DNA from: Escherichia coli
GTDB lineage: Bacteria > Pseudomonadota > Gammaproteobacteria > Enterobacterales > Enterobacteriaceae
Assembly: GCF_003334305.1 (NCBI RefSeq)
Contig: NZ_QOWS01000001.1
Reading direction: 5' to 3' (one strand)
DNA length: 64,000 bases
Shown here: one piece after another, positions 1 to 64,000 of the stretch
How the letters are laid out: the number at the start of each line of letters is the position of its first letter
Numbering within the stretch: position 1 is the first letter of the stretch
The notes under the pieces: generated by a model
What the model was told of the DNA's origin: nothing
Database searches by the model: none
Seen by the model: the letters and a program-made list of their open reading frames with translations, nothing else
Program-made: the position numbers and the translations under genes

Positions 1-2045
1 TATTTGCCCTCTGTGCCGTGGTTTACACTTTCTTCGCCACGCCGATTTATAGTGCCGACGCACTGGTACAAATCGAGCAAAACAGCGGCAATTCGTTAGT
101 GCAGGACATTGGTTCGGCATTAGCCAACAAACCGCCAGCATCGGACGCCGAGATCCAGTTGATTCGTTCGCGCCTGGTGCTTGGTAAAACGGTGGACGAT
201 CTCGACCTCGATATTGCAGTGAGCAAAAACACGTTCCCGATTTTCGGGGCGGGCTGGGATCGCCTGATGGGGCGTCAGAACGAGACGGTGAAAGTGACTA
301 CCTTTAACCGCCCGAAAGAGATGGCGGATCAGGTGTTTACACTTAATGTGCTGGACGATAAAAACTACACTCTGAGCAGCGATGGCGGCTTTAGCGCCCG
401 TGGGCAAGCGGGCCAGATGCTGACAAAAGAAGGCGTCACGCTGATGGTTGAAGCCATTCACGCCCGCCCGGGCAGTGAGTTTACCGTCACCAAATACTCC
501 ACGCTGGGGATGATCAATCAACTGCAAAACAGCCTGACGGTAACGGAGAACGGCAAAGACGCAGGCGTACTGAGCCTGACTTATACCGGTGAAGATCGCG
601 AACAGATCCGCGACATTCTTAACAGCATCGCCCGTAACTATCAGGAACAAAATATTGAGCGCAAATCGGCGGAAGCGTCGAAAAGCCTCGCTTTCCTTGC
701 GCAACAGTTACCGGAAGTACGTAGCCGCCTCGATGTTGCCGAAAACAAACTGAATGCCTTCCGTCAGGATAAAGATTCTGTTGATCTGCCGCTGGAAGCG
801 AAAGCGGTGCTCGATTCGATGGTGAACATCGACGCGCAGTTGAACGAACTGACCTTTAAAGAGGCGGAAATCTCCAAGCTGTACACCAAAGTTCACCCGG
901 CGTACCGCACGCTGCTGGAGAAACGTCAGGCGCTGGAAGACGAAAAAGCCAAACTTAATGGTCGCGTAACGGCGATGCCGAAAACCCAGCAGGAAATTGT
1001 CCGTCTGACCCGCGATGTCGAGTCTGGTCAGCAGGTCTATATGCAACTGCTGAATAAAGAGCAGGAACTGAAAATCACCGAAGCCAGCACCGTCGGCGAT
1101 GTGCGCATTGTTGACCCGGCAATCACCCAGCCTGGCGTGTTAAAACCGAAGAAAGGGCTGATTATCCTCGGCGCGATTATCCTCGGCCTGATGCTCTCTA
1201 TCGTGGGTGTGCTGCTGCGCTCGTTGTTTAATCGCGGCATCGAAAGCCCGCAGGTGCTGGAAGAACACGGTATCAGCGTCTATGCCAGCATCCCGCTGTC
1301 GGAATGGCAGAAAGCGCGCGATAGCGTCAAAACCATCAAAGGGGTTAAACGCTATAAACAGAGTCAGCTACTGGCGGTAGGGAATCCAACCGATCTGGCG
1401 ATTGAAGCCATCCGTAGTCTGCGTACCAGTCTGCACTTCGCGATGATACAGGCGCAGAACAATGTGTTGATGATGACCGGGGTTAGCCCGTCAATCGGTA
1501 AAACCTTTGTCTGCGCCAACCTGGCGGCGGTGATCAGCCAGACCAATAAACGGGTGTTGTTGATCGACTGCGATATGCGCAAAGGTTATACCCACGAGCT
1601 GTTGGGCACCAATAACGTTAATGGCCTGTCGGAAATTCTGATTGGTCAGGGCGATATTACTACCGCTGCTAAACCGACCTCTATTGCCAAATTTGACCTG
1701 ATCCCGCGCGGTCAGGTACCGCCAAATCCTTCTGAACTGTTGATGAGCGAACGCTTTGCCGAACTGGTGAACTGGGCGAGTAAAAACTACGACCTGGTGT
1801 TGATTGATACGCCGCCGATTCTGGCAGTGACCGATGCCGCAATTGTTGGTCGTCATGTCGGAACCACGTTAATGGTGGCGCGTTATGCGGTCAACACCTT
1901 GAAAGAAGTGGAAACCAGTCTGAGCCGCTTTGAGCAAAACGGTATTCCGGTGAAAGGGGTGATTCTGAACTCCATCTTCCGCCGCGCCAGCGCGTATCAG
2001 GATTATGGCTATTACGAATACGAATATAAGTCGGATGCGAAATAA
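1..2045 (+). CDS. wzc: Tyrosine autokinase Wzc (colanic acid export), 5' end truncated by window edge; reading frame is open from position 3
   Basis: ORF translation matches Wzc C-terminal two thirds including Walker A-like GKT/GKS motifs and C-terminal Tyr-rich tail (YQDYGYYEYEYKSDAK); frame open to window start. Confidence 0.9.
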   Translation, partial: FALCAVVYTFFATPIYSADALVQIEQNSGNSLVQDIGSALANKPPASDAEIQLIRSRLVLGKTVDDLDLDIAVSKNTFPIFGAGWDRLMGRQNETVKVTTFNRPKEMADQVFTLNVLDDKNYTLSSDGGFSARGQAGQMLTKEGVTLMVEAIHARPGSEFTVTKYSTLGMINQLQNSLTVTENGKDAGVLSLTYTGEDREQIRDILNSIARNYQEQNIERKSAEASKSLAFLAQQLPEVRSRLDVAENKLNAFRQDKDSVDLPLEAKAVLDSMVNIDAQLNELTFKEAEISKLYTKVHPAYRTLLEKRQALEDEKAKLNGRVTAMPKTQQEIVRLTRDVESGQQVYMQLLNKEQELKITEASTVGDVRIVDPAITQPGVLKPKKGLIILGAIILGLMLSIVGVLLRSLFNRGIESPQVLEEHGISVYASIPLSEWQKARDSVKTIKGVKRYKQSQLLAVGNPTDLAIEAIRSLRTSLHFAMIQAQNNVLMMTGVSPSIGKTFVCANLAAVISQTNKRVLLIDCDMRKGYTHELLGTNNVNGLSEILIGQGDITTAAKPTSIAKFDLIPRGQVPPNPSELLMSERFAELVNWASKNYDLVLIDTPPILAVTDAAIVGRHVGTTLMVARYAVNTLKEVETSLSRFEQNGIPVKGVILNSIFRRASAYQDYGYYEYEYKSDAK

Positions 2046-2046
2046 C

Positions 2047-2165
2047 GACATCCGCTGTCGGATGCGATGCTGACGCATCTTATCCGACCTACCTTCACGC
2101 CGCATCCGGCAAGCAAACCAGCTCCGTAGGCCGGATAAGGCGCTCACGCCGCATCCGGCAACAGA
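2047..2165. repeat. Cluster of REP (repetitive extragenic palindromic) units / BIME between wzc and wcaA
   Basis: Imperfect palindromes of the form GCCGGATGCGGCGTGAACGCCTTATCCGGCCTAC repeated in alternating orientation. Confidence 0.8.
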
Positions 2166-2222
2166 ACCCGTAAACAAGCTTATAAACCGGCAGAACATCT
2201 CGACACTCCGGGAGAACAACCT

Positions 2223-3062
2223 ATGAAAGACAATCCGCTGATTTCAATCTATATGCCGACCTGGAACCGCCAACAACTGGCGATTCGGGCGATAAAATCG
2301 GTCCTGCGCCAGGACTACAGCAACTGGGAGATGATCATCGTGGATGATTGCTCCACCTCCTGGGAACAACTGCAACAGTACGTCACTGCCCTCAACGATC
2401 CGCGTATTACCTACATTCACAACGACATTAACAGCGGGGCGTGCGCGGTACGTAACCAGGCGATTATGCTGGCGCAAGGGGAATACATTACCGGGATCGA
2501 TGACGATGATGAATGGACGCCCAACCGCCTGAGCGTCTTCCTCGCCCATAAACAGCAACTGGTCACTCACGCCTTTTTGTACGCTAACGACTACGTATGC
2601 CAGGGAGAAGTTTATTCCCAACCAGCAAGCTTACCACTGTATCCCAAATCGCCGTACTCACGCCGCCTGTTCTATAAACGCAATATCATTGGCAATCAGG
2701 TTTTTACCTGGGCGTGGCGTTTCAAAGAGTGCTTGTTCGATACCGAACTGAAAGCAGCACAGGATTACGACATCTTCCTGCGGATGGTGGTGGAGTATGG
2801 CGAACCGTGGAAAGTGGAAGAGGCGACGCAGATCCTGCATATCAATCACGGTGAAATGCAGATCACCTCGTCACCGAAAAAATTCTCCGGGTACTTCCAC
2901 TTTTACCGCAAGCACAAAGATAAATTTGACCGTGCAAGCAAAAAATATCAGCTGTTTACCCTCTACCAGATCCGCAATAAACGTATGACCTGGCGCACTT
3001 TGCTGACGCTGCTGTCGGTGCGTAACGGCAAACGTCTGGCTGATGGTATTCGGGGGCGCTAA
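2223..3062 (+). CDS. wcaA: Colanic acid glycosyltransferase WcaA (GT2)
   Basis: 279 aa ORF, GT2 N-terminal motifs (ISIYMPTWNR, DDDDEW), position after wzc. Confidence 0.9.
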   Translation: MKDNPLISIYMPTWNRQQLAIRAIKSVLRQDYSNWEMIIVDDCSTSWEQLQQYVTALNDPRITYIHNDINSGACAVRNQAIMLAQGEYITGIDDDDEWTPNRLSVFLAHKQQLVTHAFLYANDYVCQGEVYSQPASLPLYPKSPYSRRLFYKRNIIGNQVFTWAWRFKECLFDTELKAAQDYDIFLRMVVEYGEPWKVEEATQILHINHGEMQITSSPKKFSGYFHFYRKHKDKFDRASKKYQLFTLYQIRNKRMTWRTLLTLLSVRNGKRLADGIRGR

Positions 3063-3064
3063 AG

Positions 3065-3553
3065 ATGCTGGAAGATCTGCGTGCCAACAGCTGGAGTTTA
3101 CGCCCGTGCTGCATGGTTCTTGCCTATCGTGTTGCTCATTTTTGTTCGGTGTGGCGCAAAAAGAACGTCCTCAACAATCTGTGGGCGGCCCCGCTGCTGG
3201 TGCTGTATCGCATTATCACCGAATGCTTTTTCGGTTATGAAATCCAGGCCGCCGCGACCATTGGCCGCCGCTTTACTATCCATCACGGTTACGCCGTAGT
3301 GATCAATAAAAACGTGGTAGCGGGGGATGATTTCACCATTCGCCACGGCGTCACTATCGGCAATCGTGGTGCCGATAACATGGCATGTCCACACATTGGC
3401 AACGGCGTCGAACTCGGTGCCAACGTCATTATTCTTGGTGATATCACGCTTGGTAACAACGTCACCGTGGGCGCGGGCAGCGTGGTGCTCGACTCTGTCC
3501 CGGACAACGCGCTGGTGGTGGGAGAAAAAGCGCGAGTGAAGGTAATTAAATGA
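3065..3553 (+). CDS. wcaB: Colanic acid acetyltransferase WcaB (hexapeptide-repeat)
   Basis: 162 aa ORF with left-handed beta-helix hexapeptide repeats; synteny. Confidence 0.9.
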   Translation: MLEDLRANSWSLRPCCMVLAYRVAHFCSVWRKKNVLNNLWAAPLLVLYRIITECFFGYEIQAAATIGRRFTIHHGYAVVINKNVVAGDDFTIRHGVTIGNRGADNMACPHIGNGVELGANVIILGDITLGNNVTVGAGSVVLDSVPDNALVVGEKARVKVIK

Positions 3554-4767
3554 ATATTCTGCAATTTAATGTGCGACTGGCGGAAGGCGGGGCGGCAGGT
3601 GTGGCGTTAGATCTCCATCAGCGTGCGCTGCAACAGGGGCTGGCGTCACATTTTGTCTACGGCTACGGCAAAGGCGGCAAAGAGAGCGTCAGCCATCAGA
3701 ACTATCCGCAGGTCATCAAACATACGCCGCGGATGACCGCGATGGCGAACATTGCGTTGTTTCGTCTGTTTAATCGCGATCTGTTCGGCAATTTCAATGA
3801 GTTATATCGCACCATTACTCGCACCCCGGGGCCGGTGGTTCTGCATTTTCATGTGCTGCACAGCTACTGGCTAAATCTTAAGAGCGTGGTGCGCTTTTGC
3901 GAAAAGGTGAAAAACCATAAACCGGATGTCACTCTGGTCTGGACGCTGCACGACCACTGGAGCGTTACCGGGCGCTGCGCCTTTACCGACGGTTGTGAAG
4001 GCTGGAAAACGGGCTGCCAGAAATGCCCGACCTTAAATAACTATCCGCCGGTGAAGATTGATCGCGCGCACCAGCTGGTGGCGGGCAAACGCCAGTTATT
4101 TCGTGAGATGCTGGCGCTGGGCTGTCAGTTTATTTCCCCCAGCCAGCATGTGGCTGACGCTTTCAATAGTCTGTACGGGCCAGGGCGTTGCCGGATTATC
4201 AATAATGGTATTGATATGGCAACCGAAGCGATTCTGGCGGACTTGCCTCCGGTGCGCGAAACCCAGGGCAAGCCGAAAATCGCGGTGGTGGCGCATGACC
4301 TGCGTTACGACGGCAAGACTAACCAGCAACTGGTGCGTGAGATGATGGCGCTGGGCGACAAAATTGAACTGCATACCTTCGGTAAGTTCTCGCCGTTCAC
4401 CGCTGGCAACGTGGTTAATCACGGCTTTGAAACCGACAAACGTAAGCTGATGAGCGCGCTCAATCAGATGGATGCGCTGGTGTTCAGTTCTCGCGTCGAT
4501 AACTACCCGCTGATTTTGTGTGAGGCGCTATCGATTGGCGTGCCGGTGATTGCCACCCATAGCGATGCGGCGCGTGAAGTGCTGCAAAAATCCGGCGGTA
4601 AAACCGTCAGTGAAGAAGAGGTGCTGCAACTGGTGCAGTTAAGCAAACCGGAAATCGCGCAGGCGATATTTGGTACCACGCTGGCTGAGTTCAGCCAACG
4701 CAGCCGCGCCGCCTACAGTGGACAACAGATGCTGGAGGAGTATGTCAACTTCTATCAGAATCTGTAG
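3550..4767 (+). CDS. wcaC: Colanic acid glycosyltransferase WcaC
   Basis: 405 aa ORF, overlapping stop/start with wcaB, synteny. Confidence 0.9.
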   Translation: MNILQFNVRLAEGGAAGVALDLHQRALQQGLASHFVYGYGKGGKESVSHQNYPQVIKHTPRMTAMANIALFRLFNRDLFGNFNELYRTITRTPGPVVLHFHVLHSYWLNLKSVVRFCEKVKNHKPDVTLVWTLHDHWSVTGRCAFTDGCEGWKTGCQKCPTLNNYPPVKIDRAHQLVAGKRQLFREMLALGCQFISPSQHVADAFNSLYGPGRCRIINNGIDMATEAILADLPPVRETQGKPKIAVVAHDLRYDGKTNQQLVREMMALGDKIELHTFGKFSPFTAGNVVNHGFETDKRKLMSALNQMDALVFSSRVDNYPLILCEALSIGVPVIATHSDAAREVLQKSGGKTVSEEEVLQLVQLSKPEIAQAIFGTTLAEFSQRSRAAYSGQQMLEEYVNFYQNL

Positions 4768-5959
4768 CTACCTGCTGCTGCCGCTGATCTACCTGCTGGT
4801 TAACGTCAAAATCGCCCAGCTTGGCGAAAGTTTCCCCATCACTATCGTCACTTTTTTACCTGTCTTGTTACTGCTGTTTTTAGAACGCATCAGCGTTAAA
4901 AAATTGATGATTGCCTTAGGGATTGGTGCGGGACTCACGGCGTTTAACTACCTGTTTGGTCAGTCGCTGGATGCCGGTAAATACGTCACTTCAACCATGC
5001 TGTTTGTCTATATTGTGATCATTATTGGCATGGTGTGGAGTATTCGTTTTAAAACAATTTCGCCACACAACCATCGCAAGATATTACGTTTCTTTTATCT
5101 GGTGGTCGGGCTGGTGGTGGCGCTGGCGGCGGTGGAGATGGCGCAAATTATCCTCACCGGCGGCAGCAGTATTATGGAGTCGATTTCGAAATATCTGATT
5201 TACAGCAACAGCTATGTACTGAATTTCATTAAATTCGGCGGTAAGCGTACGACAGCACTTTATTTCGAACCGGCATTTTTCGCTCTGGCATTAATCTCAA
5301 TTTGGCTCAGCATCAAACAGTTTGGTATCAAAACGCCTAAAACCGATGCTATGATTCTCGCAGGAATAATATTATCCGGATCGTTTTCAGGGGTTATGAC
5401 CTTTATCCTGTTTTATTTGCTGGAGTGGGCATTCCAATATCTGAATAAAGAGGCGATTAAGAAAAAGTTGCCGTTAGCATTGATTTCTCTGGCTGTATTC
5501 CTGGTTGGTGTGGTAATCGCGTTTCCTTATATTTCCACCCGTCTGGGCGATTTAGGTACGGAAGGATCGTCATCGTATTATCGTATTGTCGGTCCGCTGG
5601 TAATGGTCGGTTATTCTTTGACCCATATTGACGGTGTAGTCAGATTTGGCTCACTTTATGAATATGTCGCATCATTCGGAATATTTAACGGTGCGGATGT
5701 CGGAAAAACCATAGACAATGGTTTGTATCTGCTGATTATTTATTTTTCCTGGTTCGCAGTGTTTTTATCGCTGTGGTACATGGGGAAAGTGATAAAAATG
5801 ATGATCAACGCTTTTGGTGATAACCGCAATTTTCGCGTGCAATTATATCTTTTCACTCCGGTATCGCTGTTTTTTACCGGTTCGATATTTAGCCCGGAAT
5901 ATGCATTTTTAATCGTCTGTCCGTTTATTTTGCGAAAAGCGTTAAATATTACGAGGTAA
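4742..5959 (+). CDS. wcaD: Colanic acid polymerase WcaD (Wzy-like), start placed at internal Met ([10 protein letters not shown])
   Basis: Polytopic membrane ORF; six-frame ORF starts earlier at 4670 but the in-frame ATG at 4742 gives 405 aa and overlaps wcaC end by 26 nt. Confidence 0.85.
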
Positions 5960-5969
5960 GAATAAGAAC

Positions 5970-6716
5970 ATGTTGCTTAGCATAATCACTGTCGCGTTTC
6001 GTAACCTCGAAGGGATAGTCAAAACACATGCCTCGCTGGCGCATCTGGCGCAGGCGGAAGATATCAGCTTCGAATGGATTGTTGTCGATGGCGGTTCCAA
6101 CGACGGCACCCGTGAGTATCTGGAAAATCTCAATGGTATCTTTAACCTACGCTTTGTCAGCGAGCCAGATAACGGTATCTACGACGCCATGAACAAAGGC
6201 ATTGCGATGGCACAAGGCAAGTTCGCGTTGTTTCTCAACTCGGGCGATATTTTTCATCAGGATGCCGCAAATTTTGTCCGTAAGTTAAAAATGCAAAAAG
6301 ATAACGTGATGATCACCGGCGATGCGCTGCTGGATTTTGGCGACGGGCATAAAATTAAGCGTAGTGCTAAACCGGGTTGGTATATTTATCACAGCCTGCC
6401 CGCCAGCCATCAGGCGATATTTTTCCCGGTATCCGGCTTGAAAAAATGGCGTTATGACCTGGAATATAAAGTATCTTCCGATTACGCGCTGGCGGCTAAA
6501 ATGTATAAAGCCGGTTATGCATTTAAAAAACTCAATGGCCTGGTGTCTGAATTTTCCATGGGTGGGGTATCAACCACCAATAATATGGAATTGTGTGCTG
6601 ACGCCAAAAAAGTCCAACGGCAAATATTACATGTGCCTGGCTTCTGGGCAGAATTATCCTGGCATTTACGCCAACGTACTACCTCAAAGACGAAAGCCTT
6701 ATATAACAAAAGCTGA
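5970..6716 (+). CDS. wcaE: Colanic acid glycosyltransferase WcaE (GT2)
   Basis: 248 aa ORF, GT2 motifs, synteny. Confidence 0.9.
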
Positions 6717-6731
6717 ATATAAGGGAAAACG

Positions 6732-7280
6732 ATGCAAGATTTAAGCGGTTTCTCGGTGCCGAAAGGGTTCCGGGGCGGCAACGCTATTAAAGTGCAATTA
6801 TGGTGGGCAGTACAGGCAACAATATTTGCCTGGTCGCCACAAGTATTGTATCGCTGGCGGGCTTTTTTATTACGTTTATTCGGCGCAAAAATAGGAAAAA
6901 ACGTAGTTATTCGTCCGTCAGTAAAAATTACCTATCCGTGGAAATTAACCTTAGGTGATTACGCGTGGGTCGGCGATGACGTCAATTTATATACCCTCGG
7001 TGAAATAACCATTGGCGCACATTCGGTGATATCGCAAAAAAGTTATTTATGCACCGGTAGCCACGACCATGCAAGTCAACATTTCACCATTAACGCCACG
7101 CCTATTGTGATTGGCGAGAAATGCTGGCTGGCAACCGATGTCTTTGTTGCCCCAGGCGTCACAATCGGCGACGGCACCGTCGTGGGTGCACGAAGCAGTG
7201 TTTTTAAATCGCTTCCGGCAAATGTGGTTTGCCGGGGGAATCCCGCAGTGGTGATACGCGAACGCGTTGAAACTGAATAA
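6732..7280 (+). CDS. wcaF: Colanic acid acetyltransferase WcaF (hexapeptide-repeat)
   Basis: 182 aa ORF with hexapeptide repeats; synteny. Confidence 0.9.
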   Translation: MQDLSGFSVPKGFRGGNAIKVQLWWAVQATIFAWSPQVLYRWRAFLLRLFGAKIGKNVVIRPSVKITYPWKLTLGDYAWVGDDVNLYTLGEITIGAHSVISQKSYLCTGSHDHASQHFTINATPIVIGEKCWLATDVFVAPGVTIGDGTVVGARSSVFKSLPANVVCRGNPAVVIRERVETE

Positions 7281-7305
7281 ATTCAAAAATACAGAGGAAT
7301 AAGAC

Positions 7306-8427
7306 ATGTCAAAAGTCGCTCTCATCACCGGTGTAACCGGACAAGACGGTTCTTACCTGGCAGAGTTTCTGCTGGAAAAAGGTTACGAGGTGCATGGTAT
7401 TAAGCGTCGCGCATCGTCATTCAACACCGAGCGCGTGGATCACATTTATCAGGATCCGCACACCTGCAACCCGAAATTCCATCTGCATTATGGCGACCTG
7501 AGTGATACCTCCAACCTGACGCGCATTTTGCGTGAAGTACAGCCGGATGAAGTGTACAACCTGGGCGCAATGAGCCACGTTGCGGTTTCTTTTGAGTCAC
7601 CGGAATATACCGCAGACGTCGATGCGATGGGTACGCTGCGCCTGCTCGAGGCGATCCGCTTCCTCGGTCTGGAAAAGAAAACCCGTTTCTATCAGGCTTC
7701 CACCTCTGAACTGTACGGTCTGGTGCAGGAAATTCCGCAGAAAGAAACCACGCCGTTCTACCCGCGATCTCCGTATGCGGTCGCCAAACTGTACGCCTAC
7801 TGGATCACCGTTAACTACCGCGAATCCTACGGCATGTACGCTTGTAACGGAATTCTCTTCAACCATGAATCCCCGCGCCGCGGCGAAACCTTCGTTACCC
7901 GCAAAATCACCCGCGCAATCGCCAACATCGCCCAGGGGCTGGAGTCGTGCCTGTACCTCGGCAATATGGATTCCCTGCGTGACTGGGGCCACGCCAAAGA
8001 CTACGTAAAAATGCAGTGGATGATGCTGCAACAGGAACAGCCGGAAGATTTCGTTATCGCGACCGGCGTTCAGTACTCCGTGCGTCAGTTCGTGGAAATG
8101 GCAGCGGCACAGCTGGGCATCAAACTGCGCTTTGAAGGCACGGGTGTTGAAGAGAAGGGCATTGTGGTTTCCGTCACCGGGCATGACGCGCCGGGCGTTA
8201 AACCGGGTGATGTGATTATCGCCGTTGATCCGCGTTACTTCCGTCCGGCTGAAGTTGAAACGCTGCTCGGCGACCCGACCAAAGCGCACGAAAAACTGGG
8301 CTGGAAACCGGAAATCACCCTCAGAGAGATGGTGTCTGAAATGGTGGCTAATGACCTCGAAGCGGCGAAAAAACACTCTCTGCTGAAATCTCACGGCTAC
8401 GACGTGGCGATCGCGCTGGAGTCATAA
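7306..8427 (+). CDS. gmd: GDP-mannose 4,6-dehydratase
   Basis: 373 aa ORF, N-terminal Rossmann GxxGxxG ([12 protein letters not shown]), SDR catalytic region. Confidence 0.95.
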
Positions 8428-8429
8428 GC

Positions 8430-9395
8430 ATGAGTAGACAACGCATTTTTATCGCTGGCCATCGCGGAATGGTCGGTTCTGCCATCAGGCGGCAGCTCGA
8501 ACAGCGCGGTGATGTGGAACTGGTATTACGCACCCGCGACGAGCTGAACCTGCTGGACAGCCGCGCGGTGCATGATTTCTTTGCCAGCGAACGCATTGAC
8601 CAGGTCTATCTGGCGGCGGCGAAAGTGGGCGGCATTGTTGCCAACAACACCTATCCGGCGGATTTCATCTACCAGAACATGATGATTGAGAGCAACATCA
8701 TTCACGCCGCGCATCAGAACGACGTGAACAAACTGCTGTTTCTCGGATCGTCCTGCATCTACCCGAAACTGGCAAAACAGCCGATGGCAGAAAGCGAGCT
8801 GTTGCAGGGCACGCTGGAGCCGACTAACGAGCCTTATGCCATTGCCAAAATCGCCGGGATCAAACTGTGCGAATCTTACAACCGCCAGTATGGACGCGAT
8901 TACCGCTCGGTCATGCCAACCAACCTGTACGGGCCACACGACAACTTCCATCCGAGTAACTCGCATGTGATCCCAGCATTGCTGCGTCGCTTCCACGAGG
9001 CGACGGCACAGAATGCACCGGACGTGGTGGTGTGGGGCAGCGGTACACCGATGCGTGAATTTCTGCACGTCGATGATATGGCGGCGGCAAGCATTCATGT
9101 GATGGAGCTGGCGCACGAAGTCTGGCTGGAAAACACCCAGCCGATGTTGTCGCACATTAACGTCGGTACGGGCGTTGACTGCACTATCCGCGAGCTGGCG
9201 CAAACCATCGCCAAAGTGGTGGGTTACAAAGGTCGGGTGGTTTTTGATGCCAGTAAACCGGATGGTACGCCGCGCAAACTGCTGGATGTGACGCGCCTGC
9301 ATCAGCTTGGCTGGTATCACGAAATCTCACTGGAAGCGGGGCTTGCCAGCACTTACCAGTGGTTCCTTGAGAATCAAGACCGCTTTCGGGGGTAA
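8430..9395 (+). CDS. fcl: GDP-L-fucose synthase (GDP-4-keto-6-deoxymannose 3,5-epimerase/4-reductase)
   Basis: 321 aa ORF, Rossmann motif GHRGMVGSA, synteny after gmd. Confidence 0.95.
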
Positions 9396-9397
9396 TG

Positions 9398-9877
9398 ATG
9401 TTTTTACGTCAGGAAGACTTTGCCACGGTAGTGCGCTCCACCCCGCTTGTCTCTCTCGACTTTATTGTCGAGAACAGTCGCGGCGAGTTTCTGCTTGGCA
9501 AAAGAACCAACCGCCCGGCGCAGGGTTACTGGTTTGTGCCGGGAGGGCGCGTGCAGAAAGACGAAACGCTGGAAGCCGCATTTGAGCGGCTGACGATGGC
9601 GGAACTGGGGCTGCGTCTGCCGATAACAGCAGGCCAGTTTTACGGTGTCTGGCAGCACTTTTATGACGATAACTTCTCCGGCATGGATTTCACCACTCAC
9701 TATGTGGTGCTCGGTTTTCGCTTCAGAGTATCGGAAGAAGAGCTGTTACTGCCGGATGAGCAGCATGACGATTACCGCTGGCTGACGCCGGATGCACTGC
9801 TCGCCAGTGACAATGTTCACGCTAACAGCCGCGCCTATTTTCTCGCTGAGAAGCGTGCCGGAGTACCCGGATTATGA
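9398..9877 (+). CDS. gmm: GDP-mannose mannosyl hydrolase (Nudix)
   Basis: 159 aa from second Met; Nudix-like region; synteny. Confidence 0.9.
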
Positions 9878-11097
9878 AAATACTGGTCTACGGCATTAAC
9901 TACTCGCCGGAGTTAACCGGCATCGGCAAATACACCGGCGAGATGGTGGAATGGCTGGCGGCACAAGGTCATGAGGTGCGGGTCATTACCGCACCGCCTT
10001 ACTACCCGCAGTGGCAGGTGGGTGAGAACTATTCCGCCTGGCGGTACAAACGAGAAGAGGGGGCCGCCACGGTGTGGCGCTGCCCGCTGTACGTGCCAAA
10101 ACAGCCGAGCACCCTGAAACGCCTGTTGCATCTCAGCAGTTTTGCCGTCAGCAGTTTCTTTCCTCTGATGGCGCAACGTCGCTGGAAGCCGGATCGCATT
10201 ATTGGCGTGGTGCCAACGCTGTTTTGCACGCCGGGAATGCGCCTGCTGGCGAAACTCTCTGGCGCGCGTACCGTGCTGCATATTCAGGATTACGAAGTGG
10301 ACGCCATGCTGGGGCTGGGCCTTGCCGGAAAAGGCAAAGGCGGCAAAGTGGCACAGCTGGCGACGGCGTTCGAACGTAGCGGACTGCATAACGTCGATAA
10401 CGTCTCCACGATTTCGCGTTCGATGATGAATAAAGCCATCGAAAAAGGCGTGGCGGCAGAAAACGTCATCTTCTTCCCCAACTGGTCAGAAATTGCCCGT
10501 TTTCAGCATGTTGCAGATGCCGATGTTGATGCCCTTCGTAACCAGCTTGGCCTGCCGGATAACAAAAAAATCATTCTTTACTCCGGCAATATTGGTGAAA
10601 AGCAGGGGCTGGAAAACGTTATTGAAGCTGCCGATCGCCTGCGCGATGAACCGCTGATTTTTGCCATTGTCGGGCAGGGCGGCGGCAAAGCGCGGCTGGA
10701 AAAAATGGCGCAGCAGCGTGGACTGCGCAACATGCAATTTTTTCCGCTGCAATCGTATGACGCTTTACCCGCACTGCTGAAGATGGGCGATTGCCATCTG
10801 GTGGTGCAAAAACGCGGCGCGGCAGATGCCGTATTGCCGTCGAAACTGACCAATATTCTGGCGGTAGGCGGTAACGCGGTGATTACTGCAGAAGCCCACA
10901 CAGAACTGGGACAGCTTTGCGAAACCTTTCCGGGCATTGCGGTTTGCGTAGAGCCGGAATCGGTCGAGGCGCTGGTGGCGGGGATCCGTCAGGCGCTCCT
11001 GCTGCCCAAACACAACACGGTGGCACGTGAATATGCCGAACGCACTCTCGATAAAGAGAACGTGTTACGTCAATTTATAAATGATATTCGGGGATAA
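9874..11097 (+). CDS. wcaI: Colanic acid glycosyltransferase WcaI (GT4)
   Basis: 407 aa ORF, GT4-type C-terminal domain, synteny. Confidence 0.9.
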
Positions 11098-11099
11098 TT

Positions 11100-12536
11100 A
11101 TGGCGCAGTCGAAACTCTATCCAGTTGTGATGGCAGGTGGCTCCGGTAGCCGCTTATGGCCGCTTTCCCGCGTACTTTACCCCAAGCAGTTTTTATGCCT
11201 GAAAGGCGATCTCACCATGCTGCAAACCACCATCTGCCGCCTGAACGGCGTGGAGTGCGAAAGCCCGGTGGTGATTTGCAATGAGCAGCACCGCTTTATT
11301 GTCGCGGAACAGCTGCGCCAACTGAACAAACTCACCGAGAACATTATTCTCGAACCGGCAGGGCGTAATACTGCACCTGCCATTGCGCTGGCGGCGCTGG
11401 CGGCAAAACGTCATAGCCCGGAGAGCGACCCGTTAATGCTGGTATTGGCGGCGGATCATGTGATTGCCGATGAAGACGCGTTCCGTGCCGCCGTGCGTAA
11501 TGCCATGCCATATGCCGAAGCGGGCAAGCTGGTGACCTTCGGCATTGTGCCGGATCTACCAGAAACCGGTTATGGCTATATTCGTCGCGGTGAAGTGTCT
11601 GCGGGTGAGCAGGATACGGTGGCCTTTGAAGTGGCGCAGTTTGTCGAAAAACCAAATCTGGAAACCGCGCAGGCCTATGTGGCAAGCGGCGAATATTACT
11701 GGAACAGCGGCATGTTCCTGTTCCGCGCCGGACGCTATCTCGAAGAACTGAAAAAATATCGCCCGGATATTCTCGATGCCTGCGAAAAAGCGATGAGCGC
11801 CGTCGATCCGGATCTCGATTTTATTCGCGTGGATGAAGAAGCGTTTCTCGCCTGCCCGGAAGAGTCGGTGGATTACGCGGTCATGGAACGTACGGCAGAT
11901 GCCGTTGTGGTACCGATGGATGCGGGCTGGAGCGATGTCGGTTCCTGGTCTTCATTATGGGAGATCAGCGCCCACACCGCCGAGGGCAACGTTTGCCACG
12001 GCGATGTAATTAATCACAAAACTGAAAACAGCTATGTGTACGCCGAATCTGGCCTGGTCACCACCGTCGGGGTGAAAGATCTGGTGGTGGTGCAGACCAA
12101 AGATGCGGTGCTGATTGCCGACCGTAACGCGGTGCAGGATGTGAAAAAAGTGGTCGAGCAGATCAAAGCCGATGGTCGCCATGAGCATCGGGTGCATCGC
12201 GAAGTCTATCGCCCGTGGGGCAAATATGACTCTATCGACGCAGGCGACCGCTACCAGGTGAAACGCATCACCGTGAAACCGGGCGAGGGCTTGTCGGTAC
12301 AGATGCACCATCACCGCGCGGAACACTGGGTGGTTGTCGCGGGAACGGCAAAAGTCACTATTGACGGTGATATCAAACTGCTTGGTGAAAACGAGTCCAT
12401 TTATATTCCGCTGGGGGCGACGCACTGCCTGGAAAACCCGGGGAAAATTCCGCTCGATTTAATTGAAGTGCGCTCCGGCTCTTATCTCGAAGAGGATGAT
12501 GTGGTGCGCTTCGCGGATCGCTACGGACGGGTGTAA
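11100..12536 (+). CDS. cpsB: Mannose-1-phosphate guanylyltransferase (colanic acid copy)
   Basis: 478 aa ORF, N-terminal [11 protein letters not shown] nucleotidyltransferase motif, C-terminal cupin domain. Confidence 0.95.
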
Positions 12537-12540
12537 ACGT

Positions 12541-12640
<100 letters not shown>

Positions 12641-12728
12641 TGAATGCCGAACCGCGATGTAAATAACGACAAAAACAAAATTGGCCGCTTCGGTCAGGGC
12701 CAACTATTGCCTGAAAAAGGGTAACGAC

Positions 12729-14099
12729 ATGAAAAAATTAACCTGCTTTAAAGCCTATGATATTCGTGGAAAATTAGGCGAAGAACTGAATGAAGATATT
12801 GCCTGGCGCATTGGTCGTGCCTATGGCGAATTTCTCAAACCGAAAACCATTGTGTTAGGCGGTGATGTCCGTCTCACCAGCGAAACCTTAAAACTGGCGC
12901 TGGCAAAAGGTTTACAGGATGCGGGCGTTGATGTGCTGGATATCGGCATGTCCGGCACCGAAGAGATCTATTTCGCCACGTTCCATCTCGGCGTGGATGG
13001 CGGTATTGAAGTTACTGCCAGCCATAATCCGATGGATTACAACGGCATGAAACTGGTGCGCGAAGGGGCTCGCCCGATCAGCGGCGATACCGGACTGCGC
13101 GATGTCCAGCGTCTGGCAGAAGCCAACGACTTTCCTCCCGTTGATGCAACCAAACGCGGTCGCTATCAGCAAATCAATCTGCGTGACGCTTACGTTGATC
13201 ACCTGTTCGGTTATATCAACGTCAAAAACCTCACGCCGCTCAAGCTGGTGATCAACTCCGGGAACGGCGCAGCGGGTCCAGTAGTGGACGCCATTGAAGC
13301 CCGCTTTAAAGCCCTCGGCGCGCCCGTGGAATTGATCAAAGAGCACAACACGCCGGACGGTAATTTCCCCAACGGTATTCCTAACCCGCTACTGCCAGAA
13401 TGCCGCGACGACACCCGCAATGCGGTCATCAAACACGGCGCGGATATGGGCATTGCCTTTGACGGTGATTTTGATCGCTGCTTCCTGTTTGACGAAAAAG
13501 GGCAGTTTATTGAGGGCTACTACATTGTCGGCCTGCTGGCAGAAGCATTCCTCGAAAAAAATCCCGGCGCGAAGATCATCCACGATCCACGTCTCTCCTG
13601 GAACACTGTTGATGTGGTGACCGCCGCGGGCGGCACGCCGGTAATGTCGAAAACCGGACACGCCTTTATTAAAGAACGTATGCGCAAGGAAGACGCCATC
13701 TACGGTGGCGAAATGAGTGCCCACCATTACTTCCGTGATTTCGCTTACTGCGACAGCGGCATGATCCCGTGGCTGCTGGTAGCCGAACTGGTGTGCCTGA
13801 AAGGAAAAACGCTGGGCGAACTGGTGCGCGACCGGATGGCGGCATTCCCGGCAAGCGGTGAGATCAACAGCAAACTGGCGCAACCCGTTGAGGCGATTAA
13901 CCGCGTGGAACAGCATTTTAGCCGTGAGGCTCTGGCGGTGGATCGCACCGATGGCATCAGCATGACCTTTGCCGACTGGCGCTTTAATCTGCGCACCTCC
14001 AATACCGAACCGGTGGTGCGCCTGAATGTGGAATCGCGCGGTGATGTGCCACTGATGGAAGCGCGAACGCGAACTCTGCTGGCGTTGCTGAACGAGTAA
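12729..14099 (+). CDS. cpsG: Phosphomannomutase (colanic acid copy)
   Basis: 456 aa from Met [14 protein letters not shown]; active-site TASHNP motif; six-frame ORF extends 16 codons upstream into REP region. Confidence 0.95.
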
Positions 14100-14110
14100 T
14101 GTCGGATCTT

Positions 14111-14134
14111 CCCTTACCCCATTGCGGGTAAGGG
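14111..14134 (+). other. Intra-operon GC-rich stem-loop between cpsG and wcaJ (9-bp stem, 6-nt loop, no U-tract)
   Basis: CCCTTACCC-cattgc-GGGTAAGGG read directly. Confidence 0.5.
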
Positions 14135-14153
14135 GCTAATAACAGGAACAACG

Positions 14154-15548
14154 ATGACAAATCTAAAAAAGCGCGAGCGAGCGAAAACCAATGCATCGTT
14201 AATCTCTATGGTGCAACGCTTTTCAGATATCACCATCATGTTTGCCGGACTATGGCTGGTTTGCGAAGTGAGCGGACTGTCATTCCTCTACATGCACCTG
14301 TTGGTGGCGCTGATTACGCTGGTGGTGTTCCAGATGCTGGGCGGCATCACCGATTTTTATCGCTCATGGCGCGGTGTTCGGGCAGCGACAGAATTTGCCC
14401 TGTTGCTACAAAACTGGACCTTAAGCGTGATTTTCAGCGCCGGACTGGTGGCGTTCAACAATGATTTCGACACGCAACTGAAAATCTGGCTGGCGTGGTA
14501 TGGGCTGACCAGCATCGGACTGGTGGTTTGCCGTTCATGTATTCGCATTGGGGCGGGCTGGCTGCGTAATCATGGCTATAACAAGCGCATGGTCGCGGTG
14601 GCGGGGGATTTAGCCGCCGGACAAATGCTGATGGAGAGCTTCCGTAATCAGCCGTGGTTAGGGTTTGAAGTGGTGGGCGTTTACCACGACCCGAAACCGG
14701 GCGGCGTTTCTAACGACTGGGCGGGCAATCTGCAACAGCTGGTCGAGGATGCTAAAGCGGGTAAGATTCATAACGTCTATATCGCGATGCAAATGTGCGA
14801 CGGCGCGCGAGTGAAAAAACTGGTCCATCAACTGGCGGACACCACCTGTTCGGTGCTGCTGATCCCCGATGTCTTTACCTTCAACATTCTCCATTCACGT
14901 CTCGAAGAGATGAACGGCGTTCCGGTGGTGCCGCTGTATGACACGCCGCTTTCCGGGGTTAACCGCCTGCTAAAACGTGCGGAAGACATTGTGCTGGCGA
15001 CGCTGATCTTGCTGCTGATCTCCCCGGTGCTGTGCTGTATTGCGCTGGCGGTGAAACTCAGTTCACCAGGGCCGGTTATTTTCCGCCAGACTCGCTACGG
15101 CATGGATGGCAAGCCGATCAAAGTGTGGAAGTTCCGTTCCATGAAAGTGATGGAGAACGACAAAGTGGTGACCCAGGCGACGCAGAACGATCCGCGCGTC
15201 ACTAAAGTGGGGAACTTTCTGCGCCGCACCTCGCTGGATGAACTGCCGCAGTTTATCAATGTGCTGACCGGCGGGATGTCGATTGTCGGTCCGCGTCCGC
15301 ACGCGGTAGCGCATAACGAACAGTATCGCCAGCTCATTGAAGGCTACATGCTGCGCCACAAAGTGAAACCGGGCATTACCGGCTGGGCGCAGATTAATGG
15401 CTGGCGCGGCGAAACCGACACGCTGGAGAAAATGGAAAAACGCGTCGAGTTCGACCTTGAGTACATCCGCGAATGGAGCGTCTGGTTCGATATCAAAATC
15501 GTTTTCCTGACGGTATTCAAAGGTTTCGTTAACAAAGCGGCATATTGA
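14154..15548 (+). CDS. wcaJ: Undecaprenyl-phosphate glucose-1-phosphate transferase WcaJ (initiating PHPT)
   Basis: 464 aa ORF, N-terminal TM segments and C-terminal sugar-phosphate transferase domain. Confidence 0.95.
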   Translation: MTNLKKRERAKTNASLISMVQRFSDITIMFAGLWLVCEVSGLSFLYMHLLVALITLVVFQMLGGITDFYRSWRGVRAATEFALLLQNWTLSVIFSAGLVAFNNDFDTQLKIWLAWYGLTSIGLVVCRSCIRIGAGWLRNHGYNKRMVAVAGDLAAGQMLMESFRNQPWLGFEVVGVYHDPKPGGVSNDWAGNLQQLVEDAKAGKIHNVYIAMQMCDGARVKKLVHQLADTTCSVLLIPDVFTFNILHSRLEEMNGVPVVPLYDTPLSGVNRLLKRAEDIVLATLILLLISPVLCCIALAVKLSSPGPVIFRQTRYGMDGKPIKVWKFRSMKVMENDKVVTQATQNDPRVTKVGNFLRRTSLDELPQFINVLTGGMSIVGPRPHAVAHNEQYRQLIEGYMLRHKVKPGITGWAQINGWRGETDTLEKMEKRVEFDLEYIREWSVWFDIKIVFLTVFKGFVNKAAY

Positions 15549-15549
15549 T

Positions 15550-17028
15550 ATGAGCTTACGTGAAAAAACCATCAGCGGCGCGAAGTGGTCGGCGATTGCC
15601 ACGGTGATCATCATCGGCCTCGGGCTGGTGCAGATGACCGTGCTGGCGCGGATTATCGACAACCACCAGTTCGGCCTGCTGACTGTGTCGCTGGTGATTA
15701 TCGCGCTGGCAGATACGCTTTCTGACTTCGGTATCGCTAACTCGATTATTCAGCGAAAAGAAATCAGCCACCTTGAACTCACCACGCTGTACTGGCTGAA
15801 CGTCGGGCTGGGGCTTGTGGTGTGCGTGGCGGTGTTTTTGTTGAGTGATGCCATTGGCGACGTGCTGAATAACCCGGACCTGGCCCCGTTGATTAAAACA
15901 TTGTCGCTGGCGTTTGTGGTGATCCCCCACGGGCAACAGTTCCGCGCGTTGATGCAGAAGGAGCTGGAGTTCAACAAAATCGGCATGATCGAAACCAGCG
16001 CGGTACTGGCGGGCTTCACTTTTACGGTGGTTAGCGCCCATTTCTGGCCGCTGGCGATGACCGCGATCCTCGGTTATCTGGTCAATAGCGCGGTAAGAAC
16101 GCTGCTGTTTGGCTACTTTGGCCGCAAAATTTATCGCCCCGGTCTGCACTTCTCGCTGGCGTCGGTGGCACCGAACTTACGCTTTGGTGCCTGGCTGACG
16201 GCGGACAGCATCATCAACTATCTCAACACCAACCTTTCAACGCTGGTGCTGGCGCGTATTCTCGGCGCGGGCGTGGCAGGGGGATACAACCTGGCGTACA
16301 ACGTGGCCGTTGTGCCGCCGATGAAGCTGAACCCAATCATCACCCGCGTGTTGTTTCCGGCGTTTGCCAAAATTCAGGACGACACCGAAAAGCTGCGCGT
16401 CAACTTCTACAAGCTGCTGTCGGTGGTGGGGATTATCAACTTTCCGGCGCTGCTCGGGCTGATGGTGGTGTCAAATAACTTTGTACCGCTGGTATTTGGT
16501 GAGAAGTGGAGCAGCATTATTCCGGTGCTGCAATTGCTGTGTATTGTGGGTCTGCTGCGCTCCGTGGGTAACCCGATTGGTTCGCTGCTGATGGCGAAAG
16601 CGCGGGTCGATATCAGCTTTAAATTCAACGTATTCAAAACATTTCTGTTTATTCCGGCGATTGTTATTGGTGGGCAGATGGCCGGCGCAATCGGCGTCAC
16701 GCTTGGCTTCCTGCTGGTGCAGATTATCAACACCATTCTGAGTTACTTCGTGATGATTAAACCGGTTCTTGGTTCCAGTTATCGCCAGTACATCCTGAGT
16801 TTGTGGCTGCCGTTTTATCTCTCGCTGCCGACGCTGGTGGTCAGTTATGCGCTGGGTATTGTGCTGAAAGGGCAACTGGCGCTGGGGATGCTGCTGGCGG
16901 TGCAAATAGCCGCGGGCGTGCTGGCGTTTGTGGTGATGATTGTGCTGTCGCGCCATCCGCTGGTGGTGGAAGTGAAGCGTCAGTTTTGTCGCAGCGAAAA
17001 AATGAAAATGCTTTTACGGGCGGGGTGA
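15550..17028 (+). CDS. wzxC: Colanic acid repeat-unit flippase WzxC
   Basis: 492 aa polytopic membrane ORF (MOP/Wzx family), synteny. Confidence 0.9.
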   Translation: MSLREKTISGAKWSAIATVIIIGLGLVQMTVLARIIDNHQFGLLTVSLVIIALADTLSDFGIANSIIQRKEISHLELTTLYWLNVGLGLVVCVAVFLLSDAIGDVLNNPDLAPLIKTLSLAFVVIPHGQQFRALMQKELEFNKIGMIETSAVLAGFTFTVVSAHFWPLAMTAILGYLVNSAVRTLLFGYFGRKIYRPGLHFSLASVAPNLRFGAWLTADSIINYLNTNLSTLVLARILGAGVAGGYNLAYNVAVVPPMKLNPIITRVLFPAFAKIQDDTEKLRVNFYKLLSVVGIINFPALLGLMVVSNNFVPLVFGEKWSSIIPVLQLLCIVGLLRSVGNPIGSLLMAKARVDISFKFNVFKTFLFIPAIVIGGQMAGAIGVTLGFLLVQIINTILSYFVMIKPVLGSSYRQYILSLWLPFYLSLPTLVVSYALGIVLKGQLALGMLLAVQIAAGVLAFVVMIVLSRHPLVVEVKRQFCRSEKMKMLLRAG

Positions 17029-17059
17029 GTTGCTGTTTTCGGTTCCGACAACGGTTGCC

Positions 17060-17150
17060 GGGTGCAGCGTAAAACGCCTTATCCATCCTACGGTTCTGTG
17101 CTCGGGACCTGTAGGCCTGATAAGACGCGCCAGCGTCGCATCAGGCAAAA
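17060..17150. repeat. REP/BIME units between wzxC and wcaK
   Basis: REP-type palindromes (GCCTGATAAGACGCGCCAGCGTCGCATCAGGC). Confidence 0.8.
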
Positions 17151-17207
17151 AGCGGCAACGAACACAACAAACACAGCCTCACCTGGCATCAAATTTATGA
17201 GGAAAAA

Positions 17208-18488
17208 ATGAAATTACTTATTCTGGGCAACCACACTTGCGGCAATCGTGGCGACAGTGCCATCTTGCGCGGCTTACTTGATGCCATCAACATCCTCAAT
17301 CCACAAGCCGAAGTGGACGTGATGAGCCGCTATCCGGTCAGTTCTTCCTGGCTGCTCAACCGCCCGGTAATGGGCGATCCGCTGTTCCTGCAAATGAAAC
17401 AACACAACAGCGCGGCGGGCGTTGTCGGGCGCGTTAAAAAAGTCCTCCGTCGCCGCTATCAACACCAGGTATTGCTCTCACGCGTCACCGACACTGGCAA
17501 GCTGCGTAATATCGCCATCGCCCAGGGATTCACCGACTTCGTGCGCATGCTCTCAGGTTACGACGCCATTATTCAGGTCGGCGGATCGTTTTTTGTCGAT
17601 CTCTACGGCGTGCCACAGTTTGAACATGCACTTTGCACGTTTATGGCGAAAAAGCCGCTGTTTATGATTGGTCACAGTGTTGGCCCGTTCCAGGATGAGC
17701 AATTTAACCAACTGGCGAACTATGTTTTTGGTCACTGTGACGCGCTGATCCTGCGCGAATCGGTCAGCCTTGATTTGATGAAACGCAGCAATATCACCAC
17801 TGCAAAAGTGGAACATGGCGTCGATACTGCGTGGCTGGTCGATCACCACACCGAAGATTTCACCGCCAGCTATGCCGTCCAACACTGGCTGGACGTTGCC
17901 GCACAACAGAAAACGGTGGCAATTACCCTGCGCGAACTGGCACCGTTCGACAAACGTCTCGGCACCACTCAACAAGCGTATGAAAAAGCCTTTGCCGGGG
18001 TGGTCAATCGCATTCTCGATGAAGGGTATCAGGTGATTGCGCTCTCCACCTGTACGGGCATCGACAGCTATAACAAAGACGACCGCATGGTGGCGCTTAA
18101 TCTGCGCCAGCACATCAGCGATCCTGCCCGTTACCACGTAGTGATGGATGAACTCAACGATCTGGAAATGGGCAAAATTCTGGAGGCCTGTGAACTCACC
18201 GTCGGTACGCGCCTGCACTCTGCCATTATCTCGATGAATTTCTCCACTCCGGCAATTGCCATCAACTACGAACATAAATCCGCCGGGATTATGCAGCAGC
18301 TGGGACTGCCAGAGATGGCGATTGATATCCGTCATTTACTGGACGGCAGCCTGCAAGCGATGGTTGCGGATACCTTAGGCCAGCTTCCGGCGCTGAACGC
18401 ACGACTTAACGAAGCTGTCAGTCGTGAGCGTCAGACGGGAATGCAGATGGTGCAATCTGTGCTTGAGCGCATCGGGGAGGTGAAATGA
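17208..18488 (+). CDS. wcaK: Colanic acid pyruvyl transferase WcaK
   Basis: 426 aa ORF, synteny. Confidence 0.9.
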   Translation: MKLLILGNHTCGNRGDSAILRGLLDAINILNPQAEVDVMSRYPVSSSWLLNRPVMGDPLFLQMKQHNSAAGVVGRVKKVLRRRYQHQVLLSRVTDTGKLRNIAIAQGFTDFVRMLSGYDAIIQVGGSFFVDLYGVPQFEHALCTFMAKKPLFMIGHSVGPFQDEQFNQLANYVFGHCDALILRESVSLDLMKRSNITTAKVEHGVDTAWLVDHHTEDFTASYAVQHWLDVAAQQKTVAITLRELAPFDKRLGTTQQAYEKAFAGVVNRILDEGYQVIALSTCTGIDSYNKDDRMVALNLRQHISDPARYHVVMDELNDLEMGKILEACELTVGTRLHSAIISMNFSTPAIAINYEHKSAGIMQQLGLPEMAIDIRHLLDGSLQAMVADTLGQLPALNARLNEAVSRERQTGMQMVQSVLERIGEVK

Positions 18489-19705
18489 AGGTCGGCTTCT
18501 TTTTACTGAAATTTCCGTTGTCGTCAGAAACCTTCGTCCTCAATCAAATTACCGCGTTTATTGATATGGGATTTGAGGTGGAGATTGTCGCGCTGCAAAA
18601 AGGCGACACACAAAACACCCACGCGGCATGGACGAAATACAACCTTGCCGCCAGAACCCGTTGGTTACAGGACGAACCTACGGGCAAAGTGGCGAAGCTG
18701 CGCCACCGCGCCAGCCAGACTTTACGCGGCATTCATCGTAAAAATACCTGGCAGGCGCTCAACCTCAAACGCTATGGTGCCGAGTCGCGGAATCTGATTT
18801 TGTCTGCCATTTGCGGTCAGGTCGCAACACCATTTCATGCCGATGTCTTTATCGCTCATTTTGGCCCTGCGGGGGTAACCGCAGCAAAACTACGCGAACT
18901 GGGTGTCATTCGCGGCAAAATTGCCACTATTTTTCACGGCATTGATATTTCCAGTCGGGAAGTGCTCAACCATTACACTCCCGAATATCAACAACTGTTT
19001 CGACGTGGCGACCTGATGCTACCGATAAGCGATCTGTGGGCCGGAAGGCTGCAAAAAATGGGCTGCCCGAGGGAAAAAATCGCCGTATCGCGTATGGGTG
19101 TGGACATGACGCGCTTTAGCCCGCGTCCCGTGAAAGCGCCCGCAACACCGCTGGAGATTATTTCCGTCGCACGCTTAACCGAGAAAAAAGGCCTGCATGT
19201 GGCGATTGAAGCCTGCCGTCAGTTGAAAGAGCAGGGCGTGGCATTTCGCTATCGCATCCTCGGCATTGGCCCGTGGGAAAGACGCCTGCGCACCCTCATC
19301 GAACAATATCAACTGGAAGATGTGGTGGAGATGCCGGGCTTTAAACCGAGCCATGAAGTGAAAGCGATGCTCGACAACGCGGATGTTTTCTTGTTGCCAT
19401 CGGTAACGGGTGCGGATGGCGATATGGAAGGTATTCCGGTGGCGCTAATGGAAGCGATGGCGGTCGGTATTCCGGTGGTTTCTACTCTGCATAGCGGAAT
19501 ACCGGAACTGGTGGAGGCCGATAAATCCGGCTGGCTGGTGCCTGAGAATGATGCTCGCGCACTGGCGCAACGACTGGCGGCGTTTAGCCAACTGGACACC
19601 GACGAACTGGCTCCGGTTATCAAACGTGCTCGCGAAAAAGTCGAACACGATTTTAACCAGCAGGTGATTAACCGAGAACTCGCCAGCTTGTTGCAGGCTT
19701 TATAG
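18485..19705 (+). CDS. wcaL: Colanic acid glycosyltransferase WcaL (GT4)
   Basis: 406 aa ORF with GT4 motifs; stop/start overlap with wcaK. Confidence 0.9.
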
Positions 19706-19715
19706 AGGAGAACGT

Positions 19716-21110
19716 ATGCCATTTAAAAAACTCTCCCGACGCACCTTCCTGACGGCAAGCTCCGCGCTTGCCTTCCTCCATACCCCTTTCGCTCGCGCAC
19801 TTCCCGCCCGACAAAGCGTTAACATTAACGACTACAACCCACACGACTGGATCGCCTCATTTAAACAAGCCTTCGGTGAAGGGCAAACGGTCGTCGTGCC
19901 TGCCGGATTGGTTTGCGACAATATCAACACCGGCATCTTCATTCCTCCTGGCAAAACGTTACACATCCTTGGAAGCCTGCGCGGCAACGGCAGAGGGCGA
20001 TTTGTCTTACAGGACGGTAGCCAGGTGACAGGGGAGGAGGGCGGCAGTATGCATAACATCACCCTGGATGTGCGTGGCTCTGACTGCACCATCAAAGGGC
20101 TGGCGATGAGCGGCTTTGGCCCGGTAACGCAGATTTATATCGGCGGCAAAAACAAACGGGTCATGCGCAACCTGACCATCGATAACCTCACTGTCAGCCA
20201 CGCTAATTACGCCATCTTACGCCAGGGATTTCATAACCAGATAATCGGTGCCAACATCACCAATTGTAAGTTCAGCGACTTACAGGGCGATGCCATTGAA
20301 TGGAACGTGGCGATTAACGACCGTGATATTTTGATCTCCGACCATGTCATCGAGCGCATCAACTGTACTAACGGAAAAATCAATTGGGGCATTGGCATAG
20401 GCCTTGCGGGGAGTACTTATGATAATAATTACCCGGAAGATCAGGCAGTGAAAAACTTTGTCGTGGCGAATATCACGGGATCGGATTGTCGGCAGTTGAT
20501 CCATGTTGAAAATGGTAAACATTTTGTTATTCGTAATATCAAAGCCCGCAATATCACGCCGGATTTCAGTAAGAAAGCAGGTATTGATAACGCCACAGTC
20601 GCTATTTACGGTTGTGACAATTTCGTGATTGATAATATTGAAATGATTAATAGCGCCGGGATGTTAATCGGCTATGGGGTAATTAAAGGCAAATATCTCT
20701 CGATACCGCAAAATTTCCGAGTGAATAATATTCAACTGGATAATACCCACCTTGCTTACAAATTGCGCGGTATCCAAATCTCCGCCGGGAATGCTGTCTC
20801 CTTTGTGGCGCTGACTAACATTGAGATGAAGCGTGCGTCGCTTGAGCTACACAATAAACCGCAACACCTTTTTATGCGAAATATCAAGGTGATGCAGGAA
20901 TCCTCTGTTGGACCAGCATTGAGCATGAACTTCGACATGCGCAAAGACGTTCGCGGCGTTTTTATGGCAAAGCGTGAAACGCTGCTTTCACTCACGAATA
21001 TTCATGCCGTGAATGAAAAAGGGCAAAGCTCCGTCGATATCGACAGGATTAATCACCATATTGTTAATGTGGAAAAGATTAACTTTAGATTGCCGGAACG
21101 GAGGGAGTAG
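19716..21110 (+). CDS. wcaM: Colanic acid biosynthesis protein WcaM (secreted, beta-helix-like)
   Basis: 464 aa ORF with N-terminal signal-like sequence; last gene of wca operon. Confidence 0.9.
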
Positions 21111-21267
21111 ATTTGCGACCATTCATAAACTTACTGGATATAATGTTCTAAAAGATTATAATCCTTACGCTAACTGTTAAAGCTGGGGCTGGGCAGCATT
21201 GACTACTCAGGGAAGGTACTCATCTTTATCTTGTGTTTCTTACGTAACAACCAGACTAAAGTGATTT

Positions 21268-22263
21268 ATGAACGATAACGTTTTGCTCATAGGAGCTTCC
21301 GGATTCGTAGGAACCCGACTACTTGAAACGGCAATTGCTGACTTTAATATCAAGAACCTGGACAAACAGCAGAGCCATTTTTATCCAGAAATTACACAGA
21401 TTGGCGATGTTCGCGATCAACAGGCACTCGACCAGGCGTTAGCTGGTTTTGACACTGTTGTACTGCTGGCAGCGGAACATCGCGATGATGTCAGCCCTAC
21501 TTCTCTCTATTATGATGTCAATGTTCAGGGTACCCGCAACGTGCTGGCAGCCATGGAAAAAAATGGCGTTAAAAATATCATCTTTACCAGTTCCGTTGCT
21601 GTTTATGGTTTGAACAAACACAATCCTGACGAAAACCATCCACACGATCCTTTCAACCACTACGGCAAAAGTAAGTGGCAGGCAGAGGAAGTGCTGCGTG
21701 AATGGTATAACAAAGCACCAACAGAACGTTCATTAACTATCATCCGTCCTACCGTTATCTTCGGTGAACGCAACCGCGGTAACGTCTATAACTTGCTGAA
21801 ACAGATCGCTGGCGGCAAGTTTATGATGGTGGGTGCAGGAACTAACTATAAGTCCATGGCTTATGTTGGAAACATTGTTGAGTTTATCAAGTACAAACTG
21901 AAGAATGTTGCCGCAGGTTATGAGGTTTATAACTACGTTGATAAGCCAGATCTGAACATGAACCAGTTGGTTGCGGAAGTTGAACAAAGCCTGAACAAAA
22001 AGATCCCTTCTATGCACTTGCCTTACCCACTAGGAATGCTGGGTGGATATTGCTTTGATATCCTGAGCAAAATTACGGGCAAAAAATACGCAGTCAGCTC
22101 TGTGCGCGTGAAAAAATTCTGCGCAACAACACAGTTTGACGCAACGAAAGTGCATTCTTCAGGTTTTGTGGCACCGTATACGCTGTCGCAAGGTCTGGAT
22201 CGAACTCTGCAGTATGAATTCGTCCATGCCAAAAAAGACGACATAACGTTTGTTTCTGAGTAA
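21268..22263 (+). CDS. gne: NAD-dependent UDP-N-acetylglucosamine 4-epimerase (Gne-type) encoded immediately upstream of galF
   Basis: 331 aa ORF, N-terminal GASGFVGTRLLE Rossmann motif, SDR epimerase family; position between wcaM and galF as in GalNAc-containing E. coli O types (from memory). Confidence 0.7.
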   Translation: MNDNVLLIGASGFVGTRLLETAIADFNIKNLDKQQSHFYPEITQIGDVRDQQALDQALAGFDTVVLLAAEHRDDVSPTSLYYDVNVQGTRNVLAAMEKNGVKNIIFTSSVAVYGLNKHNPDENHPHDPFNHYGKSKWQAEEVLREWYNKAPTERSLTIIRPTVIFGERNRGNVYNLLKQIAGGKFMMVGAGTNYKSMAYVGNIVEFIKYKLKNVAAGYEVYNYVDKPDLNMNQLVAEVEQSLNKKIPSMHLPYPLGMLGGYCFDILSKITGKKYAVSSVRVKKFCATTQFDATKVHSSGFVAPYTLSQGLDRTLQYEFVHAKKDDITFVSE

Positions 22264-22319
22264 TGCAGGCGAGTCAGAGAAAAAAGGACCAGGTTGGACT
22301 ACGATTATTCGGAAAGAGG

Positions 22320-22339
22320 TACTGATTAAATTATCAGTA
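22320..22339. promoter_or_regulatory. 20-bp palindrome TACTGATTAAATTATCAGTA (CTG-N10-CAG), LexA-box-like, in gne-galF intergenic region
   Basis: Read directly; arms TACTGAT / ATCAGTA. Confidence 0.3.
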
Positions 22340-22505
22340 TGCGGAATTCCGAGTAATCCGAGTAACCCAGATGCTGATGGTGTGTAGTGTTATCGTAAGG
22401 TTTAATCAAAGTTATGCGGAACTAAGCTTTGGTATATAGCCATAACGTTTGGCTAACCAATGGCAATAATTTACGCACTATCAGCCACTTAGAGGTAGGA
22501 AAAGA

Positions 22506-32501: not shown

Positions 32502-33482
32502 ATGATGAGAGTAGAAAATAATAATGTTTCTGGGCAAAACCTTGACCCGGAACAGATTGATTTGATTGATTTACTGGTGCAACTATGGCGTGGCAAGATG
32601 ACAATCATCATTTCTGTCATTGTCGCTATTGTCCTGGCAATAGGATATCTGGTCGTTGCCAAAGAAAAATGGACTTCCACAGCTATCGTTACTCAACCTG
32701 ATGTGGGGCAAATCGCTGGTTATAACAATGCCATAAATGTGATTTATGGTTCAGCCGCGCCGAAAGTGTCTGAGATCCAGTCGATTTTAATTGGTCGCTT
32801 CAGCACGACATTTTCTGCATTAGCAGAAACGCTTGATAATCAGGAAGAACCTGAAAAACTGACTATTGAACCTACTGTAAAAAATCAGTCATTACCTTTA
32901 GCGGTGTCTTATGTTGGGCAATCGCCTGAAGCTGCGCAGAAACAGCTGGCTCAATATATCCAGCAAGTTGACGACCAGGTAAATGATGAACTTGAAAAAG
33001 ATCTGAAAGACAACATCGCGCTGCGTATGAAAAACTTACAGGATTCTCTGAAGACCCAGGAAGTGGTCGCTCAGGAGCAAAAAGAGCTGCGTATTCGTCA
33101 AATTCAGGAAGCGTTGCAGTATGCGAATCAGGCGCAGGTGACAAAGCCGCAGATTCAGCAGACACAGGACGTGACCCAGGATACCATGTTCCTTTTGGGG
33201 AGTGATGCACTGGAGTCGATGGTTAAGCACGAAGCGAGCCGTCCGTTGGTGTTCTCGTCAACCTACTATCAGACTCGTCAAAACCTGCTGGATATCGAAA
33301 GCTTAAAGGTTGATGATCTTGATATTCACGCTTACCGCTATGTGATGAAACCTACGTTACCCATTCGTCGTGATAGCCCGAAGAAGGCAATCACTTTGAT
33401 TCTGGCGGTGCTGCTGGGCGGCATGGTTGGCGCGGGTATTGTACTGGGGCGTAACGCGCTGCGTAATTACAACGCGAAGTGA
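32502..33482 (+). CDS. wzzB: O-antigen chain length determinant Wzz (polysaccharide co-polymerase 1)
   Basis: 326 aa ORF with N- and C-terminal TM helices and coiled-coil periplasmic domain; start could be the second Met at 32505. Confidence 0.9.
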   Translation: MMRVENNNVSGQNLDPEQIDLIDLLVQLWRGKMTIIISVIVAIVLAIGYLVVAKEKWTSTAIVTQPDVGQIAGYNNAINVIYGSAAPKVSEIQSILIGRFSTTFSALAETLDNQEEPEKLTIEPTVKNQSLPLAVSYVGQSPEAAQKQLAQYIQQVDDQVNDELEKDLKDNIALRMKNLQDSLKTQEVVAQEQKELRIRQIQEALQYANQAQVTKPQIQQTQDVTQDTMFLLGSDALESMVKHEASRPLVFSSTYYQTRQNLLDIESLKVDDLDIHAYRYVMKPTLPIRRDSPKKAITLILAVLLGGMVGAGIVLGRNALRNYNAK

Positions 33483-33500
33483 TTTTTGAGCTTAAAGAAA

Positions 33501-33536
33501 GCGGGCAGGGTGGTCACACCGTGCCCGTTTTTTTTG
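33501..33536 (+). terminator. Rho-independent terminator after wzz
   Basis: GCGGGCAGGGTG-gtca-CACCGTGCCCG hairpin (one mismatch) followed by T8. Confidence 0.75.
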
Positions 33537-33572
33537 TCGGATGCGATGCCGGCGTATCTTATCCAGCTTACA
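33536..33572. repeat. Single REP-like unit downstream of wzz
   Basis: GTCGGATGCGATGCCGGCGTATCTTATCCAGCTTACA closely resembles the REP unit at 2055-2092. Confidence 0.6.
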
Positions 33573-33675
33573 TATGTTGAGAAAATTTGTAGGCACGATA
33601 AACCTGCACACCGGGCAATGACGGATGAGTTGTTGCCGGAAGTGACAGCAACATCACATCCACCTACCCCGCAAC

Positions 33676-33783
33676 TCACTGATGCCGCGTGCGCAGAATC
33701 ACTATCACTGTTGTTAAATCCAGAATTTGAACCTGCAACAGCACCAGCAGGCGATACATCAAATCAGGCACCTCATTGGTTAG
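33676..33783 (-). pseudogene. hisI: Degenerate 3'-terminal fragment of hisI (last ~35 codons plus stop), displaced upstream of the his-linked polysaccharide cluster
   Basis: Minus-strand translation ...LTNEVPDLMYRLLVLLQVQILDLTTVIVILRTRHQ* parallels the HisI C-terminus; also ~85% nucleotide similarity to 46790-46860 inside intact hisI. Confidence 0.7.
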
Positions 33784-34365
33784 TATGTACCTTCGCAAAA
33801 CGGGATTACTCACAGCGAACATGGCGTAATTTTGTACAAATCTGTTTTTTTTATCAGCAGATTATTTAGCAACCAGGCAAAAAATGTCATGCCTTTCTTC
33901 ATTTTTACTTATATATCAATTGATTATAATTAATTGGTTTGGTAAATGTTTAAGATGTGTATTATTTGAGTAATCCATTAATTAGTCGGCTTTTATATTT
34001 TTTTTCCCAGCATGCAACGCTATAATCTGCGAAGATTTTTTTGTGGAATGTGCAGTGTAGAGGCATGAGTCGTTTATCCCACCAGTCGCAACATAACGCC
34101 GTCGTCGTGTGCAAAGAGCTGTCAAGCCCGAACGCGCGCTGCTTCTCTGGCGGCGAATACGATGTCTCTTCTTATCTTTCCTCGTATCGTAAATGCTCCT
34201 TTCTGATGGTTGCTGGCATCGGTAAATCACTTGATTCGTTTTTTTTGATGGCGGTGAGAGCATGTGTTTTGCCCCGCGTAAATGAGAAGGTCCTGATGGT
34301 TACTCTGGCGGCAAATGTGGAAATTGTGGGGCGTTTCGTGGCCTGGTGAGGAACAGATACATATT

Positions 34366-34403
34366 AAAAGCAGAGATATGCCCTGAGACATATCTCTGCT
34401 TTT
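34366..34403. terminator. Strong hairpin (13-bp stem) flanked by A-run and T-run; candidate bidirectional terminator / sRNA 3' end
   Basis: AAAAGCAGAGATATG-ccctgaga-CATATCTCTGCTTTT read directly. Confidence 0.55.
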
Positions 34404-34533
34404 AGGTTTTCAGGATGCCCGTTCCGTAAGGATGGTTTTTGAGACCGCTGAGTGAAGGGGCTGCCGACAGTCTGAAGCGAAAGAGGGTGGCGTTTAGCCT
34501 GGAGCACTACGCATTTTGGTTGCGATAGCCAAT

Positions 34534-34545
34534 GGCGGTAGCGTA
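34534..34545 (+). promoter_or_regulatory. ops element (GGCGGTAGCGTA) upstream of manC of the his-linked cluster
   Basis: Exact GGCGGTAG core 89 nt upstream of manC start; JUMPstart-like flanks. Confidence 0.8.
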
Positions 34546-34622
34546 CCTGAAAAAGGCCATTCAACCCGTTGGTCGATTGATTGATAGTAAAATAAAACAA
34601 TTATTTATTTAAGGATTTCATT

Positions 34623-36038
34623 ATGTTACTTCCTGTAATTATGGCTGGTGGTACCGGCAGTCGTCTCTGGCCGATGTCACGCGAGCTTTATCCGAAACAG
34701 TTCCTCCGCCTGTTCGGGCAGAACTCCATGCTGCAGGAAACCATCACCCGACTCTCGGGTCTTGAAATCCATGAACCGATGGTCATCTGTAACGAAGAGC
34801 ATCGCTTCCTGGTGGCTGAACAGCTGCGCCAGCTAAATAAGCTGTCGAATAACATTATACTTGAGCCAGTCGGGCGCAACACCGCGCCGGCCATCGCCCT
34901 GGCGGCCCTTCAGGCCACCCGCTACGGTGACGACCCGCTGATGCTGGTTCTCGCCGCCGACCACATCATCAATAACCAGTCGGCCTTCCACGACGCTATC
35001 CGGGTCGCCGAGCAGTATGCTGATGAAGGTCATCTGGTCACCTTCGGTATCGTGCCGAATGCCCCGGAAACTGGCTACGGTTACATTCAGCGCGGCGTGG
35101 CGCTCACCGATAGTGCCCATTCCGCGTACCAGGTGGCCCGCTTTGTGGAGAAGCCGGATCGCGAGCGCGCCGAGGCTTACCTCGCCTCCGGGGAGTACTA
35201 CTGGAACAGCGGCATGTTTATGTTCCGCGCCAAGAAATACCTCATCGAGCTGGCCAAATACCGTCCGGATATCCTGGAAGCCTGCCAGGCTGCGGTGAAT
35301 GCCGCCGATAATGGCAGCGATTTCATCAATATCCCACATGATATTTTCTGCGAGTGCCCGGATGAGTCCGTGGACTACGCCGTTATGGAGAAAACCGCTG
35401 ATGCGGTGGTGGTCGGTCTCGATGCTGACTGGAGCGACGTTGGCTCCTGGTCCGCACTATGGGAGGTCAGCCCGAAAGACGAGCAGGGCAACGTCCTTAG
35501 TGGCGACGCGTGGGTACACAACAGCGAAAACTGCTACATCAACAGCGACGAGAAGCTAGTGGCGGCCATTGGCGTAGAGAATCTGGTGATTGTCAGCACT
35601 AAGGACGCCGTGCTGGTGATGAATCGCGAGCGTTCCCAGGACGTGAAGAAGGCGGTCGAGTTCCTCAAGCAGAACCAGCGCAGCGAGTACAAGCGCCACC
35701 GTGAGATTTACCGCCCCTGGGGCCGTTGCGACGTAGTGGTCCAGACCCCGCGCTTCAACGTCAACCGCATCACGGTGAAACCAGGCGGTGCCTTCTCGAT
35801 GCAGATGCACCACCATCGCGCCGAGCATTGGGTTATTCTCGCCGGCACCGGTCAGGTGACGGTCAACGGTAAGCAGTTCCTGCTGTCCGAGAACCAGTCC
35901 ACCTTTATTCCGATTGGCGCCGAGCACTGCCTGGAAAACCCTGGCTGTATTCCGCTGGAAGTGCTGGAGATCCAGTCGGGGGCGTACCTTGGCGAGGACG
36001 ACATTATTCGTATTAAAGACCAGTATGGTCGTTGCTAA
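34623..36038 (+). CDS. manC: Mannose-1-phosphate guanylyltransferase (O-antigen copy)
   Basis: 471 aa; [11 protein letters not shown] motif; GC-rich relative to flanking genes; paralogue of cpsB. Confidence 0.9.
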
Positions 36039-36061
36039 TTATTTTCGGGACAAGATGCAGA

Positions 36062-37438
36062 ATGACACAGTTAACTTGTTTTAAGGCTTATGACATCCGT
36101 GGTGAACTGGGTGAGGAACTGAACGAGGACATCGCCTACCGTATCGGTCGCGCCTACGGCGAATTTCTGAAACCCGGGAAGATAGTGGTGGGGGGCGATG
36201 TGCGCCTCACAAGCGAGTCGCTGAAGCTGGCGCTGGCCCGCGGGTTAATGGACGCCGGTACCGACGTGCTGGACATCGGCCTGAGCGGTACCGAAGAGAT
36301 TTACTTTGCCACCTTCCACCTTGGGGTAGATGGTGGCATCGAGGTGACCGCGAGCCACAATCCTATGAACTACAACGGCATGAAGCTGGTGCGCGAGAAT
36401 GCGAAGCCCATCAGCGGCGACACCGGCCTGCGGGATATCCAGCGCCTGGCGGAGGAAAACCAGTTCCCGCCAGTGGACCCGGCGCGTCGCGGGACCCTGA
36501 GCAAGATATCGGTACTGAAGGAGTATGTTGACCATCTGATGAGCTACGTGGACTTCTCGAACTTCACCCGTCCACTGAAGTTGGTGGTGAACTCCGGAAA
36601 CGGGGCTGCGGGGCACGTGATTGATGAGGTGGAGAAACGCTTCGCGGCGGCTGGGGTGCCGGTAACCTTTATCAAGGTGCATCACCAGCCGGATGGCCAT
36701 TTCCCTAACGGTATCCCGAATCCGCTGCTGCCGGAGTGCCGCCAGGATACCGCCGACGCGGTGCGCGAGCATCAGGCAGACATGGGGATTGCCTTTGACG
36801 GCGACTTCGATCGCTGCTTCCTGTTCGATGACGAAGCTTCGTTTATCGAGGGGTATTACATTGTCGGCCTGCTGGCTGAGGCGTTCCTGCAGAAGCAGCC
36901 GGGAGCGAAAATCATTCACGACCCGCGCTTGACGTGGAACACGGTAGACATCGTGACCCGCAACGGCGGCCAGCCGGTGATGTCGAAGACGGGGCATGCG
37001 TTCATCAAGGAGCGGATGCGTCAGGAAGACGCTATCTACGGCGGGGAGATGAGTGCGCACCATTACTTCCGCGATTTCGCCTACTGCGATAGCGGGATGA
37101 TCCCGTGGCTGCTGGTGGCGGAGCTGCTGTGTCTGAAGAACAGCTCGCTGAAATCGCTGGTGGCGGACCGCCAGAGGGCGTTCCCTGCGTCGGGAGAGAT
37201 CAACCGCAAGCTAAGGAATGCGGCTGAGGCGATCGCCCGCATCCGGGCGCAGTATGAGCCGGCGGCTGCACACATCGACACAACGGACGGGATCAGTATT
37301 GAATACCCTGAATGGCGCTTTAACCTGCGCACGTCTAACACCGAGCCGGTGGTGCGTCTGAACGTTGAGTCCAGAGCTGATGTGGCGCTTATGAATGAAA
37401 AAACGACCGAGCTGTTACACCTGTTAAGCGGGGAATAA
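36062..37438 (+). CDS. manB: Phosphomannomutase (O-antigen copy)
   Basis: 458 aa from [14 protein letters not shown]; TASHNP active-site motif; paralogue of cpsG. Confidence 0.9.
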
Positions 37439-37439
37439 G

Positions 37440-38234
37440 GTGAGAGATTTACTAACGACGATTTATCGTTATCGGGGATTTATCTGGAGCAGTGTTAAAC
37501 GTGATTTTCAGGCGCGCTATCAAACTAGTATGCTGGGCGCACTATGGCTCGTTTTACAACCGCTCTCTATGATTCTGGTCTATACCCTGGTTTTTTCCGA
37601 GGTGATGAAGGCAAGAATGCCCGATAATACCGGGTCGTTTGCCTATAGTATTTATCTCTGTTCCGGGGTACTGACCTGGGGATTATTTACTGAGATGCTG
37701 GATAAAGGTCAGAGCGTATTTATTAACAATGCTAATCTGATCAAGAAACTCAGTTTTCCGAAAATCTGTCTGCCGATCATCGTGACGTTATCGGCGGTGC
37801 TAAATTTCGCGATTATTTTCAGTCTGTTTCTAATTTTTATCATTGTCACCGGTAACTTCCCCGGCTGGCTCTTTCTCTCGGTGATACCGGTCCTGCTTTT
37901 GCAAATCCTGTTTGCCGGTGGGCTGGGGATGATCCTTGGTGTCATGAACGTCTTTTTCAGGGATGTGGGGCAACTGGTTGGCGTTGCGCTGCAATTCTGG
38001 TTTTGGTTCACACCCATTGTTTATGTACTGAATTCATTACCTGCATGGGCAAAAAATCTGATGATGTATAACCCGATGACTCGGATCATGCAATCTTATC
38101 AGTCCATCTTCGCCTATCATCTGGCCCCCAACTGGTATTCGCTATGGCCAGTATTGGCTCTCGCCATTATTTTCTGTGTCATCGGTTTCAGGATGTTCCG
38201 CAAGCATGCGGCGGATATGGTGGATGAATTATAA
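37440..38234 (+). CDS. wzm: O-polysaccharide ABC transporter permease Wzm
   Basis: 264 aa, ABC-2 type permease with about 6 TM helices; GTG start. Confidence 0.85.
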   Translation: MRDLLTTIYRYRGFIWSSVKRDFQARYQTSMLGALWLVLQPLSMILVYTLVFSEVMKARMPDNTGSFAYSIYLCSGVLTWGLFTEMLDKGQSVFINNANLIKKLSFPKICLPIIVTLSAVLNFAIIFSLFLIFIIVTGNFPGWLFLSVIPVLLLQILFAGGLGMILGVMNVFFRDVGQLVGVALQFWFWFTPIVYVLNSLPAWAKNLMMYNPMTRIMQSYQSIFAYHLAPNWYSLWPVLALAIIFCVIGFRMFRKHAADMVDEL

Positions 38235-39448
38235 TGAGTTATATCAGAGTAAATAATGTCGGTAAGGCGTATCGCCAGTATCACTCAAAGACCGGGAGAC
38301 TGATCGAATGGTTATCCCCTCTGAATACCAAACGCCATAACTTGAAATGGATCCTCCGCGAGATTAATTTCGAAGTCGCTCCGGGCGAGGCTGTCGGTAT
38401 TATCGGTATCAACGGTGCAGGCAAGAGTACCCTGCTTAAACTCATAACCGGGACGTCCAGGCCGACGACTGGAGAAATTGAAATCTCCGGACGTGTCGCT
38501 GCATTACTCGAATTGGGGATGGGGTTTCATTCTGATTTCACTGGCCGGCAGAATGTTTATATGTCTGGGCAACTGTTGGGGTTATCGTCAGAGAAAATAA
38601 CTGAACTGATGCCGCAAATTGAAGAGTTTGCTGAGATTGGGGACTATATCGATCAGCCTGTGCGCGTCTACTCCAGTGGGATGCAAGTTCGATTAGCTTT
38701 TAGTGTAGCGACGGCTATCCGTCCTGATGTGCTAATTATCGATGAGGCATTATCTGTTGGGGATGCATATTTCCAGCATAAAAGCTTTGAGCGTATTCGA
38801 AAATTTCGTCAGGAAGGGACCACGCTGTTGCTGGTATCCCATGATAAACAAGCGATCCAAAGCATTTGCGACCGGGCCATTTTATTGAATAAAGGCCAAA
38901 TTGAAATGGAAGGTGAACCTGAAGCAGTGATGGATTATTACAATGCGCTTCTGGCCGATAAACAAAATCAGTCCATTAAACAAGTTGAGCATAATGGTAA
39001 AACGCAAACTGTTTCAGGCACTGGTGAGGTGACTATCTCTGAGGTTCATCTTCTCGATGAACAGGGCAATGTGACTGAATTTGTTTCGGTAGGGCATCGT
39101 GTCAGCTTGCAGGTCAACGTTGAGGTCAAGGACGATATTCCTGAGCTTGTTGTCGGATATATGATTAAGGATCGACTTGGACAGCCGATTTTCGGGACCA
39201 ATACGTACCATCTCAATCAGACACTCACCTCCCTGAAAAAAGGAGAAAAGCGTTCGTTCTTATTTTCTTTCGATGCGAGATTGGGGGTTGGCTCCTATTC
39301 TGTCGCTGTCGCGTTGCATACTTCCAGTACGCACCTCGGCAAAAACTATGAATGGCGCGATCTGGCCGTGGTATTCAACGTCGTTAACACGGAACAACAA
39401 GAGTTTGTCGGCGTGTCCTGGTTGCCGCCTGAACTGGAGATTTCTTAA
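38234..39448 (+). CDS. wzt: O-polysaccharide ABC transporter ATP-binding protein Wzt with C-terminal extension (putative carbohydrate-binding domain)
   Basis: 404 aa; Walker A GINGAGKST, signature YSSGMQVRLAF, Walker B LIIDEA; about 150 aa C-terminal extra domain. Confidence 0.85.
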   Translation: MSYIRVNNVGKAYRQYHSKTGRLIEWLSPLNTKRHNLKWILREINFEVAPGEAVGIIGINGAGKSTLLKLITGTSRPTTGEIEISGRVAALLELGMGFHSDFTGRQNVYMSGQLLGLSSEKITELMPQIEEFAEIGDYIDQPVRVYSSGMQVRLAFSVATAIRPDVLIIDEALSVGDAYFQHKSFERIRKFRQEGTTLLLVSHDKQAIQSICDRAILLNKGQIEMEGEPEAVMDYYNALLADKQNQSIKQVEHNGKTQTVSGTGEVTISEVHLLDEQGNVTEFVSVGHRVSLQVNVEVKDDIPELVVGYMIKDRLGQPIFGTNTYHLNQTLTSLKKGEKRSFLFSFDARLGVGSYSVAVALHTSSTHLGKNYEWRDLAVVFNVVNTEQQEFVGVSWLPPELEIS

Positions 39449-40725
39449 TGGGTTCGTCGTTTTATCGTTCATTTGAAGAACGACACAGAGGTTCGGTTGA
39501 AGAAATCAAGCGCCGCTTGAGTTTTTATTTACCTTTTCTTGCAGGTCTGAAGGACATTTATCCTGATGGCGTGATTGCGGATATTGGTTGCGGACGTGGC
39601 GAATGGTTGGAGATCCTGACTGAAAATGGCATTGCGAACATCGGCGTCGATCTCGATGATGGCATGCTGGCGCGCGCCAGGGAGGCCGGACTGAATGTGC
39701 AGAAAATGGATTGTCTGCAGTTTCTGCAAAGTCAGGCGGATCAGAGCCTGATAGCGTTGACCGGTTTTCATATTGCTGAGCATTTGCCTTTTGAGGTCCT
39801 GCAGCAGCTCGTCATGCATACCCTACGGGTGCTGAAACCAGGTGGTTTGCTGATCCTCGAAACGCCGAACCCGGAGAATGTAAACGTCGGCACCTGTTCA
39901 TTTTATATGGATCCAACGCATAATCATCCTCTGCCACCGCCACTGCTTGAGTTTTTACCTATTCATTATGGTTTTAACAGAGCAATTACCGTTCGTCTGC
40001 AGGAAAAAGAGGTTCTTCAATCTCCGGATGCAGCCGTTAATTTGGTCGATGTACTCAAAGGGGTGAGCCCCGACTACAGCATCATTGCTCAGAAAGCAGC
40101 GCCAACAGATATTCTTGAACGCTTTGACACCCTGTTTACCCAGCAGTATGGTCTGACGCTGGATGCTCTGAGCAACCGTTACGATGCGATTTTGCGCCAA
40201 CAGTTTTCGTCCGTTGTCTCACGGCTGGAGACGTTGAACCAAACCTATATGCAACAGATAAGCCAAATGTCAGAGACTATTCAGACTTTGCAAGGTGAGG
40301 TTGACGATCTGAGTCATGTCATCGATCAGAACCATCAGCTTCATCAGCAAATGGCGGATTTACATAACAGTCGTTCATGGCGTATTACTCAACCACTACG
40401 CTGGTTGTCTTTGCAACGTCAATTATTACGTCAGGAAGGGGCTAAAGTGCGAGCCCGTAGGGCTGCGAAAAAAATATTGCGCAAAGGGATGGCGCTCTCG
40501 CTGGTCTTTTTCCATCGTTACCCTAAGTCTAAGGTTTATCTGTTTAAGGTTCTGAGAAAAACTGGCTGCTATACATTGCTACAACGTTTGTTCCAACGCG
40601 TAATGCTGGTGCAATCTGACACGATGATGATGCAGTCCAGAAGATATGATGTGGGTACTGAAGAAATGACAAGTCGCGCGATGAGTATTTATAACGAATT
40701 AAAAAATAAAAATACGGAGAAATAA
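39448..40725 (+). CDS. wbdD: Chain-terminating SAM-dependent methyltransferase WbdD (methyltransferase-only, O8 / Klebsiella O5 type) with C-terminal coiled coil
   Basis: 425 aa; SAM-binding motif DIGCGRGEW; no kinase domain; coiled-coil and basic amphipathic C-terminus. Confidence 0.7.
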   Translation: MGSSFYRSFEERHRGSVEEIKRRLSFYLPFLAGLKDIYPDGVIADIGCGRGEWLEILTENGIANIGVDLDDGMLARAREAGLNVQKMDCLQFLQSQADQSLIALTGFHIAEHLPFEVLQQLVMHTLRVLKPGGLLILETPNPENVNVGTCSFYMDPTHNHPLPPPLLEFLPIHYGFNRAITVRLQEKEVLQSPDAAVNLVDVLKGVSPDYSIIAQKAAPTDILERFDTLFTQQYGLTLDALSNRYDAILRQQFSSVVSRLETLNQTYMQQISQMSETIQTLQGEVDDLSHVIDQNHQLHQQMADLHNSRSWRITQPLRWLSLQRQLLRQEGAKVRARRAAKKILRKGMALSLVFFHRYPKSKVYLFKVLRKTGCYTLLQRLFQRVMLVQSDTMMMQSRRYDVGTEEMTSRAMSIYNELKNKNTEK

Positions 40726-40727
40726 CG

Positions 40728-43700
40728 ATGCGTATTGTCATAGATTTACAAGGCGCACAGACGGAAAGCCGCTTTCGTGGCATCGGTCGTTATAGTATCG
40801 CAATCGCCAGAGGCATAATCAGAAATAACAGCCGGCATGAGATTTTCATCGCGCTATCCGCCATGCTGGATGAGTCGATTGCGGATATTAAGGCGCAATT
40901 TGCCGATCTCCTGCCGGCAGAAAATATAGTCGTATGGCATGCCGTAGGCCCTGTTCGTGCGATGGACCAAGGTAATGAATGGCGTCGGGAGAGCGCAGAA
41001 CTGATTCGGGAAGCGTTTCTTGAATCATTGTGTCCAGATGTCGTTTTCATTACGAGCTTGTTTGAAGGTCATGTCGACGATGCGGCTACATCGGTACACA
41101 AATTTAGTCGTCAGTATAAAGTAGCCGTACTGCACCACGATCTTATCCCCCTCGTGCAGGCGGAAACCTATCTGCAGGACGATGTATACAAACCCTACTA
41201 CTTACAGAAAGTTGAGTGGTTAAAAAACGCTGACCTTTTGTTGACTAACTCTGCTTATACCGCACAGGAAGCGATCGAGCATCTGCATTTACAGGGCGAT
41301 CATGTGCAGAATATTGCAGCCGCAGTCGATTCTCAGTTTTGTATGGCGGAGGTGACAGCGAGCGAAAAAGAGACCGTCCTTGGCCATTACGGTATTCAGC
41401 GCGAGTTCATGTTGTATGCGCCCGGAGGATTTGACTCAAGGAAAAACTTTAAACGGTTGATTGAGGCCTATGCCGGGCTCAGTGATGCCTTACGTCGCAG
41501 TCATCAACTGGTTATCGTCAGTAAGCTTTCCATCGGTGATCGTCAGTATCTGGAATCCCTTGCGTCAGGTAATGGTTTACAGCAAGGCGAACTGGTACTC
41601 ACTGGTTATGTGCCGGAAGATGAGCTGATCCAGCTCTATCGCCTATGTAAGCTGTTCATCTTTGCTTCACTACATGAAGGTTTTGGGTTGCCGGTTCTGG
41701 AAGCAATGTCGTGCGGTGCGCCGGTGATTGGCTCAAATGTCACCAGTATTCCTGAAGTCATCGGTAATCCTGAGGCATTATTCGACCCGTATTCTGTCTC
41801 TTCCATGAGGGATAAGATCGCGCAATGTTTGACTGATGATACCTTCCTCGCGCGTCTGAAAGAAATGGCGCAGCAGCAAGCGCGTAATTTCTCTTGGGAT
41901 AAAGCTGCGGTGACTGCTCTGGAGGCTTTCGAAAAGATCGCGGTAGAAGACACCGGTACTGCGCAGGTTTTGCCTGAAGCTTTGATTCAGAAGATCCTTG
42001 CTATCACACAAGGGCAGCCAGATGACCGCGATCTGCGCTTGTGCGCAACGGCCATTGATTACAATCTGAAAACGGCAGAACTTTATCAAATCGACGATAA
42101 ATCGCTGAACTGGCGTGTGGAAGGCCCATTCGATAGCTCATATAGTCTGGCGTTGGTCAACCGCGAATTTGCCCGGGCACTCTCAGCCGATGGTGTAGAG
42201 GTCTTATTGCATTCCACTGAAGGACCGGGTGATTTTGCCCCAGATGCCTCCTTTATGGCACAGTCGGAAAATAGTGATCTTCTGGCATTTTATAATCAAT
42301 GTCAGACCCGCAAGAGTAACGAAAAGATAGATATTCTTAGCAGAAATATCTATCCACCGCGGGTTACCAAAATGGATGCCAAAGTAAAATTCCTTCATTG
42401 TTATGCTTGGGAAGAAACGGGCTTTCCGCAACCGTGGATCAATGAATTTAATCGGGAACTTGACGGAGTGCTGTGTACTTCGGAACATGTTCGTAAAATA
42501 TTGATTGATAACGGACTGAATGTGCCCGCATTTGTTGTTGGCAATGGCTGTGACCATTGGCTCAATATCCCAGCCGAGACGACAAAAGATGTGGATCACG
42601 GAACATTCCGTTTCCTGCACGTCTCTTCTTGTTTCCCACGCAAAGGGATACAGGCAATGCTTCAGGCTTGGGGGAAGGCGTTCACTCGTCGTGACAATGT
42701 TATCTTAATCATTAAGACTTTTAACAATCCGCACAATGAAATTGACGCATGGCTGGCTCAGGCCCAGGCTCAATTCATAGACTATCCCAAAGTTGAAGTG
42801 ATCAAAGAGGATATATCAGCCACCGAGCTTAAAGGGCTTTATGAAAGCTGTGATGTTTTGGTTGCTCCAGGTTGCGCTGAAGGCTTTGGTTTACCTATTG
42901 CTGAAGCAATGCTGAGTGGGCTACCGGCTATCGTCACCAATTGGAGCGGGCAACTTGATTTTGTTAATTCACAAAATTCATGGCTGGTTGACTATCAGTT
43001 CACTCGGGTAAAAACGCACTTTGGTCTGTTTTCCTCAGCCTGGGCCAGTGTGGATATTGACAACTTAACAGATGCATTAAAAGCGGCAGCCTCAACCGAT
43101 AAATCAGTGCTGCGTGACATGGCCAATGCTGGTCGCGAGCTTCTTCTGCAGCAGTTTACCTGGAAAGCGGTGGCTGATCGTTCTTGCCAGGCGGTCAAGA
43201 CTCTGCGTGCGCATATTGATATTGCACAGCATCGGGCGCGCATTGGCTGGTTGACGACCTGGAACACGAAATGTGGGATCGCAACCTATTCCCAGCATCT
43301 GGTGGAAAGCGCACCTCATGGCGCGGATGTTGTTTTTGCTCCCCAGGTCAGCGCTGGCGATCTTGTGTGTGCAGACGAAGAGTTTGTACTTCGCAACTGG
43401 ATTGTAGGTAAAGAGAGCAACTATCTGGAAAACCTCCAGCCACACATTGATGCTCTGAAACTCGATGTCATTGTGATCCAATTCAACTATGGATTCTTTA
43501 ATCATCGAGAACTGTCGGTGTTTATTCGTCGCCAGCATGACGCCGGTCGTTCAGTTGTTATGACGATGCACTCAACTGTGGATCCGCTGGAAAAAGAGCC
43601 GAGCTGGAATTTCCGTCTTGCTGAAATGAAAGAGGCGCTGGCACTTTGCGACCGGTTGTTGGTGCATTCGATTGCCGATATGAACCGCCTTAAAGATTTA

Positions 43701-64000: not shown

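Follow-up and report, generated by a model that had tools for sequence, protein, structure and literature searches.

The open reading frame between wcaM and galF in a 64,000-nucleotide stretch of Escherichia coli DNA (hereafter the window; contig NZ_QOWS01000001.1 of assembly GCF_003334305.1) very probably is gnu, the gene for the 4-epimerase that converts Und-PP-GlcNAc into Und-PP-GalNAc, and would serve to prime with GalNAc the O46/O134-type polymer specified by the galF-gnd cluster (Table 1). Both the gene and its context are already known. The reading frame, its position, the protein motifs, the identity to the protein of strain Sakai, and the co-occurrence with the cluster were computed here, and the literature supplies the enzyme activity and the presence of GalNAc in the O46 polymer.

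Table 1. Positions of the features discussed, numbered from the first letter of the window.
Feature	Position	Strand	Basis
wcaM, upstream flank, 464 aa; closes the colanic acid cluster	19716..21110	+	ORF; RefSeq on 100%-identical DNA
Candidate sigma-70 promoter of gnu, TGGATA-16-TATAAT, ~105 bp 5' of the ATG	21135..21162	+	Consensus scan, 10/12 matches
gnu (probable), N-acetyl-alpha-D-glucosaminyl-diphospho-undecaprenol 4-epimerase, EC 5.1.3.26, 331 aa	21268..22263	+	ORF, Pfam, Sakai identity, RefSeq name, motifs
galF, downstream flank, 297 aa	22506..23399	+	ORF; RefSeq on 100%-identical DNA
JUMPstart RNA element, start of the O-unit operon	23658..23696	+	Rfam RF01707, 56.7 bits against a gathering score of 35
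ops sequence GGCGGTAG within JUMPstart	23685	+	Sequence match
ATP-grasp amidoligase, candidate for D-allothreonine attachment to GlcA	23707..24552	+	RefSeq name; assignment to this gene putative
wzx, O46/O134-family flippase	24554..25855	+	RefSeq on 100%-identical DNA
Family 2 glycosyltransferase	25857..26762	+	RefSeq name; sub-threshold NCBIfam GT2 matches
wzy, O46/O134-family polymerase, intact, 379 aa	26759..27898	+	ORF; RefSeq in STEC005
Glycosyltransferase, RefSeq "beta-1,6-N-acetylglucosaminyltransferase"	27855..28688	+	Family label only; O46 is tabulated without GlcNAc
Second family 2 glycosyltransferase (RefSeq start at 28691)	28685..29419	+	ORF; RefSeq; NCBIfam search
ugd, UDP-GlcA supply (RefSeq start at 31193)	31166..32359	+	ORF; RefSeq
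Second ops octamer GGCGGTAG, ~80 bp 5' of manC	34534..34541		Sequence match
wbdC of the O8 cluster, Und-PP-GlcNAc 3-alpha-mannosyltransferase	45588..46703	+	ORF; RefSeq name in STEC005, R1, and 05-3629

In the ORF listing of the window, the reading frame opens with ATG and encodes 331 amino acids, and the earlier note's placement of an SDR epimerase of that length between wcaM and galF was borne out at exactly these coordinates by a Pfam match to Epimerase (PF01370, E=1.2e-30), accompanied by one to 3Beta_HSD (E=4.9e-27). The NAD-binding GxxGxxG motif is present as G9ASGFVG15 and the catalytic YxxxK motif as Y132GKSK136, with S108/S109 as the Ser/Thr; Y132 and K136 align with the catalytic Tyr and Lys of solved SDRs (8rdg), and the sequence places the protein in the extended short-chain dehydrogenase/reductase superfamily. 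A chance reading frame can be dismissed, because the identical protein occurs on >1000 contigs and DNA of the gnu region is present in 1324 of the 5426 complete E. coli genomes that formed the base of the survey. The gene keeps 95-99% identity in ~1300 genomes that span many serogroups, and its GC content (0.445) lies between those of the flanking housekeeping-like genes (~0.5) and the O-unit genes (~0.3), a combination that fits a conserved accessory module and not a serogroup-specific gene.

The protein is identical over 331/331 residues to ECs_2847 of E. coli O157:H7 Sakai, and the two genes occupy the same position between wcaM and galF. The Sakai gene is one that we take to be Z3206 of EDL933, the enzyme assayed by Rush et al. 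in 2010. RefSeq holds the identical protein as WP_000999466.1 under the name N-acetyl-alpha-D-glucosaminyl-diphospho-ditrans,octacis-undecaprenol 4-epimerase. This name is not derived from a profile model, since no NCBIfam model reaches its cutoff with the protein (the best, HpnA, scores 95 bits against a cutoff of 368). A search of the PDB found no close solved structure, the best matches being the SDR 8rdg and NSDHL 6jkg (E ~2e-17). The nearest sequence neighbors, HpnA and NSDHL 6jkg, are SDRs with a link to lipid substrates, and GalE is not among them; this likeness is suggestive only.

The gene just 5' of galF was first named gne and presumed to encode a UDP-GlcNAc 4-epimerase (Wang et al. 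2002, as given in PMC3682973). Taken in that original sense, the gene in the window would encode a soluble enzyme whose product, UDP-GalNAc, is then used by WecA or by a glycosyltransferase. In addition to the 2002 assignment at this locus, which stands in the title of the paper as listed in PMC3682973, such a reading draws on the Sakai record, where the older label "gne / UDP-galactose 4-epimerase" persists, on the resemblance of the protein to SDRs that epimerize NDP-sugars, and on the lack of a membrane-association signal. Neither a membrane anchor nor an amphipathic helix stood out convincingly in a scan of the protein (hydropathy over 19 residues peaks at 1.45, at the Rossmann strand, and the helical moment at 0.46); no transmembrane segment and no strong amphipathic helix is predicted for an enzyme whose substrate would be lipid-linked. 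The reading as a UDP-GlcNAc 4-epimerase is nevertheless very unlikely in view of the biochemistry. As summarized in PMC3682973, Rush et al. (2010) reported the O157 enzyme, taken here as identical, to be inactive on UDP-GlcNAc and to turn the Und-PP-GlcNAc made by WecA into Und-PP-GalNAc. The same source assigns the protein to clade D, well apart from the GalE/Gne proteins of clade A; Cunneen et al. (2013) renamed clade D gnu with the O157 enzyme as its type member, while conceding that detailed studies of the clade are few. Later reviews and structural papers restate the activity of the O157 enzyme and adopt the Gnu assignment (PMC7685785, PMC9680116), and current RefSeq uses it too. True gne (clade A, GalE-like) is described as lying inside O-antigen clusters and supplying GalNAc for non-initial positions (PMC3682973, PMC7685785), and serogroup O86 is stated to require both the gene upstream of galF and a true gne within the cluster, which indicates that the two have differing functions (PMC3682973).

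Comparison with the characterized epimerases points in the same direction. Gnu shares with the Gne/GalE proteins of clade A (e.g., Y. enterocolitica O8 Gne, E. coli O86 Gne2, and E. coli GalE) the SDR fold, the motifs, and the C4 gluco/galacto epimerization, but their substrate is a nucleotide sugar and that of Gnu a lipid-linked sugar. Similarity of the GalE type over the full length of the protein was not found, the matches being partial and confined to the N-terminal half: the GalE equivalog TIGR01179 reaches 71.4 bits, far below its cutoff of 262.3, over residues 5-170 only, and the GalE chains in the PDB match at E ~1e-11 over residues 45-167 only. The location is also not that of gne or galE (the O-antigen cluster or the gal operon, respectively), the gene lying 5' of galF and outside the cluster. 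A further group, GnaB (clade B; WbpP, WbgU, and TviC), comprises UDP-GlcNAcA 4-epimerases that are likewise SDR 4-epimerases and were once likewise called Gne, but PMC3682973 describes these as always adjoining a WbpO-type dehydrogenase gene and as associated with GalNAcA. A GnaB identity was rejected for the window gene, whose neighbors are wcaM and galF and with which no WbpO-type UDP-GlcNAc 6-dehydrogenase gene is annotated in the cluster; GalNAcA is not expected in the polymer. For the probable gnu, therefore, the earlier note was right to expect a GalNAc-associated epimerase at this position upstream of galF, as in other E. coli, and the part that has to be given up is the UDP-GlcNAc substrate together with the name gne, given the 331/331 identity to the O157 Sakai protein and the RefSeq designation as Gnu. 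The assay of UDP-GlcNAc/UDP-GalNAc interconversion that it proposed would be expected to give a negative result without refuting the presence of GalNAc, because the O157 enzyme acts on Und-PP-GlcNAc and not on UDP-GlcNAc.

The polymer that Gnu would serve is specified by the first of two O-polysaccharide loci that lie in tandem in the window, an O46/O134-family Wzx/Wzy cluster (23707..29419) and an O8-family ABC-transporter polymannose cluster (34623..46703). The first cluster is a block of low GC content (0.28-0.32) encoding six proteins, and all six genes are intact. Its assignment to the O46/O134 family rests on the RefSeq annotation of identical DNA, since NCBIfam gave no matches for the wzx, wzy, ATP-grasp, and GT14-like proteins of the window. 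The earlier note had treated the galF-gnd polymer as uncharacterized, which does not hold: the cluster belongs to a family with published structures, the O46 and O134 clusters being described as near-identical (PMC4732683) and the paper on their structures naming D-glucuronoyl-D-allothreonine in its title (Perepelov 2015, as cited in PMC7685785). The ATP-grasp amidoligase, whose gene opens the O-unit operon, is the obvious candidate to form this amide, and the presence of that ligase together with ugd downstream fits the D-glucuronoyl-D-allothreonine of the O46/O134 structure. In strain H15 the wzy gene (25648..26772 of the H15 locus) is annotated as frameshifted, and it is intact in both the window and STEC005; the H15 frameshift suggests that polymerization of the second polymer has been lost in some O8 lineages.

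The prediction that the galF-gnd polymer contains GalNAc agrees with the tabulated composition and can be sharpened to GalNAc as the first sugar. Table S2 of Cunneen et al. (PMC3682973) lists O46 with one main-chain GalNAc and 0 GlcNAc, scores it "need gnu", and records gnu as present and correct. According to the RefSeq annotation of identical DNA, the cluster (23707..29419) has no gene for an initiating transferase and no gne. Because GalNAc is the sole HexNAc, the unit depends on WecA, and neither an initiating transferase gene nor gne is available, GalNAc is best read as the WecA/Gnu-derived first sugar and should be the initiating sugar of the repeat unit; with three glycosyltransferases encoded, the unit would comprise four sugars. 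This context resembles that of O157:H7, where a Wzx/Wzy O-unit cluster likewise lacks an initiating transferase gene and the unit contains a single GalNAc. The gene itself is no different from that of O157:H7, and the window departs from it in the O46/O134-type cluster downstream and in the O8 polymannose cluster that is also present between wzzB and hisIE.

The survey of complete genomes ties the gene to this cluster. The O46/O134 cluster occurs in 17 of the 5426 genomes, and gnu lies contiguously upstream of galF in 17/17, a figure to be read against a background frequency of 1324/5426 and for genomes that are not phylogenetically independent. An O8-family cluster is also found between wzzB and hisIE in 8 of these 17, and at least 9 are without it; in three others that were examined (NCTC11121, FDAARGOS_1372, and SCU-485), hisIE directly follows wzzB and gnu is still present. 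The span from gnu to wzx falls into three sequence grades, of about 100%, 98.3%, and 96.9% identity, and the co-occurrence of gene and cluster holds over all three grades and over the two genomic backgrounds. Conversely, strains R1 and 05-3629 carry the same O8 cluster with other galF-gnd Wzx/Wzy clusters, and both have no gnu and a K-12-like spacer of 174 bp. Since gnu accompanies the galF-gnd cluster in 17/17 genomes with or without O8 and is absent from R1 and 05-3629, it travels with the galF-gnd cluster and not with O8; this pattern supports what the earlier note said, that polymannose synthesis can do without the gene. The galF-gnd locus of R1 is an rfbBDAC-containing cluster and that of 05-3629 a cluster with wecB and WbuC-family genes, and the galF-gnd locus varies independently under a constant O8 cluster.

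The same genomes bear on whether gnu could be a mere passenger, carried along in the flank of the O-antigen locus, and neither expressed nor needed for the polymer. Over 115 serogroups the association of gnu/gne with GalNAc is described in PMC3682973 as very good and imperfect, and the 10 cases there in which a gnu or gne gene is present though not predicted speak for this reading. The gene also stands outside the operon controlled by JUMPstart, lying 5' of galF with the JUMPstart element 3' of it, and its promoter is a consensus match, one of a number of sigma-70-like sites in the upstream region that does not exceed the expectation from shuffled sequence in the same scan. A promoter of its own at 21135..21162 is plausible for gnu on the strength of that match. 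Against a passenger role, the reading frame is unbroken and matches a functional allele exactly, O46 is tabulated as needing gnu (Cunneen Table S2, PMC3682973), the co-occurrence of 17/17 spans differing backgrounds and sequence grades, and six of six cluster genes in the window are intact, so that this explanation is extremely improbable and a working GalNAc-priming gene is the preferred reading.

The names wcaM and galF for the genes flanking gnu are those given by RefSeq to 100%-identical DNA of strains H15 and STEC005; gnu starts 157 bp after the wcaM ORF and ends 242 bp before the galF ORF. K-12, which according to the earlier note has no gene at this position, indeed has none, the spacer between wcaM (b2043) and galF (b2042) of MG1655 measuring 174 bp. 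That spacer has in common with the two spacers flanking gnu ~16 nt past the wcaM stop and the sequence from the galF ribosome-binding site onward, and no more, and no repeat or mobile-element scar was seen in the alignment of the three.

The mechanism that is proposed begins with WecA, encoded elsewhere in the genome, which would make Und-PP-GlcNAc; Gnu, as an NAD-dependent extended SDR, would then epimerize it at C4 to Und-PP-GalNAc. In SDR epimerases, bound NAD+ takes a hydride from C4, giving a 4-keto intermediate, and hands it back on the other face, and Tyr132, Lys136, and Ser108 or Ser109 of Gnu would be the catalytic residues in this general scheme. Und-PP-GalNAc would next be extended by three sugars, presumably through the three glycosyltransferases of the cluster, and one of the added sugars would be GlcA, which Ugd supplies and on which the ATP-grasp ligase probably forms the D-allothreonine amide. 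The finished unit would be flipped by Wzx and polymerized by Wzy, with WzzB setting the chain length. In this scheme gnu would act as a separate module with a promoter of its own, accompanying galF-gnd clusters whose first sugar is GalNAc; the promoter, the glycosyltransferase order, and the role of the ATP-grasp protein are parts that we infer.

The second locus provides the background against which this priming would take place. The O8-family cluster contains manC, manB, wzm, wzt, a methyltransferase gene, a large glycosyltransferase gene, a GT4 gene, and wbdC, and both loci occur together in 8 of the 5426 complete genomes. Because an ops element lies upstream of each, both clusters look RfaH-dependent, and gnu is outside either operon. 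The interval between wzzB and manC (33483..34622; 1.1 kb) contains no long ORF; its counterpart in related genomes carries annotations for a hypothetical gene of 285 bp and a short, partial, opposite-strand pseudogene. Recombination at the O8 cluster junction may have left this interval as a scar. The annotation of WbdC as an Und-PP-GlcNAc 3-alpha-mannosyltransferase means that Gnu and WbdC would use one lipid intermediate in the window strain. It is possible, though doubtful, that Gnu, WbdC, and the synthesis of enterobacterial common antigen draw on one pool of Und-PP-GlcNAc in such a way that the level of the separately transcribed gnu acts as a valve, setting how much O46/O134-type polymer the cell surface carries relative to O8 polymannan.

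The architecture of the his region can be likened to the E. coli O8:K40 type. Amor and Whitfield reportedly described in 1997 an O8:K40 strain with a colanic acid cluster, a galF-gnd Wzx/Wzy cluster, and an O8 ABC-transporter cluster by his. Unlike in O8:K40, the galF-gnd cluster of the window is of the O46/O134 type and would be GalNAc-initiated, and so it brings gnu along; the K40 unit has GlcNAc and is not known to have GalNAc.

These results have several consequences for the annotation and study of this region. The label "gne" at the locus upstream of galF should read gnu, the name in use since 2013, and the galF-gnd cluster found here is a serogroup-typed one (O46/O134) with a published structure. 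In-silico serotyping of strains that carry both loci would return two O calls. Interconversion of UDP-GlcNAc and UDP-GalNAc is the wrong readout for Gnu, and a lipid-linked substrate is the right one. From the presence of gnu one can predict specifically that the polymer is initiated with GalNAc, which goes beyond the mere prediction of GalNAc content. Finally, competition between Gnu and WbdC for Und-PP-GlcNAc in strains combining O8 with O46/O134 would be a small point of envelope physiology of mild interest.

Follow-up and report, generated by a model that had tools for sequence, protein, structure and literature searches.

A LexA-box-like palindrome between gne and galF of Escherichia coli: probably the tip of an enterobacterial stem-loop rather than an SOS operator

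Described operators and stem-loops and the gne-galF spacer

LexA boxes of the E. coli type follow the consensus TACTG(TA)5CAGTA, and their departure from it is expressed as a heterology index (HI). Among 24 boxes tested experimentally, LexA binders extended up to HI 12.6 and non-binders began at HI 15.5, and the authors of that study placed their cut-offs at 13.2 (PSOSP HIc1) and 14.8 (PMC12527982). Stem-loops in mRNA, either between cistrons or in 3' untranslated regions, form a second group of described elements, which includes REP-type stabilisers and the wzc attenuator; a stem-loop attenuator between wzc and the downstream genes in cps and colanic-acid clusters has been mentioned for Klebsiella (PMC3438125). 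RcsB boxes are defined as TN(G/A)GAN4TC(T/C)NA (PMC7913699), and an RcsAB box is found at −187 to −174 of the P1 promoter of Klebsiella galF (PMC3438125).

We analyzed a stretch of E. coli DNA of 64,000 nucleotides (the window), in which an initial annotation had singled out a LexA-box-like palindrome, TACTGATTAAATTATCAGTA, between gne and galF and had proposed that, if functional, it would tie UDP-sugar supply to the SOS response. Read directly from the sequence, the 20-mer has the CTG-N10-CAG core with an AT-rich centre (CTGATTAAATTATCAG, 22322 to 22337) and the TA flanks that had been claimed, with complementarity at 8 of 10 symmetric positions and 7-bp arms, TACTGAT and ATCAGTA, around TAAATT. 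Its position between the two genes was confirmed as well, with a gap of 56 nt after the gne stop codon (given as 57) and of 166 nt before the galF ATG (given as about 170), in a spacer of 242 nt (22264 to 22505). The locus is identical to that of E. coli strain H15, where wcaM, the gene for GlcNAc-P-P-undecaprenol 4-epimerase (gne), galF and an O46/O134-type O-antigen cluster are annotated. The coordinates of the features are collected in Table 1.

Compared with LexA boxes, the palindrome is alike in its CTG-N10-CAG core, TA flanks, AT-rich centre and an HI near that of polB, but differs in its CTGA/TCAG halves, in overlapping no recognizable promoter, in its distance from the ATG and in being confined to Escherichia. 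The larger stem-loop in which it is nested resembles intercistronic and 3'-untranslated stem-loops in being a stable hairpin between co-oriented sugar-pathway genes, in having no promoter or terminator signal of its own and in keeping its structure more than its sequence. It differs from REP and ERIC elements in being single-copy and not repetitive, from Rho-independent attenuators in having no U-tract, and from the known intercistronic stem-loops in its large apex, constant in length and variable in sequence, and in having no Rfam family. Its arms share with the RcsAB box (TAAGAAT-ATTCTTA) a GA-N4-TC core and a location about 150 to 200 nt upstream of galF, comparable to that of the Klebsiella P1 box, but their half-sites are everted (TCCGA-N4-TCGGA, not TNRGA-N4-TCYNA), and a covariance model of the element found no homologue at the Klebsiella galF locus. 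JUMPstart/ops (RF01707) is likewise a conserved cis-element and lies among the same polysaccharide genes, but is a separate feature downstream of galF and shares neither sequence nor structure with the stem-loop. It was among the Rfam matches found elsewhere in the window at the gathering threshold, namely, the algC RNA motif at 12675 to 12724 (plus strand, inside the colanic-acid cluster), JUMPstart at 23658 to 23696 (plus strand), the His operon leader at 53819 to 53942 (minus strand) and the sRNA STnc240 at 56681 to 56755 (plus strand).

Table 1. Features of the gne-galF region, in window coordinates
Feature	Position	Strand	Description
gne	21268..22263	+	Upstream gene; open reading frame and RefSeq annotation of the identical locus (GlcNAc-P-P-undecaprenol 4-epimerase); stop codon ends at 22263
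Outer 3-bp extension (ACT)	22298..22300	+	Pairs with 22361-22363 across a 2x2 internal loop; minimum-free-energy (MFE) fold and pair counts
Conserved outer stem, 5' arm GATTATTCGGAAA	22303..22315	+	Pairs with 22346-22358; two alignments
Apical hairpin	22319..22340	+	8-bp stem 22319-22326/22333-22340 (closing G.U), 6-nt loop 22327-22332; Escherichia-specific; MFE folds
LexA-box-like 20-mer TACTGATTAAATTATCAGTA	22320..22339	.	CTG-N10-CAG, HI 11.95
Internal loop, 3' side of apical hairpin	22341..22345	+	With 22315 and 22346, site of the sampled E. coli polymorphisms
Conserved outer stem, 3' arm ATTCCGAGTAATC	22346..22358	+	Pairs with 22303-22315; alignment pairs 12-59 and 13-58 vary
3' partner of outer extension (AGT)	22361..22363	+	In the conserved TCTGAGT flank
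galF	22506..23399	+	Downstream gene; open reading frame and RefSeq annotation of the identical locus

LexA scoring, chance expectation and promoter context

The HI matrix was recovered by regression from 363 pairs of sequence and HI for E. coli K-12 (Table S1 of PMC12527982). The recovered matrix, in which the consensus takes HI 0, reproduced all 363 published values within 1e-4 and returned the classical HI of recA (4.31), sulA (4.65) and uvrB (6.11). With this matrix the palindrome scored HI 11.95, made up of penalties at A6 (3.01), T7 (1.41), A10 (0.95), T13 (2.17), A14 (1.41) and T15 (3.01). This value lies below both the binder limit of 12.6 and the PSOSP cut-off of 13.2, and two genuine SOS boxes, those of polB (12.09) and dinB (12.85), score worse. 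HI scoring was a check that the initial annotation had named, with a poor score counting against a LexA box; the score is borderline-positive, not poor, so the likeness it had pointed out is borne out in numbers. Its remark that the halves read CTGA/TCAG and not CTGT/ACAG as in the sbmC box is likewise correct (A6 and T15), and the palindrome thus lacks the T, less often G, found at position 6 of LexA half-sites. The penalty of 3.01 for A at position 6 corresponds to a base present in 1 of the 38 half-sites implied by the matrix, and none of the validated boxes in the K-12 table and the tested-box table carries CTGA in both halves.

The sbmC box used for comparison, TACTGTATATAAAAACAGTG at 62668 to 62687, scored HI 5.09 and is separated by 15 nt from the sbmC ATG at 62703, against HI 11.95 and 166 nt for the gne-galF palindrome; it sits on its own promoter and abuts the gene start, whereas the gne-galF palindrome overlaps no promoter at scan level. 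This sbmC box has G at position 20, and the K-12 table entry, TACTGTATATAAAAACAGTA, has HI 2.77. RefSeq places the sbmC start at a GTG at 62686, inside the SOS box; the ATG at 62703 gives the N terminus MNYEIKQ.

We then compared these matches with chance expectation. The bare CTG-N10-CAG pattern occurred 15 times in the window, with 11.5 ± 3.3 occurrences expected from shuffles, which is no excess. Boxes with an HI of 11.95 or lower were expected at 0.13 per 64 kb in a first-order Markov simulation and at 0.2 to 0.3 from composition alone, and about 10 to 25 are expected by chance per genome; one such box in 64 kb is unremarkable and does not go beyond chance. Two more CTG-N10-CAG boxes, at 33706 to 33725 (HI 13.15) and 31830 to 31849 (HI 13.19), lie inside AT-rich O-antigen genes and show that AT-rich DNA yields near-threshold LexA scores. 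Most likely the palindrome, being AT-rich and carrying CTG and CAG, matches the LexA consensus only as a by-product, at a borderline score and at chance level.

Scans of the spacer (22264 to 22505) returned no promoter-like site at a threshold of 9/12 and no terminator-like site. The sole promoter-like match overlapping the box, TGGACT-18-TAAATT at 22304 to 22333, was noted by inspection; it reached 8/12, below the scan threshold, and is not conserved. Upstream of gne, in the wcaM-gne spacer, a promoter-like TGGATA-16-TATAAT (10/12) is present at 21135 to 21162 and is a candidate promoter for gne and perhaps galF. In other genera, a −10-like CTATACT precedes the galF ATG by about 37 nt, which puts it some 125 nt downstream of the position of the palindrome; the equivalent block in K-12 is GCTATAAT (CTATAAT). 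E. coli with gne has TTACGCA (22472 to 22478) where other genera have CTATACT and K-12 has CTATAAT; to judge from these letters, the proximal galF promoter may be weakened in gne-carrying E. coli, and galF may depend on read-through from gne.

Two further blocks of the spacer were conserved. A small hairpin at 22481 to 22499, UCAGCC ... GGUAGG (UCAACC ... GGUGGA in other genera and K-12), has the Shine-Dalgarno sequence of galF in its 3' arm and was the only other conserved spacer helix picked by RNAalifold; this predicted hairpin may be a 5'-terminal or Shine-Dalgarno-sequestering structure of the galF leader. A GTGTAGTG block at 22380 to 22389, about 20 nt past the stem-loop, is conserved in Escherichia, Citrobacter, Trabulsiella and Kluyvera, and a similar block, GTGTGTATTC, is found upstream of K. 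pneumoniae galF, after the RcsAB box.

Anatomy and conservation of the enclosing stem-loop

Folding of 22264 to 22400 placed the palindrome inside a second inverted repeat, GATTATTCGGAA ... TTCCGAGTAATC, a larger conserved structure that the initial annotation had missed. The segment 22298 to 22363 folded into helices of 3, 12 and 8 bp with −25.0 kcal/mol (z = −4.82), and none of 200 shuffles was as stable; the minus strand of the same segment folded nearly as well (−20.4 kcal/mol; z = −4.85). As a hairpin on its own, the palindrome was somewhat unusual (z = −2.75 over 40 nt; z = −3.3 and P of about 0.004 for the 30-nt apex). Neither the inner nor the outer stem is followed by a T-run, whether in E. 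coli or in the other genera.

Conservation was assessed in gne loci from one genome per species, which gave an alignment of 18 sequences, and after addition of 7 metagenome variants obtained by a pattern scan, which gave 25 sequences from about ten genera. The outer arms, CGAnnnnTCGGAAA ... TTTCCGAnnnnTCTG (TTTCCGAnnnnTCTGRGT), were present in the 18 species representatives and in further metagenome contigs; besides Escherichia, the genera sharing them are Citrobacter, Enterobacter, Pseudescherichia, Lelliottia, Trabulsiella, Kluyvera, Cedecea and Siccibacter. The 13-bp outer helix was paired in 87.6% of the cells of the 18-sequence alignment and in 89.8% of those of the 25-sequence alignment, and pairing reached at most 67% when the register was slid, giving a sharp peak at register 0. 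Compensatory changes, with 3 to 5 pair types across genera, were found at alignment pairs 12-59 and 13-58, the latter occurring as U.G, G-C, G.U, A-U and U-A, and 4 of the 13 helix pairs were changed on both sides. The covariation score of the helix exceeded those of 500 of 500 shuffles in both alignments, a result that rests on few clades and few independent events and on a shuffle control that ignores relatedness. Across the 2x2 internal loop, the outer extension consisted mostly of U-A/U.G and G.U pairs: among the 25 sequences, pair 5-66 was always paired (U-A in 13, U.G in 12), pair 3-68 was paired in 18 and pair 4-67 in 15. Stem cells with G.U outnumbered those with A.C by 18 to 4, which favours an RNA of the plus strand, the sense strand of gne and galF. 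The MFE structure contained the outer stem in 14 of 15 plus-strand folds, with z values ranging from −1.0 to −6.4. The element thus shows both the conserved helix and the stability beyond that of shuffled sequences by which a structured cis-RNA is recognized.

The apex between the arms is 27 to 30 nt long in 16 of 18 species (19 nt in Siccibacter) and shows no sequence conservation. CTG-N10-CAG was absent from the apex of all 16 non-Escherichia spacers, so the box is not conserved across genera. Among the 18 lineages examined, a significantly folded apex was found only in Escherichia (z = −3.3) and Lelliottia, and a structured apex was rejected as a conserved feature (mean z of −0.4 over the 18 species). 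The distance from the gne stop codon to the stem varied between 8 and 39 nt, and that from the end of the stem to the galF ATG was 138 to 153 nt in 17 of 18 sequences.

The covariance model detected one copy of the element per gne-galF spacer and no further copy in the window, the K-12 wcaM-galF spacer, the region upstream of K. pneumoniae galF or non-enterobacterial gne loci. Of the strong metagenome matches, the 18 whose upstream sequence was visible are all flanked by gne and galF, and a nineteenth ends at a contig edge. Two weak matches, of 27 and 24 bits (contig positions 2582 to 2652 and 4964 to 5034), lie in GC-rich metagenome contigs without gne or galF and are probably chance matches to the search pattern. 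Rfam had no family at the site, either for the whole window at the gathering threshold or for the spacer at E ≤ 10. An origin from a mobile element or an attC-like site was rejected: the element is single-copy and has no left-side terminal match and no GTTRRRY core.

Two repeats touch the 3' arm. A tandem 9-nt repeat, CCGAGTAAT CCGAGTAAC, occupies 22350 to 22367, at and just past the arm, and its second copy reads TCTGAGT in other genera. The last gne codons, TTTGTTTCTGAGTAA (22246 to 22266), resemble the 3' arm and its flank (22346 to 22367; TTTCCGAGTAATC..TCTGAGTAA in relatives), a likeness that, going by the letters, could be a duplication relic or reflect a translation-sensitive alternative pairing. 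Pairing of the 5' arm with the 3' end of gne gave −12.3 kcal/mol and a z of −4 in Escherichia and z values of −2.6 to −3.6 in two Citrobacter species; we did not adopt it as a translation-sensitive switch, its mean z over the 18 species being only −1.4.

Within E. coli, the gne-galF spacer was found in the gne carriers, 1,314 of 5,426 complete genomes; K-12 has neither gne nor the spacer. A 30-mer with the palindrome (22311 to 22340) was exact in 1,191 of the 1,314 genomes, and flanking control 30-mers were exact in 1,216 and 1,271; the palindrome is conserved no more than its flanks. The 30-mer 22315 to 22344 was exact in only 535 genomes, a count confounded by the common C22342T polymorphism. 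The E. coli polymorphisms inspected, at 22315, 22319, 22342, 22343 and 22346, all lie outside the 20-mer; the variants were C22342T, A22346T and A22315T, as well as G22343T and an E. albertii-type GTAGATGG, and G22319A turns the closing G.U of the apical hairpin into A-U. In E. albertii the apex is identical to that of E. coli, and none of the E. coli and E. albertii copies inspected departs from the 20-mer except that of E. coli strain N9. There, an IS3-family element (250 to 1500 of the N9 locus) interrupts the palindrome after TACTG, between window positions 22324 and 22325, with a CTG target duplication, so that an intact palindrome is dispensable in at least this clinical isolate. Deletions were seen elsewhere in the spacer: strains PEC1003 and P31_YH1 lack 12 nt at about 22415 to 22426, and about 50 nt (22390 to 22440) between the stem-loop and the galF leader are missing in strain 23CRST032 and E. 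albertii.

Interpretation of the palindrome

The reading that we favour, and consider reasonably likely, is that the palindrome is the Escherichia-specific apical hairpin of the stem-loop of about 66 nt at 22298 to 22363, an element that acts at the RNA level, and most likely not an SOS operator. The palindrome is nested in an outer stem that is conserved with compensatory changes, its apex is variable, and the element is restricted to the gne-galF pair. Transcription through the spacer, the strand and the molecular role are what we infer from these features. Since neither a terminator nor a promoter signal was found between them, gne and galF would share a transcript that starts at a promoter upstream of gne; in the RNA between the two cistrons the stem-loop would fold and could serve processing, stability or the decoupling of one cistron from the other, and the 8-bp tip of Escherichia would lengthen and stabilize it. 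The role proposed is generic because the element has no U-tract and no known processing motif. A simple RNA hairpin would need neither the near-constant length of the apex nor the constant distance of 138 to 153 nt from the stem to the galF ATG, and a DNA-level site would account for both as well.

Weak binding of LexA at 22320 to 22339 is physically plausible, if rather doubtful, given a score within the range of in vitro binders and worse scores for polB and dinB. That LexA binds incidentally and controls nothing, which would be compatible with the RNA hairpin, is a tentative and slightly less probable reading, in keeping with the 10 to 25 such chance sites expected per genome; against it, two symmetric CTGA half-sites, a combination for which there is no validated example, may cost more than the additive HI model allows for.

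It is unlikely, on the balance of the alignment evidence, that the conserved unit is instead a DNA-level module, in which the arms are two 14-bp pseudo-palindromic boxes for a dimeric regulator, possibly one of the NarL/FixJ type such as RcsB, with the palindrome in between. The two boxes, TnCGA-N4-TCGGA at 22300 to 22313 and TCCGA-N4-TCnGA at 22348 to 22361, are about 48 bp apart, 4 of 5 positions are palindromic within each arm, whose GA-N4-TC geometry is that of Rcs boxes (PMC7913699), and the 5' box matches the RcsAB box of K. pneumoniae galF P1, TAAGATTATTCTCA, at 11 of 14 positions (PMC3438125); the constancy of apex length and galF distance speaks for such a module as well. However, with everted half-sites the defining RcsB positions 3 and 12 fail, and membership of the arms in the RcsAB/RcsB class was rejected: T[A/G]CGA-N4-TCGGA fails at both positions in 25 of 25 sequences, and TCCGA-N4-TC[T/C]GA fails at position 3. 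The N4 segments are, moreover, related by reverse complement, not by identity, and change together, the G.U-type mismatches far outnumber A.C, and in K-12 and K. pneumoniae, both of which are without gne, galF has no such element upstream. Whether read as RNA or as a DNA module, the palindrome is in the variable segment between the conserved parts.

A functional SOS operator is very unlikely. LexA on 22320 to 22339 would here repress galF, either at an unrecognized promoter, such as TGGACT-18-TAAATT, or as a roadblock to read-through from gne, and DNA damage would raise GalF and UDP-sugar. The HI below the binder limit and the PSOSP cut-off fits this proposal, as do the promoter-like match of 8/12 with its −10 inside the box and the invariance of the palindrome in the E. 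coli and E. albertii copies inspected. The K-12 table boxes TACTGATGAT... (HI 9.40) and AACTGATTAA... (HI 14.07), which we take to be those of symE and ybfE, also share the CTGAT half-site. Nevertheless, such a box is expected at chance level (0.13 to 0.3 per 64 kb), it combines A6 and T15, and no other genus with this gene pair has it. It lies far from the ATG in a spacer where the scan found no promoter, its conservation is no better than that of its flanks, and the IS3 insertion within it is tolerated. Our literature search found no paper linking galF to LexA or SOS, and a search on the gne/galF intergenic promoter and Z3205/Z3206 found nothing relevant; K-12, which is without gne and the spacer, is presumably the strain used for the published LexA chromatin immunoprecipitation. 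The proposal that galF and UDP-sugar supply are under SOS control thus found no support, given the chance frequency, the missing promoter overlap, the restriction to Escherichia and the lack of excess conservation. Also very unlikely, and marginally less probable still, is a combination of the two, in which the conserved stem-loop would be an undescribed cis-regulatory RNA whose Escherichia tip has also evolved into a weak LexA operator inside the gne-galF unit, as an SOS-relieved roadblock or a competitor of RNA structure; if that were true, UDP-sugar and O-antigen precursor supply would be linked to DNA damage.

An operator for another Escherichia-specific dimeric DNA-binding protein would suit the near-perfect palindrome and its invariance in the sampled Escherichia genomes but is highly improbable, as the site is single-copy and the RNA-hairpin context suffices as an explanation; to our knowledge, from comparison by hand without a weight matrix, the palindrome fits no consensus spacing of CRP, FNR, Fur, Cra, ArgR, TrpR or Lrp. 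Least credible is a weak intrinsic terminator of gne, which the initial annotation had named as an alternative: a stable hairpin does start 35 to 39 nt past the gne stop codon, and in this respect the suggestion came nearer the mark than SOS control, but a U-tract is missing past either stem in E. coli and other genera, and the terminator scan of the spacer was negative.

For the SOS field, the palindrome that we regard as the tip of an RNA hairpin is a caution that a box passing the classical HI cut-off can be a chance palindrome, a question that comparative context resolves quickly. The enclosing stem-loop, single-copy and about 55 to 66 nt long, has covariation support and no Rfam match, occurs in at least ten enterobacterial genera, with finds confined to loci in which gne precedes galF; to the extent covered by Rfam and our literature search, it appears to be undescribed, if of a familiar kind. 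For the O-antigen locus on which serotyping relies, it is a marker of the 5' junction, and it could fix the expression ratio of two enzymes whose products enter the O-antigen and capsule precursor pools, UDP-GalNAc or Und-PP-GalNAc on the one side and UDP-glucose on the other.

Follow-up and report, generated by a model that had tools for sequence, protein, structure and literature searches.

A perfect nine-nucleotide tandem repeat lies within a conserved, probably structured segment of the gnu-galF spacer of Escherichia coli

The stretch of Escherichia coli DNA that was analyzed, 64 kb in length and referred to below as the window, contains the genes wcaM, gnu, and galF, followed by a JUMPstart element (Table 1). 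The gnu and galF genes provide precursors for O-antigen and capsule synthesis. Often called gne, gnu is found directly upstream of galF where the O unit begins with GalNAc (PMC8657804, PMC4379981). In the spacer between the two genes the 9-mer TCCGAGTAA is repeated head to tail, giving the 18-nt sequence TCCGAGTAATCCGAGTAA. This perfect duplication was the starting observation of the original prediction, and it was confirmed by direct reading and by Tandem Repeats Finder (22348-22365: period 9, 2.0 copies, 100% matches). Its register is unique, with T flanking on the 5' side and C on the 3' side. The palindrome reported next to it, TACTGAT-TAAATT-ATCAGTA at 22320-22339, is likewise present on direct reading. 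The repeat had been assigned to the galF upstream region. This label is correct, as the repeat lies 141 nt before the galF ATG, but incomplete, as this intergenic position is also only 85 nt after the gnu stop codon.

Table 1. Genes, candidate signals, and predicted structural features of the gnu-galF locus (window coordinates).
Feature	Coordinates	Strand	Basis or description
wcaM	19716-21110		ORF; RefSeq annotation at loci of identical or nearly identical sequence
Sigma-70-like promoter candidate upstream of gnu, TGGATA-16-TATAAT	21135-21162	+	Best promoter-like site in the scan of 20900-23800
gnu, 331-aa GlcNAc-PP-Und 4-epimerase	21268-22263	+	ORF; RefSeq annotation at loci of identical or nearly identical sequence; PMC8657804
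Final 9 nt of gnu	22255-22263	+	TCTGAGTAA
gnu-galF spacer, 242 bp	22264-22505		
Hairpin A, imperfect palindrome/stem-loop, ~70 nt	22292-22367	+	RNA fold, covariance model, cross-genus compensatory changes
Apical stem-loop of hairpin A (the palindrome 22320-22339)	22319-22340	+	Loop TAAATT 22327-22332; TACTG-N10-CAGTA
Hypervariable 3' side of the hairpin A internal loop	22340-22347	+	TGCGGAAT, TGTGGATT, TGTTGATT, TACGGATT, or GATGGATT
9-mer unit 1 (TCCGAGTAA)	22348-22356	+	Invariant TCCGA core and 4-nt covarying segment of the hairpin A 3' arm
9-mer unit 2 (TCCGAGTAA)	22357-22365	+	Homologous to TCTGAR of other genera; partial pairing with 22292-22300
Stem B 5' arm	22373-22387	+	GCTGATGGTGTGTAG; as RNA GCUGAUGGUGUGUAG
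Stem B 3' arm	22471-22485	+	TTACGCACTATCAGC; as RNA UUACGCACUAUCAGC; ends 20 nt before the galF ATG
galF, 297 aa	22506-23399	+	ORF; RefSeq annotation at loci of identical or nearly identical sequence
JUMPstart element (RF01707)	23658-23696		Rfam match, 56.7 bits

The window contains three occurrences of the 9-mer (8951, 22348, and 22357), compared with 0.28 expected. Dinucleotide-preserving shuffles of the 64-kb window contain 0.26 perfect period-9 tandem duplications per shuffled window, and 23.5% of the shuffles have at least one. One such duplication per 64 kb is within chance. The real window has four, at 11385, 22348, 32555, and 53926, and this class of duplication is enriched in the real sequence relative to the shuffles. 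The units at 11385, 32555, and 53926 are internally repetitive, unlike the unit at 22348.

We found nothing in the literature on galF promoters or transcription start sites in gnu-positive E. coli. The wcaM-galF spacer of strain K-12 shows homology only in approximately 15 nt after wcaM and approximately 30 nt before galF. Because the K-12 spacer is not homologous beyond these ends, promoter data from K-12 are not transferable to the gnu-galF spacer. A consensus scan of 22150-22650 identified no sigma-70-like promoter, and no intrinsic terminator was found in the same region; a wider scan, of 20900-23800, found neither promoter-like nor terminator-like sites in the spacer. Manual inspection of hexamers in the spacer revealed weak candidates only. 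The hairpin described below does not have the form of a Rho-independent terminator, that is, a GC-rich stem and then a U tract, and is followed by CCCAGATGC. The promoter-like motif upstream of gnu is kept in the wcaM-gnu spacers of other genera. A promoter-like site upstream of gnu only, with none in the spacer, suggests that gnu and galF are co-transcribed from the former. A small ORF starting at 22371 (MLMVCSVIV...) is open in the length variants of the spacer, but its C-terminus is wholly altered in them, and we treated it as a chance ORF.

The spacer is present in 1,314 of 5,426 complete E. coli genomes, O157:H7 and O55:H7 among them, once per genome; megablast and sensitive blastn gave identical counts. 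A repeated element of the REP/BIME, ERIC, or MITE type was rejected, as the spacer is single-copy even by sensitive blastn. A comparison of 9-mer copy number across E. coli genomes had been proposed with the original prediction, and it showed two units to be nearly universal (more than 99% of the 1,314 genomes). An exact 41-mer comprising both units and the right flank matched at 100% identity in 1,266 genomes, two of these being partial matches from one-copy strains. Thus, approximately 1,264 genomes (~96%) have the exact two-copy form, and approximately 46 carry some difference within the 41-mer. A one-copy query aligns without gaps (105 bases to 105 bases) in four genomes only (0.3%), namely, CUVET21-37, WWCOL-315, CP61_Sichuan, and 2017.10.01CC; direct alignment demonstrates a clean 9-bp absence in these genomes, on two clearly different haplotypes. 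Three-copy alleles were not found among the 1,314 genomes, and in no genome did the designed three-copy query align better than it does in a two-copy genome. Copy number thus varies between strains, with the one-copy state on two unrelated haplotypes, but the site is nearly invariant and is no hot spot. The frequent variation among several states that characterizes variable-number tandem repeats was not seen in this set.

Metagenomic contigs agree with the genome survey. Two perfect units are present in 29 of 30 contigs; in the remaining one, L022, TCCGAGTAA is followed by TCTGAATAA. The flank variant of the CUVET haplotype (GTTGATT) occurs with two copies in three metagenome contigs, so that the CUVET one-copy allele is best regarded as a recent deletion. 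A scan of the whole collection with the 20-nt palindrome returned only E. albertii and four chance matches in unrelated bacteria. Because they served as exact search anchors, AGATGCTGATGGTGTGTAGTGTT in the metagenome loci and the palindrome in E. albertii owe part of their invariance to ascertainment. Larger length changes affect other parts of the spacer. An 11-bp deletion was seen in two sampled alleles of a class of approximately 145 genomes (the class size is inferred from the 90-95% identity band), and a 51-bp deletion is fixed in E. albertii-like alleles. These indels indicate that the spacing between the repeat and galF is not tightly held.

Comparison with other genera places the repeat in a wider context. 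Gnu orthologs with 82-89% identity and the wcaM-gnu-galF synteny are found in nine other lineages, represented by eight named genera (Pseudocitrobacter, Enterobacter hormaechei, Pseudescherichia vulneris, Trabulsiella, Kluyvera, Kosakonia, Cedecea, and Cronobacter) and one metagenome contig. At the homologous place, these nine lineages carry the layout CT(G/A)CGA-N4-TCGGAAA-(variable apex)-TTTCCGA-N4-TCTGA(G/A). The variable apex is 31-32 nt long in seven lineages and 24, 30, or 43 nt long in the remainder. The position of unit 2 is occupied by TCTGGATCA, TCTGGGTCA, TCTGAGTCA, or, in Cedecea, TCTGAGTAA; in E. albertii it is TCTAAATAA.

This layout has the properties of a conserved stem-loop with compensatory substitutions. 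The N4 segments pair in 30 of 44 within-genome cells; permuting the partners among genomes gives 20.4 +/- 3.1 (P = 0.0017). In an alignment of 10 sequences, 90.6% of cells are paired, compared with 83.7 +/- 1.9 in shuffles, and the covariation score is 0.224 versus 0.120; none of 500 shuffles reaches the observed value in either case. Four pairs have changed on both sides, and sliding the partner by 1-3 columns, as a control, leaves 23-62% of cells paired. All these cross-genus figures come from a small sample of 10-11 related sequences, and the shuffles ignore phylogeny. The stem fits poorly in Kosakonia, Cronobacter, and the metagenome contig L054. Within Escherichia alleles the stems never vary, so that no covariation signal exists inside the genus. 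A covariance model of the stem-loop, hereinafter hairpin A, matches 22296-22365 with 79 bits as its sole match in the window. It also matches the one-copy alleles, which were excluded from its building, with 60 and 56 bits. The model has no match at the loci of K-12, Salmonella gnu-galF, Mixta, and Pluralibacter. The idea of a hairpin travelling with gnu was rejected, as it is absent from Mixta and Pluralibacter loci in which galF does not follow gnu, and also from a Salmonella gnu-galF locus with a 129-nt spacer.

Predicted RNA folding agrees with this comparison. Hairpin A has a folding energy of -29.1 kcal/mol (z -4.96). The plus-strand RNA 22264-22520 as a whole has -74.5 kcal/mol, far below the -54.2 +/- 4.1 of shuffled sequences (z -4.96). 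In the main stem (22303-22315 with 22346-22358), GAUUAUUCGGAA (22303-22314) pairs with UUCCGAGUAAUC (22347-22358) to form a 12-bp outer stem. Its 3' partner consists of unit 1 and flanking bases: the TCCGA core of the unit pairs with TCGGA at 22309-22313, and its GTAA pairs with TTAT at 22305-22308. The base of the hairpin is extended by pairing of 22292-22300 with 22361-22367, in which unit 2 pairs partly with ACU and GGUU. The apical palindrome is invariant in Escherichia alleles and is replaced by unrelated sequence in other genera, and no part of the spacer varies more than the adjacent internal-loop segment 22340-22347. The one-copy alleles retain hairpin A, with -23.5 and -23.2 kcal/mol. 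No Rfam family covers the 9-mer region; cmscan at E <= 1 over 21000-24500 reported only JUMPstart and a spurious snoR9.

The second predicted element is stem B, and together the two account for the folding energy of the spacer. Stem B encloses the segment in which the 11-bp and 51-bp deletions occur and is kept in all three length variants. At the homologous position, all 15 of its 15 pairs are formed in E. coli, E. albertii, and Pseudocitrobacter, and 13 of 15 in Trabulsiella and Cedecea. Comparison of the arms shows that three positions in Pseudocitrobacter are altered on both sides relative to E. coli. In Kluyvera, the stem is part of the minimum-free-energy fold; in E. hormaechei, P. vulneris, and Kosakonia it is absent. 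Where stem B occurs, the distance from TTCCG to it is 26-28 nt, which argues that unit 2 is not an insertion. The minus strand of the spacer folds less well (-58.4 kcal/mol, z -3.35). It is 16 kcal/mol less stable than the plus strand, a gap explained by G-U pairs. The greater stability of the plus strand and the lack of a detected terminator between gnu and galF provide indirect support for a plus-strand RNA.

These comparisons bear on the origin of the perfect repeat. The occurrence of the same layout in nine other lineages indicates that the 18-nt length is ancestral, and the layout would be older than the divergence of Escherichia from genera such as Enterobacter, Kluyvera, and Cedecea. 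Unit 2 appears to descend from the conserved TCTGAR motif. The units are the non-identical TCCGAGTAA and TCTAAATAA in the type strain of E. albertii, and likewise in one E. coli strain whose allele resembles that of E. albertii. The perfect repeat is thus, as judged from the alignment, a refinement specific to the main lineage of E. coli, and the one-copy alleles appear to be derived deletions. In the midpoint-rooted neighbor-joining tree, built from the spacer with 600 nt each of gnu and galF, the E. albertii-like clade is outermost and the CP61 one-copy allele branches next, followed by the main two-copy clade, in which the CUVET one-copy allele is nested. The likely ancestral state is an imperfect TCYGA-N4-TCYGA repeat, located in the hairpin's 3' strand and with a mirror counterpart in the 5' strand; in the main E. 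coli lineage it would have become a perfect 9 + 9 repeat. Two routes can be envisaged. The first consists of a short conversion or of one or two transitions, most clearly T to C at the third base of unit 2, which falls in an internal loop. The second is loss of one unit followed by re-duplication, which the position of CP61 in the tree allows. Once perfect, the repeat would now and then lose one unit by slipped mispairing, and this seems to have happened at least twice.

We consider it likely that the two TCCGAGTAA units form the lower part of the 3' strand in the conserved hairpin A, which would belong to a structured intercistronic RNA, and that the repeat has no separate function. Apart from its part in the stem, the repeat probably does nothing of its own. 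In this scenario, gnu and galF would be carried on one transcript starting at the promoter-like site 5' of gnu. The spacer RNA would fold into hairpin A and the long-range stem B, the latter just upstream of the galF ribosome-binding site. The structured segment could then serve as an intercistronic processing, stability, or translation-tuning element. A role at the DNA level, for example, binding of a protein to both arms, may fit too: hairpin A also folds on the minus strand (z -4.65), the sequence of the arms (TCGGAAA/TTTCCGA, TCTGA) is strongly conserved, and the apex keeps a nearly constant length of 31-32 nt.

A more ambitious reading, which we regard as possible but rather unlikely, makes the whole spacer a previously undescribed, conserved, two-domain cis-acting RNA leader that controls galF post-transcriptionally. 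One domain would be hairpin A, whose TCGGAAA/TTTCCGA arms are invariant and whose internal loop is conserved; the other would be the 15-bp stem B. Control might be exerted, for example, through regulated RNase processing, protein binding, or ligand-dependent refolding. In the last case, the two identical 9-mers could be alternative partners of one 5' arm.

The structural reading competes with a simple slippage scar, in which a single ancestral TCCGAGTAA was tandemly duplicated in an E. coli ancestor, outside any structural or functional context. The perfect identity of the units and the existence of one-copy alleles speak for it, as does the CP61-type one-copy allele, whose branching between the E. 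albertii-like and the main two-copy clades permits loss followed by re-duplication. Such an origin predicts relatives that are shorter by one unit and have no homolog of unit 2. Instead, no unit is missing from the other genera or from E. albertii, and what stands in second place there is a homolog of TCTGAR, not a duplicate of unit 1. Two-copy alleles surround the CUVET one-copy allele in the tree, and its haplotype also occurs with both units. Both units are part of a conserved covarying stem-loop. We think that a neutral scar is an unlikely source of the repeat. The slippage invoked in the original prediction is upheld insofar as unit loss does occur, as in the one-copy haplotype with its two-copy metagenome twin; the 18-nt stretch itself, however, is no insertion made by duplication.

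Another explanation treats TCCGA and TCTGA, spaced by 9 bp, as half-sites of a DNA operator for a dimeric galF regulator, either RcsB-type (FixJ/NarL family) or another. The copy number or spacing of the 9-mers would then matter for the putative binding. TCCGA forms the end of the Salmonella rcsA site, and the consensus of the RcsB box is TN(G/A)GA-N4-TC(T/C)NA (PMC7913699). In Klebsiella pneumoniae, an RcsAB box, TAAGATTATTCTCA, precedes galF at -119 to -107 relative to a transcription start that is itself 61 nt before the ATG (PMC3569464); its distance to galF is similar to that of the 9-mers. On the minus strand, the ancestral TCAGA-N4-TCGGA fits all specified positions but one, and pairing alone would not require the degree of conservation seen in the arm sequence and in the 31-32 nt spacing. 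However, the site is a direct repeat of one half-site and not a pseudo-palindrome, with one specified position mismatched on either strand, and by our estimate a spacer is expected to contain about one chance match to so loose a consensus with one mismatch. With the change from TCTGA to TCCGA, the main E. coli allele departs further from the consensus, compensatory changes in N4 are not explained by a protein that ignores N4, and scans of the spacer did not reveal a recognizable downstream promoter. Taken together, these observations make an operator quite doubtful.

A further rival is the interpretation given in the original prediction, that a variable-number tandem repeat tunes promoter spacing and so makes galF expression differ between strains. 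Copy number is indeed polymorphic, with one or two units, and a 9-bp change would rotate upstream elements by approximately 0.86 helical turn. However, two units are present in nearly all of the 1,314 genomes and three in none, two copies are too few for high-frequency slippage, and larger indels in the spacer are far more common or fixed in a lineage. The repeat is intergenic, outside any coding frame, and no pair of promoter-like hexamers was found in 22150-22650; the spacer as a whole contains no detected sigma-70-like promoter or terminator element. A site that is almost invariant and lies outside any detected promoter element comes close to refuting this interpretation by its own terms. 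We regard the promoter-spacing idea as largely refuted and its remaining chance as slight.

Equally hard to credit is a LexA (SOS) operator at the palindrome TACTG-N10-CAGTA, with the 9-mers in the transcript or promoter under its control: the CTG-N10-CAG is perfect, with TA flanks and an AT-rich spacer, and the site is invariant across Escherichia alleles, but A and T stand where the conserved CTGT/ACAG bases are expected, the apex is unrelated in other genera, no promoter overlaps it, and no link between LexA and galF was found in the literature. Its heterology index, calculated with a matrix of 18 sites (Table 4 of PMC3009722), is a marginal 10.55: weak known sites reach up to 12.8 in leave-one-out scoring, but chance matches in the window score about the same (10.31 and 10.68), and the genuine sbmC box at 62668 is far lower (2.39). 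A Fur box at the palindrome was rejected, with 8 of 19 matches by manual alignment.

The repeat as originally posed matters little, being essentially fixed, with no promoter found for it to retune. Of wider interest is the unannotated, strongly folding, conserved element between gnu and galF, present in approximately one-quarter of E. coli genomes and in several enterobacterial genera. If it acts as RNA, it would add an undescribed layer of control over the supply of UDP-glucose and GalNAc-initiated O-antigens. The locus also illustrates how an older, imperfect repeat in a palindrome can be refined into a perfect tandem duplication without an insertion.

Among known systems, the predicted hairpin A most resembles intercistronic mRNA stem-loops, such as RNase III/RNase E processing hairpins and REP-type 3' stabilizers. 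It shares with them a long interrupted stem (12 + 8 bp with an internal loop), a place between co-oriented genes with no terminator or promoter between them, a z-score of approximately -5, and a stem kept by compensatory changes while the apex varies. Unlike REP, BIME, and ERIC elements, it is single-copy and locus-specific. It differs from stabilizer hairpins in that its arm sequence and apex length are more conserved than needed, and it belongs to no Rfam family.

Other resemblances are partial. With slipped-strand VNTR and contingency loci the site shares a perfect head-to-tail 9-bp repeat and exact loss of a unit, independently on two haplotypes. Here, by contrast, only one or two copies occur, variants amount to 0.3%, the repeat is outside any ORF or recognizable promoter, and the two-unit length is ancestral. 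The RcsAB/RcsB box of K. pneumoniae, as compared by sequence, stands at a similar distance 5' of galF, and the E. coli pentamers fit TC(T/C)NA at 9 bp from start to start; unlike the half-sites of that box, they are direct rather than inverted, always have one mismatch, and are not followed by a recognizable promoter. Finally, JUMPstart/ops (RF01707) is also a conserved non-coding element of polysaccharide gene clusters, and one is present in the same window. Its position is downstream of galF, its sequence is different, and Rfam matches it, unlike the 9-mer region, which lies upstream of the same gene.

The segment just upstream of galF is enclosed by a long-range stem (stem B, see the table), which is retained in all Escherichia length variants of the gnu-galF spacer; the 11-bp and 51-bp deletion polymorphisms both fall within the enclosed segment. 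Outside the genus, Pseudocitrobacter, Trabulsiella, Cedecea, and Kluyvera keep stem B, several of its pairs being altered on both sides, but it is absent from E. hormaechei, P. vulneris, and Kosakonia. A short ORF in the same region stays open in both the 11-bp and the 51-bp deletion alleles, and its C-terminus differs each time. It is probably a chance occurrence.

Features located in the window in and around the gnu-galF region and farther downstream
Feature	Position	Description
Sigma-70-like promoter candidate	21135-21162	TGGATA-16-TATAAT, 10/12 matches; wcaM-gnu spacer
Short ORF MLMVCSVIVRFNQSYAELSFGI	22371-22439	22 aa; start within the invariant block that follows the 9-mer repeat
Stem B	22373-22387 paired with 22471-22485	Long-range stem, 15 bp; 3' end 20 nt upstream of the galF ATG
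JUMPstart element	23658-23696	RF01707, 56.7 bits; downstream of galF
Strong LexA box TACTGTATATAAAAACAGTG	62668-62687	Heterology index 2.39

Polymorphism in the spacer is highest in the 8-nt segment at 22340-22347, between the palindrome and the first unit of the 9-mer repeat, for which at least six variants are observed. This segment falls within a predicted internal loop of hairpin A, the stem-loop that holds both repeat units, and in the allele present in the window it gives rise to an EcoRI site within GGAATTCC. At the level of the whole spacer, E. coli 23CRST032 and the E. albertii type strain NBRC 107761 carry essentially the same allele, each having the 51-bp deletion and, as its second unit, TCTAAATAA. 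This likeness is consistent with exchange of the gnu-galF region between E. coli and E. albertii.

Motifs similar to the 9-mer units are also observed nearby. The last nine nucleotides of gnu (22255-22263, TCT GAG TAA) coincide with the repeat unit at 8 of 9 positions and are identical to the inferred ancestral second unit, the TCTGAR-type motif conserved in other genera. Together with the preceding bases, the gnu end (TTTCTGAGTAA) agrees with TTTCCGAGTAA of the O157-type alleles at 10 of 11 positions. Such likeness could have arisen by chance or by local conversion among three similar motifs. Three further perfect period-9 tandem duplications occur in the window, GCGCTGGCG x2, GATTGATTT x2, and GATGATGGT x2 (at 11385, 32555, and 53926, respectively), all three with internally repetitive units.

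Upstream of gnu, the promoter-candidate motif (CTGGATAT...TTATAAT) is kept in Pseudocitrobacter, Trabulsiella, Kluyvera, and others. Approximately 14 nt following the wcaM stop codon (ATTTGCGACCATTC, 21111-21124) are common to the gnu-positive strains and K-12, which diverge directly afterwards. The gnu presence/absence polymorphism has one of its boundaries here. The shared stretch loosely resembles the CT(G/A)CGA-N4-TTC 5' arm of hairpin A. On the other side of galF, the window contains a JUMPstart element, which is expected at the beginning of an O-antigen gene cluster.

The palindrome at 22320-22339, the apical stem of hairpin A, has the LexA-box form TACTG-N10-CAGTA. Its heterology index of 10.55 is no better than that of chance matches within the window, and outside Escherichia the palindrome sequence is not retained. 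The strong LexA box at 62668-62687 is situated 15 nt upstream of an ORF of 157 aa (62702-63175), which we take from its sequence to be SbmC/GyrI; the upstream 390-aa ORF resembles DacD. This box is identical to the published sbmC box at 19 of 20 positions.

Follow-up and report, generated by a model that had tools for sequence, protein, structure and literature searches.

The window, by which we mean the whole 64,000-nt stretch of Escherichia coli DNA that was analysed, matches E. coli strain H15 across 33 kb at 99.9% identity. Upstream of gnd the H15 annotation places the colanic acid genes, galF and then an O46/O134-family wzx/wzy cluster. From gnd to hisIE the features are the following, with the strand given where one was assigned.

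29538-30944: gnd (H15 annotation and ORFs)
31193-32359: ugd (H15 annotation and ORFs)
32505-33482, plus strand: wzzB, O-antigen chain-length regulator, the recipient-side flank (PGAP annotation of H15)
33483-33675: wzz-hisI spacer native to the recipient (aligned with K-12, GF130 and EC32)
about 33501-33536: hairpin plus T-run in this spacer
33546-33629: REP-like insertion of about 84 nt in the spacer, missing in K-12 and present in "empty-site" E. coli such as EC32
33630-33675: 46 nt of the spacer that match the sequence directly downstream of K-12 hisI
33676-33796, minus strand: hisI 3' remnant, a pseudogene fragment comprising the last 132 nt of an Escherichia-type hisI including the TGA stop (alignments, PGAP pseudogene calls)
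33797-33822: junction zone holding the putative illegitimate joint (anchored stacks and alignments)
33823-34622, plus strand: donor-type leader, homologous to the Klebsiella uge-manC intergenic region (homology to cS100a, HS, L099 and L095)
34509-34545: JUMPstart, in the leader upstream of manC
34534-34541: ops, GGCGGTAG, within the JUMPstart-like match
34623-46703, plus strand: O8-type polymannose cluster (ORFs and H15 annotation), with the eight genes that follow
34623-36038, plus strand: manC
36062-37438, plus strand: manB
37440-38234, plus strand: wzm, O8-family
38234-39448, plus strand: wzt, O8-family
39448-40725, plus strand: wbdD-like methyltransferase gene
40728-44369, plus strand: wbdA, encoding a 1213-aa mannosyltransferase
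44433-45578, plus strand: wbdB
45588-46703, plus strand: wbdC
46704-46780, minus strand: Klebsiella-type spacer with a GC-rich hairpin (46704-46741) and the last 39 nt of the intact hisI (informative-site scan)
46781-46789, minus strand: right-hand crossover zone, GGGCTGGAT, the same in E. coli and Klebsiella hisI (informative-site scan)
46790-47350, minus strand: E. coli-type body of the intact, functional-looking hisIE (202 aa), all informative sites being E. coli-type

The gap of about 1.1 kb between wzzB and manC contains no real gene, and beyond hisIE the remainder of the his operon lies, by the H15 annotation, on the strand opposite to the O8 cluster. The window also carries a second polysaccharide cluster at 23707-29419, between galF and gnd, which is of the wzx/wzy type and belongs to the O46/O134 family by the H15 annotation. 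The wzy gene of this cluster reads as one 379-aa ORF here (26759-27898) and is annotated as frameshifted in the near-identical H15; the galF-gnd clusters differ among the other strains that carry the hisI remnant.

The genes of the insert are the same set that is found in the E. coli O8/O9/O9a clusters (manC, manB, wzm, wzt, wbdD, wbdA, wbdB, wbdC). As in those Klebsiella-derived clusters (Klebsiella O5/O3), the site is between gnd/ugd/wzz and hisI, with the right boundary inside hisI, and there is no difference in kind; what is added here are boundaries at base level. Reviews regard his-linked polymannose loci as usual in Klebsiella and atypical in E. coli, where they result from lateral transfer (PMC7685785), and the transfer of such clusters from Klebsiella to E. 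coli is the accepted view (PMC7685785, citing Sugiyama et al. 1998, Amor & Whitfield 1997, Kido et al. 1995). By annotation there is no integrase or transposase inside the insert, all eight genes being sugar-nucleotide, ABC-transporter or transferase genes, and the interval 33400-47400 contains neither a transposase nor inverted repeats of at least 25 nt. A 33-nt motif (GAAGG.TT.GG.TT.CC…GAAGC.ATG) recurs at 41676-41708 and 42879-42911 in wbdA and at 45312-45344 in wbdB; presumably it is the conserved E-x7-E region of glycosyltransferase family 4 and not a mobile repeat.

The subject of this analysis is the short segment next to the wzz-hisI spacer, which the initial annotation had read as a decayed copy of the HisI C-terminus, stop codon included. 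The minus strand of 33676-33783 does translate as LTNEVPDLMYRLLVLLQVQILDLTTVIVILRTRHQ*, and the similarity to the end of the intact hisI, which had been put at about 85%, was recovered by BLASTN as an ungapped match of 33718-33784 with 46781-46847 (56 of 67 nt, 84%, E 3e-16). This was the single significant match between the wzz-manC gap and the hisI region. When the hisI 3' end was searched across the 64-kb window there was again one significant second site (E 4e-15; next best E 0.56), and a repeat search returned a sole long direct repeat bracketing the cluster, 33672-33784 and 46735-46847, of 113 nt and 73% identity ungapped, with a spacing of 13,063 nt. The intact hisIE at 46742-47350 is on the same strand as the fragment and 12.96 kb distant, in agreement with the separation of about 13 kb reported earlier.

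Comparison with K-12 identifies the fragment more closely. It is 80% identical to K-12 hisI over 105 coding nt, in frame to the stop and with the same RHQ* end, and in a three-way alignment it ends …CGGCATCAGTGA (…RHQ*, TGA) and continues with GTTGCGGGGTAGG…, as in K-12 hisI. Together with the spacer it matches K-12 ungapped over 154 nt (108 nt of hisI and 46 nt of hisI-wzz spacer) at 80.5%. The stop-proximal 40 nt or so match K-12 hisI well and the intact hisI of the window poorly, because the intact end is of the Klebsiella type. In all three sub-segments the remnant is nearest to Escherichia hisI (74-92%) and farthest from Klebsiella (58-71%), and at positions -48 to -132 it has the Escherichia states (ACC not AAG, GATTTG not GACCTG, GTT/GAT not GAC). 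The original limits, 33676-33783, hold as far as they go, but the remnant runs on to 33796. The added part corresponds to hisI -121 to -132 and follows an 11-nt deletion between 33783 and 33784; since the GF130 allele keeps these 11 nt, the hisI homology reaches at least -132 (33796). It stops between -132 and about -150 of the 609/612-nt gene, and neither a start codon nor the remainder of the gene is present.

Two elements of the earlier description have to be revised. The fragment had been called displaced, and yet it occupies the native position of the hisI end, 193 nt from the wzz stop as compared with 185 nt in the empty-site strain EC32, and the whole stretch from the wzz stop to the hisI stop is collinear with EC32, REP-like insert included. 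Judged from these alignments, the remnant was left in place, and it is the rest of hisI that has moved away from it. The fragment had also been taken for a copy of the end of the resident hisI. It is rather the older, original end, Escherichia-type and in situ, and is almost certainly the stranded hisI end of the recipient E. coli. The REP-like insertion in the adjoining spacer is apparently an old presence/absence polymorphism of the wzz-hisI spacer; an Rfam match to naRNA4, a REP-derived family, at 33499-33568 overlaps it and falls below threshold.

The recipient-side genes are themselves variable. Identity to K-12 amounts to 94% for gnd and 97% for the his operon, whereas wzzB and ugd are only about 84-85% identical to the K-12 and EC32 alleles. 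Further, the window and GF130, both of which carry the remnant, differ by 15% in ugd and have wzz genes that are 94.6% identical. This pattern suggests that the ugd-wzzB region (31193-33482) is a fine-scale mosaic.

At the other boundary, an informative-site scan was carried out with the 240 alignment columns that differ between K-12 and a Klebsiella O3-type contig (L089), Klebsiella sequence having been reached through a protein search and exact-protein look-ups. The hisI of the window is E. coli-type at every informative site up to GGGCTGGAT, and from there on the sequence is Klebsiella-type, through the final 39 nt of the gene and the 38-nt spacer/terminator into wbdC; the BLAST boundary with K-12 falls at 46781. 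Identity to the Klebsiella O3-type contig is 92% for wbdB/wbdC and 76-80% for hisI and hisF. The C-termini of two HisIE proteins that NCBI names as Klebsiella (P0053 and P0056) read GEVIDNL[RK]xRH, which the end of the intact HisIE of the window matches, and the contig that encodes P0056 has the order hisI-wbdC-…-wbdA-wbdD-wzt-wzm-manB, a Klebsiella O3-type locus. The same E. coli/Klebsiella pattern is seen in the hisI-end alignment for the O9 strain HS. By its informative sites, then, the working hisI is an inter-genus chimera that carries a donor 3' end.

At the left boundary the E. coli wzz-hisI spacer and the remnant give way to homology with the Klebsiella-type uge-manC leader, which begins at 33823 (GGCGTAATTTT…) in cS100a, HS and L099 and at 33937 in L095. 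L099 is a Klebsiella-type uge-manC locus that was fetched through the small membrane protein, and L095 is a second one. In Klebsiella-type loci the equivalent of 33823 lies 264 nt upstream of the uge start, and it is about 800 nt before manC. The 26-28 nt that precede GGCGTAATTTT are about 40-48% identical to hisI and about 54% to the Klebsiella-type leader, a degree of decay that prevents a base-level reading of the joint or of any microhomology. Within the leader, 36 nt are 100% identical in a Klebsiella-type O1/O2 locus (L093). A conserved stretch of about 40 nt at 34365-34404 also aligns to itself in the opposite orientation in several loci, suggesting that the leader has a palindromic hairpin here. 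An ORF at 34065-34349 (plus strand) is a 94-aa "hypothetical protein" in many RefSeq genomes and is truncated in GF130; between strains its substitutions are spread evenly over the three codon positions (e.g. 19/21/13), and it probably belongs to the non-coding leader of the O8 operon. Other O8/O9 E. coli have neither wzz nor the remnant at this place, and upstream of manC they show either ugd-IS1 or, in the Klebsiella arrangement, ugd-small membrane protein-uge-leader; their homology to the window also sets in at 33823. Unlike these IS1-linked and uge-linked loci, the wzz-linked arrangement has a left junction of its own, marked by the hisI remnant.

The remnant has decayed extensively. Across 13 Enterobacteriaceae the C-terminal 35 residues of HisIE hardly vary, and the remnant has eight replacements at such invariant positions. 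Its 21 differences from K-12 in 105 nt are distributed 3/7/11 over the codon positions, and the seven changes at second positions compare with 0-2 between functional orthologues of different genera. Two alleles are found, a window-type with an 11-nt deletion and a GF130-type with a 6-nt deletion, which are independent. Over spacer and remnant these alleles are only 77% (BLAST) or 82% (MAFFT) identical, whereas their flanks are closer (wzz 94.6%, leader beyond about 33980 95-99%). The description of the fragment as a decayed hisI C-terminus is borne out by the eight replacements of invariant residues, the seven second-position changes and the allele-specific deletions, and the remnant appears to evolve without purifying selection, as a functionless, decaying pseudogene would. 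That its divergence merely reflects that of a divergent functional allele was considered and is ruled out by the changes at second positions and invariant residues. A divergent recipient haplotype does probably account for part of the third-position differences, because the adjacent ugd and wzz are also only about 84-85% identical to K-12. In several genomes PGAP lists the fragment as an incomplete hisIE or as a "pyrophosphohydrolase domain" pseudogene of 117-126 nt, "incomplete; missing N-terminus"; such calls were seen in strains GF130, TK3889, BS90R-A and 571. The correct annotation is a hisIE pseudogene, not a protein.

Of 5426 complete E. coli genomes, 228 contain the spacer and remnant at an identity of at least 95%. 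A junction query made up of the remnant and 317 nt of donor leader was covered by at least 80% in about 241 of these genomes (about 4%). Counting the records that match in two places gives an unreliable number of remnants, one such case being an IS1397 insertion that splits the spacer. Among the matches that were sampled none was to the remnant alone, and the partial matches there always lacked the remnant side. No intact E. coli hisI end in the 5426 genomes is more than 90% identical to the remnant. The proposal that the remnant marks the acquisition junction would be in difficulty if the remnant also occurred in strains devoid of the insertion; none was found there above 90% identity in the 5426 genomes, and the sampled remnants were always contiguous with donor-type DNA. 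All the carriers that were inspected are O8.

From the two types of hisI end, the two boundaries, the decay and the distribution in the population we infer the following molecular route. Before the transfer the last 132-150 nt or so of the recipient's hisI would have been in their native place, convergent with wzz. The incoming DNA would have consisted of the Klebsiella-type leader, manC through wbdC, the terminator and the last 39 nt of Klebsiella hisI. On the left, an illegitimate join would have linked the uge-manC leader to the recipient's hisI some 130-150 nt from its stop; that this join was assisted by microhomology is conjecture, because 33797-33822 is too decayed for the joint to be read. 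On the right, homologous exchange would have taken place within the his genes, with the consequence that the working hisI now ends in donor sequence 13 kb away. The old hisI end, severed from its gene, would then have drifted by substitutions and deletions. As a single explanation, a stranded recipient end produced by a left illegitimate join and a right homologous exchange is in our judgment quite likely. The suggestion in the initial annotation that a foreign his-linked segment recombined in with its own hisI 3' end is upheld by the chimeric hisI, the Escherichia-type remnant and the Klebsiella-type homology from 33823 onward.

There is a complication, in that E. coli-type hisI from about -48 to -132 is present twice, in the remnant and in the intact gene. 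A single replacement directly from Klebsiella is therefore insufficient, and a second step or a donor with a chimeric hisI is needed. The locus might have been imported from Klebsiella with the right crossover deeper in his, E. coli alleles later replacing the his genes up to about -48. Alternatively, homology-facilitated illegitimate recombination might have involved an E. coli donor that already possessed a chimeric hisI, or a fragment of such a donor might have been circularised and then integrated by a single crossover. In E. coli conjugation, homology-facilitated illegitimate recombination was shown to occur at about 3e-10 per recipient (PMC3240628). As in the products of that process, foreign DNA lies in the present locus between a homologous exchange at the his end and a non-homologous joint at the opposite end. 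Unlike the situation in that study, the process must here be deduced from the product alone, and the 13-kb insert exceeds the small substrates used there. The architecture fits, yet circularisation followed by a single crossover gives the same product, and the joint at 33797-33822 has decayed.

On the circular route, a linear fragment extending from the manC leader some 150 nt into hisI would have circularised, making the hisI-leader joint, and one RecA-dependent, Campbell-like crossover in about 100-150 nt of hisI homology would have duplicated the stretch in a single step. The cluster is indeed flanked by direct hisI repeats, as a single crossover yields, and circularisation with a single crossover is reported to be among the main outcomes when linear DNA enters E. 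coli (PMC3240628). With an E. coli donor that already carried a chimeric hisI, both copies would be E. coli-type at -48 to -132, as observed. A Klebsiella donor crossing over near -45 predicts instead Klebsiella-type sequence at -48 to -132, and a Klebsiella circle of this kind is excluded by the Escherichia-type sequence of the remnant there. In addition, the homology is very short (about 100 nt), and the two copies now differ by 16% plus indels, which masks their original identity. Genomic islands that target the 3' end of a tRNA gene become flanked by direct repeats of that end, and the gene stays whole through the end that the donor supplies. The present locus resembles such Campbell-type integration in that direct repeats of the 3' end of the target gene flank the insert and hisI is kept intact by a donor end; it is unlike it in having no integrase and no site-specific att core, and the hybrid-repeat pattern expected of a Klebsiella circle was not found. 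On balance we regard the circular route as somewhat unlikely, and in a direct comparison we lean slightly toward the illegitimate join with homologous exchange. Two mobile-element mechanisms were also examined. An integrase-mediated genomic island with att duplication was rejected, there being no integrase and the sole flanking repeat being the 113-nt hisI repeat at 73% identity; a transposon or IS insertion was rejected since there are no transposase and no inverted repeats and the duplicated stretch is about 85-100 nt, not 2-14 bp.

The remaining explanations dispense with a stranded recipient end altogether. His-linked O loci can carry pieces of hisI, as does an island in E. coli L37, and the remnant might have arrived within the donor DNA if a hisI piece already preceded the polymannose cluster in Klebsiella or some other donor. 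This is very improbable, for the remnant is Escherichia-type and continuous with the E. coli wzz-hisI spacer, four Klebsiella-type loci have uge-side leader and not hisI to the left of the equivalent of 33823, and there are O8/O9 E. coli with the Klebsiella-like arrangement and without the fragment. Still less credence can be given to the fragment being a functional small gene (a "pyrophosphohydrolase domain-containing protein", as some annotations name the product) or a selected regulatory RNA or terminator element. Its conservation at 95% or more in about 228 genomes might be cited in favor of function, but PGAP calls it an incomplete pseudogene, it lacks both a start codon and the catalytic N-terminal part, its substitutions, including those at eight invariant residues, fall on all codon positions, and no Rfam family matches the hisI fragment, which counts against a functional RNA. 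One allele has a frame-breaking 11-nt deletion and the other a 6-nt deletion, and the alleles are far less alike (about 77-82%) than their flanks (94-99%). As to chance similarity with no common origin, the shortness of the segment is all that speaks for it; with E values of 3e-16 and 4e-15, and with frame, stop and 46 nt of downstream spacer collinear with the hisI of K-12 and EC32, its probability is negligible.

Comparison of the junction with the genes that it introduces has implications for the age of the event. "Gene remnant(s)" are among the anomalies that mark past genetic events in E. coli O-antigen clusters (PMC7685785), and like such boundary remnants the hisI fragment marks a recombination boundary with a non-functional, truncated part of a housekeeping gene from the flank. 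Unlike them, it is far more decayed than the neighboring genes and exists as two deeply diverged alleles, which together with the strong decay suggests an old rather than a recent junction. From manC onward the window is 96-100% identical to other E. coli O8 loci, whereas the leader (33823-34622) is only 75-86% identical. This difference points to a mosaic history in which the locus has been reshuffled since the junction was formed. The shared junction, its alleles at about 77-82%, the heavy decay and the near identity of the O8 genes suggest that junction and leader long predate the resident O8 alleles, and by these identities the junction looks older than they are. The O8 genes that are now resident may not be those that arrived with the junction; the resident alleles would have swept in later by recombination within a fixed scaffold. 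It is conceivable, and we put it forward tentatively, that a single old integration, separate from the imports of whole Klebsiella-like capsule-plus-O regions, gave rise to every wzz-linked O8 locus in E. coli. If there was such a single old event, the remnant could serve as a rough clock to date the Klebsiella-to-Escherichia transfer.

As a whole, the remnant is a routine recombination scar at a well-known site of lateral transfer, already flagged by public annotation, and the current understanding of O-antigen evolution is unchanged. A literature search by phrase returned no relevant published mention of the hisI remnant, the key cluster papers of the 1990s being outside the reach of that search. 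The value of the scar is that both boundaries of a textbook lateral transfer are fixed almost to the base, the left one within 33797-33822 and the right one within 46781-46789, and that it provides a simple marker by which wzz-linked O8 loci, present in about 4% of complete E. coli genomes, can be told apart from IS1-linked and uge-linked loci.

Several related observations were made in other genomes. By megablast, a Klebsiella hisI-wbdC query matched 877 of the 5426 complete E. coli genomes (16%), as compared with about 450 for the manC leader, in alignments that extend through hisI at lower identity, so that coverage cannot separate right-hand junctions. Among the matches listed, those to this query lay over adjacent hisIE and wbdC (or a glycosyltransferase gene). 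The excess of hisI-wbdC over leader matches implies that many strains, O89m included, seem to keep only the distal end of the O8/O9 cluster. In E. coli 571 (L003 12001-15741, NZ_CP183117), which has an O30-type galF-gnd cluster, the remnant, a 5'-truncated wbdB and an intact wbdC have been kept and an IS3-family element stands in place of the rest of the O8 cluster, a loss of O8 that left both boundary markers.

The island of E. coli L37 (L104 14692-25304, NZ_CP034589) presents a different case. It matches the first 385 nt of a Klebsiella query at 96.4%; this match lies within hisI and ends about 43 nt before the stop, the gene being annotated as a complete hisIE of 199 aa. The same query has matches of at least 95% in 18 E. 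coli genomes. The island also contains a 3' fragment of hisF and an ABC-transporter O-antigen locus (rfbBADC, wzm/wzt and a GT99 transferase), is situated away from the his operon, and adjoins tRNA-Cys/Leu, integrases and IS903B/ISEc35. From its gene content it appears to be a his-linked O locus that has moved with hisI attached.

Follow-up and report, generated by a model that had tools for sequence, protein, structure and literature searches.

A probable promoter and upstream leader segment of the his-linked O8 O-antigen operon in Escherichia coli

Background

In K. pneumoniae and in O8 and O9 strains of E. coli, serum resistance, susceptibility to phages and targeting by antibodies or vaccines are influenced by the level of O-antigen, and control of the operons concerned is usually described in terms of JUMPstart/ops and RfaH alone. 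The ops sequence is the loading site of RfaH, and JUMPstart/ops leaders (Rfam RF01707) are found at E. coli rfb, waaQ and kps and at Klebsiella cps. A small RNA, RirA, derives from the 5' UTR of waaQ and contains the JUMPstart sequence, and the group 1 capsule locus of E. coli K30 carries a stem-loop attenuator between wzc and wbaP. Processive antitermination RNAs, such as HK022 put and the Bacillus eps-associated EAR, are defined by conserved secondary structure, and EAR sits in an exopolysaccharide operon. In Klebsiella cps both JUMPstart/ops and RfaH have been described, together with a terminator-like stem-loop of about -8 kcal/mol in the wzc-wbaP interval that is thought to lower downstream transcription (PMC3438125).

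Here we analyse the segment 33990-34410 of a 64,000-nucleotide stretch of E. coli DNA (the window, numbered from its first letter), which lies upstream of the his-linked O8 polymannose cluster and had been regarded in a preliminary description as an orphan promoter-to-terminator unit.

Results and Discussion

Features of the region and comparison with described systems

A TATAAT hexamer, one ORF and a hairpin are all present at the coordinates given in the preliminary description, the hexamer at 34021-34026 in an AT-rich stretch and the hairpin at 34366-34403 with a 15-bp stem and an A-run and a T-run on its flanks. The features of the region are as follows.

33499-33568, + strand: REP-like paired hairpins just past the wzzB stop (Rfam), given as context and lying outside the unit
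33676-33822, - strand: 3' remnant of hisIE, its last ~36 codons (NCBIfam HisIE NF002747)
33823-34622, + strand: homologue of the Klebsiella uge-manC intergenic region (BLAST and alignment)
33988-34008, + strand: T-rich block GGCTTTTATATTTTTTTTCCC (family consensus GCTTTTtnATTTTTATTC), putative -35/UP region, alignable across lineages
34021-34026, + strand: TATAAT, -10 hexamer of the proposed O-antigen operon promoter, conserved, in an AT-rich stretch
34040-34085, + strand: 5' block conserved within the manC-type clade, with two differences in 46 nt
34065-34349, + strand: ORF of 94 aa from ATG, PGAP hypothetical protein WP_000088887.1, judged spurious
34280-34299, + strand: leader motif 1, AAATGAGAAGGTCCTGATGG (family consensus AAATGAGAAAGTCCTGATGG), found in 17 of 17 lineages
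34313-34329, + strand: leader motif 2, a purine motif, AAATGTGGAAATTGTGG (family consensus AAAnnGGnGArAGTr), conserved alignment columns
34366-34403, + strand: terminator-like hairpin (fold), arms 34366-34380 and 34389-34403, loop 34381-34388
34509-34545, + strand: JUMPstart element (Rfam RF01707) with an exact ops, GGCGGTAGCGT, at 34534-34544
34623-36038, + strand: manC, first gene of the O8 polymannose cluster (annotation of 100%-identical genomes, ORFs)

The region resembles the described JUMPstart/ops leaders in that an apparently untranslated O-antigen leader carries an exact ops about 80 nt before the first gene. As far as we have searched, it differs from them in possessing a conserved, putative distal promoter about 510 nt before ops, and in placing a conserved motif pair and a terminator-like hairpin ahead of the site at which RfaH loads. 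Like the wzc-wbaP attenuator, the hairpin is a Rho-independent-terminator-like stem-loop that would lie inside a surface-polysaccharide transcription unit. The attenuator, however, follows ops and can therefore be passed by RfaH-modified polymerase, whereas the hairpin described here is upstream of ops and has a calculated stability of -22.8 against about -8 kcal/mol; since RfaH loads further downstream, it cannot help polymerase at this position. As in the case of RirA, the proposed short RNA would come off the 5' leader of an RfaH-dependent LPS operon, with its end at 34403-34412. In contrast to RirA, it would end about 100 nt before JUMPstart, and it has neither sequence similarity to RirA nor an Rfam match. 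The likeness to put and EAR is an analogy only, in that a conserved element follows soon after a promoter and precedes terminators in a long operon; in contrast to these RNAs, the motif pair shows no conserved pairing (RNAalifold, 13 lineages), belongs to no Rfam family and is absent from phage contigs.

Origin of the control region

The sequence from 33823 to 34622 aligns with the proximal ~800 bp of the K. pneumoniae intergenic region between uge (- strand) and manC (+ strand), with 81.6% identity to OW969824 (BLAST, query 341-1140). Homologues in 49 metagenome loci occur in two contexts, either wzz-hisI' (E. coli type) or ugd-uge (Klebsiella type), and manC is found downstream in both wherever the contig reaches far enough. 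The remnant upstream of the alignable region matches the NCBIfam HisIE profile NF002747 (E 9.7e-6, profile positions 171-206 of 208), 33492-33784 matches hisIE in other records (BLAST), and an intact hisIE is encoded at 46742-47350 (- strand). Judged by these matches, the hisIE remnant beside wzz was left at the junction where Klebsiella-type DNA was inserted, and the whole control region most likely entered E. coli together with the O8 cluster, the donor being Klebsiella-like. The preliminary description had suggested a remnant of the donor's upstream region; the uge-manC alignment bears out the donor origin, but the term remnant is not supported, the layout being kept in 17 lineages. Searches of the neighbouring ORFs on both strands against Pfam and NCBIfam found the hisIE remnant alone, and the REP-like hairpins gave a sub-threshold Rfam naRNA4 match (38.2 bits, gathering score 59.5).

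At the downstream end, the ops consensus GGCGGTAGnnT is matched exactly at 34534-34544, 79 nt before the manC ATG. The JUMPstart element scores 20.7 bits against RF01707, below the gathering score of 35, with related loci at 23.9-25.6 bits, and JUMPstart/ops is the slowest-changing block of the region (2 changes in 40 sites). The cluster that follows has the order manC manB wzm wzt wbdD wbdA wbdB wbdC and extends to 46703.

A layout shared by 17 lineages

Comparison of 17 lineages from four genera, comprising E. coli O8 and O9, Klebsiella, Raoultella, Enterobacter and an IS-flanked E. coli island, revealed a common layout in which the T-rich block and TATAAT or TATACT are followed by motif 1, motif 2, JUMPstart/ops and the first gene, with the hairpin, where strong (11 of the 17), sitting between motif 2 and JUMPstart. 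Several O-locus types are covered, the first gene being manC, wzm or an rmlB-like gene. The designation orphan is likewise not supported, as the same layout precedes the first O-antigen gene throughout, and the question of its conservation in Klebsiella O-antigen loci can be answered in the affirmative, since promoter and motifs are kept in the Klebsiella lineages among the 17. The distance from the -10 hexamer to motif 1 is 259-281 nt in 15/17 lineages, and the sequence between them is unconserved; among the E. coli and Klebsiella sequences, rates of change well below the neutral benchmark are seen in the promoter block, in the motifs and in the hairpin stems. The recurrence of this arrangement in 17 lineages marks it as a maintained part of the operon control region.

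The promoter has also been retained with the cluster in three independent transfers: to the E. coli his-linked locus, to Enterobacter IncFIA plasmids, in which an IS26 end lies ~40 bp upstream of the -10, and to the IS-flanked E. coli island. IncX5 plasmids from six genera carry an O8-type cluster with only 218 bp from downstream of the hairpin, beside a truncated IS26, which hints that a promoter may lie in these 218 bp or that upstream read-through suffices. As the leader travels with such clusters onto plasmids and islands, it helps to define the minimal O-antigen unit that can be transferred and expressed.

The proposed promoter

The -10 hexamer occupies an alignable position and reads TATAAT in 15 lineages and TATACT in the remaining two of the 17. 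Most lineages have TTTTTA or TTTTTT as the -35 at a spacing of 17 nt; because this matches only 3/6 consensus positions, a consensus promoter scan made no call. When 12 lineages were subjected to a simple sigma-70 scoring, the conserved TATAAT was the top + strand site upstream of ops in six, ranked 2-5 in the other six (5th in K. aerogenes), and was the only promoter-like site that recurred at an alignable position. In the window itself it is among the top three sites, with other TATAAT-like sites on the + strand of this AT-rich DNA, at ~33925 and ~33960, scoring equal or higher. In AT-rich DNA a single TATAAT carries little weight, and it is conservation across lineages that lifts this hexamer above chance; transcription would be expected to start at ~34033, some 7 nt past TATAAT. 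In K. pneumoniae O1/O2-type loci and in K. aerogenes there is nothing terminator-like before ops, so the putative promoter must feed the operon there. As far as we have searched, the literature contains no mapping of this promoter and no description of the hairpin or the motif.

A conserved motif pair

Motif 1 was revealed by six Enterobacter and Raoultella loci obtained in a JUMPstart-pattern scan. It has a single match in the window, with 0 expected by chance, and is recognisable in 17/17 lineages although its flanks are unalignable. An exact 16-mer of the motif occurs at most once per locus and is present in 63 of 127 fetched loci, and a search of 5,426 E. coli genomes found the motif nowhere else. 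Within the O8 lineage both motifs are substituted at otherwise near-invariant positions, GAGAAAGT being replaced by GAGAAGGT in motif 1 and GAAAGT by GAAATT in motif 2.

A number of candidate functions were considered for the motifs by eye, and none of the boxes for sigma-E, sigma-54, CRP, FNR, IHF, RcsAB or PhoP/PmrA fits across lineages; nor do CsrA or Hfq motifs, boxA, a hammerhead core or loop-E pairing. Complementarity to DsrA is partial (6 + 4 bp) and was judged, again by eye, too weak to be of use, and the mini-ORFs in motif 1 (MRKS-stop and an overlapping ATG) were rejected as the ATG is lost in loci L061, L062, L089 and L116. We tentatively put forward, as a speculative proposal, that AAATGAGAAAGTCCTGATGG together with AAAnnGGnGArAGTr may constitute a hitherto undescribed cis-regulatory element that belongs to O-antigen operons of the ABC-transporter type in Klebsiella, Raoultella and Enterobacter and to the E. 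coli operons descended from them. Such an element could be a sequence-specific RNA or DNA site for a protein or small RNA that decides whether polymerase gets past the terminator and along the long untranslated leader to ops, and would, if it exists, represent a control step ahead of RfaH.

The terminator-like hairpin

The hairpin consists of the arm AAAAGCAGAGATATG, the loop CCCTGAGA and the arm CATATCTCTGCTTTT, followed by AGGTTTTCAGG. Its stem has an 11-bp core with 5 G-C pairs that is extended to 15 bp by A-U pairs, and encloses an 8-nt loop. Folded alone, its -22.8 kcal/mol corresponds to z = -4.75, and 0/200 shuffles were as stable, in keeping with the strong hairpin of the preliminary description. 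The U-run 3' of the stem is short and interrupted (UUUU AGG UUUU), and a consensus terminator scan of the + strand did not call the hairpin; pairing between the A-run and the T-run may consume the T tail and hence account for this miss. RNAalifold analysis of 13 lineages identified the hairpin as the only consensus helix, with one pair exchanging A-U for G-C (7 vs 4 sequences), and its stems hardly vary, in contrast to a hypervariable loop. A strong hairpin with a U-run is present in 11 of the 17 lineages, including three with a C.C mismatch, and is decayed or absent in the other six, among them K. pneumoniae O1/O2-type and K. aerogenes, which makes it dispensable. No antiterminator was recognised, as inspection by eye found no sequence competing with either arm and no alternative pairing. 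We infer that the hairpin would act as a partial terminator. Insulation of wzz, a role suggested in the preliminary description, does not account for its origin, since it also occurs where the upstream neighbour is a divergent uge and wzz is absent; in E. coli it could still block read-through from wzz as a side effect.

A promoter and upstream leader segment

Taking these observations together, we favour, with moderate confidence, the explanation that 33990-34410 comprises the promoter and the upstream part (about half to two-thirds) of the untranslated leader, ~590 nt in length, that precedes the first gene of the his-linked O8 operon (manC to wbdC), imported from a Klebsiella-like donor. 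According to this model, RNA polymerase would start ~7 nt past the TATAAT at 34021-34026 and transcribe ~250 nt of weakly constrained sequence, in which a frame is open by chance, before reaching the two conserved motifs at 34280-34299 and 34313-34329. At the hairpin a fraction of the transcripts would stop, giving a ~375-nt by-product RNA, and polymerases that read through would arrive at JUMPstart/ops, where they would take on RfaH before continuing through the long operon. The hairpin would hence set the amount of transcription arriving at the RfaH loading site, and the motif pair would provide a sequence-specific site for a factor, either protein or RNA. The homology, the common layout, the pattern of conservation and the absence of a coding signal are direct observations, whereas promoter activity, termination and any regulatory role of the motifs are predictions from comparative sequence. 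If correct, the distal promoter, the fixed promoter-to-motif distance, the motif pair and the frequent terminator may form a further layer of control upstream of ops.

Some observations count against this leader model. A perfect 15-bp hairpin with a U-run before ops should stop many transcripts, the -35 is weak, an antiterminator is lacking, the IncX5 plasmids are without the upstream part and the hairpin is lost in 6/17 lineages.

Alternative explanations

It is possible, but in our view unlikely, that the segment is a separate small unit, in which a ~375-nt non-coding RNA is the sole product of the TATAAT promoter and the operon has a promoter of its own in the 105 nt that separate the hairpin from JUMPstart. 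A parallel for this arrangement is provided by the galF-rfb junction, with its gene and terminator ahead of the promoter and JUMPstart. The promoter-body-terminator layout is indeed complete, the hairpin resembles an efficient bidirectional terminator, the motif pair ~85 nt upstream of it could be the functional part of the RNA, and the IncX5 plasmids of six genera keep only DNA downstream of the hairpin. However, sigma-70 scoring and cross-species alignment detected no conserved promoter-like site between the hairpin and JUMPstart, an interval that is among the least conserved (0.78 changes/site vs 1.0 at manC third positions) and has undergone an 8-nt indel. The predicted 380-nt RNA as a whole (+ strand) has an ordinary folding stability (z = -0.31), ~90 nt of its body (34181-34270) change at the neutral rate, and the motif has no second copy in the 5,426 E. 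coli genomes. The Rfam search of 33990-34410 matched no family, its sole match being a chance one to mir-553 on the hairpin (E 3.6), and the homologous leaders of the six Enterobacter and Raoultella loci gave nothing relevant. Lineages that keep the promoter and motifs without the hairpin cannot form a discrete RNA in this way, so although an RNA of ~375 nt could arise if the hairpin terminates, a free-standing sRNA, as had been suggested, cannot be the family-wide function. We consider it very improbable that the segment is merely donor intergenic DNA carried over without a role in E. coli, the hairpin doing no more than halting wzz read-through into the O8 cluster. This would agree with its derivation from donor intergenic DNA, with the ~90 nt evolving neutrally and with the O8-lineage substitutions at near-invariant positions of both motifs, but the promoter block, motifs and hairpin stems change well below the neutral benchmark in both E. 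coli and Klebsiella and persist across four genera, the hairpin exists without wzz upstream, and three independent mobilisations retained the promoter.

It is very improbable that the 94-aa ORF is a real small protein gene, translated either for its product or to shield the transcript from Rho, in which latter case selection would act on openness of the frame and not on its sequence. PGAP annotates the ATG version in many genomes, including the 100%-identical ones (a longer version of 102 aa, 34041-34349, starts at TTG), and most manC-type alleles have an open frame; E. coli O8 and O9, K. pneumoniae and K. quasipneumoniae share its stop, and it is open also in the diverged oxytoca-group locus L089, with a net indel of +12 nt. 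In addition, one frameshifted allele (E. coli 1223) is located upstream of an IS1-disrupted cluster. Against translation, dN/dS in the ORF frame is 0.96-1.78, compared with 0.03-0.05 for manC in the same genome pairs, and parsimony changes are spread evenly over codon positions 1, 2 and 3 (64/60/70, against 61/50/199 in manC). A GAGG sits only 1 nt away from the ATG and is not kept in other lineages, leaving no usable SD. Pfam and NCBIfam gave no match to the ORF, and a protein homology search returned 8 close copies only, every named one from E. coli. Its length is changed in 8 of 38 homologous alleles, several natural alleles being frameshifted; a comparable ORF is missing from 8 of the 12 lineages scanned, and the gene calls of the source collection omit it from the K. 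quasipneumoniae loci. In simulations, chance alone preserved the open frame in 0.3-0.6 of trials per branch, and in several lineages open stretches of 80-106 codons also occur across this interval in the alternative frames and on the opposite strand. The annotated ORF thus appears spurious, with no sign of coding, in agreement with the earlier impression that the 102-aa frame is non-coding. Hundreds of records from E. coli, Klebsiella and Enterobacter carry the corresponding hypothetical protein, which therefore appears to be an annotation artefact, and a better label for the stretch would be promoter and 5' leader of an O-antigen operon.

Other properties of the leader

Selection of a leader ORF merely for its openness was also considered and is unsupported, given the chance-open simulations and the 8/12 lineages without a comparable ORF. 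G exceeds C in the leaders of all 17 lineages, with a mean skew of +0.15 vs 0.00 to +0.11 in neighbouring genes, which is weak evidence but would fit a transcribed, untranslated RNA that is a poor Rho substrate.

Finally, the 5' block at 34040-34085 differs at 2/46 nt when the O8 lineage is set against the O9/Klebsiella lineages, a comparison with a neutral divergence of ~25%. The block was not found in the Enterobacter or Raoultella loci, and a 19-mer taken from it (CATGAGTCGTTTATCCCAC) has 0 matches in GTDB species representatives, which confines it to the manC-type clade; it is partly retained in the oxytoca-group locus L089.

Identity and layout of the probable leader

The preliminary description regarded the stretch between wzzB and manC (window 33990-34410) as an orphan unit with a non-coding ORF, possibly a remnant of a donor's upstream region. 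The three features it described are all present, namely a TATAAT hexamer, a hairpin and one long ORF between them, and its views of the ORF and of the donor stand, but the unit is not an orphan, as the same order of elements heads O-antigen loci in all 17 lineages compared, from four genera. Most of what the sequence shows is accounted for if the unit is the promoter and proximal leader of the O8 operon, imported into E. coli. The comparison drew on six Enterobacter and Raoultella loci from a JUMPstart-sequence scan of species-representative genomes, five more groups from look-ups with the Uge protein (K. aerogenes; K. quasipneumoniae; the oxytoca group; K. michiganensis; Raoultella and K. pneumoniae O1/O2-type) and, as a further lineage, an IS-flanked island of E. 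coli with a galactan-type cluster.

Order of elements in the leader (window coordinates)
33988-34008: conserved T-rich block, GCTTTTtnATTTTTATTC
34021-34026: -10 hexamer, 11-12 nt after the T-rich block; TATAAT in 15 lineages, TATACT in two
Spacer from -10 to motif 1: 259-281 nt in 15 of 17 lineages, 168-182 nt in two wzm-type lineages
34280-34299: motif 1, AAATGAGAAAGTCCTGATGG
34313-34329: motif 2, AAAnnGGnGArAGTr, about 12 variable nt past motif 1
34366-34403: strong hairpin with U-run, homologous in 11 of 17 lineages; in the window AAAAGCAGAGATATG, loop CCCTGAGA, CATATCTCTGCTTTT, then AGGTTTTCAGG
34509-34545: JUMPstart/ops, where RfaH loads, after 100-150 variable nt
First gene: manC, wzm or an rmlB-like gene

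With manC third positions as the neutral benchmark (about 1.0 change per site), constraint is seen in JUMPstart (0.05), the -10 region (0.33) and the hairpin (0.40), and 34181-34270 changes at the neutral rate (1.10); the search pattern accounts in part, through ascertainment, for the low value of the 5' block (0.13). Only JUMPstart is better conserved within the leader than the motif pair. This pair has no Rfam family match, conserved fold, phage counterpart or further copy in E. coli genomes, and it resembles a sequence-specific binding site. The spacer preceding it cannot be aligned between clades, and its length is nonetheless kept at 259-281 nt in 15 of the 17 leaders. G exceeds C in every lineage (mean skew +0.15), which fits, weakly, an untranslated RNA that needs to escape Rho.

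The open reading frame

The ORF runs as follows.
34041-34349: from a TTG start
34065-34349: from an ATG start

PGAP calls the shorter version a hypothetical protein (WP_000088887.1) in identical genomes, counterparts of about 82% identity are likewise annotated in other E. coli and in Enterobacter plasmids, and the frame is also open in a number of lineages, a diverged locus of the Klebsiella oxytoca group among them. An open frame is insufficient as evidence of coding, since the simulated chance of its remaining open is 0.3-0.6 per branch, open stretches of 80-106 codons also occur in other frames and on the other strand of the interval, and no comparable ORF exists in 8 of 12 lineages scanned. 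Between diverged copies dN/dS is 0.96-1.78 in this frame, compared with 0.03-0.05 for manC in the same pairs (dS 0.28-0.32), and parsimony changes at codon positions 1/2/3, counted on a tree built from 31 distinct sequences, number 64/60/70 for the ORF versus 61/50/199 for manC. Pfam and NCBIfam searches gave no match, and a search of 5.8 billion proteins returned eight close copies only. The sole SD-like sequence, GAGG, sits 1 nt from the ATG, and other lineages have lost it. The frame is truncated or extended in 8 of 38 homologous alleles, some of which come from low-coverage contigs, and in K. quasipneumoniae loci the source collection calls no gene in the interval. It is highly improbable that the ORF is translated, and we consider it mis-annotated.

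Origin and left junction

The window is E. coli DNA; its gap between wzzB and manC (1,140 bp) is non-coding and has the following surroundings.
29538-30944: gnd
31166-32359: ugd
32502-33482: wzzB
33499-33568: REP-like element directly after the wzzB stop
33676-33822, minus: hisIE 3' remnant, last ~36 codons (NCBIfam E 9.7e-6; BLAST to hisIE)
34623-46703: O8 polymannose cluster, manC start to wbdC end
46742-47350: intact hisIE, on the strand opposite to the O8 cluster

From 33823 to the start of manC the sequence aligns with the K. pneumoniae DNA that separates minus-strand uge from manC. The 49 metagenome contigs that contain one 19-mer of the unit show two contexts, wzz-hisI'-unit (E. coli type) or ugd-uge-unit (Klebsiella type), with manC downstream in all contigs long enough to show it. 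The hisIE remnant between wzzB and Klebsiella-type DNA marks the left junction of the O8-cluster insertion. Transfer of O8/O9 clusters between Klebsiella and E. coli is the view taken in the literature (PMC7685785), with which a Klebsiella-type origin is consistent.

Further upstream, AT-rich DNA (33861-33952) holds two promoter-like sites on the minus strand (TAAACA-18-TATAAT and ATGACA-18-AATAAT); they face the hisI remnant and wzz in E. coli and would face uge in Klebsiella. Upstream of LPS-linked uge, loci of Raoultella planticola and Enterobacter sp. 10-1 (L062, 1515-1657; L059, 3520-3662) carry the sRNA isrN (Rfam RF01396, 123-147 bits); in L059, where ugd is in view, it falls between ugd and uge. 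Downstream of uge, many Klebsiella loci have a called ORF of 40 aa with Pfam PF28118 (KPN01023).

Probable promoter and mobilised copies

The conserved TATAAT is probably the O-antigen operon promoter. Among plus-strand sigma-70-like sites upstream of ops it scores highest in 6 of 12 lineages and ranks 2-5 in the other six, and no other promoter-like site recurs at an alignable position. The hairpin-JUMPstart interval shows little conservation (0.78 changes per site and an 8-nt indel) and has no recurring promoter-like site, and in lineages without the hairpin nothing terminator-like stands between the conserved promoter and ops. The promoter was also retained in three independent mobilisations: the his-linked E. 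coli locus, Enterobacter IncFIA plasmids (IS26 end ~40 bp upstream of -10) and the E. coli island (boundary placed ~70 bp upstream of -10). Against this, IncX5 plasmids from six genera keep the cluster with only the 218 bp that follow the hairpin, beside a truncated IS26; either a weak promoter lies within these 218 bp or plasmid read-through suffices.

O8-type clusters (manC, manB, wzm, wzt and others) occur on conjugative IncX5 and other plasmids (database hits H76-H86) in E. coli, Serratia, Enterobacter, Klebsiella, Cronobacter and Apirhabdus. On the Serratia IncX5 plasmid NZ_CP020505.1 (L007, 3745-4000 and 4001-4227) the truncated IS26 end adjoins the base just past the hairpin, so that copies of this type lack the conserved promoter and motifs. 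Two Enterobacter roggenkampii IncFIA plasmids (L002, L003) represent O9-type clusters on small mobilizable plasmids; in L003, where the IS26 end lies ~40 bp upstream of -10, the cluster keeps the promoter, the ORF, both motifs and the hairpin. The E. coli island (L125, NZ_CP019213.3; L126, NZ_CM128549.1; locus 4660-5607) carries its galactan-type cluster (wzm, wzt, a DUF4422 protein, glf) away from the his locus. From ~70 bp upstream of -10 its leader is, by eye, near-identical to that of Raoultella ornithinolytica, and an exact motif match was found in 46 genomes.

The hairpin

In sequence the hairpin has all the hallmarks of an intrinsic terminator, bidirectional in appearance; promoter activity and termination are both what we infer from sequence. 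Alone it folds at -22.8 kcal/mol (z = -4.75; 0 of 200 shuffles fold as well), and the whole 380-nt stretch has no unusual structure on the plus strand (z = -0.31). Its position, ~130 nt upstream of ops, would put it beyond suppression by RfaH. On the simplest reading, it would be a partial terminator limiting the polymerases that reach the RfaH loading site, and a leader RNA of ~375 nt would be its by-product. Six of 17 lineages have lost the hairpin, which indicates a modulatory, not an essential, role. A riboswitch-type mechanism is unsupported, as no competing antiterminator pairing was found and RNAalifold gave no structure beyond the hairpin.

The stem arms are nearly invariant, with an A-U/G-C exchange at one pair across genera, and 14 changes fall in 10 nt around the loop. 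The loop (34381-34388) is nearly the reverse complement of that in other lineages (CCCTGAGA versus TCTCAAGG or CCTCAGGG; cf. L004, L016), with identical stems. This looks like repeated inversion between the inverted-repeat arms, which would account for the high apparent substitution count. Three lineages from different genera (L058, L063, L107) share the same changes at facing stem positions, A to C and T to C, giving a C.C mismatch and not a compensated pair.

Relation to known leaders

The unit belongs to a known class, the JUMPstart/ops leaders of polysaccharide operons, to which it adds a probable, conserved distal promoter, the motif pair and a putative terminator ahead of ops, for which we found no description; the last two are of moderate interest. 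The nearest functional analogue of the hairpin is the stem-loop attenuator of group 1 capsule clusters, which is far weaker and lies downstream, rather than upstream, of ops (PMC3438125).

A second ops element, GGCGGTAGCTT (23685-23695), precedes a Wzx/Wzy-type cluster between galF (22506-23399) and gnd, whose first gene starts at 23707 and which is annotated as O46/O134-like in a 100%-identical strain. With an ops leader at each, the genome has two apparently intact O-antigen clusters. In the O8 cluster wbdA (40728-44369) is intact, whereas the copy in strain A28 is frameshifted.

Follow-up and report, generated by a model that had tools for sequence, protein, structure and literature searches.

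An ops element ending in TA in the leader of the Escherichia coli O8 polymannan operon: a probable RfaH loading site with a tolerated terminal base

The question raised by this locus is whether an ops element that ends in TA can serve as a loading site for RfaH, and whether its terminal A has any regulatory meaning. The DNA analysed here (the window) is a stretch of 64,000 nucleotides from E. coli contig NZ_QOWS01000001.1. An earlier note, made from the letters of the window, reported a perfect 8-nt ops core 89 nt before manC, ending in TA. This is confirmed: the ops 12-mer GGCGGTAGCGTA lies at 34534-34545 on the + strand, where the window letters are caatGGCGGTAGCGTAcctg, with G1 at 34534, the core bases G1 to G8 intact, T11 at 34544 and A12 at 34545. 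The note gave an ops consensus ending in TG, in agreement with Zuber et al. (2018; PMC5995543), where TG at positions 11-12 is common to all validated K-12 RfaH targets.

The window carries the colanic acid genes wzc to wcaM (18-21110), a gne-like epimerase gene and then galF (22506-23399), a six-gene cluster of the O46/O134 Wzx/Wzy family (23707-29419), and gnd, ugd and wzzB (to 33482). A 1.1-kb non-coding spacer follows, and then the O8 polymannan operon (34623-46703, + strand), with the his operon on the minus strand after wbdC. The ORFs of the polymannan operon are manC, manB (rfbK), wzm, wzt, a wbdD-like methyltransferase, wbdA (1213 aa), a wbdB-like GT4 and wbdC. The O8-family wzm/wzt and wbdC names are taken from the RefSeq annotation of strain H15 (NZ_CP010178), to which a 29-kb stretch of the window is 99.9% identical. 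The O8 WbdA and the location of the cluster between gnd and hisI are described in a review (PMC7685785); this location is normal for Klebsiella, and the cluster corresponds to Klebsiella O5. The operon is here taken as a Klebsiella O5-derived or O5-type polymannan operon.

The galF-proximal cluster encodes an ATP-grasp amidoligase, Wzx, a GT2, Wzy, a GlcNAc transferase and a further GT2, and the strain has both clusters. Some O8 strains are known to have, at the galF-proximal site, a group 4 (K40-like) antigen cluster. The earlier note proposed that two ops elements about 11 kb apart serve different polysaccharide clusters, and the layout bears this out. JUMPstart/ops elements are found at 23658-23696 and at 34509-34545, the G1 of the manC leader ops being 10,849 nt (10.85 kb) downstream of the first leader ops, GGCGGTAGCTTG (23685-23696). 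The first leads into the O46/O134-family Wzx/Wzy cluster after galF, and the second, after wzzB, into the ABC-transporter polymannan cluster of O8.

The 34534 site has most of the sequence features of an ops element. It lies outside coding DNA, in a 5′ leader that precedes a long operon, and GGCGGTAGCGTA is on the non-template strand relative to manC. The manC ATG is at 34623, which places G1 89 nt upstream of it and leaves 77 nt between A12 and the ATG; validated ops sites in the uropathogenic strain CFT073 lie 40-634 nt before the first gene (PMC9765446). The core GGCGGTAG is exact at 34534-34541, and includes the RfaH-contacting bases G4, G5, T6 and A7 and the C3:G8 pair, the roles of which are described in PMC5995543. 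Position 11 is T, as expected for the U11 pause. The core, T11, the strand and the position before a long operon are all as expected, and so support a functional ops. The exception is position 12, where the G of the validated K-12 targets is replaced by A (34545). The consensus elemental pause G-10 Y-1 G+1 is therefore incomplete in the manC leader, with G2 and T11 present and A at +1. The remaining 77 nt of the leader (34546-34622, + strand) are strongly conserved between O8- and O9-type leaders, and include AAGGA, a Shine-Dalgarno-like sequence that precedes the manC ATG by 8 nt.

The ops element is the 3′ half of a divergent and complete JUMPstart (34509-34545, + strand; Rfam RF01707), the 5′ half of which carries a stem-loop. 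The Rfam model covers the element end to end (model 1-38/38) with the 5-bp stem kept. Its score was 20.7 bits (E = 0.12 in a scan of all 4,227 Rfam families), which falls short of the gathering score of 35. The stem-loop, TTGGT-TGCGATA-GCCAA (34516-34532, + strand), is located immediately 5′ of the ops, and its five pairs match the Rfam consensus stem. The galF-proximal JUMPstart (23658-23696, + strand), in the leader of the 23707-29419 cluster, has the same arrangement of a stem-loop followed by an ops in an O-antigen leader. However, it scores 56.7 bits, above the gathering score, it ends in TG, and it has CT at ops positions 9-10 where the second JUMPstart has CG. The outer stem pair is T-A in the second element and C-G in the first (CTGGT...GCCAG), which is one compensatory change. 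The JUMPstart of the galF-proximal O-antigen type is reportedly the element of Hobbs and Reeves 1994. We note that the window and H15 share a haplotype without 8 bp, GGAGCGCG, at about 34506, 5′ of the second JUMPstart; other O8-type leaders have it. GGAGCGCG is one copy of a short direct repeat.

The sub-threshold Rfam score could be taken to mean that the second JUMPstart is a relic without function or a match that arose by chance, and that the O8 operon is RfaH-independent. The frequency of the core bears on this. The window has five copies of the 8-mer GGCGGTAG, all on the + strand, where 1.27 would be expected, and one of 100 shuffles reached five. T at position 11 is confined to the two leader copies. 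The other three are intragenic, on the + strand and the coding strand, at 1373-1380 (wzc), 10860-10867 (wcaI) and 62989-62996 (a 157-aa SbmC-like ORF), and are probably chance matches. That such matches do arise lends something to the reading as a chance match, as does the finding that intragenic ops matches in CFT073 give no RfaH ChIP signal, binding being seen at leader sites only. On the other hand, the manC leader site has the position and strand of validated sites, and the 8-mer would fall by chance within any one leader of about 150 nt with a probability of roughly 0.002 (150/4^8).

Conservation provides a further argument. An alignment of 12 sequences shows variation within the second JUMPstart at one loop base and at position 12 only, and both flanks diverge at once. 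Between E. coli O8- and O9-type leaders the spacer just upstream is about 80-85% identical, and the element is intact. The 37-nt element, which contains CGCATTTTGGTTGCGATAGCCAATGGCGGTAGCGT, is also found before Klebsiella-type O1/O2 rfb clusters in E. coli and in four Raoultella and two Enterobacter species as well as a Klebsiella-context contig, with flanks that are 80-85% identical or cannot be aligned, and the same element heads a plasmid-borne rml-wzm-wzt cluster. In the Klebsiella-type rfb leaders (O1/O2 galactan and related), including those of Raoultella and Enterobacter, the element is orthologous, sharing the 36 nt CGCATTTTGGTTGCGATAGCCAATGGCGGTAGCGT, and it heads ABC-transporter-dependent O-antigen clusters near the his region, as here. 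These leaders differ from the manC leader in having G12 throughout, in their downstream sequence, and in having wzm or rmlB rather than manC as the first gene.

A conserved element between diverging flanks indicates purifying selection, which would argue that the second JUMPstart has a function. Across species, the bases contacted by RfaH and the stem-loop show perfect conservation, in contrast to the adjoining non-coding DNA, which diverges, and we regard the suggestion of a relic or chance match as most improbable. RfaH very probably loads onto the O8 operon at the second JUMPstart, and the operon at 34623-46703 is presumed to be the target of RfaH loaded at the 34534 ops.

As a separate observation, an O-antigen-like cluster of the form rmlBADC-GT2-wzm-wzt-GT99 is found on five E. 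coli plasmids and on one chromosome, where the flanks are plasmid-derived. It lies directly behind a JUMPstart of the same family, with G12, and is IS-flanked, for example in plasmid p503-IncFIB (NZ_CP090307, 7001-7030).

The leader upstream of the JUMPstart has also been analysed. About 130 nt upstream of the ops there is a terminator-like hairpin (34366-34403, + strand), with a T-run after its 11-bp stem; a comparison of O8- and O9-type leaders shows a conserved stem and a variable loop. The operon promoter would therefore be located between 34404 and 34508, unless the operon is transcribed by read-through. Neither the built-in scan nor a relaxed hexamer scan gave a credible sigma-70-like site on the + strand of 34340-34545, a result that would also suit a relic. 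Since no promoter was located between the hairpin and the ops, transcription across the second JUMPstart is assumed.

Further upstream, many RefSeq genomes annotate a 94-aa "hypothetical protein" (34065-34349). We reject this as a gene, because the three codon positions share the differences about evenly (17/19/19 and 17/21/16 in comparisons with the HS and Klebsiella-context homologues) and because the copy in E. coli HS has stops and a frameshift.

The mechanism can be outlined as follows. RNA polymerase would transcribe the leader, and the non-template strand would fold into the small ops hairpin, in which C3:G8 closes G4-G5-T6-A7; all of these bases are intact at the 34534 site. RfaH would bind this hairpin and refold, and would then ride with the polymerase through the operon of about 12 kb, suppressing Rho/H-NS-dependent premature termination and aiding ribosome loading. 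A12 replaces the +1 G of the consensus pause. In the ops-paused complex G12 lies in the CRE pocket of RNA polymerase (PMC11001881), and because this is the base that flips into the pocket, A12 would be expected to weaken and shorten the U11 pause.

This leads to an alternative in which the ops is functional and A12 is a quantitative tuning allele: a weaker U11 pause would give fewer RfaH-loaded polymerases, and expression that is two-fold or more lower, or more conditional, than behind a G12 leader. Published data that bear on this concern the substitution G12C (Zuber et al., 2018; PMC5995543). In vitro G12C abolished the U11 pause, with 0.55% paused RNA at U11 compared with 11.3% for the wild type, and it reduced the delay that RfaH causes at positions 12/13 from 5.8-fold to 3.4-fold. 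In vivo the effect of RfaH was 20.0-fold compared with 35.9-fold for the wild type, and reporter output in the presence of RfaH was 25% of the wild-type 100%. All of these changes are in the direction that tuning requires, the cost of G12C being roughly two-fold. RfaH recruitment was nevertheless kept, and RfaH loading is also possible at C9 and G10 (PMC5995543). It should be noted that the published substitution is G12C while the change in the manC leader is G to A, a purine-to-purine change, which may be milder. With recruitment kept and a 20-fold effect remaining out of 36-fold, position 12 is largely non-essential, a finding which the earlier note had itself named as one that would count against its proposal that the terminal base may tune RfaH pausing or recruitment.

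RNA folding gives a small additional point in favour of tuning. Folding of the leader with A12 and with G12 differs only in that G12 adds one G-C pair to a small hairpin just after the ops; this hairpin is not conserved outside O8/O9 leaders. A compensating TG at ops positions 15-16 (within CCTG) was also considered, and is ruled out: relatives with G12 have CCTG as well, and the -10 base would be T6.

Natural sites bound by RfaH also bear on the terminal A. Hustmyer et al. (2022; PMC9765446, data set S2) list eight RfaH-ChIP-positive leader ops sites in uropathogenic E. coli CFT073, and two of the eight end in TA: c1882, with GGCGGTAGCGTA, and kpsM, with GGCGGTAGCATA. It follows that G12 is not a defining feature of ops, and the earlier note's view of the terminal A as a notable departure from the consensus does not hold, the more so as A12 is common among genomes (see below). 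The c1882 gene belongs to a putative type VI secretion locus, and its 5′ leader has the exact 12-mer of the manC leader on the non-template strand. This is a different kind of operon, with the ops 313 nt from the first gene, and the RfaH binding was seen by ChIP-seq in an hns stpA double mutant, the locus being silent in the wild type. In wild-type CFT073 the kps site has the highest RfaH fold enrichment, 70.9, compared with 30.6 at wzx, 19.0 at rfaQ and 5.7 at hly (PMC9765446), although the kps value also reflects heavy transcription and is not proof of equal loading per polymerase. RfaH read-through from the kps ops has been reported to be essential for expression of region 2 (PMC8960920). 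TA-ending sites can thus load RfaH strongly in vivo, which is difficult to reconcile with a large effect of A12.

The kps site is also one of the closest known parallels to the manC leader. A recombineering arm given in two papers, TTGGTAGCTGTTAAGCCAAGGGCGGTAGCGTACCTGAAGA, shows that the region 3 JUMPstart of K1-type kps clusters has the same 12-mer, GGCGGTAGCGTA. In the leader of the group 2 capsule genes kpsMT (region 3), both the 12-mer and the CCTGAA that follows it are identical in K1-type strains such as IAI39, and the ops lies in a leader, as at manC, a short way ahead of an ABC-transporter gene belonging to a polysaccharide cluster. The 40-mer TTGGTAGCTGTTAAGCCAAGGGCGGTAGCGTACCTGAAGA matches 1,221 of 5,426 E. 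coli genomes, 1,122 of them in the band of ≥99% identity. The two leaders differ in the 5′ half of the JUMPstart (TTGGTAGCTGTTAAGCCAAG at kpsMT and TTGGTTGCGATAGCCAAT at manC), in chromosomal locus, and in the distance from the ops to the first gene, which is 28 nt at kpsMT (in IAI39 the 40-mer ends 28 nt before a kpsM-like permease gene) and 77 nt at manC. At kpsMT the promoter is known (PR3, 741 bp upstream).

The distribution of the position 12 allele has been analysed in complete E. coli genomes. Of the 5,426 genomes, 240 contain the exact A12 32-mer and 224 the O9-type 32-mer with G12. A12 with the same manC leader is also found in 24 metagenome contigs, one of which combines upstream ugd and uge of Klebsiella type (96% identity) with downstream O8/O5 genes (99%), so that in this one contig the A12 allele exists in a Klebsiella-like context. 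Species-representative genomes gave G12 versions only, so the evidence for a source of A12 outside E. coli is that one Klebsiella-context contig. Every relative of the second JUMPstart outside the manC leader has G12, and A12 is therefore derived, a point in favour of the tuning reading.

The allele does not follow the serotype. The O8 wzm-wzt genes are found in 308 genomes and those of O9 in 211, and comparison with the allele counts shows that allele and serotype are not in one-to-one correspondence. This was pursued with a synthetic query consisting of the A12 32-mer and 5.2 kb of O8 genes, from which 60 of the 380 matching genomes were sampled at even steps. O8 was joined to A12 in 30 of the 60 rows; in three more O8 occurred with the A12 32-mer elsewhere in the record, in 11 O8 occurred without the 32-mer, and in six A12 occurred without O8 genes, while the remaining 10 matched part of the O8 segment only. 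Direct inspection of loci showed G12 with O8 in UK_Dog_Liverpool, and A12 with O9-family clusters in Ec1117 and isolate 162. All four combinations of A12 or G12 with O8 or O9 clusters therefore exist, and the idea that A12 is specific to serotype O8 is ruled out.

As judged from these sequences, the leader/manC-manB module and the serotype-specific wzm-to-wbdA module of O8 and O9 have recombined in both directions. The four combinations would be the pattern expected of freely recombining and roughly equivalent leader alleles, and exchange in both directions fits near-neutral alleles better than tuning matched to serotype. Together with the strength of the kps site, the recombination pattern argues against a large effect of A12. 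An allele that lowers expression two-fold or more is thus doubtful, while a modest kinetic tuning by A12 is possible.

On the basis of these observations, GGCGGTAGCGTA probably forms the ops half of a JUMPstart that is functional in the untranslated leader of the O8 operon, with an A12 that is tolerated, common, and still able to load RfaH. The sequence, its conservation, the frequencies of the alleles and published binding of RfaH to other ops sites ending in TA are established; we infer both the action of RfaH at this site and the size of any A12 effect. Literature searches on RfaH or JUMPstart in O8/O9 polymannan clusters gave nothing specific to them. A12 is a known functional variant of ops and not a special regulatory device, and the site is an ordinary member of a well-known class. 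It marks the probable entry point of RfaH for the O8 polymannan operon, and through recombination for some O9 operons as well, and has little import beyond annotation.

The wider point concerns motif searches. TA-ending ops elements are widespread: of 5,426 genomes, about 240 have one at the manC leader and about 1,100 have one at kps. A search that insists on GGCGGTAGnnTG will therefore overlook real RfaH sites. It is also worth adding that O8 and O9 clusters each occur with either leader allele, A12 or G12, which provides a cheap natural test of the contribution of the +1 G of the ops pause in vivo, for which the expected effect is modest. We suggest, tentatively and as something that may well prove wrong, that these leaders are a naturally occurring allelic series for what the +1 G, in the CRE pocket, contributes to RfaH loading, in which A12 loads RfaH on a smaller fraction of polymerases and gives lower or more heterogeneous O8/O9 expression; if so, the four natural combinations of leader and cluster would allow a direct test.

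A related case is E. coli Ec300, for which an RfaH-dependent polysaccharide is reported; it is encoded in a Klebsiella-like galF-his region where the motif RGGCGGTAGYNT gave no convincing JUMPstart (PMC3101779). The second JUMPstart described here would match that motif, and the Ec300 region may merit re-examination.

Some other features of the window can be noted. The wzy of H15 is frameshifted according to RefSeq, and the window differs from it by homopolymer indels at 26739-26850; at this locus the window has an intact 379-aa ORF (26759-27898), and the H15 "pseudogene" may be an assembly artefact. Rfam matches include an algC RNA motif (12675-12724, 77.3 bits) before the colanic-acid manB/cpsG ORF, the his operon leader (53819-53942, - strand, 131.6 bits), the sRNA STnc240 (56681-56755, 68.2 bits), and a sub-threshold match to the REP-like naRNA4 (33499-33568) just after wzzB.

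Follow-up and report, generated by a model that had tools for sequence, protein, structure and literature searches.

A GC-rich manC-manB pair as the predicted GDP-mannose supply module of a Klebsiella-type O8 O-antigen cluster in Escherichia coli

The manC-manB (manCB) pair that heads the his-linked polysaccharide cluster in a 64,000-nucleotide stretch of Escherichia coli DNA (hereafter, the window) is, on the evidence of its sequence, the GDP-mannose supply module of a Klebsiella-derived E. coli O8 polymannan O-antigen cluster. We consider it highly probable that the cluster is a Klebsiella-type O8 unit with a high-GC manCB module of its own, the colanic-acid genes cpsB-cpsG (cpsBG) representing a distinct lineage. 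The finding is real but already known: his-linked O8/O9 clusters, their link to Klebsiella, and the conservation of manCB and wbdBC at the two ends belong to textbook O-antigen genetics.

The O8 cluster, its base composition and its leader

The genes manC (34623–36038, plus strand; 471 amino acids) and manB, or rfbK (36062–37438, plus strand; 458 amino acids), were assigned from the RefSeq annotation of A7, a near-identical strain, in combination with open reading frames and from the RefSeq name 'O9 family phosphomannomutase RfbK', respectively; the TTG at 36032, where the manB open reading frame starts, differs from the annotated manB start. ManC passes TIGR01479 with 741 bits against a cut-off of 373, residues 2–470 of 471 being matched, and fails the CpsB equivalog NF012004 (726 bits, below 859), whereas CpsB passes both of these NCBIfam models. 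ManB passes NF011943 (853 bits, cut-off 801; residues 1–456 of 458 matched). Together, ManC, as a type II PMI/GMP, and ManB, as a phosphomannomutase, would make up the GDP-mannose pathway from Man-6-P through Man-1-P to GDP-Man. The next six genes, wzm, wzt, wbdD, wbdA, wbdB and wbdC (37440–46703, plus strand), are assigned to the export, termination and polymerisation of an O8-type polymannan, Wzm and Wzt bearing 'O8 family' names in RefSeq. O8 is marked by three glycosyltransferase modules in WbdA, by a WbdD limited to a methyltransferase and by Wzm/Wzt of the O8 type (PMC7685785). The window encodes a WbdA of 1213 and a WbdD of 425 amino acids; in their equally long Klebsiella pneumoniae homologues (93% and 92% amino acid identity), the Pfam matches are repeated GT1/GT4 modules for WbdA and exclusively methyltransferase families for WbdD, so that, in gene content, the window cluster has the serotype-defining WbdA, WbdD and Wzm/Wzt of O8. 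It is 100% identical to many E. coli genomes of the O8 type and is present in 276 of 5,426 complete genomes. The colanic-acid cluster is retained in this strain, which in addition has a rare O46/O134-like wzx/wzy cluster between galF and gnd (17 of 5,426 genomes).

The first-pass annotation described manC and manB as more GC-rich than wzm-wbdC and far more so than the galF-gnd cluster, and calculation bears this out. The GC content of manCB is 0.585 (GC3 0.741), compared to 0.483 (GC3 0.509) for wzm-wbdC, a difference with z = 9.4 for GC and 12.5 for GC3, and 0.297 (GC3 0.247) for the galF-gnd cluster. Taken singly, manC and manB lie at 0.58–0.59 (manB, GC 0.59 and GC3 0.75) and the wzm-wbdC genes at 0.45–0.51. 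A three-segment likelihood fit, which answers the windowed GC check that had been proposed, shows a non-uniform cluster whose composition changes at 34645 and 37390, practically at the start of manC and the end of manB. The cpsBG pair has a GC content of 0.552 (GC3 0.620), and colanic-acid genes are nearly as GC-rich as manCB (GC3 of 0.72 for wzxC and 0.68 for fcl); manCB stands out compositionally inside its own operon, not across the window.

Upstream of manC lies a non-coding leader (33823–34622, plus strand) that is common to Klebsiella, where it occupies the uge-manC intergenic region, and to E. coli O9 (81–83% in BLAST). It contains a 94-amino-acid open reading frame (34065–34349), for which a profile search returned no family match, and a perfect hairpin (34365–34404). 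At 79 nt before manC, a pattern search located an ops element (GGCGGTAGCGT; 34534–34544, plus strand), belonging to a leader of the JUMPStart type. The pattern GGCGGTAG has only two sites in the 64 kb, and the other one, at 23685, heads the galF-gnd cluster. The ops element is predicted to act as a loading site for RfaH, and the O8 operon, having its own ops/JUMPStart leader, is therefore probably RfaH-dependent; a sigma-70 scan of the leader detected no plus-strand promoter above the shuffled expectation. The colanic-acid operon is controlled by Rcs, and the second pair would supply GDP-mannose for the O-antigen without reliance on that operon.

History of the manCB module and transfer of the cluster

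E. coli O8 and O9 are about 96% identical over manCB and about 64% identical from position ~37400, that is, from the manB/wzm boundary, so that the GC step coincides with the break in O8/O9 similarity. ManC/ManB and WbdB/WbdC have been described as conserved, and WbdD/WbdA as variable (PMC5529442), and in modular O-antigen clusters segments of differing GC content are taken to have differing histories (PMC3715488). In the O8-type clusters of Serratia proteamaculans and Rouxiella badensis, the GC content of manCB is 0.46–0.48, not above that of the core, and identity to the window is only 69–70% for ManC and 76–82% for Wzm. Genes of the manCB family are found in 655 of the 5,426 E. coli genomes, at 93–100% identity and in O8, O9 and capsule-locus contexts; a contig search with ManB gave, as the best among the matches listed, 81–82% amino acid identity, to Yersinia and Citrobacter, with Klebsiella absent from those listed. 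Within one K. pneumoniae genome, the O-locus and capsule-locus copies of manCB are 99.7%/98.2% identical, which suggests, on the basis of that one genome, that in this species the O-locus manCB is kept near-identical to the capsule copy by concerted evolution. With a phylogenetic argument that rests on a small taxon sample, these comparisons support a history of manCB that differs from that of the wzm-wbdA core.

Exchange within the manCB family can be seen in a plasmid-borne O8 cassette. This cassette is a recombinant: it is of the O9-plasmid type at 102 of 102 informative sites up to window position 35600 and of the E. coli O8 type at 149 of 153 informative sites from 35699, which places one crossover in manC (35600–35699), and another maps to wbdB (44570–45208). 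Because this cassette is recombinant with a crossover in manC, manC serves as a recombination arm with other copies of the manCB family, not with cpsBG. The true recombination partners are the manCB-family copies at 93–99% identity in other polymannan clusters, in Klebsiella-type capsule loci and on plasmid cassettes, and the identity of the partner is relevant to serotype prediction and to strain engineering. Tentatively, and with rather less than even confidence, we suggest that a portable polymannan cassette has manC and wbdB as its homology arms, such that plasmids could carry the O8/O9 serotype between genera. The cassette would circulate, in some cases next to blaKPC-2, on IncF and conjugative IncX5 plasmids in Enterobacter, Serratia, Klebsiella, Cronobacter and E. 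coli, and chromosomal E. coli O8 DNA would have recombined into a plasmid frame. A shallow literature search found no relevant published description of plasmid-borne O8/O9 cassettes.

The GC step could instead reflect a gene-intrinsic constraint, whereby sugar-nucleotide enzymes, being conserved and well expressed, drift to the GC content of the host and glycosyltransferase and transporter genes stay AT-rich, no different origin being required. In E. coli O-antigen clusters, nucleotide-sugar genes are indeed generally higher in GC than glycosyltransferase and processing genes (PMC7685785), and the mosaic is also present in K. pneumoniae O5 and, more weakly, in K. huaxiensis. However, such a constraint does not fit S. 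proteamaculans and R. badensis, in which manCB is no more GC-rich than the core, nor the coincidence of the GC step with the abrupt fall from 96% to 64% identity, the crossover mapped inside manC, or the lower conservation of ManC (69%) than of Wzm (82%) between the window and Serratia; we regard this explanation as unlikely. On the preferred reading, manCB is GC-rich because the evolutionary history of the module differs from that of the low-GC transporter and glycosyltransferase core. Within the branch of the cluster found in Klebsiella and E. coli, manCB belongs to a high-GC family that also supplies Klebsiella capsule loci, and it is exchanged among polymannan clusters as a conserved 5' arm, with wbdB-wbdC as the conserved 3' arm and a serotype-specific centre between them.

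The first-pass annotation concluded from composition that manCB and wzm-wbdC differ in origin. The part of this claim that stands is the separate history of the module, as the O8/O9 break indicates; an assembly of the mosaic in E. coli does not. Against K. pneumoniae O5, the nucleotide identity is 93.3% for manC, 93.2% for manB, 93.0% for wzm, 91.1% for wzt, 90.7% for wbdD, 89.8% for wbdA and 92.4% for both wbdB and wbdC, compared to 82.4% for hisIE (46742–47350, minus strand; RefSeq annotation), the resident gene that borders the import on its right-hand side. Gene order and sizes match in K. pneumoniae (L085) and come close in K. huaxiensis (L087); the order by itself is unchanged in both species and in Serratia and Rouxiella. 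That manCB was acquired by E. coli apart from wzm-wbdC is suggested by the compositional step alone and is very improbable against the uniform 90–93% identity over all eight genes, a mosaic already in place in K. pneumoniae and the shared gene order. The uniform identity from manC to wbdC and the same mosaic in K. pneumoniae imply that the whole unit was transferred together; the mosaic thus appears to predate E. coli, the cluster having apparently arrived as one unit. A GC step within an operon can, then, predate the transfer into the current host.

The edges of the block are those of a horizontally acquired island. On the left, BLAST alignments with K. pneumoniae (L085/L086) and with E. coli HS begin at 33823, at 81–83% identity; on the right, identity to K. 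pneumoniae falls from ~92% to ~80% at about 46750. Beside wzzB lies a degenerate remnant of the hisI 3' end (33676–33783, minus strand), whose translation, ...LTNEVPDLMYRLLVLLQVQILDL...RTRHQ-stop, matches the ...KNRH-stop of the HisIE C-terminus and which includes 41 nt that share 92.7% identity with the genuine hisIE (46790–46830); we read it as the scar of the insertion of a foreign cluster between wzz and hisI. The block from ~33823 to ~46750 is an insertion of Klebsiella type, flanked by wzzB and hisIE, that passed from genus to genus in one piece and left the hisI remnant beside wzz. The O8/O9 clusters sit between gnd and hisI, like those of Klebsiella, and reflect lateral transfer (PMC7685785). 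From GC content, the position of the locus and the literature, we infer that transfer proceeded from Klebsiella to E. coli. The GC3 of manCB is 0.73–0.75 in E. coli compared to 0.83 in K. pneumoniae; the immediate donor may have been another Klebsiella-like species, or the genes may since have drifted towards E. coli composition.

Relationship to the colanic-acid pair cpsB-cpsG

The colanic-acid genes cpsB (11100–12536, plus strand), for a mannose-1-phosphate guanylyltransferase, and cpsG (12729–14099, plus strand), for a phosphomannomutase, are, by the RefSeq annotation of strain A7, distant paralogues of manC and manB. The two pairs had been noted as paralogous, in direct orientation and about 22 kb apart, which agrees with protein identities of 62.4% (ManC/CpsB) and 75.7% (ManB/CpsG), with 23.5 kb from the start of cpsB to that of manC and with 20.5 kb separating the pairs.

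From this arrangement, it was further proposed that the pairs are direct repeats and substrates for RecA-dependent deletion of the intervening 20 kb. Direct orientation, homologous proteins and three exact runs of 20 nt speak for this proposal, but these runs are also the longest between the pairs, and nucleotide identity is 62–64.5% for cpsB/manC and 69–70.6% for cpsG/manB, with only 36–42% at third codon positions. Bacterial minimal efficient processing segments (MEPS) have been put at 'at most 30' identical bp (PMC8918686) and at 25–90 bp, gene flow dropping sharply at 2–10% divergence (PMC9650840), and recombination declines exponentially with sequence divergence (PMC8918686, PMC9650840). 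With a longest run of 20 nt and a divergence of 29–38%, the pairs fall short of RecA-competent direct repeats, and nucleotide identity is as low as the first-pass annotation itself had held incompatible with homologous recombination; in most genomes, megablast with manCB as the query does not detect cpsBG. Among the 5,426 complete E. coli genomes, none joins fcl-wcaI to the O8 wzm-wbdD within 3.5 kb, in a screen that covered the predicted O8-type junction only, and within that scope the suggested search for hybrid cpsB/manC junctions came back empty. Partial manCB matches in E. coli VE-F5 and P50 were inspected as potential hybrids, and both are IS1 truncations. A cpsG/manB patch of 84–89% identity (alignment positions ~946–1080, permutation p < 0.002) was considered as a conversion tract, but Klebsiella and all other manB copies match in the same way, and it is therefore a conserved protein region; no gene-conversion patch specific to the window was found between cpsBG and manCB. 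Nor could a deletion have removed both antigen clusters, as claimed: wzm-wbdC lie distal to manB, outside the interval, and would stay. We assign this proposal only a very small probability; a second GDP-mannose pair is not a deletion hotspot when the copies have diverged by 30–38%.

That manCB arose in E. coli by recent duplication of cpsBG and then diverged, as the identical two-gene order, the same enzyme functions and the similarly high GC content might suggest, is least credible of all, given that four-fold degenerate sites differ at 57–62%, near saturation, that CpsB and CpsG are 87–91% and 84–90% identical to orthologues from Enterobacter, Phytobacter, Pseudocitrobacter and Pseudescherichia that are themselves only ~61% identical to ManC and 74–77% to ManB, and that manCB is 93% identical to Klebsiella at the nucleotide level against 82% for the flanking hisIE. 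Because these orthologues share the conserved colanic-acid context wcaI-cpsB-cpsG-wcaJ across genera, cpsBG is a separate, ancient colanic-acid lineage, whose enzymes would be redundant with ManC and ManB in function and which is no longer a recombination partner of manCB.

Comparison with known polysaccharide gene clusters

The colanic-acid pair resembles manCB in its two enzymatic steps, gene order, GC-richness and strand, and differs in sequence (62%/76% protein and 62–71% nucleotide identity), with ManC below the cut-off of the CpsB equivalog. Duplicated rfbM/rfbK genes were reportedly described in O9:K30 by Jayaratne et al. The E. coli O8 and Klebsiella O5 clusters match the window in gene order, in the sizes of WbdA (1213 amino acids) and WbdD (425 amino acids) and in the adjoining hisIE, with no material difference, and exactly such a his-linked locus and its lateral transfer have been reviewed (PMC7685785). 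The manC-manB of Klebsiella capsule loci (gnd-manC-manB-ugd) belongs to the same high-GC family, at 92–93% nucleotide identity to the window, but occupies the 3' end of a Wzy-dependent capsule locus, where ugd rather than wzm comes next; the family also occurs in E. coli with Klebsiella-type capsule loci, such as MIN12. In the Salmonella Gal-initiated set described by the Reeves model, the conserved sugar-pathway modules at the ends undergo concerted evolution and serve as sites of recombination around a serotype-specific centre, with GC content varying between segments (PMC3715488). Likewise, manCB and wbdBC in the window flank an O8- or O9-specific centre; the window cluster differs in encoding an ABC-transporter-dependent homopolymer and in having manCB above, not below, the GC content of the genome.

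The O8-type locus and the composition of manCB

The sequence represents the his-linked polysaccharide locus from an O8-type E. coli. Several complete genomes, among them A7, DETEC-E601 and H15, match window positions 33400-47000 at 100% identity and IAI1 matches them at 99.8%; of the 5,426 complete E. coli genomes compared, 276 contain at least 80% of this interval. Following the RefSeq annotation of strain A7, from which gene order and names were taken, the plus strand carries the colanic-acid genes (including fcl, gmm, wcaI, cpsB at 11100-12536, cpsG at 12729-14099, and wcaJ to wcaM), gne and galF, an O46/O134-like wzx/wzy cluster (23707-29419), gnd, ugd and wzzB (ending at 33482) and, after a 1.1-kb spacer, manC (34623-36038), manB/rfbK (36062-37438), wzm, wzt, wbdD (a 425-aa methyltransferase), wbdA (a 1213-aa glycosyltransferase), wbdB and wbdC (ending at 46703), with hisIE (46742-47350) convergent to the O8 cluster. 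The manC-wbdC genes are arranged like an operon, with gaps or overlaps of 1-60 nt. Both GDP-mannose pairs, manCB and the colanic-acid paralogues cpsBG, are intact, with full-length matches to their pathway families; ManC scores above the TIGR01479 cut-off and below the CpsB-specific equivalog cut-off.

Three surface-polysaccharide loci (an intact colanic-acid locus, the O46/O134-like cluster and O8) therefore stand in succession. The O46/O134-like cluster, sited between galF and gnd, has a GC content of 0.28-0.32 and its own ops element at 23685, and occurs in just 17 of the 5,426 genomes. The one base by which the window differs from A7 across 45 kb lies here, in a run of five G residues (four in A7) at 26866-26870, near the 5' end of wzy (26759-27898); the window copy is open as a 379-aa ORF and that of A7 is frameshifted according to PGAP, a difference that could reflect slippage or sequencing error.

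The elevated GC content of manCB noted in the first-pass annotation is borne out by block composition: GC and GC3 are 0.585 and 0.741 in manCB, 0.483 and 0.509 in wzm-wbdC, 0.297 and 0.247 in the galF-gnd cluster and 0.552 and 0.620 in cpsBG. The gap between manCB and wzm-wbdC corresponds to z = 9.4 for GC and 12.5 for GC3, although manCB is only marginally above the colanic-acid genes (wzxC GC3 0.72). A maximum-likelihood three-segment fit over 33500-40000 placed change points at 34645 and 37390, the start of manC and the end of manB, and a 200-nt GC profile steps at the same place.

An ops element, GGCGGTAGCGT, one of two in the window, lies 79 nt 5' of manC, and no plus-strand promoter stood out in a sigma-70 scan of the leader. 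The portion of the leader shared with Klebsiella also contains a 94-aa hypothetical ORF (34065-34349) with no NCBIfam match and a perfect 40-nt hairpin (34365-34404). On the basis of pathway knowledge, with roles as in PMC7685785, ManB and ManC would supply GDP-mannose for polymerisation by WbdC, WbdB and WbdA on undecaprenyl-PP-GlcNAc, WbdD would cap the chain and Wzm/Wzt would export it; a dedicated, RfaH-dependent manCB would make O-antigen synthesis independent of the colanic-acid operon, which is induced by stress.

Separate history of manCB and transfer as a unit

Comparison with E. coli HS (O9) gave 88-99% identity (mean about 96%) in every 150-nt bin over manC-manB, falling to 64% from the bin that holds the manB/wzm junction; similarity to HS was not detectable in the wzt C-terminus, wbdD and wbdA, and from wbdB onward, his genes included, identity was back at 94.7%. 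The GC step is therefore the site of a phylogenetic discontinuity, and on this alignment manCB and wbdBC are common arms flanking a serotype-specific centre. Serratia proteamaculans and Rouxiella badensis have the same eight-gene architecture, with ManC merely 69-70% and Wzm 76-82% identical to those of the window, and their manCB GC content (0.46-0.48) is not above that of their cores; thus, only the Klebsiella/E. coli form of the module has high GC, which is not a built-in property of these genes. Of the 5,426 genomes, 655 carry manCB-family genes with 93-100% identity, placed in O8, O9 and Klebsiella-type capsule loci.

The mosaic had been taken to indicate a different origin of manCB. These data uphold a separate history for the pair, but they do not mean that E. 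coli acquired it separately. An O5-type locus of K. pneumoniae, found via Wzm homologues and exact-protein look-ups, shows nearly constant nucleotide identity to the O8 cluster (manC 93.3%, manB 93.2%, wzm 93.0%, wzt 91.1%, wbdD 90.7%, wbdA 89.8%, wbdB 92.4%, wbdC 92.4%; flanking hisIE, 82.4%) and the same mosaic (GC 0.62-0.63 in manCB, 0.46-0.50 in wzm-wbdA), and the entire cluster therefore crossed genera as one unit with the mosaic already formed. The stretch homologous to Klebsiella runs from 33823, within the uge-manC intergenic leader, to about 46750. Immediately 3' of wzzB, on the minus strand (33676-33783), a degenerate relic encodes the last ~35 residues of HisI, whereas intact hisIE lies about 13 kb away; the relic resembles a scar left where the Klebsiella-type block inserted at a former wzz-hisI junction.

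cpsBG and manCB as direct repeats

The two pairs are paralogous and on the same strand, as first described, with protein identities of 62.4% (ManC/CpsB) and 75.7% (ManB/CpsG) and starts 23.5 kb apart. The further proposal that they are substrates for deletion by homologous recombination found no support: cpsBG and manCB are not recombination substrates for each other. Nucleotide identity is 64.5% for cpsB/manC and 70.6% for cpsG/manB by BLASTN, and 61.9% and 69.1% in a codon-based alignment (third positions merely 36.5% and 42.5%); 57-62% of four-fold degenerate sites differ, and the longest exact shared runs are three of 20 nt. Bacterial minimal efficient processing segments have been put at "at most 30" identical bp, with recombination declining exponentially with divergence (PMC8918686), or at 25-90 bp, with gene flow strongly lowered at 2-10% divergence (PMC9650840); divergence here is 29-38%. 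A chimeric query joining 3 kb of fcl-gmm-wcaI to 3 kb of O8 wzm-wzt-wbdD, halves that merge into one place only after a cpsBG/manCB deletion, found joined flanks in none of the 5,426 E. coli genomes, and O8 genomes among its best matches had the halves at separate places. The predicted deletion would in any case remove wcaJ-wcaM, gne, galF, the O46/O134-like cluster, gnd, ugd and wzz, and not both antigen clusters as had been supposed, wzm-wbdC lying outside the interval.

Truncated manCB matches were considered as deletion products, and both of those examined proved to be IS1-mediated. A local patch of raised cpsG/manB identity, considered as gene conversion, is common to Klebsiella manB and all other manB copies examined, and is therefore explained by constraint on the protein, not by conversion in this genome. 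Enterobacter, Phytobacter, Pseudocitrobacter and Pseudescherichia have cpsBG orthologues in the conserved gene order wcaI-cpsB-cpsG-wcaJ; their proteins are 84-91% identical to E. coli CpsB/CpsG, about 61% to ManC and 74-77% to ManB; the two lineages therefore predate these genera.

Recombination at manC and comparison with known systems

Complete O8- or O9-type manC-wbdC cassettes are borne on plasmids, including IncFIA/FII and conjugative IncX5 replicons, in Enterobacter, Serratia, Klebsiella, Cronobacter, Apirhabdus and E. coli (loci L089, L092, L093 and L094; NZ_CP104682.1, NZ_CP091082.1, NZ_MF062700.1). The O8 cassette (window 34405-46678, 98.2% identity) is found in Enterobacter roggenkampii, E. 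kobei, Serratia marcescens and E. coli, in one case adjoining Tn4401-blaKPC-2, and an O9-type cassette with the same ends occurs on about ten plasmids besides a conjugative IncX5 one. The plasmid cassettes start at 34405, directly after the leader hairpin. In the plasmid O8 cassette, the 102 informative sites as far as window 35600 are without exception of the O9-plasmid type, 149 of 153 from 35699 on are of the chromosomal E. coli O8 type, and the reverse switch falls inside wbdB (44570-45208). Judged by these sites, it is a clean recombinant that combines E. coli O8 DNA with an O9-type plasmid frame; the crossovers lie in manC (35600-35699) and wbdB. Since a crossover maps within it, manC is a demonstrated homologous-recombination arm, its partners being copies 93-99% identical.

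Rearrangement at the ugd/manC border of O9-type loci is IS1-driven. Copies of IS1 recur there in VE-F5 (L002), P50 (L003), HS (L083) and MIN12 (O89m, L084); manB is truncated in VE-F5, manC through wbdA is deleted in P50, and in MIN12 a sole wbdC remnant adjoins a Klebsiella-type capsule locus.

Much of this locus has been described. [quoted passage not shown] The manCB finding is therefore a correct observation of a described feature; of the inferences first drawn from it, the separate history is sound and the deletion unsupported. The plasmid-borne recombinant cassette, outside that original finding, may be the sole under-described element.

In the K. pneumoniae genome used above (GCA_051090505.1, locus L085) manC-manB pairs at 16-2824 and 7185-9999 lie in direct orientation 7.2 kb apart, the capsule-locus copy upstream of the O-locus copy, and are 99.7%/98.2% identical, which, for this one genome, suggests that manCB owes its high GC to concerted evolution with the host-adapted copy in the capsule locus. 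Unlike cpsBG and manCB in E. coli, these repeats are a true pair capable of gene conversion or deletion. A Serratia proteamaculans locus (L090) also has two direct manCB pairs near an O8-type cluster (2633-5440 and 7198-9998), and these, just 60% and 69% identical to each other, resemble the E. coli arrangement.
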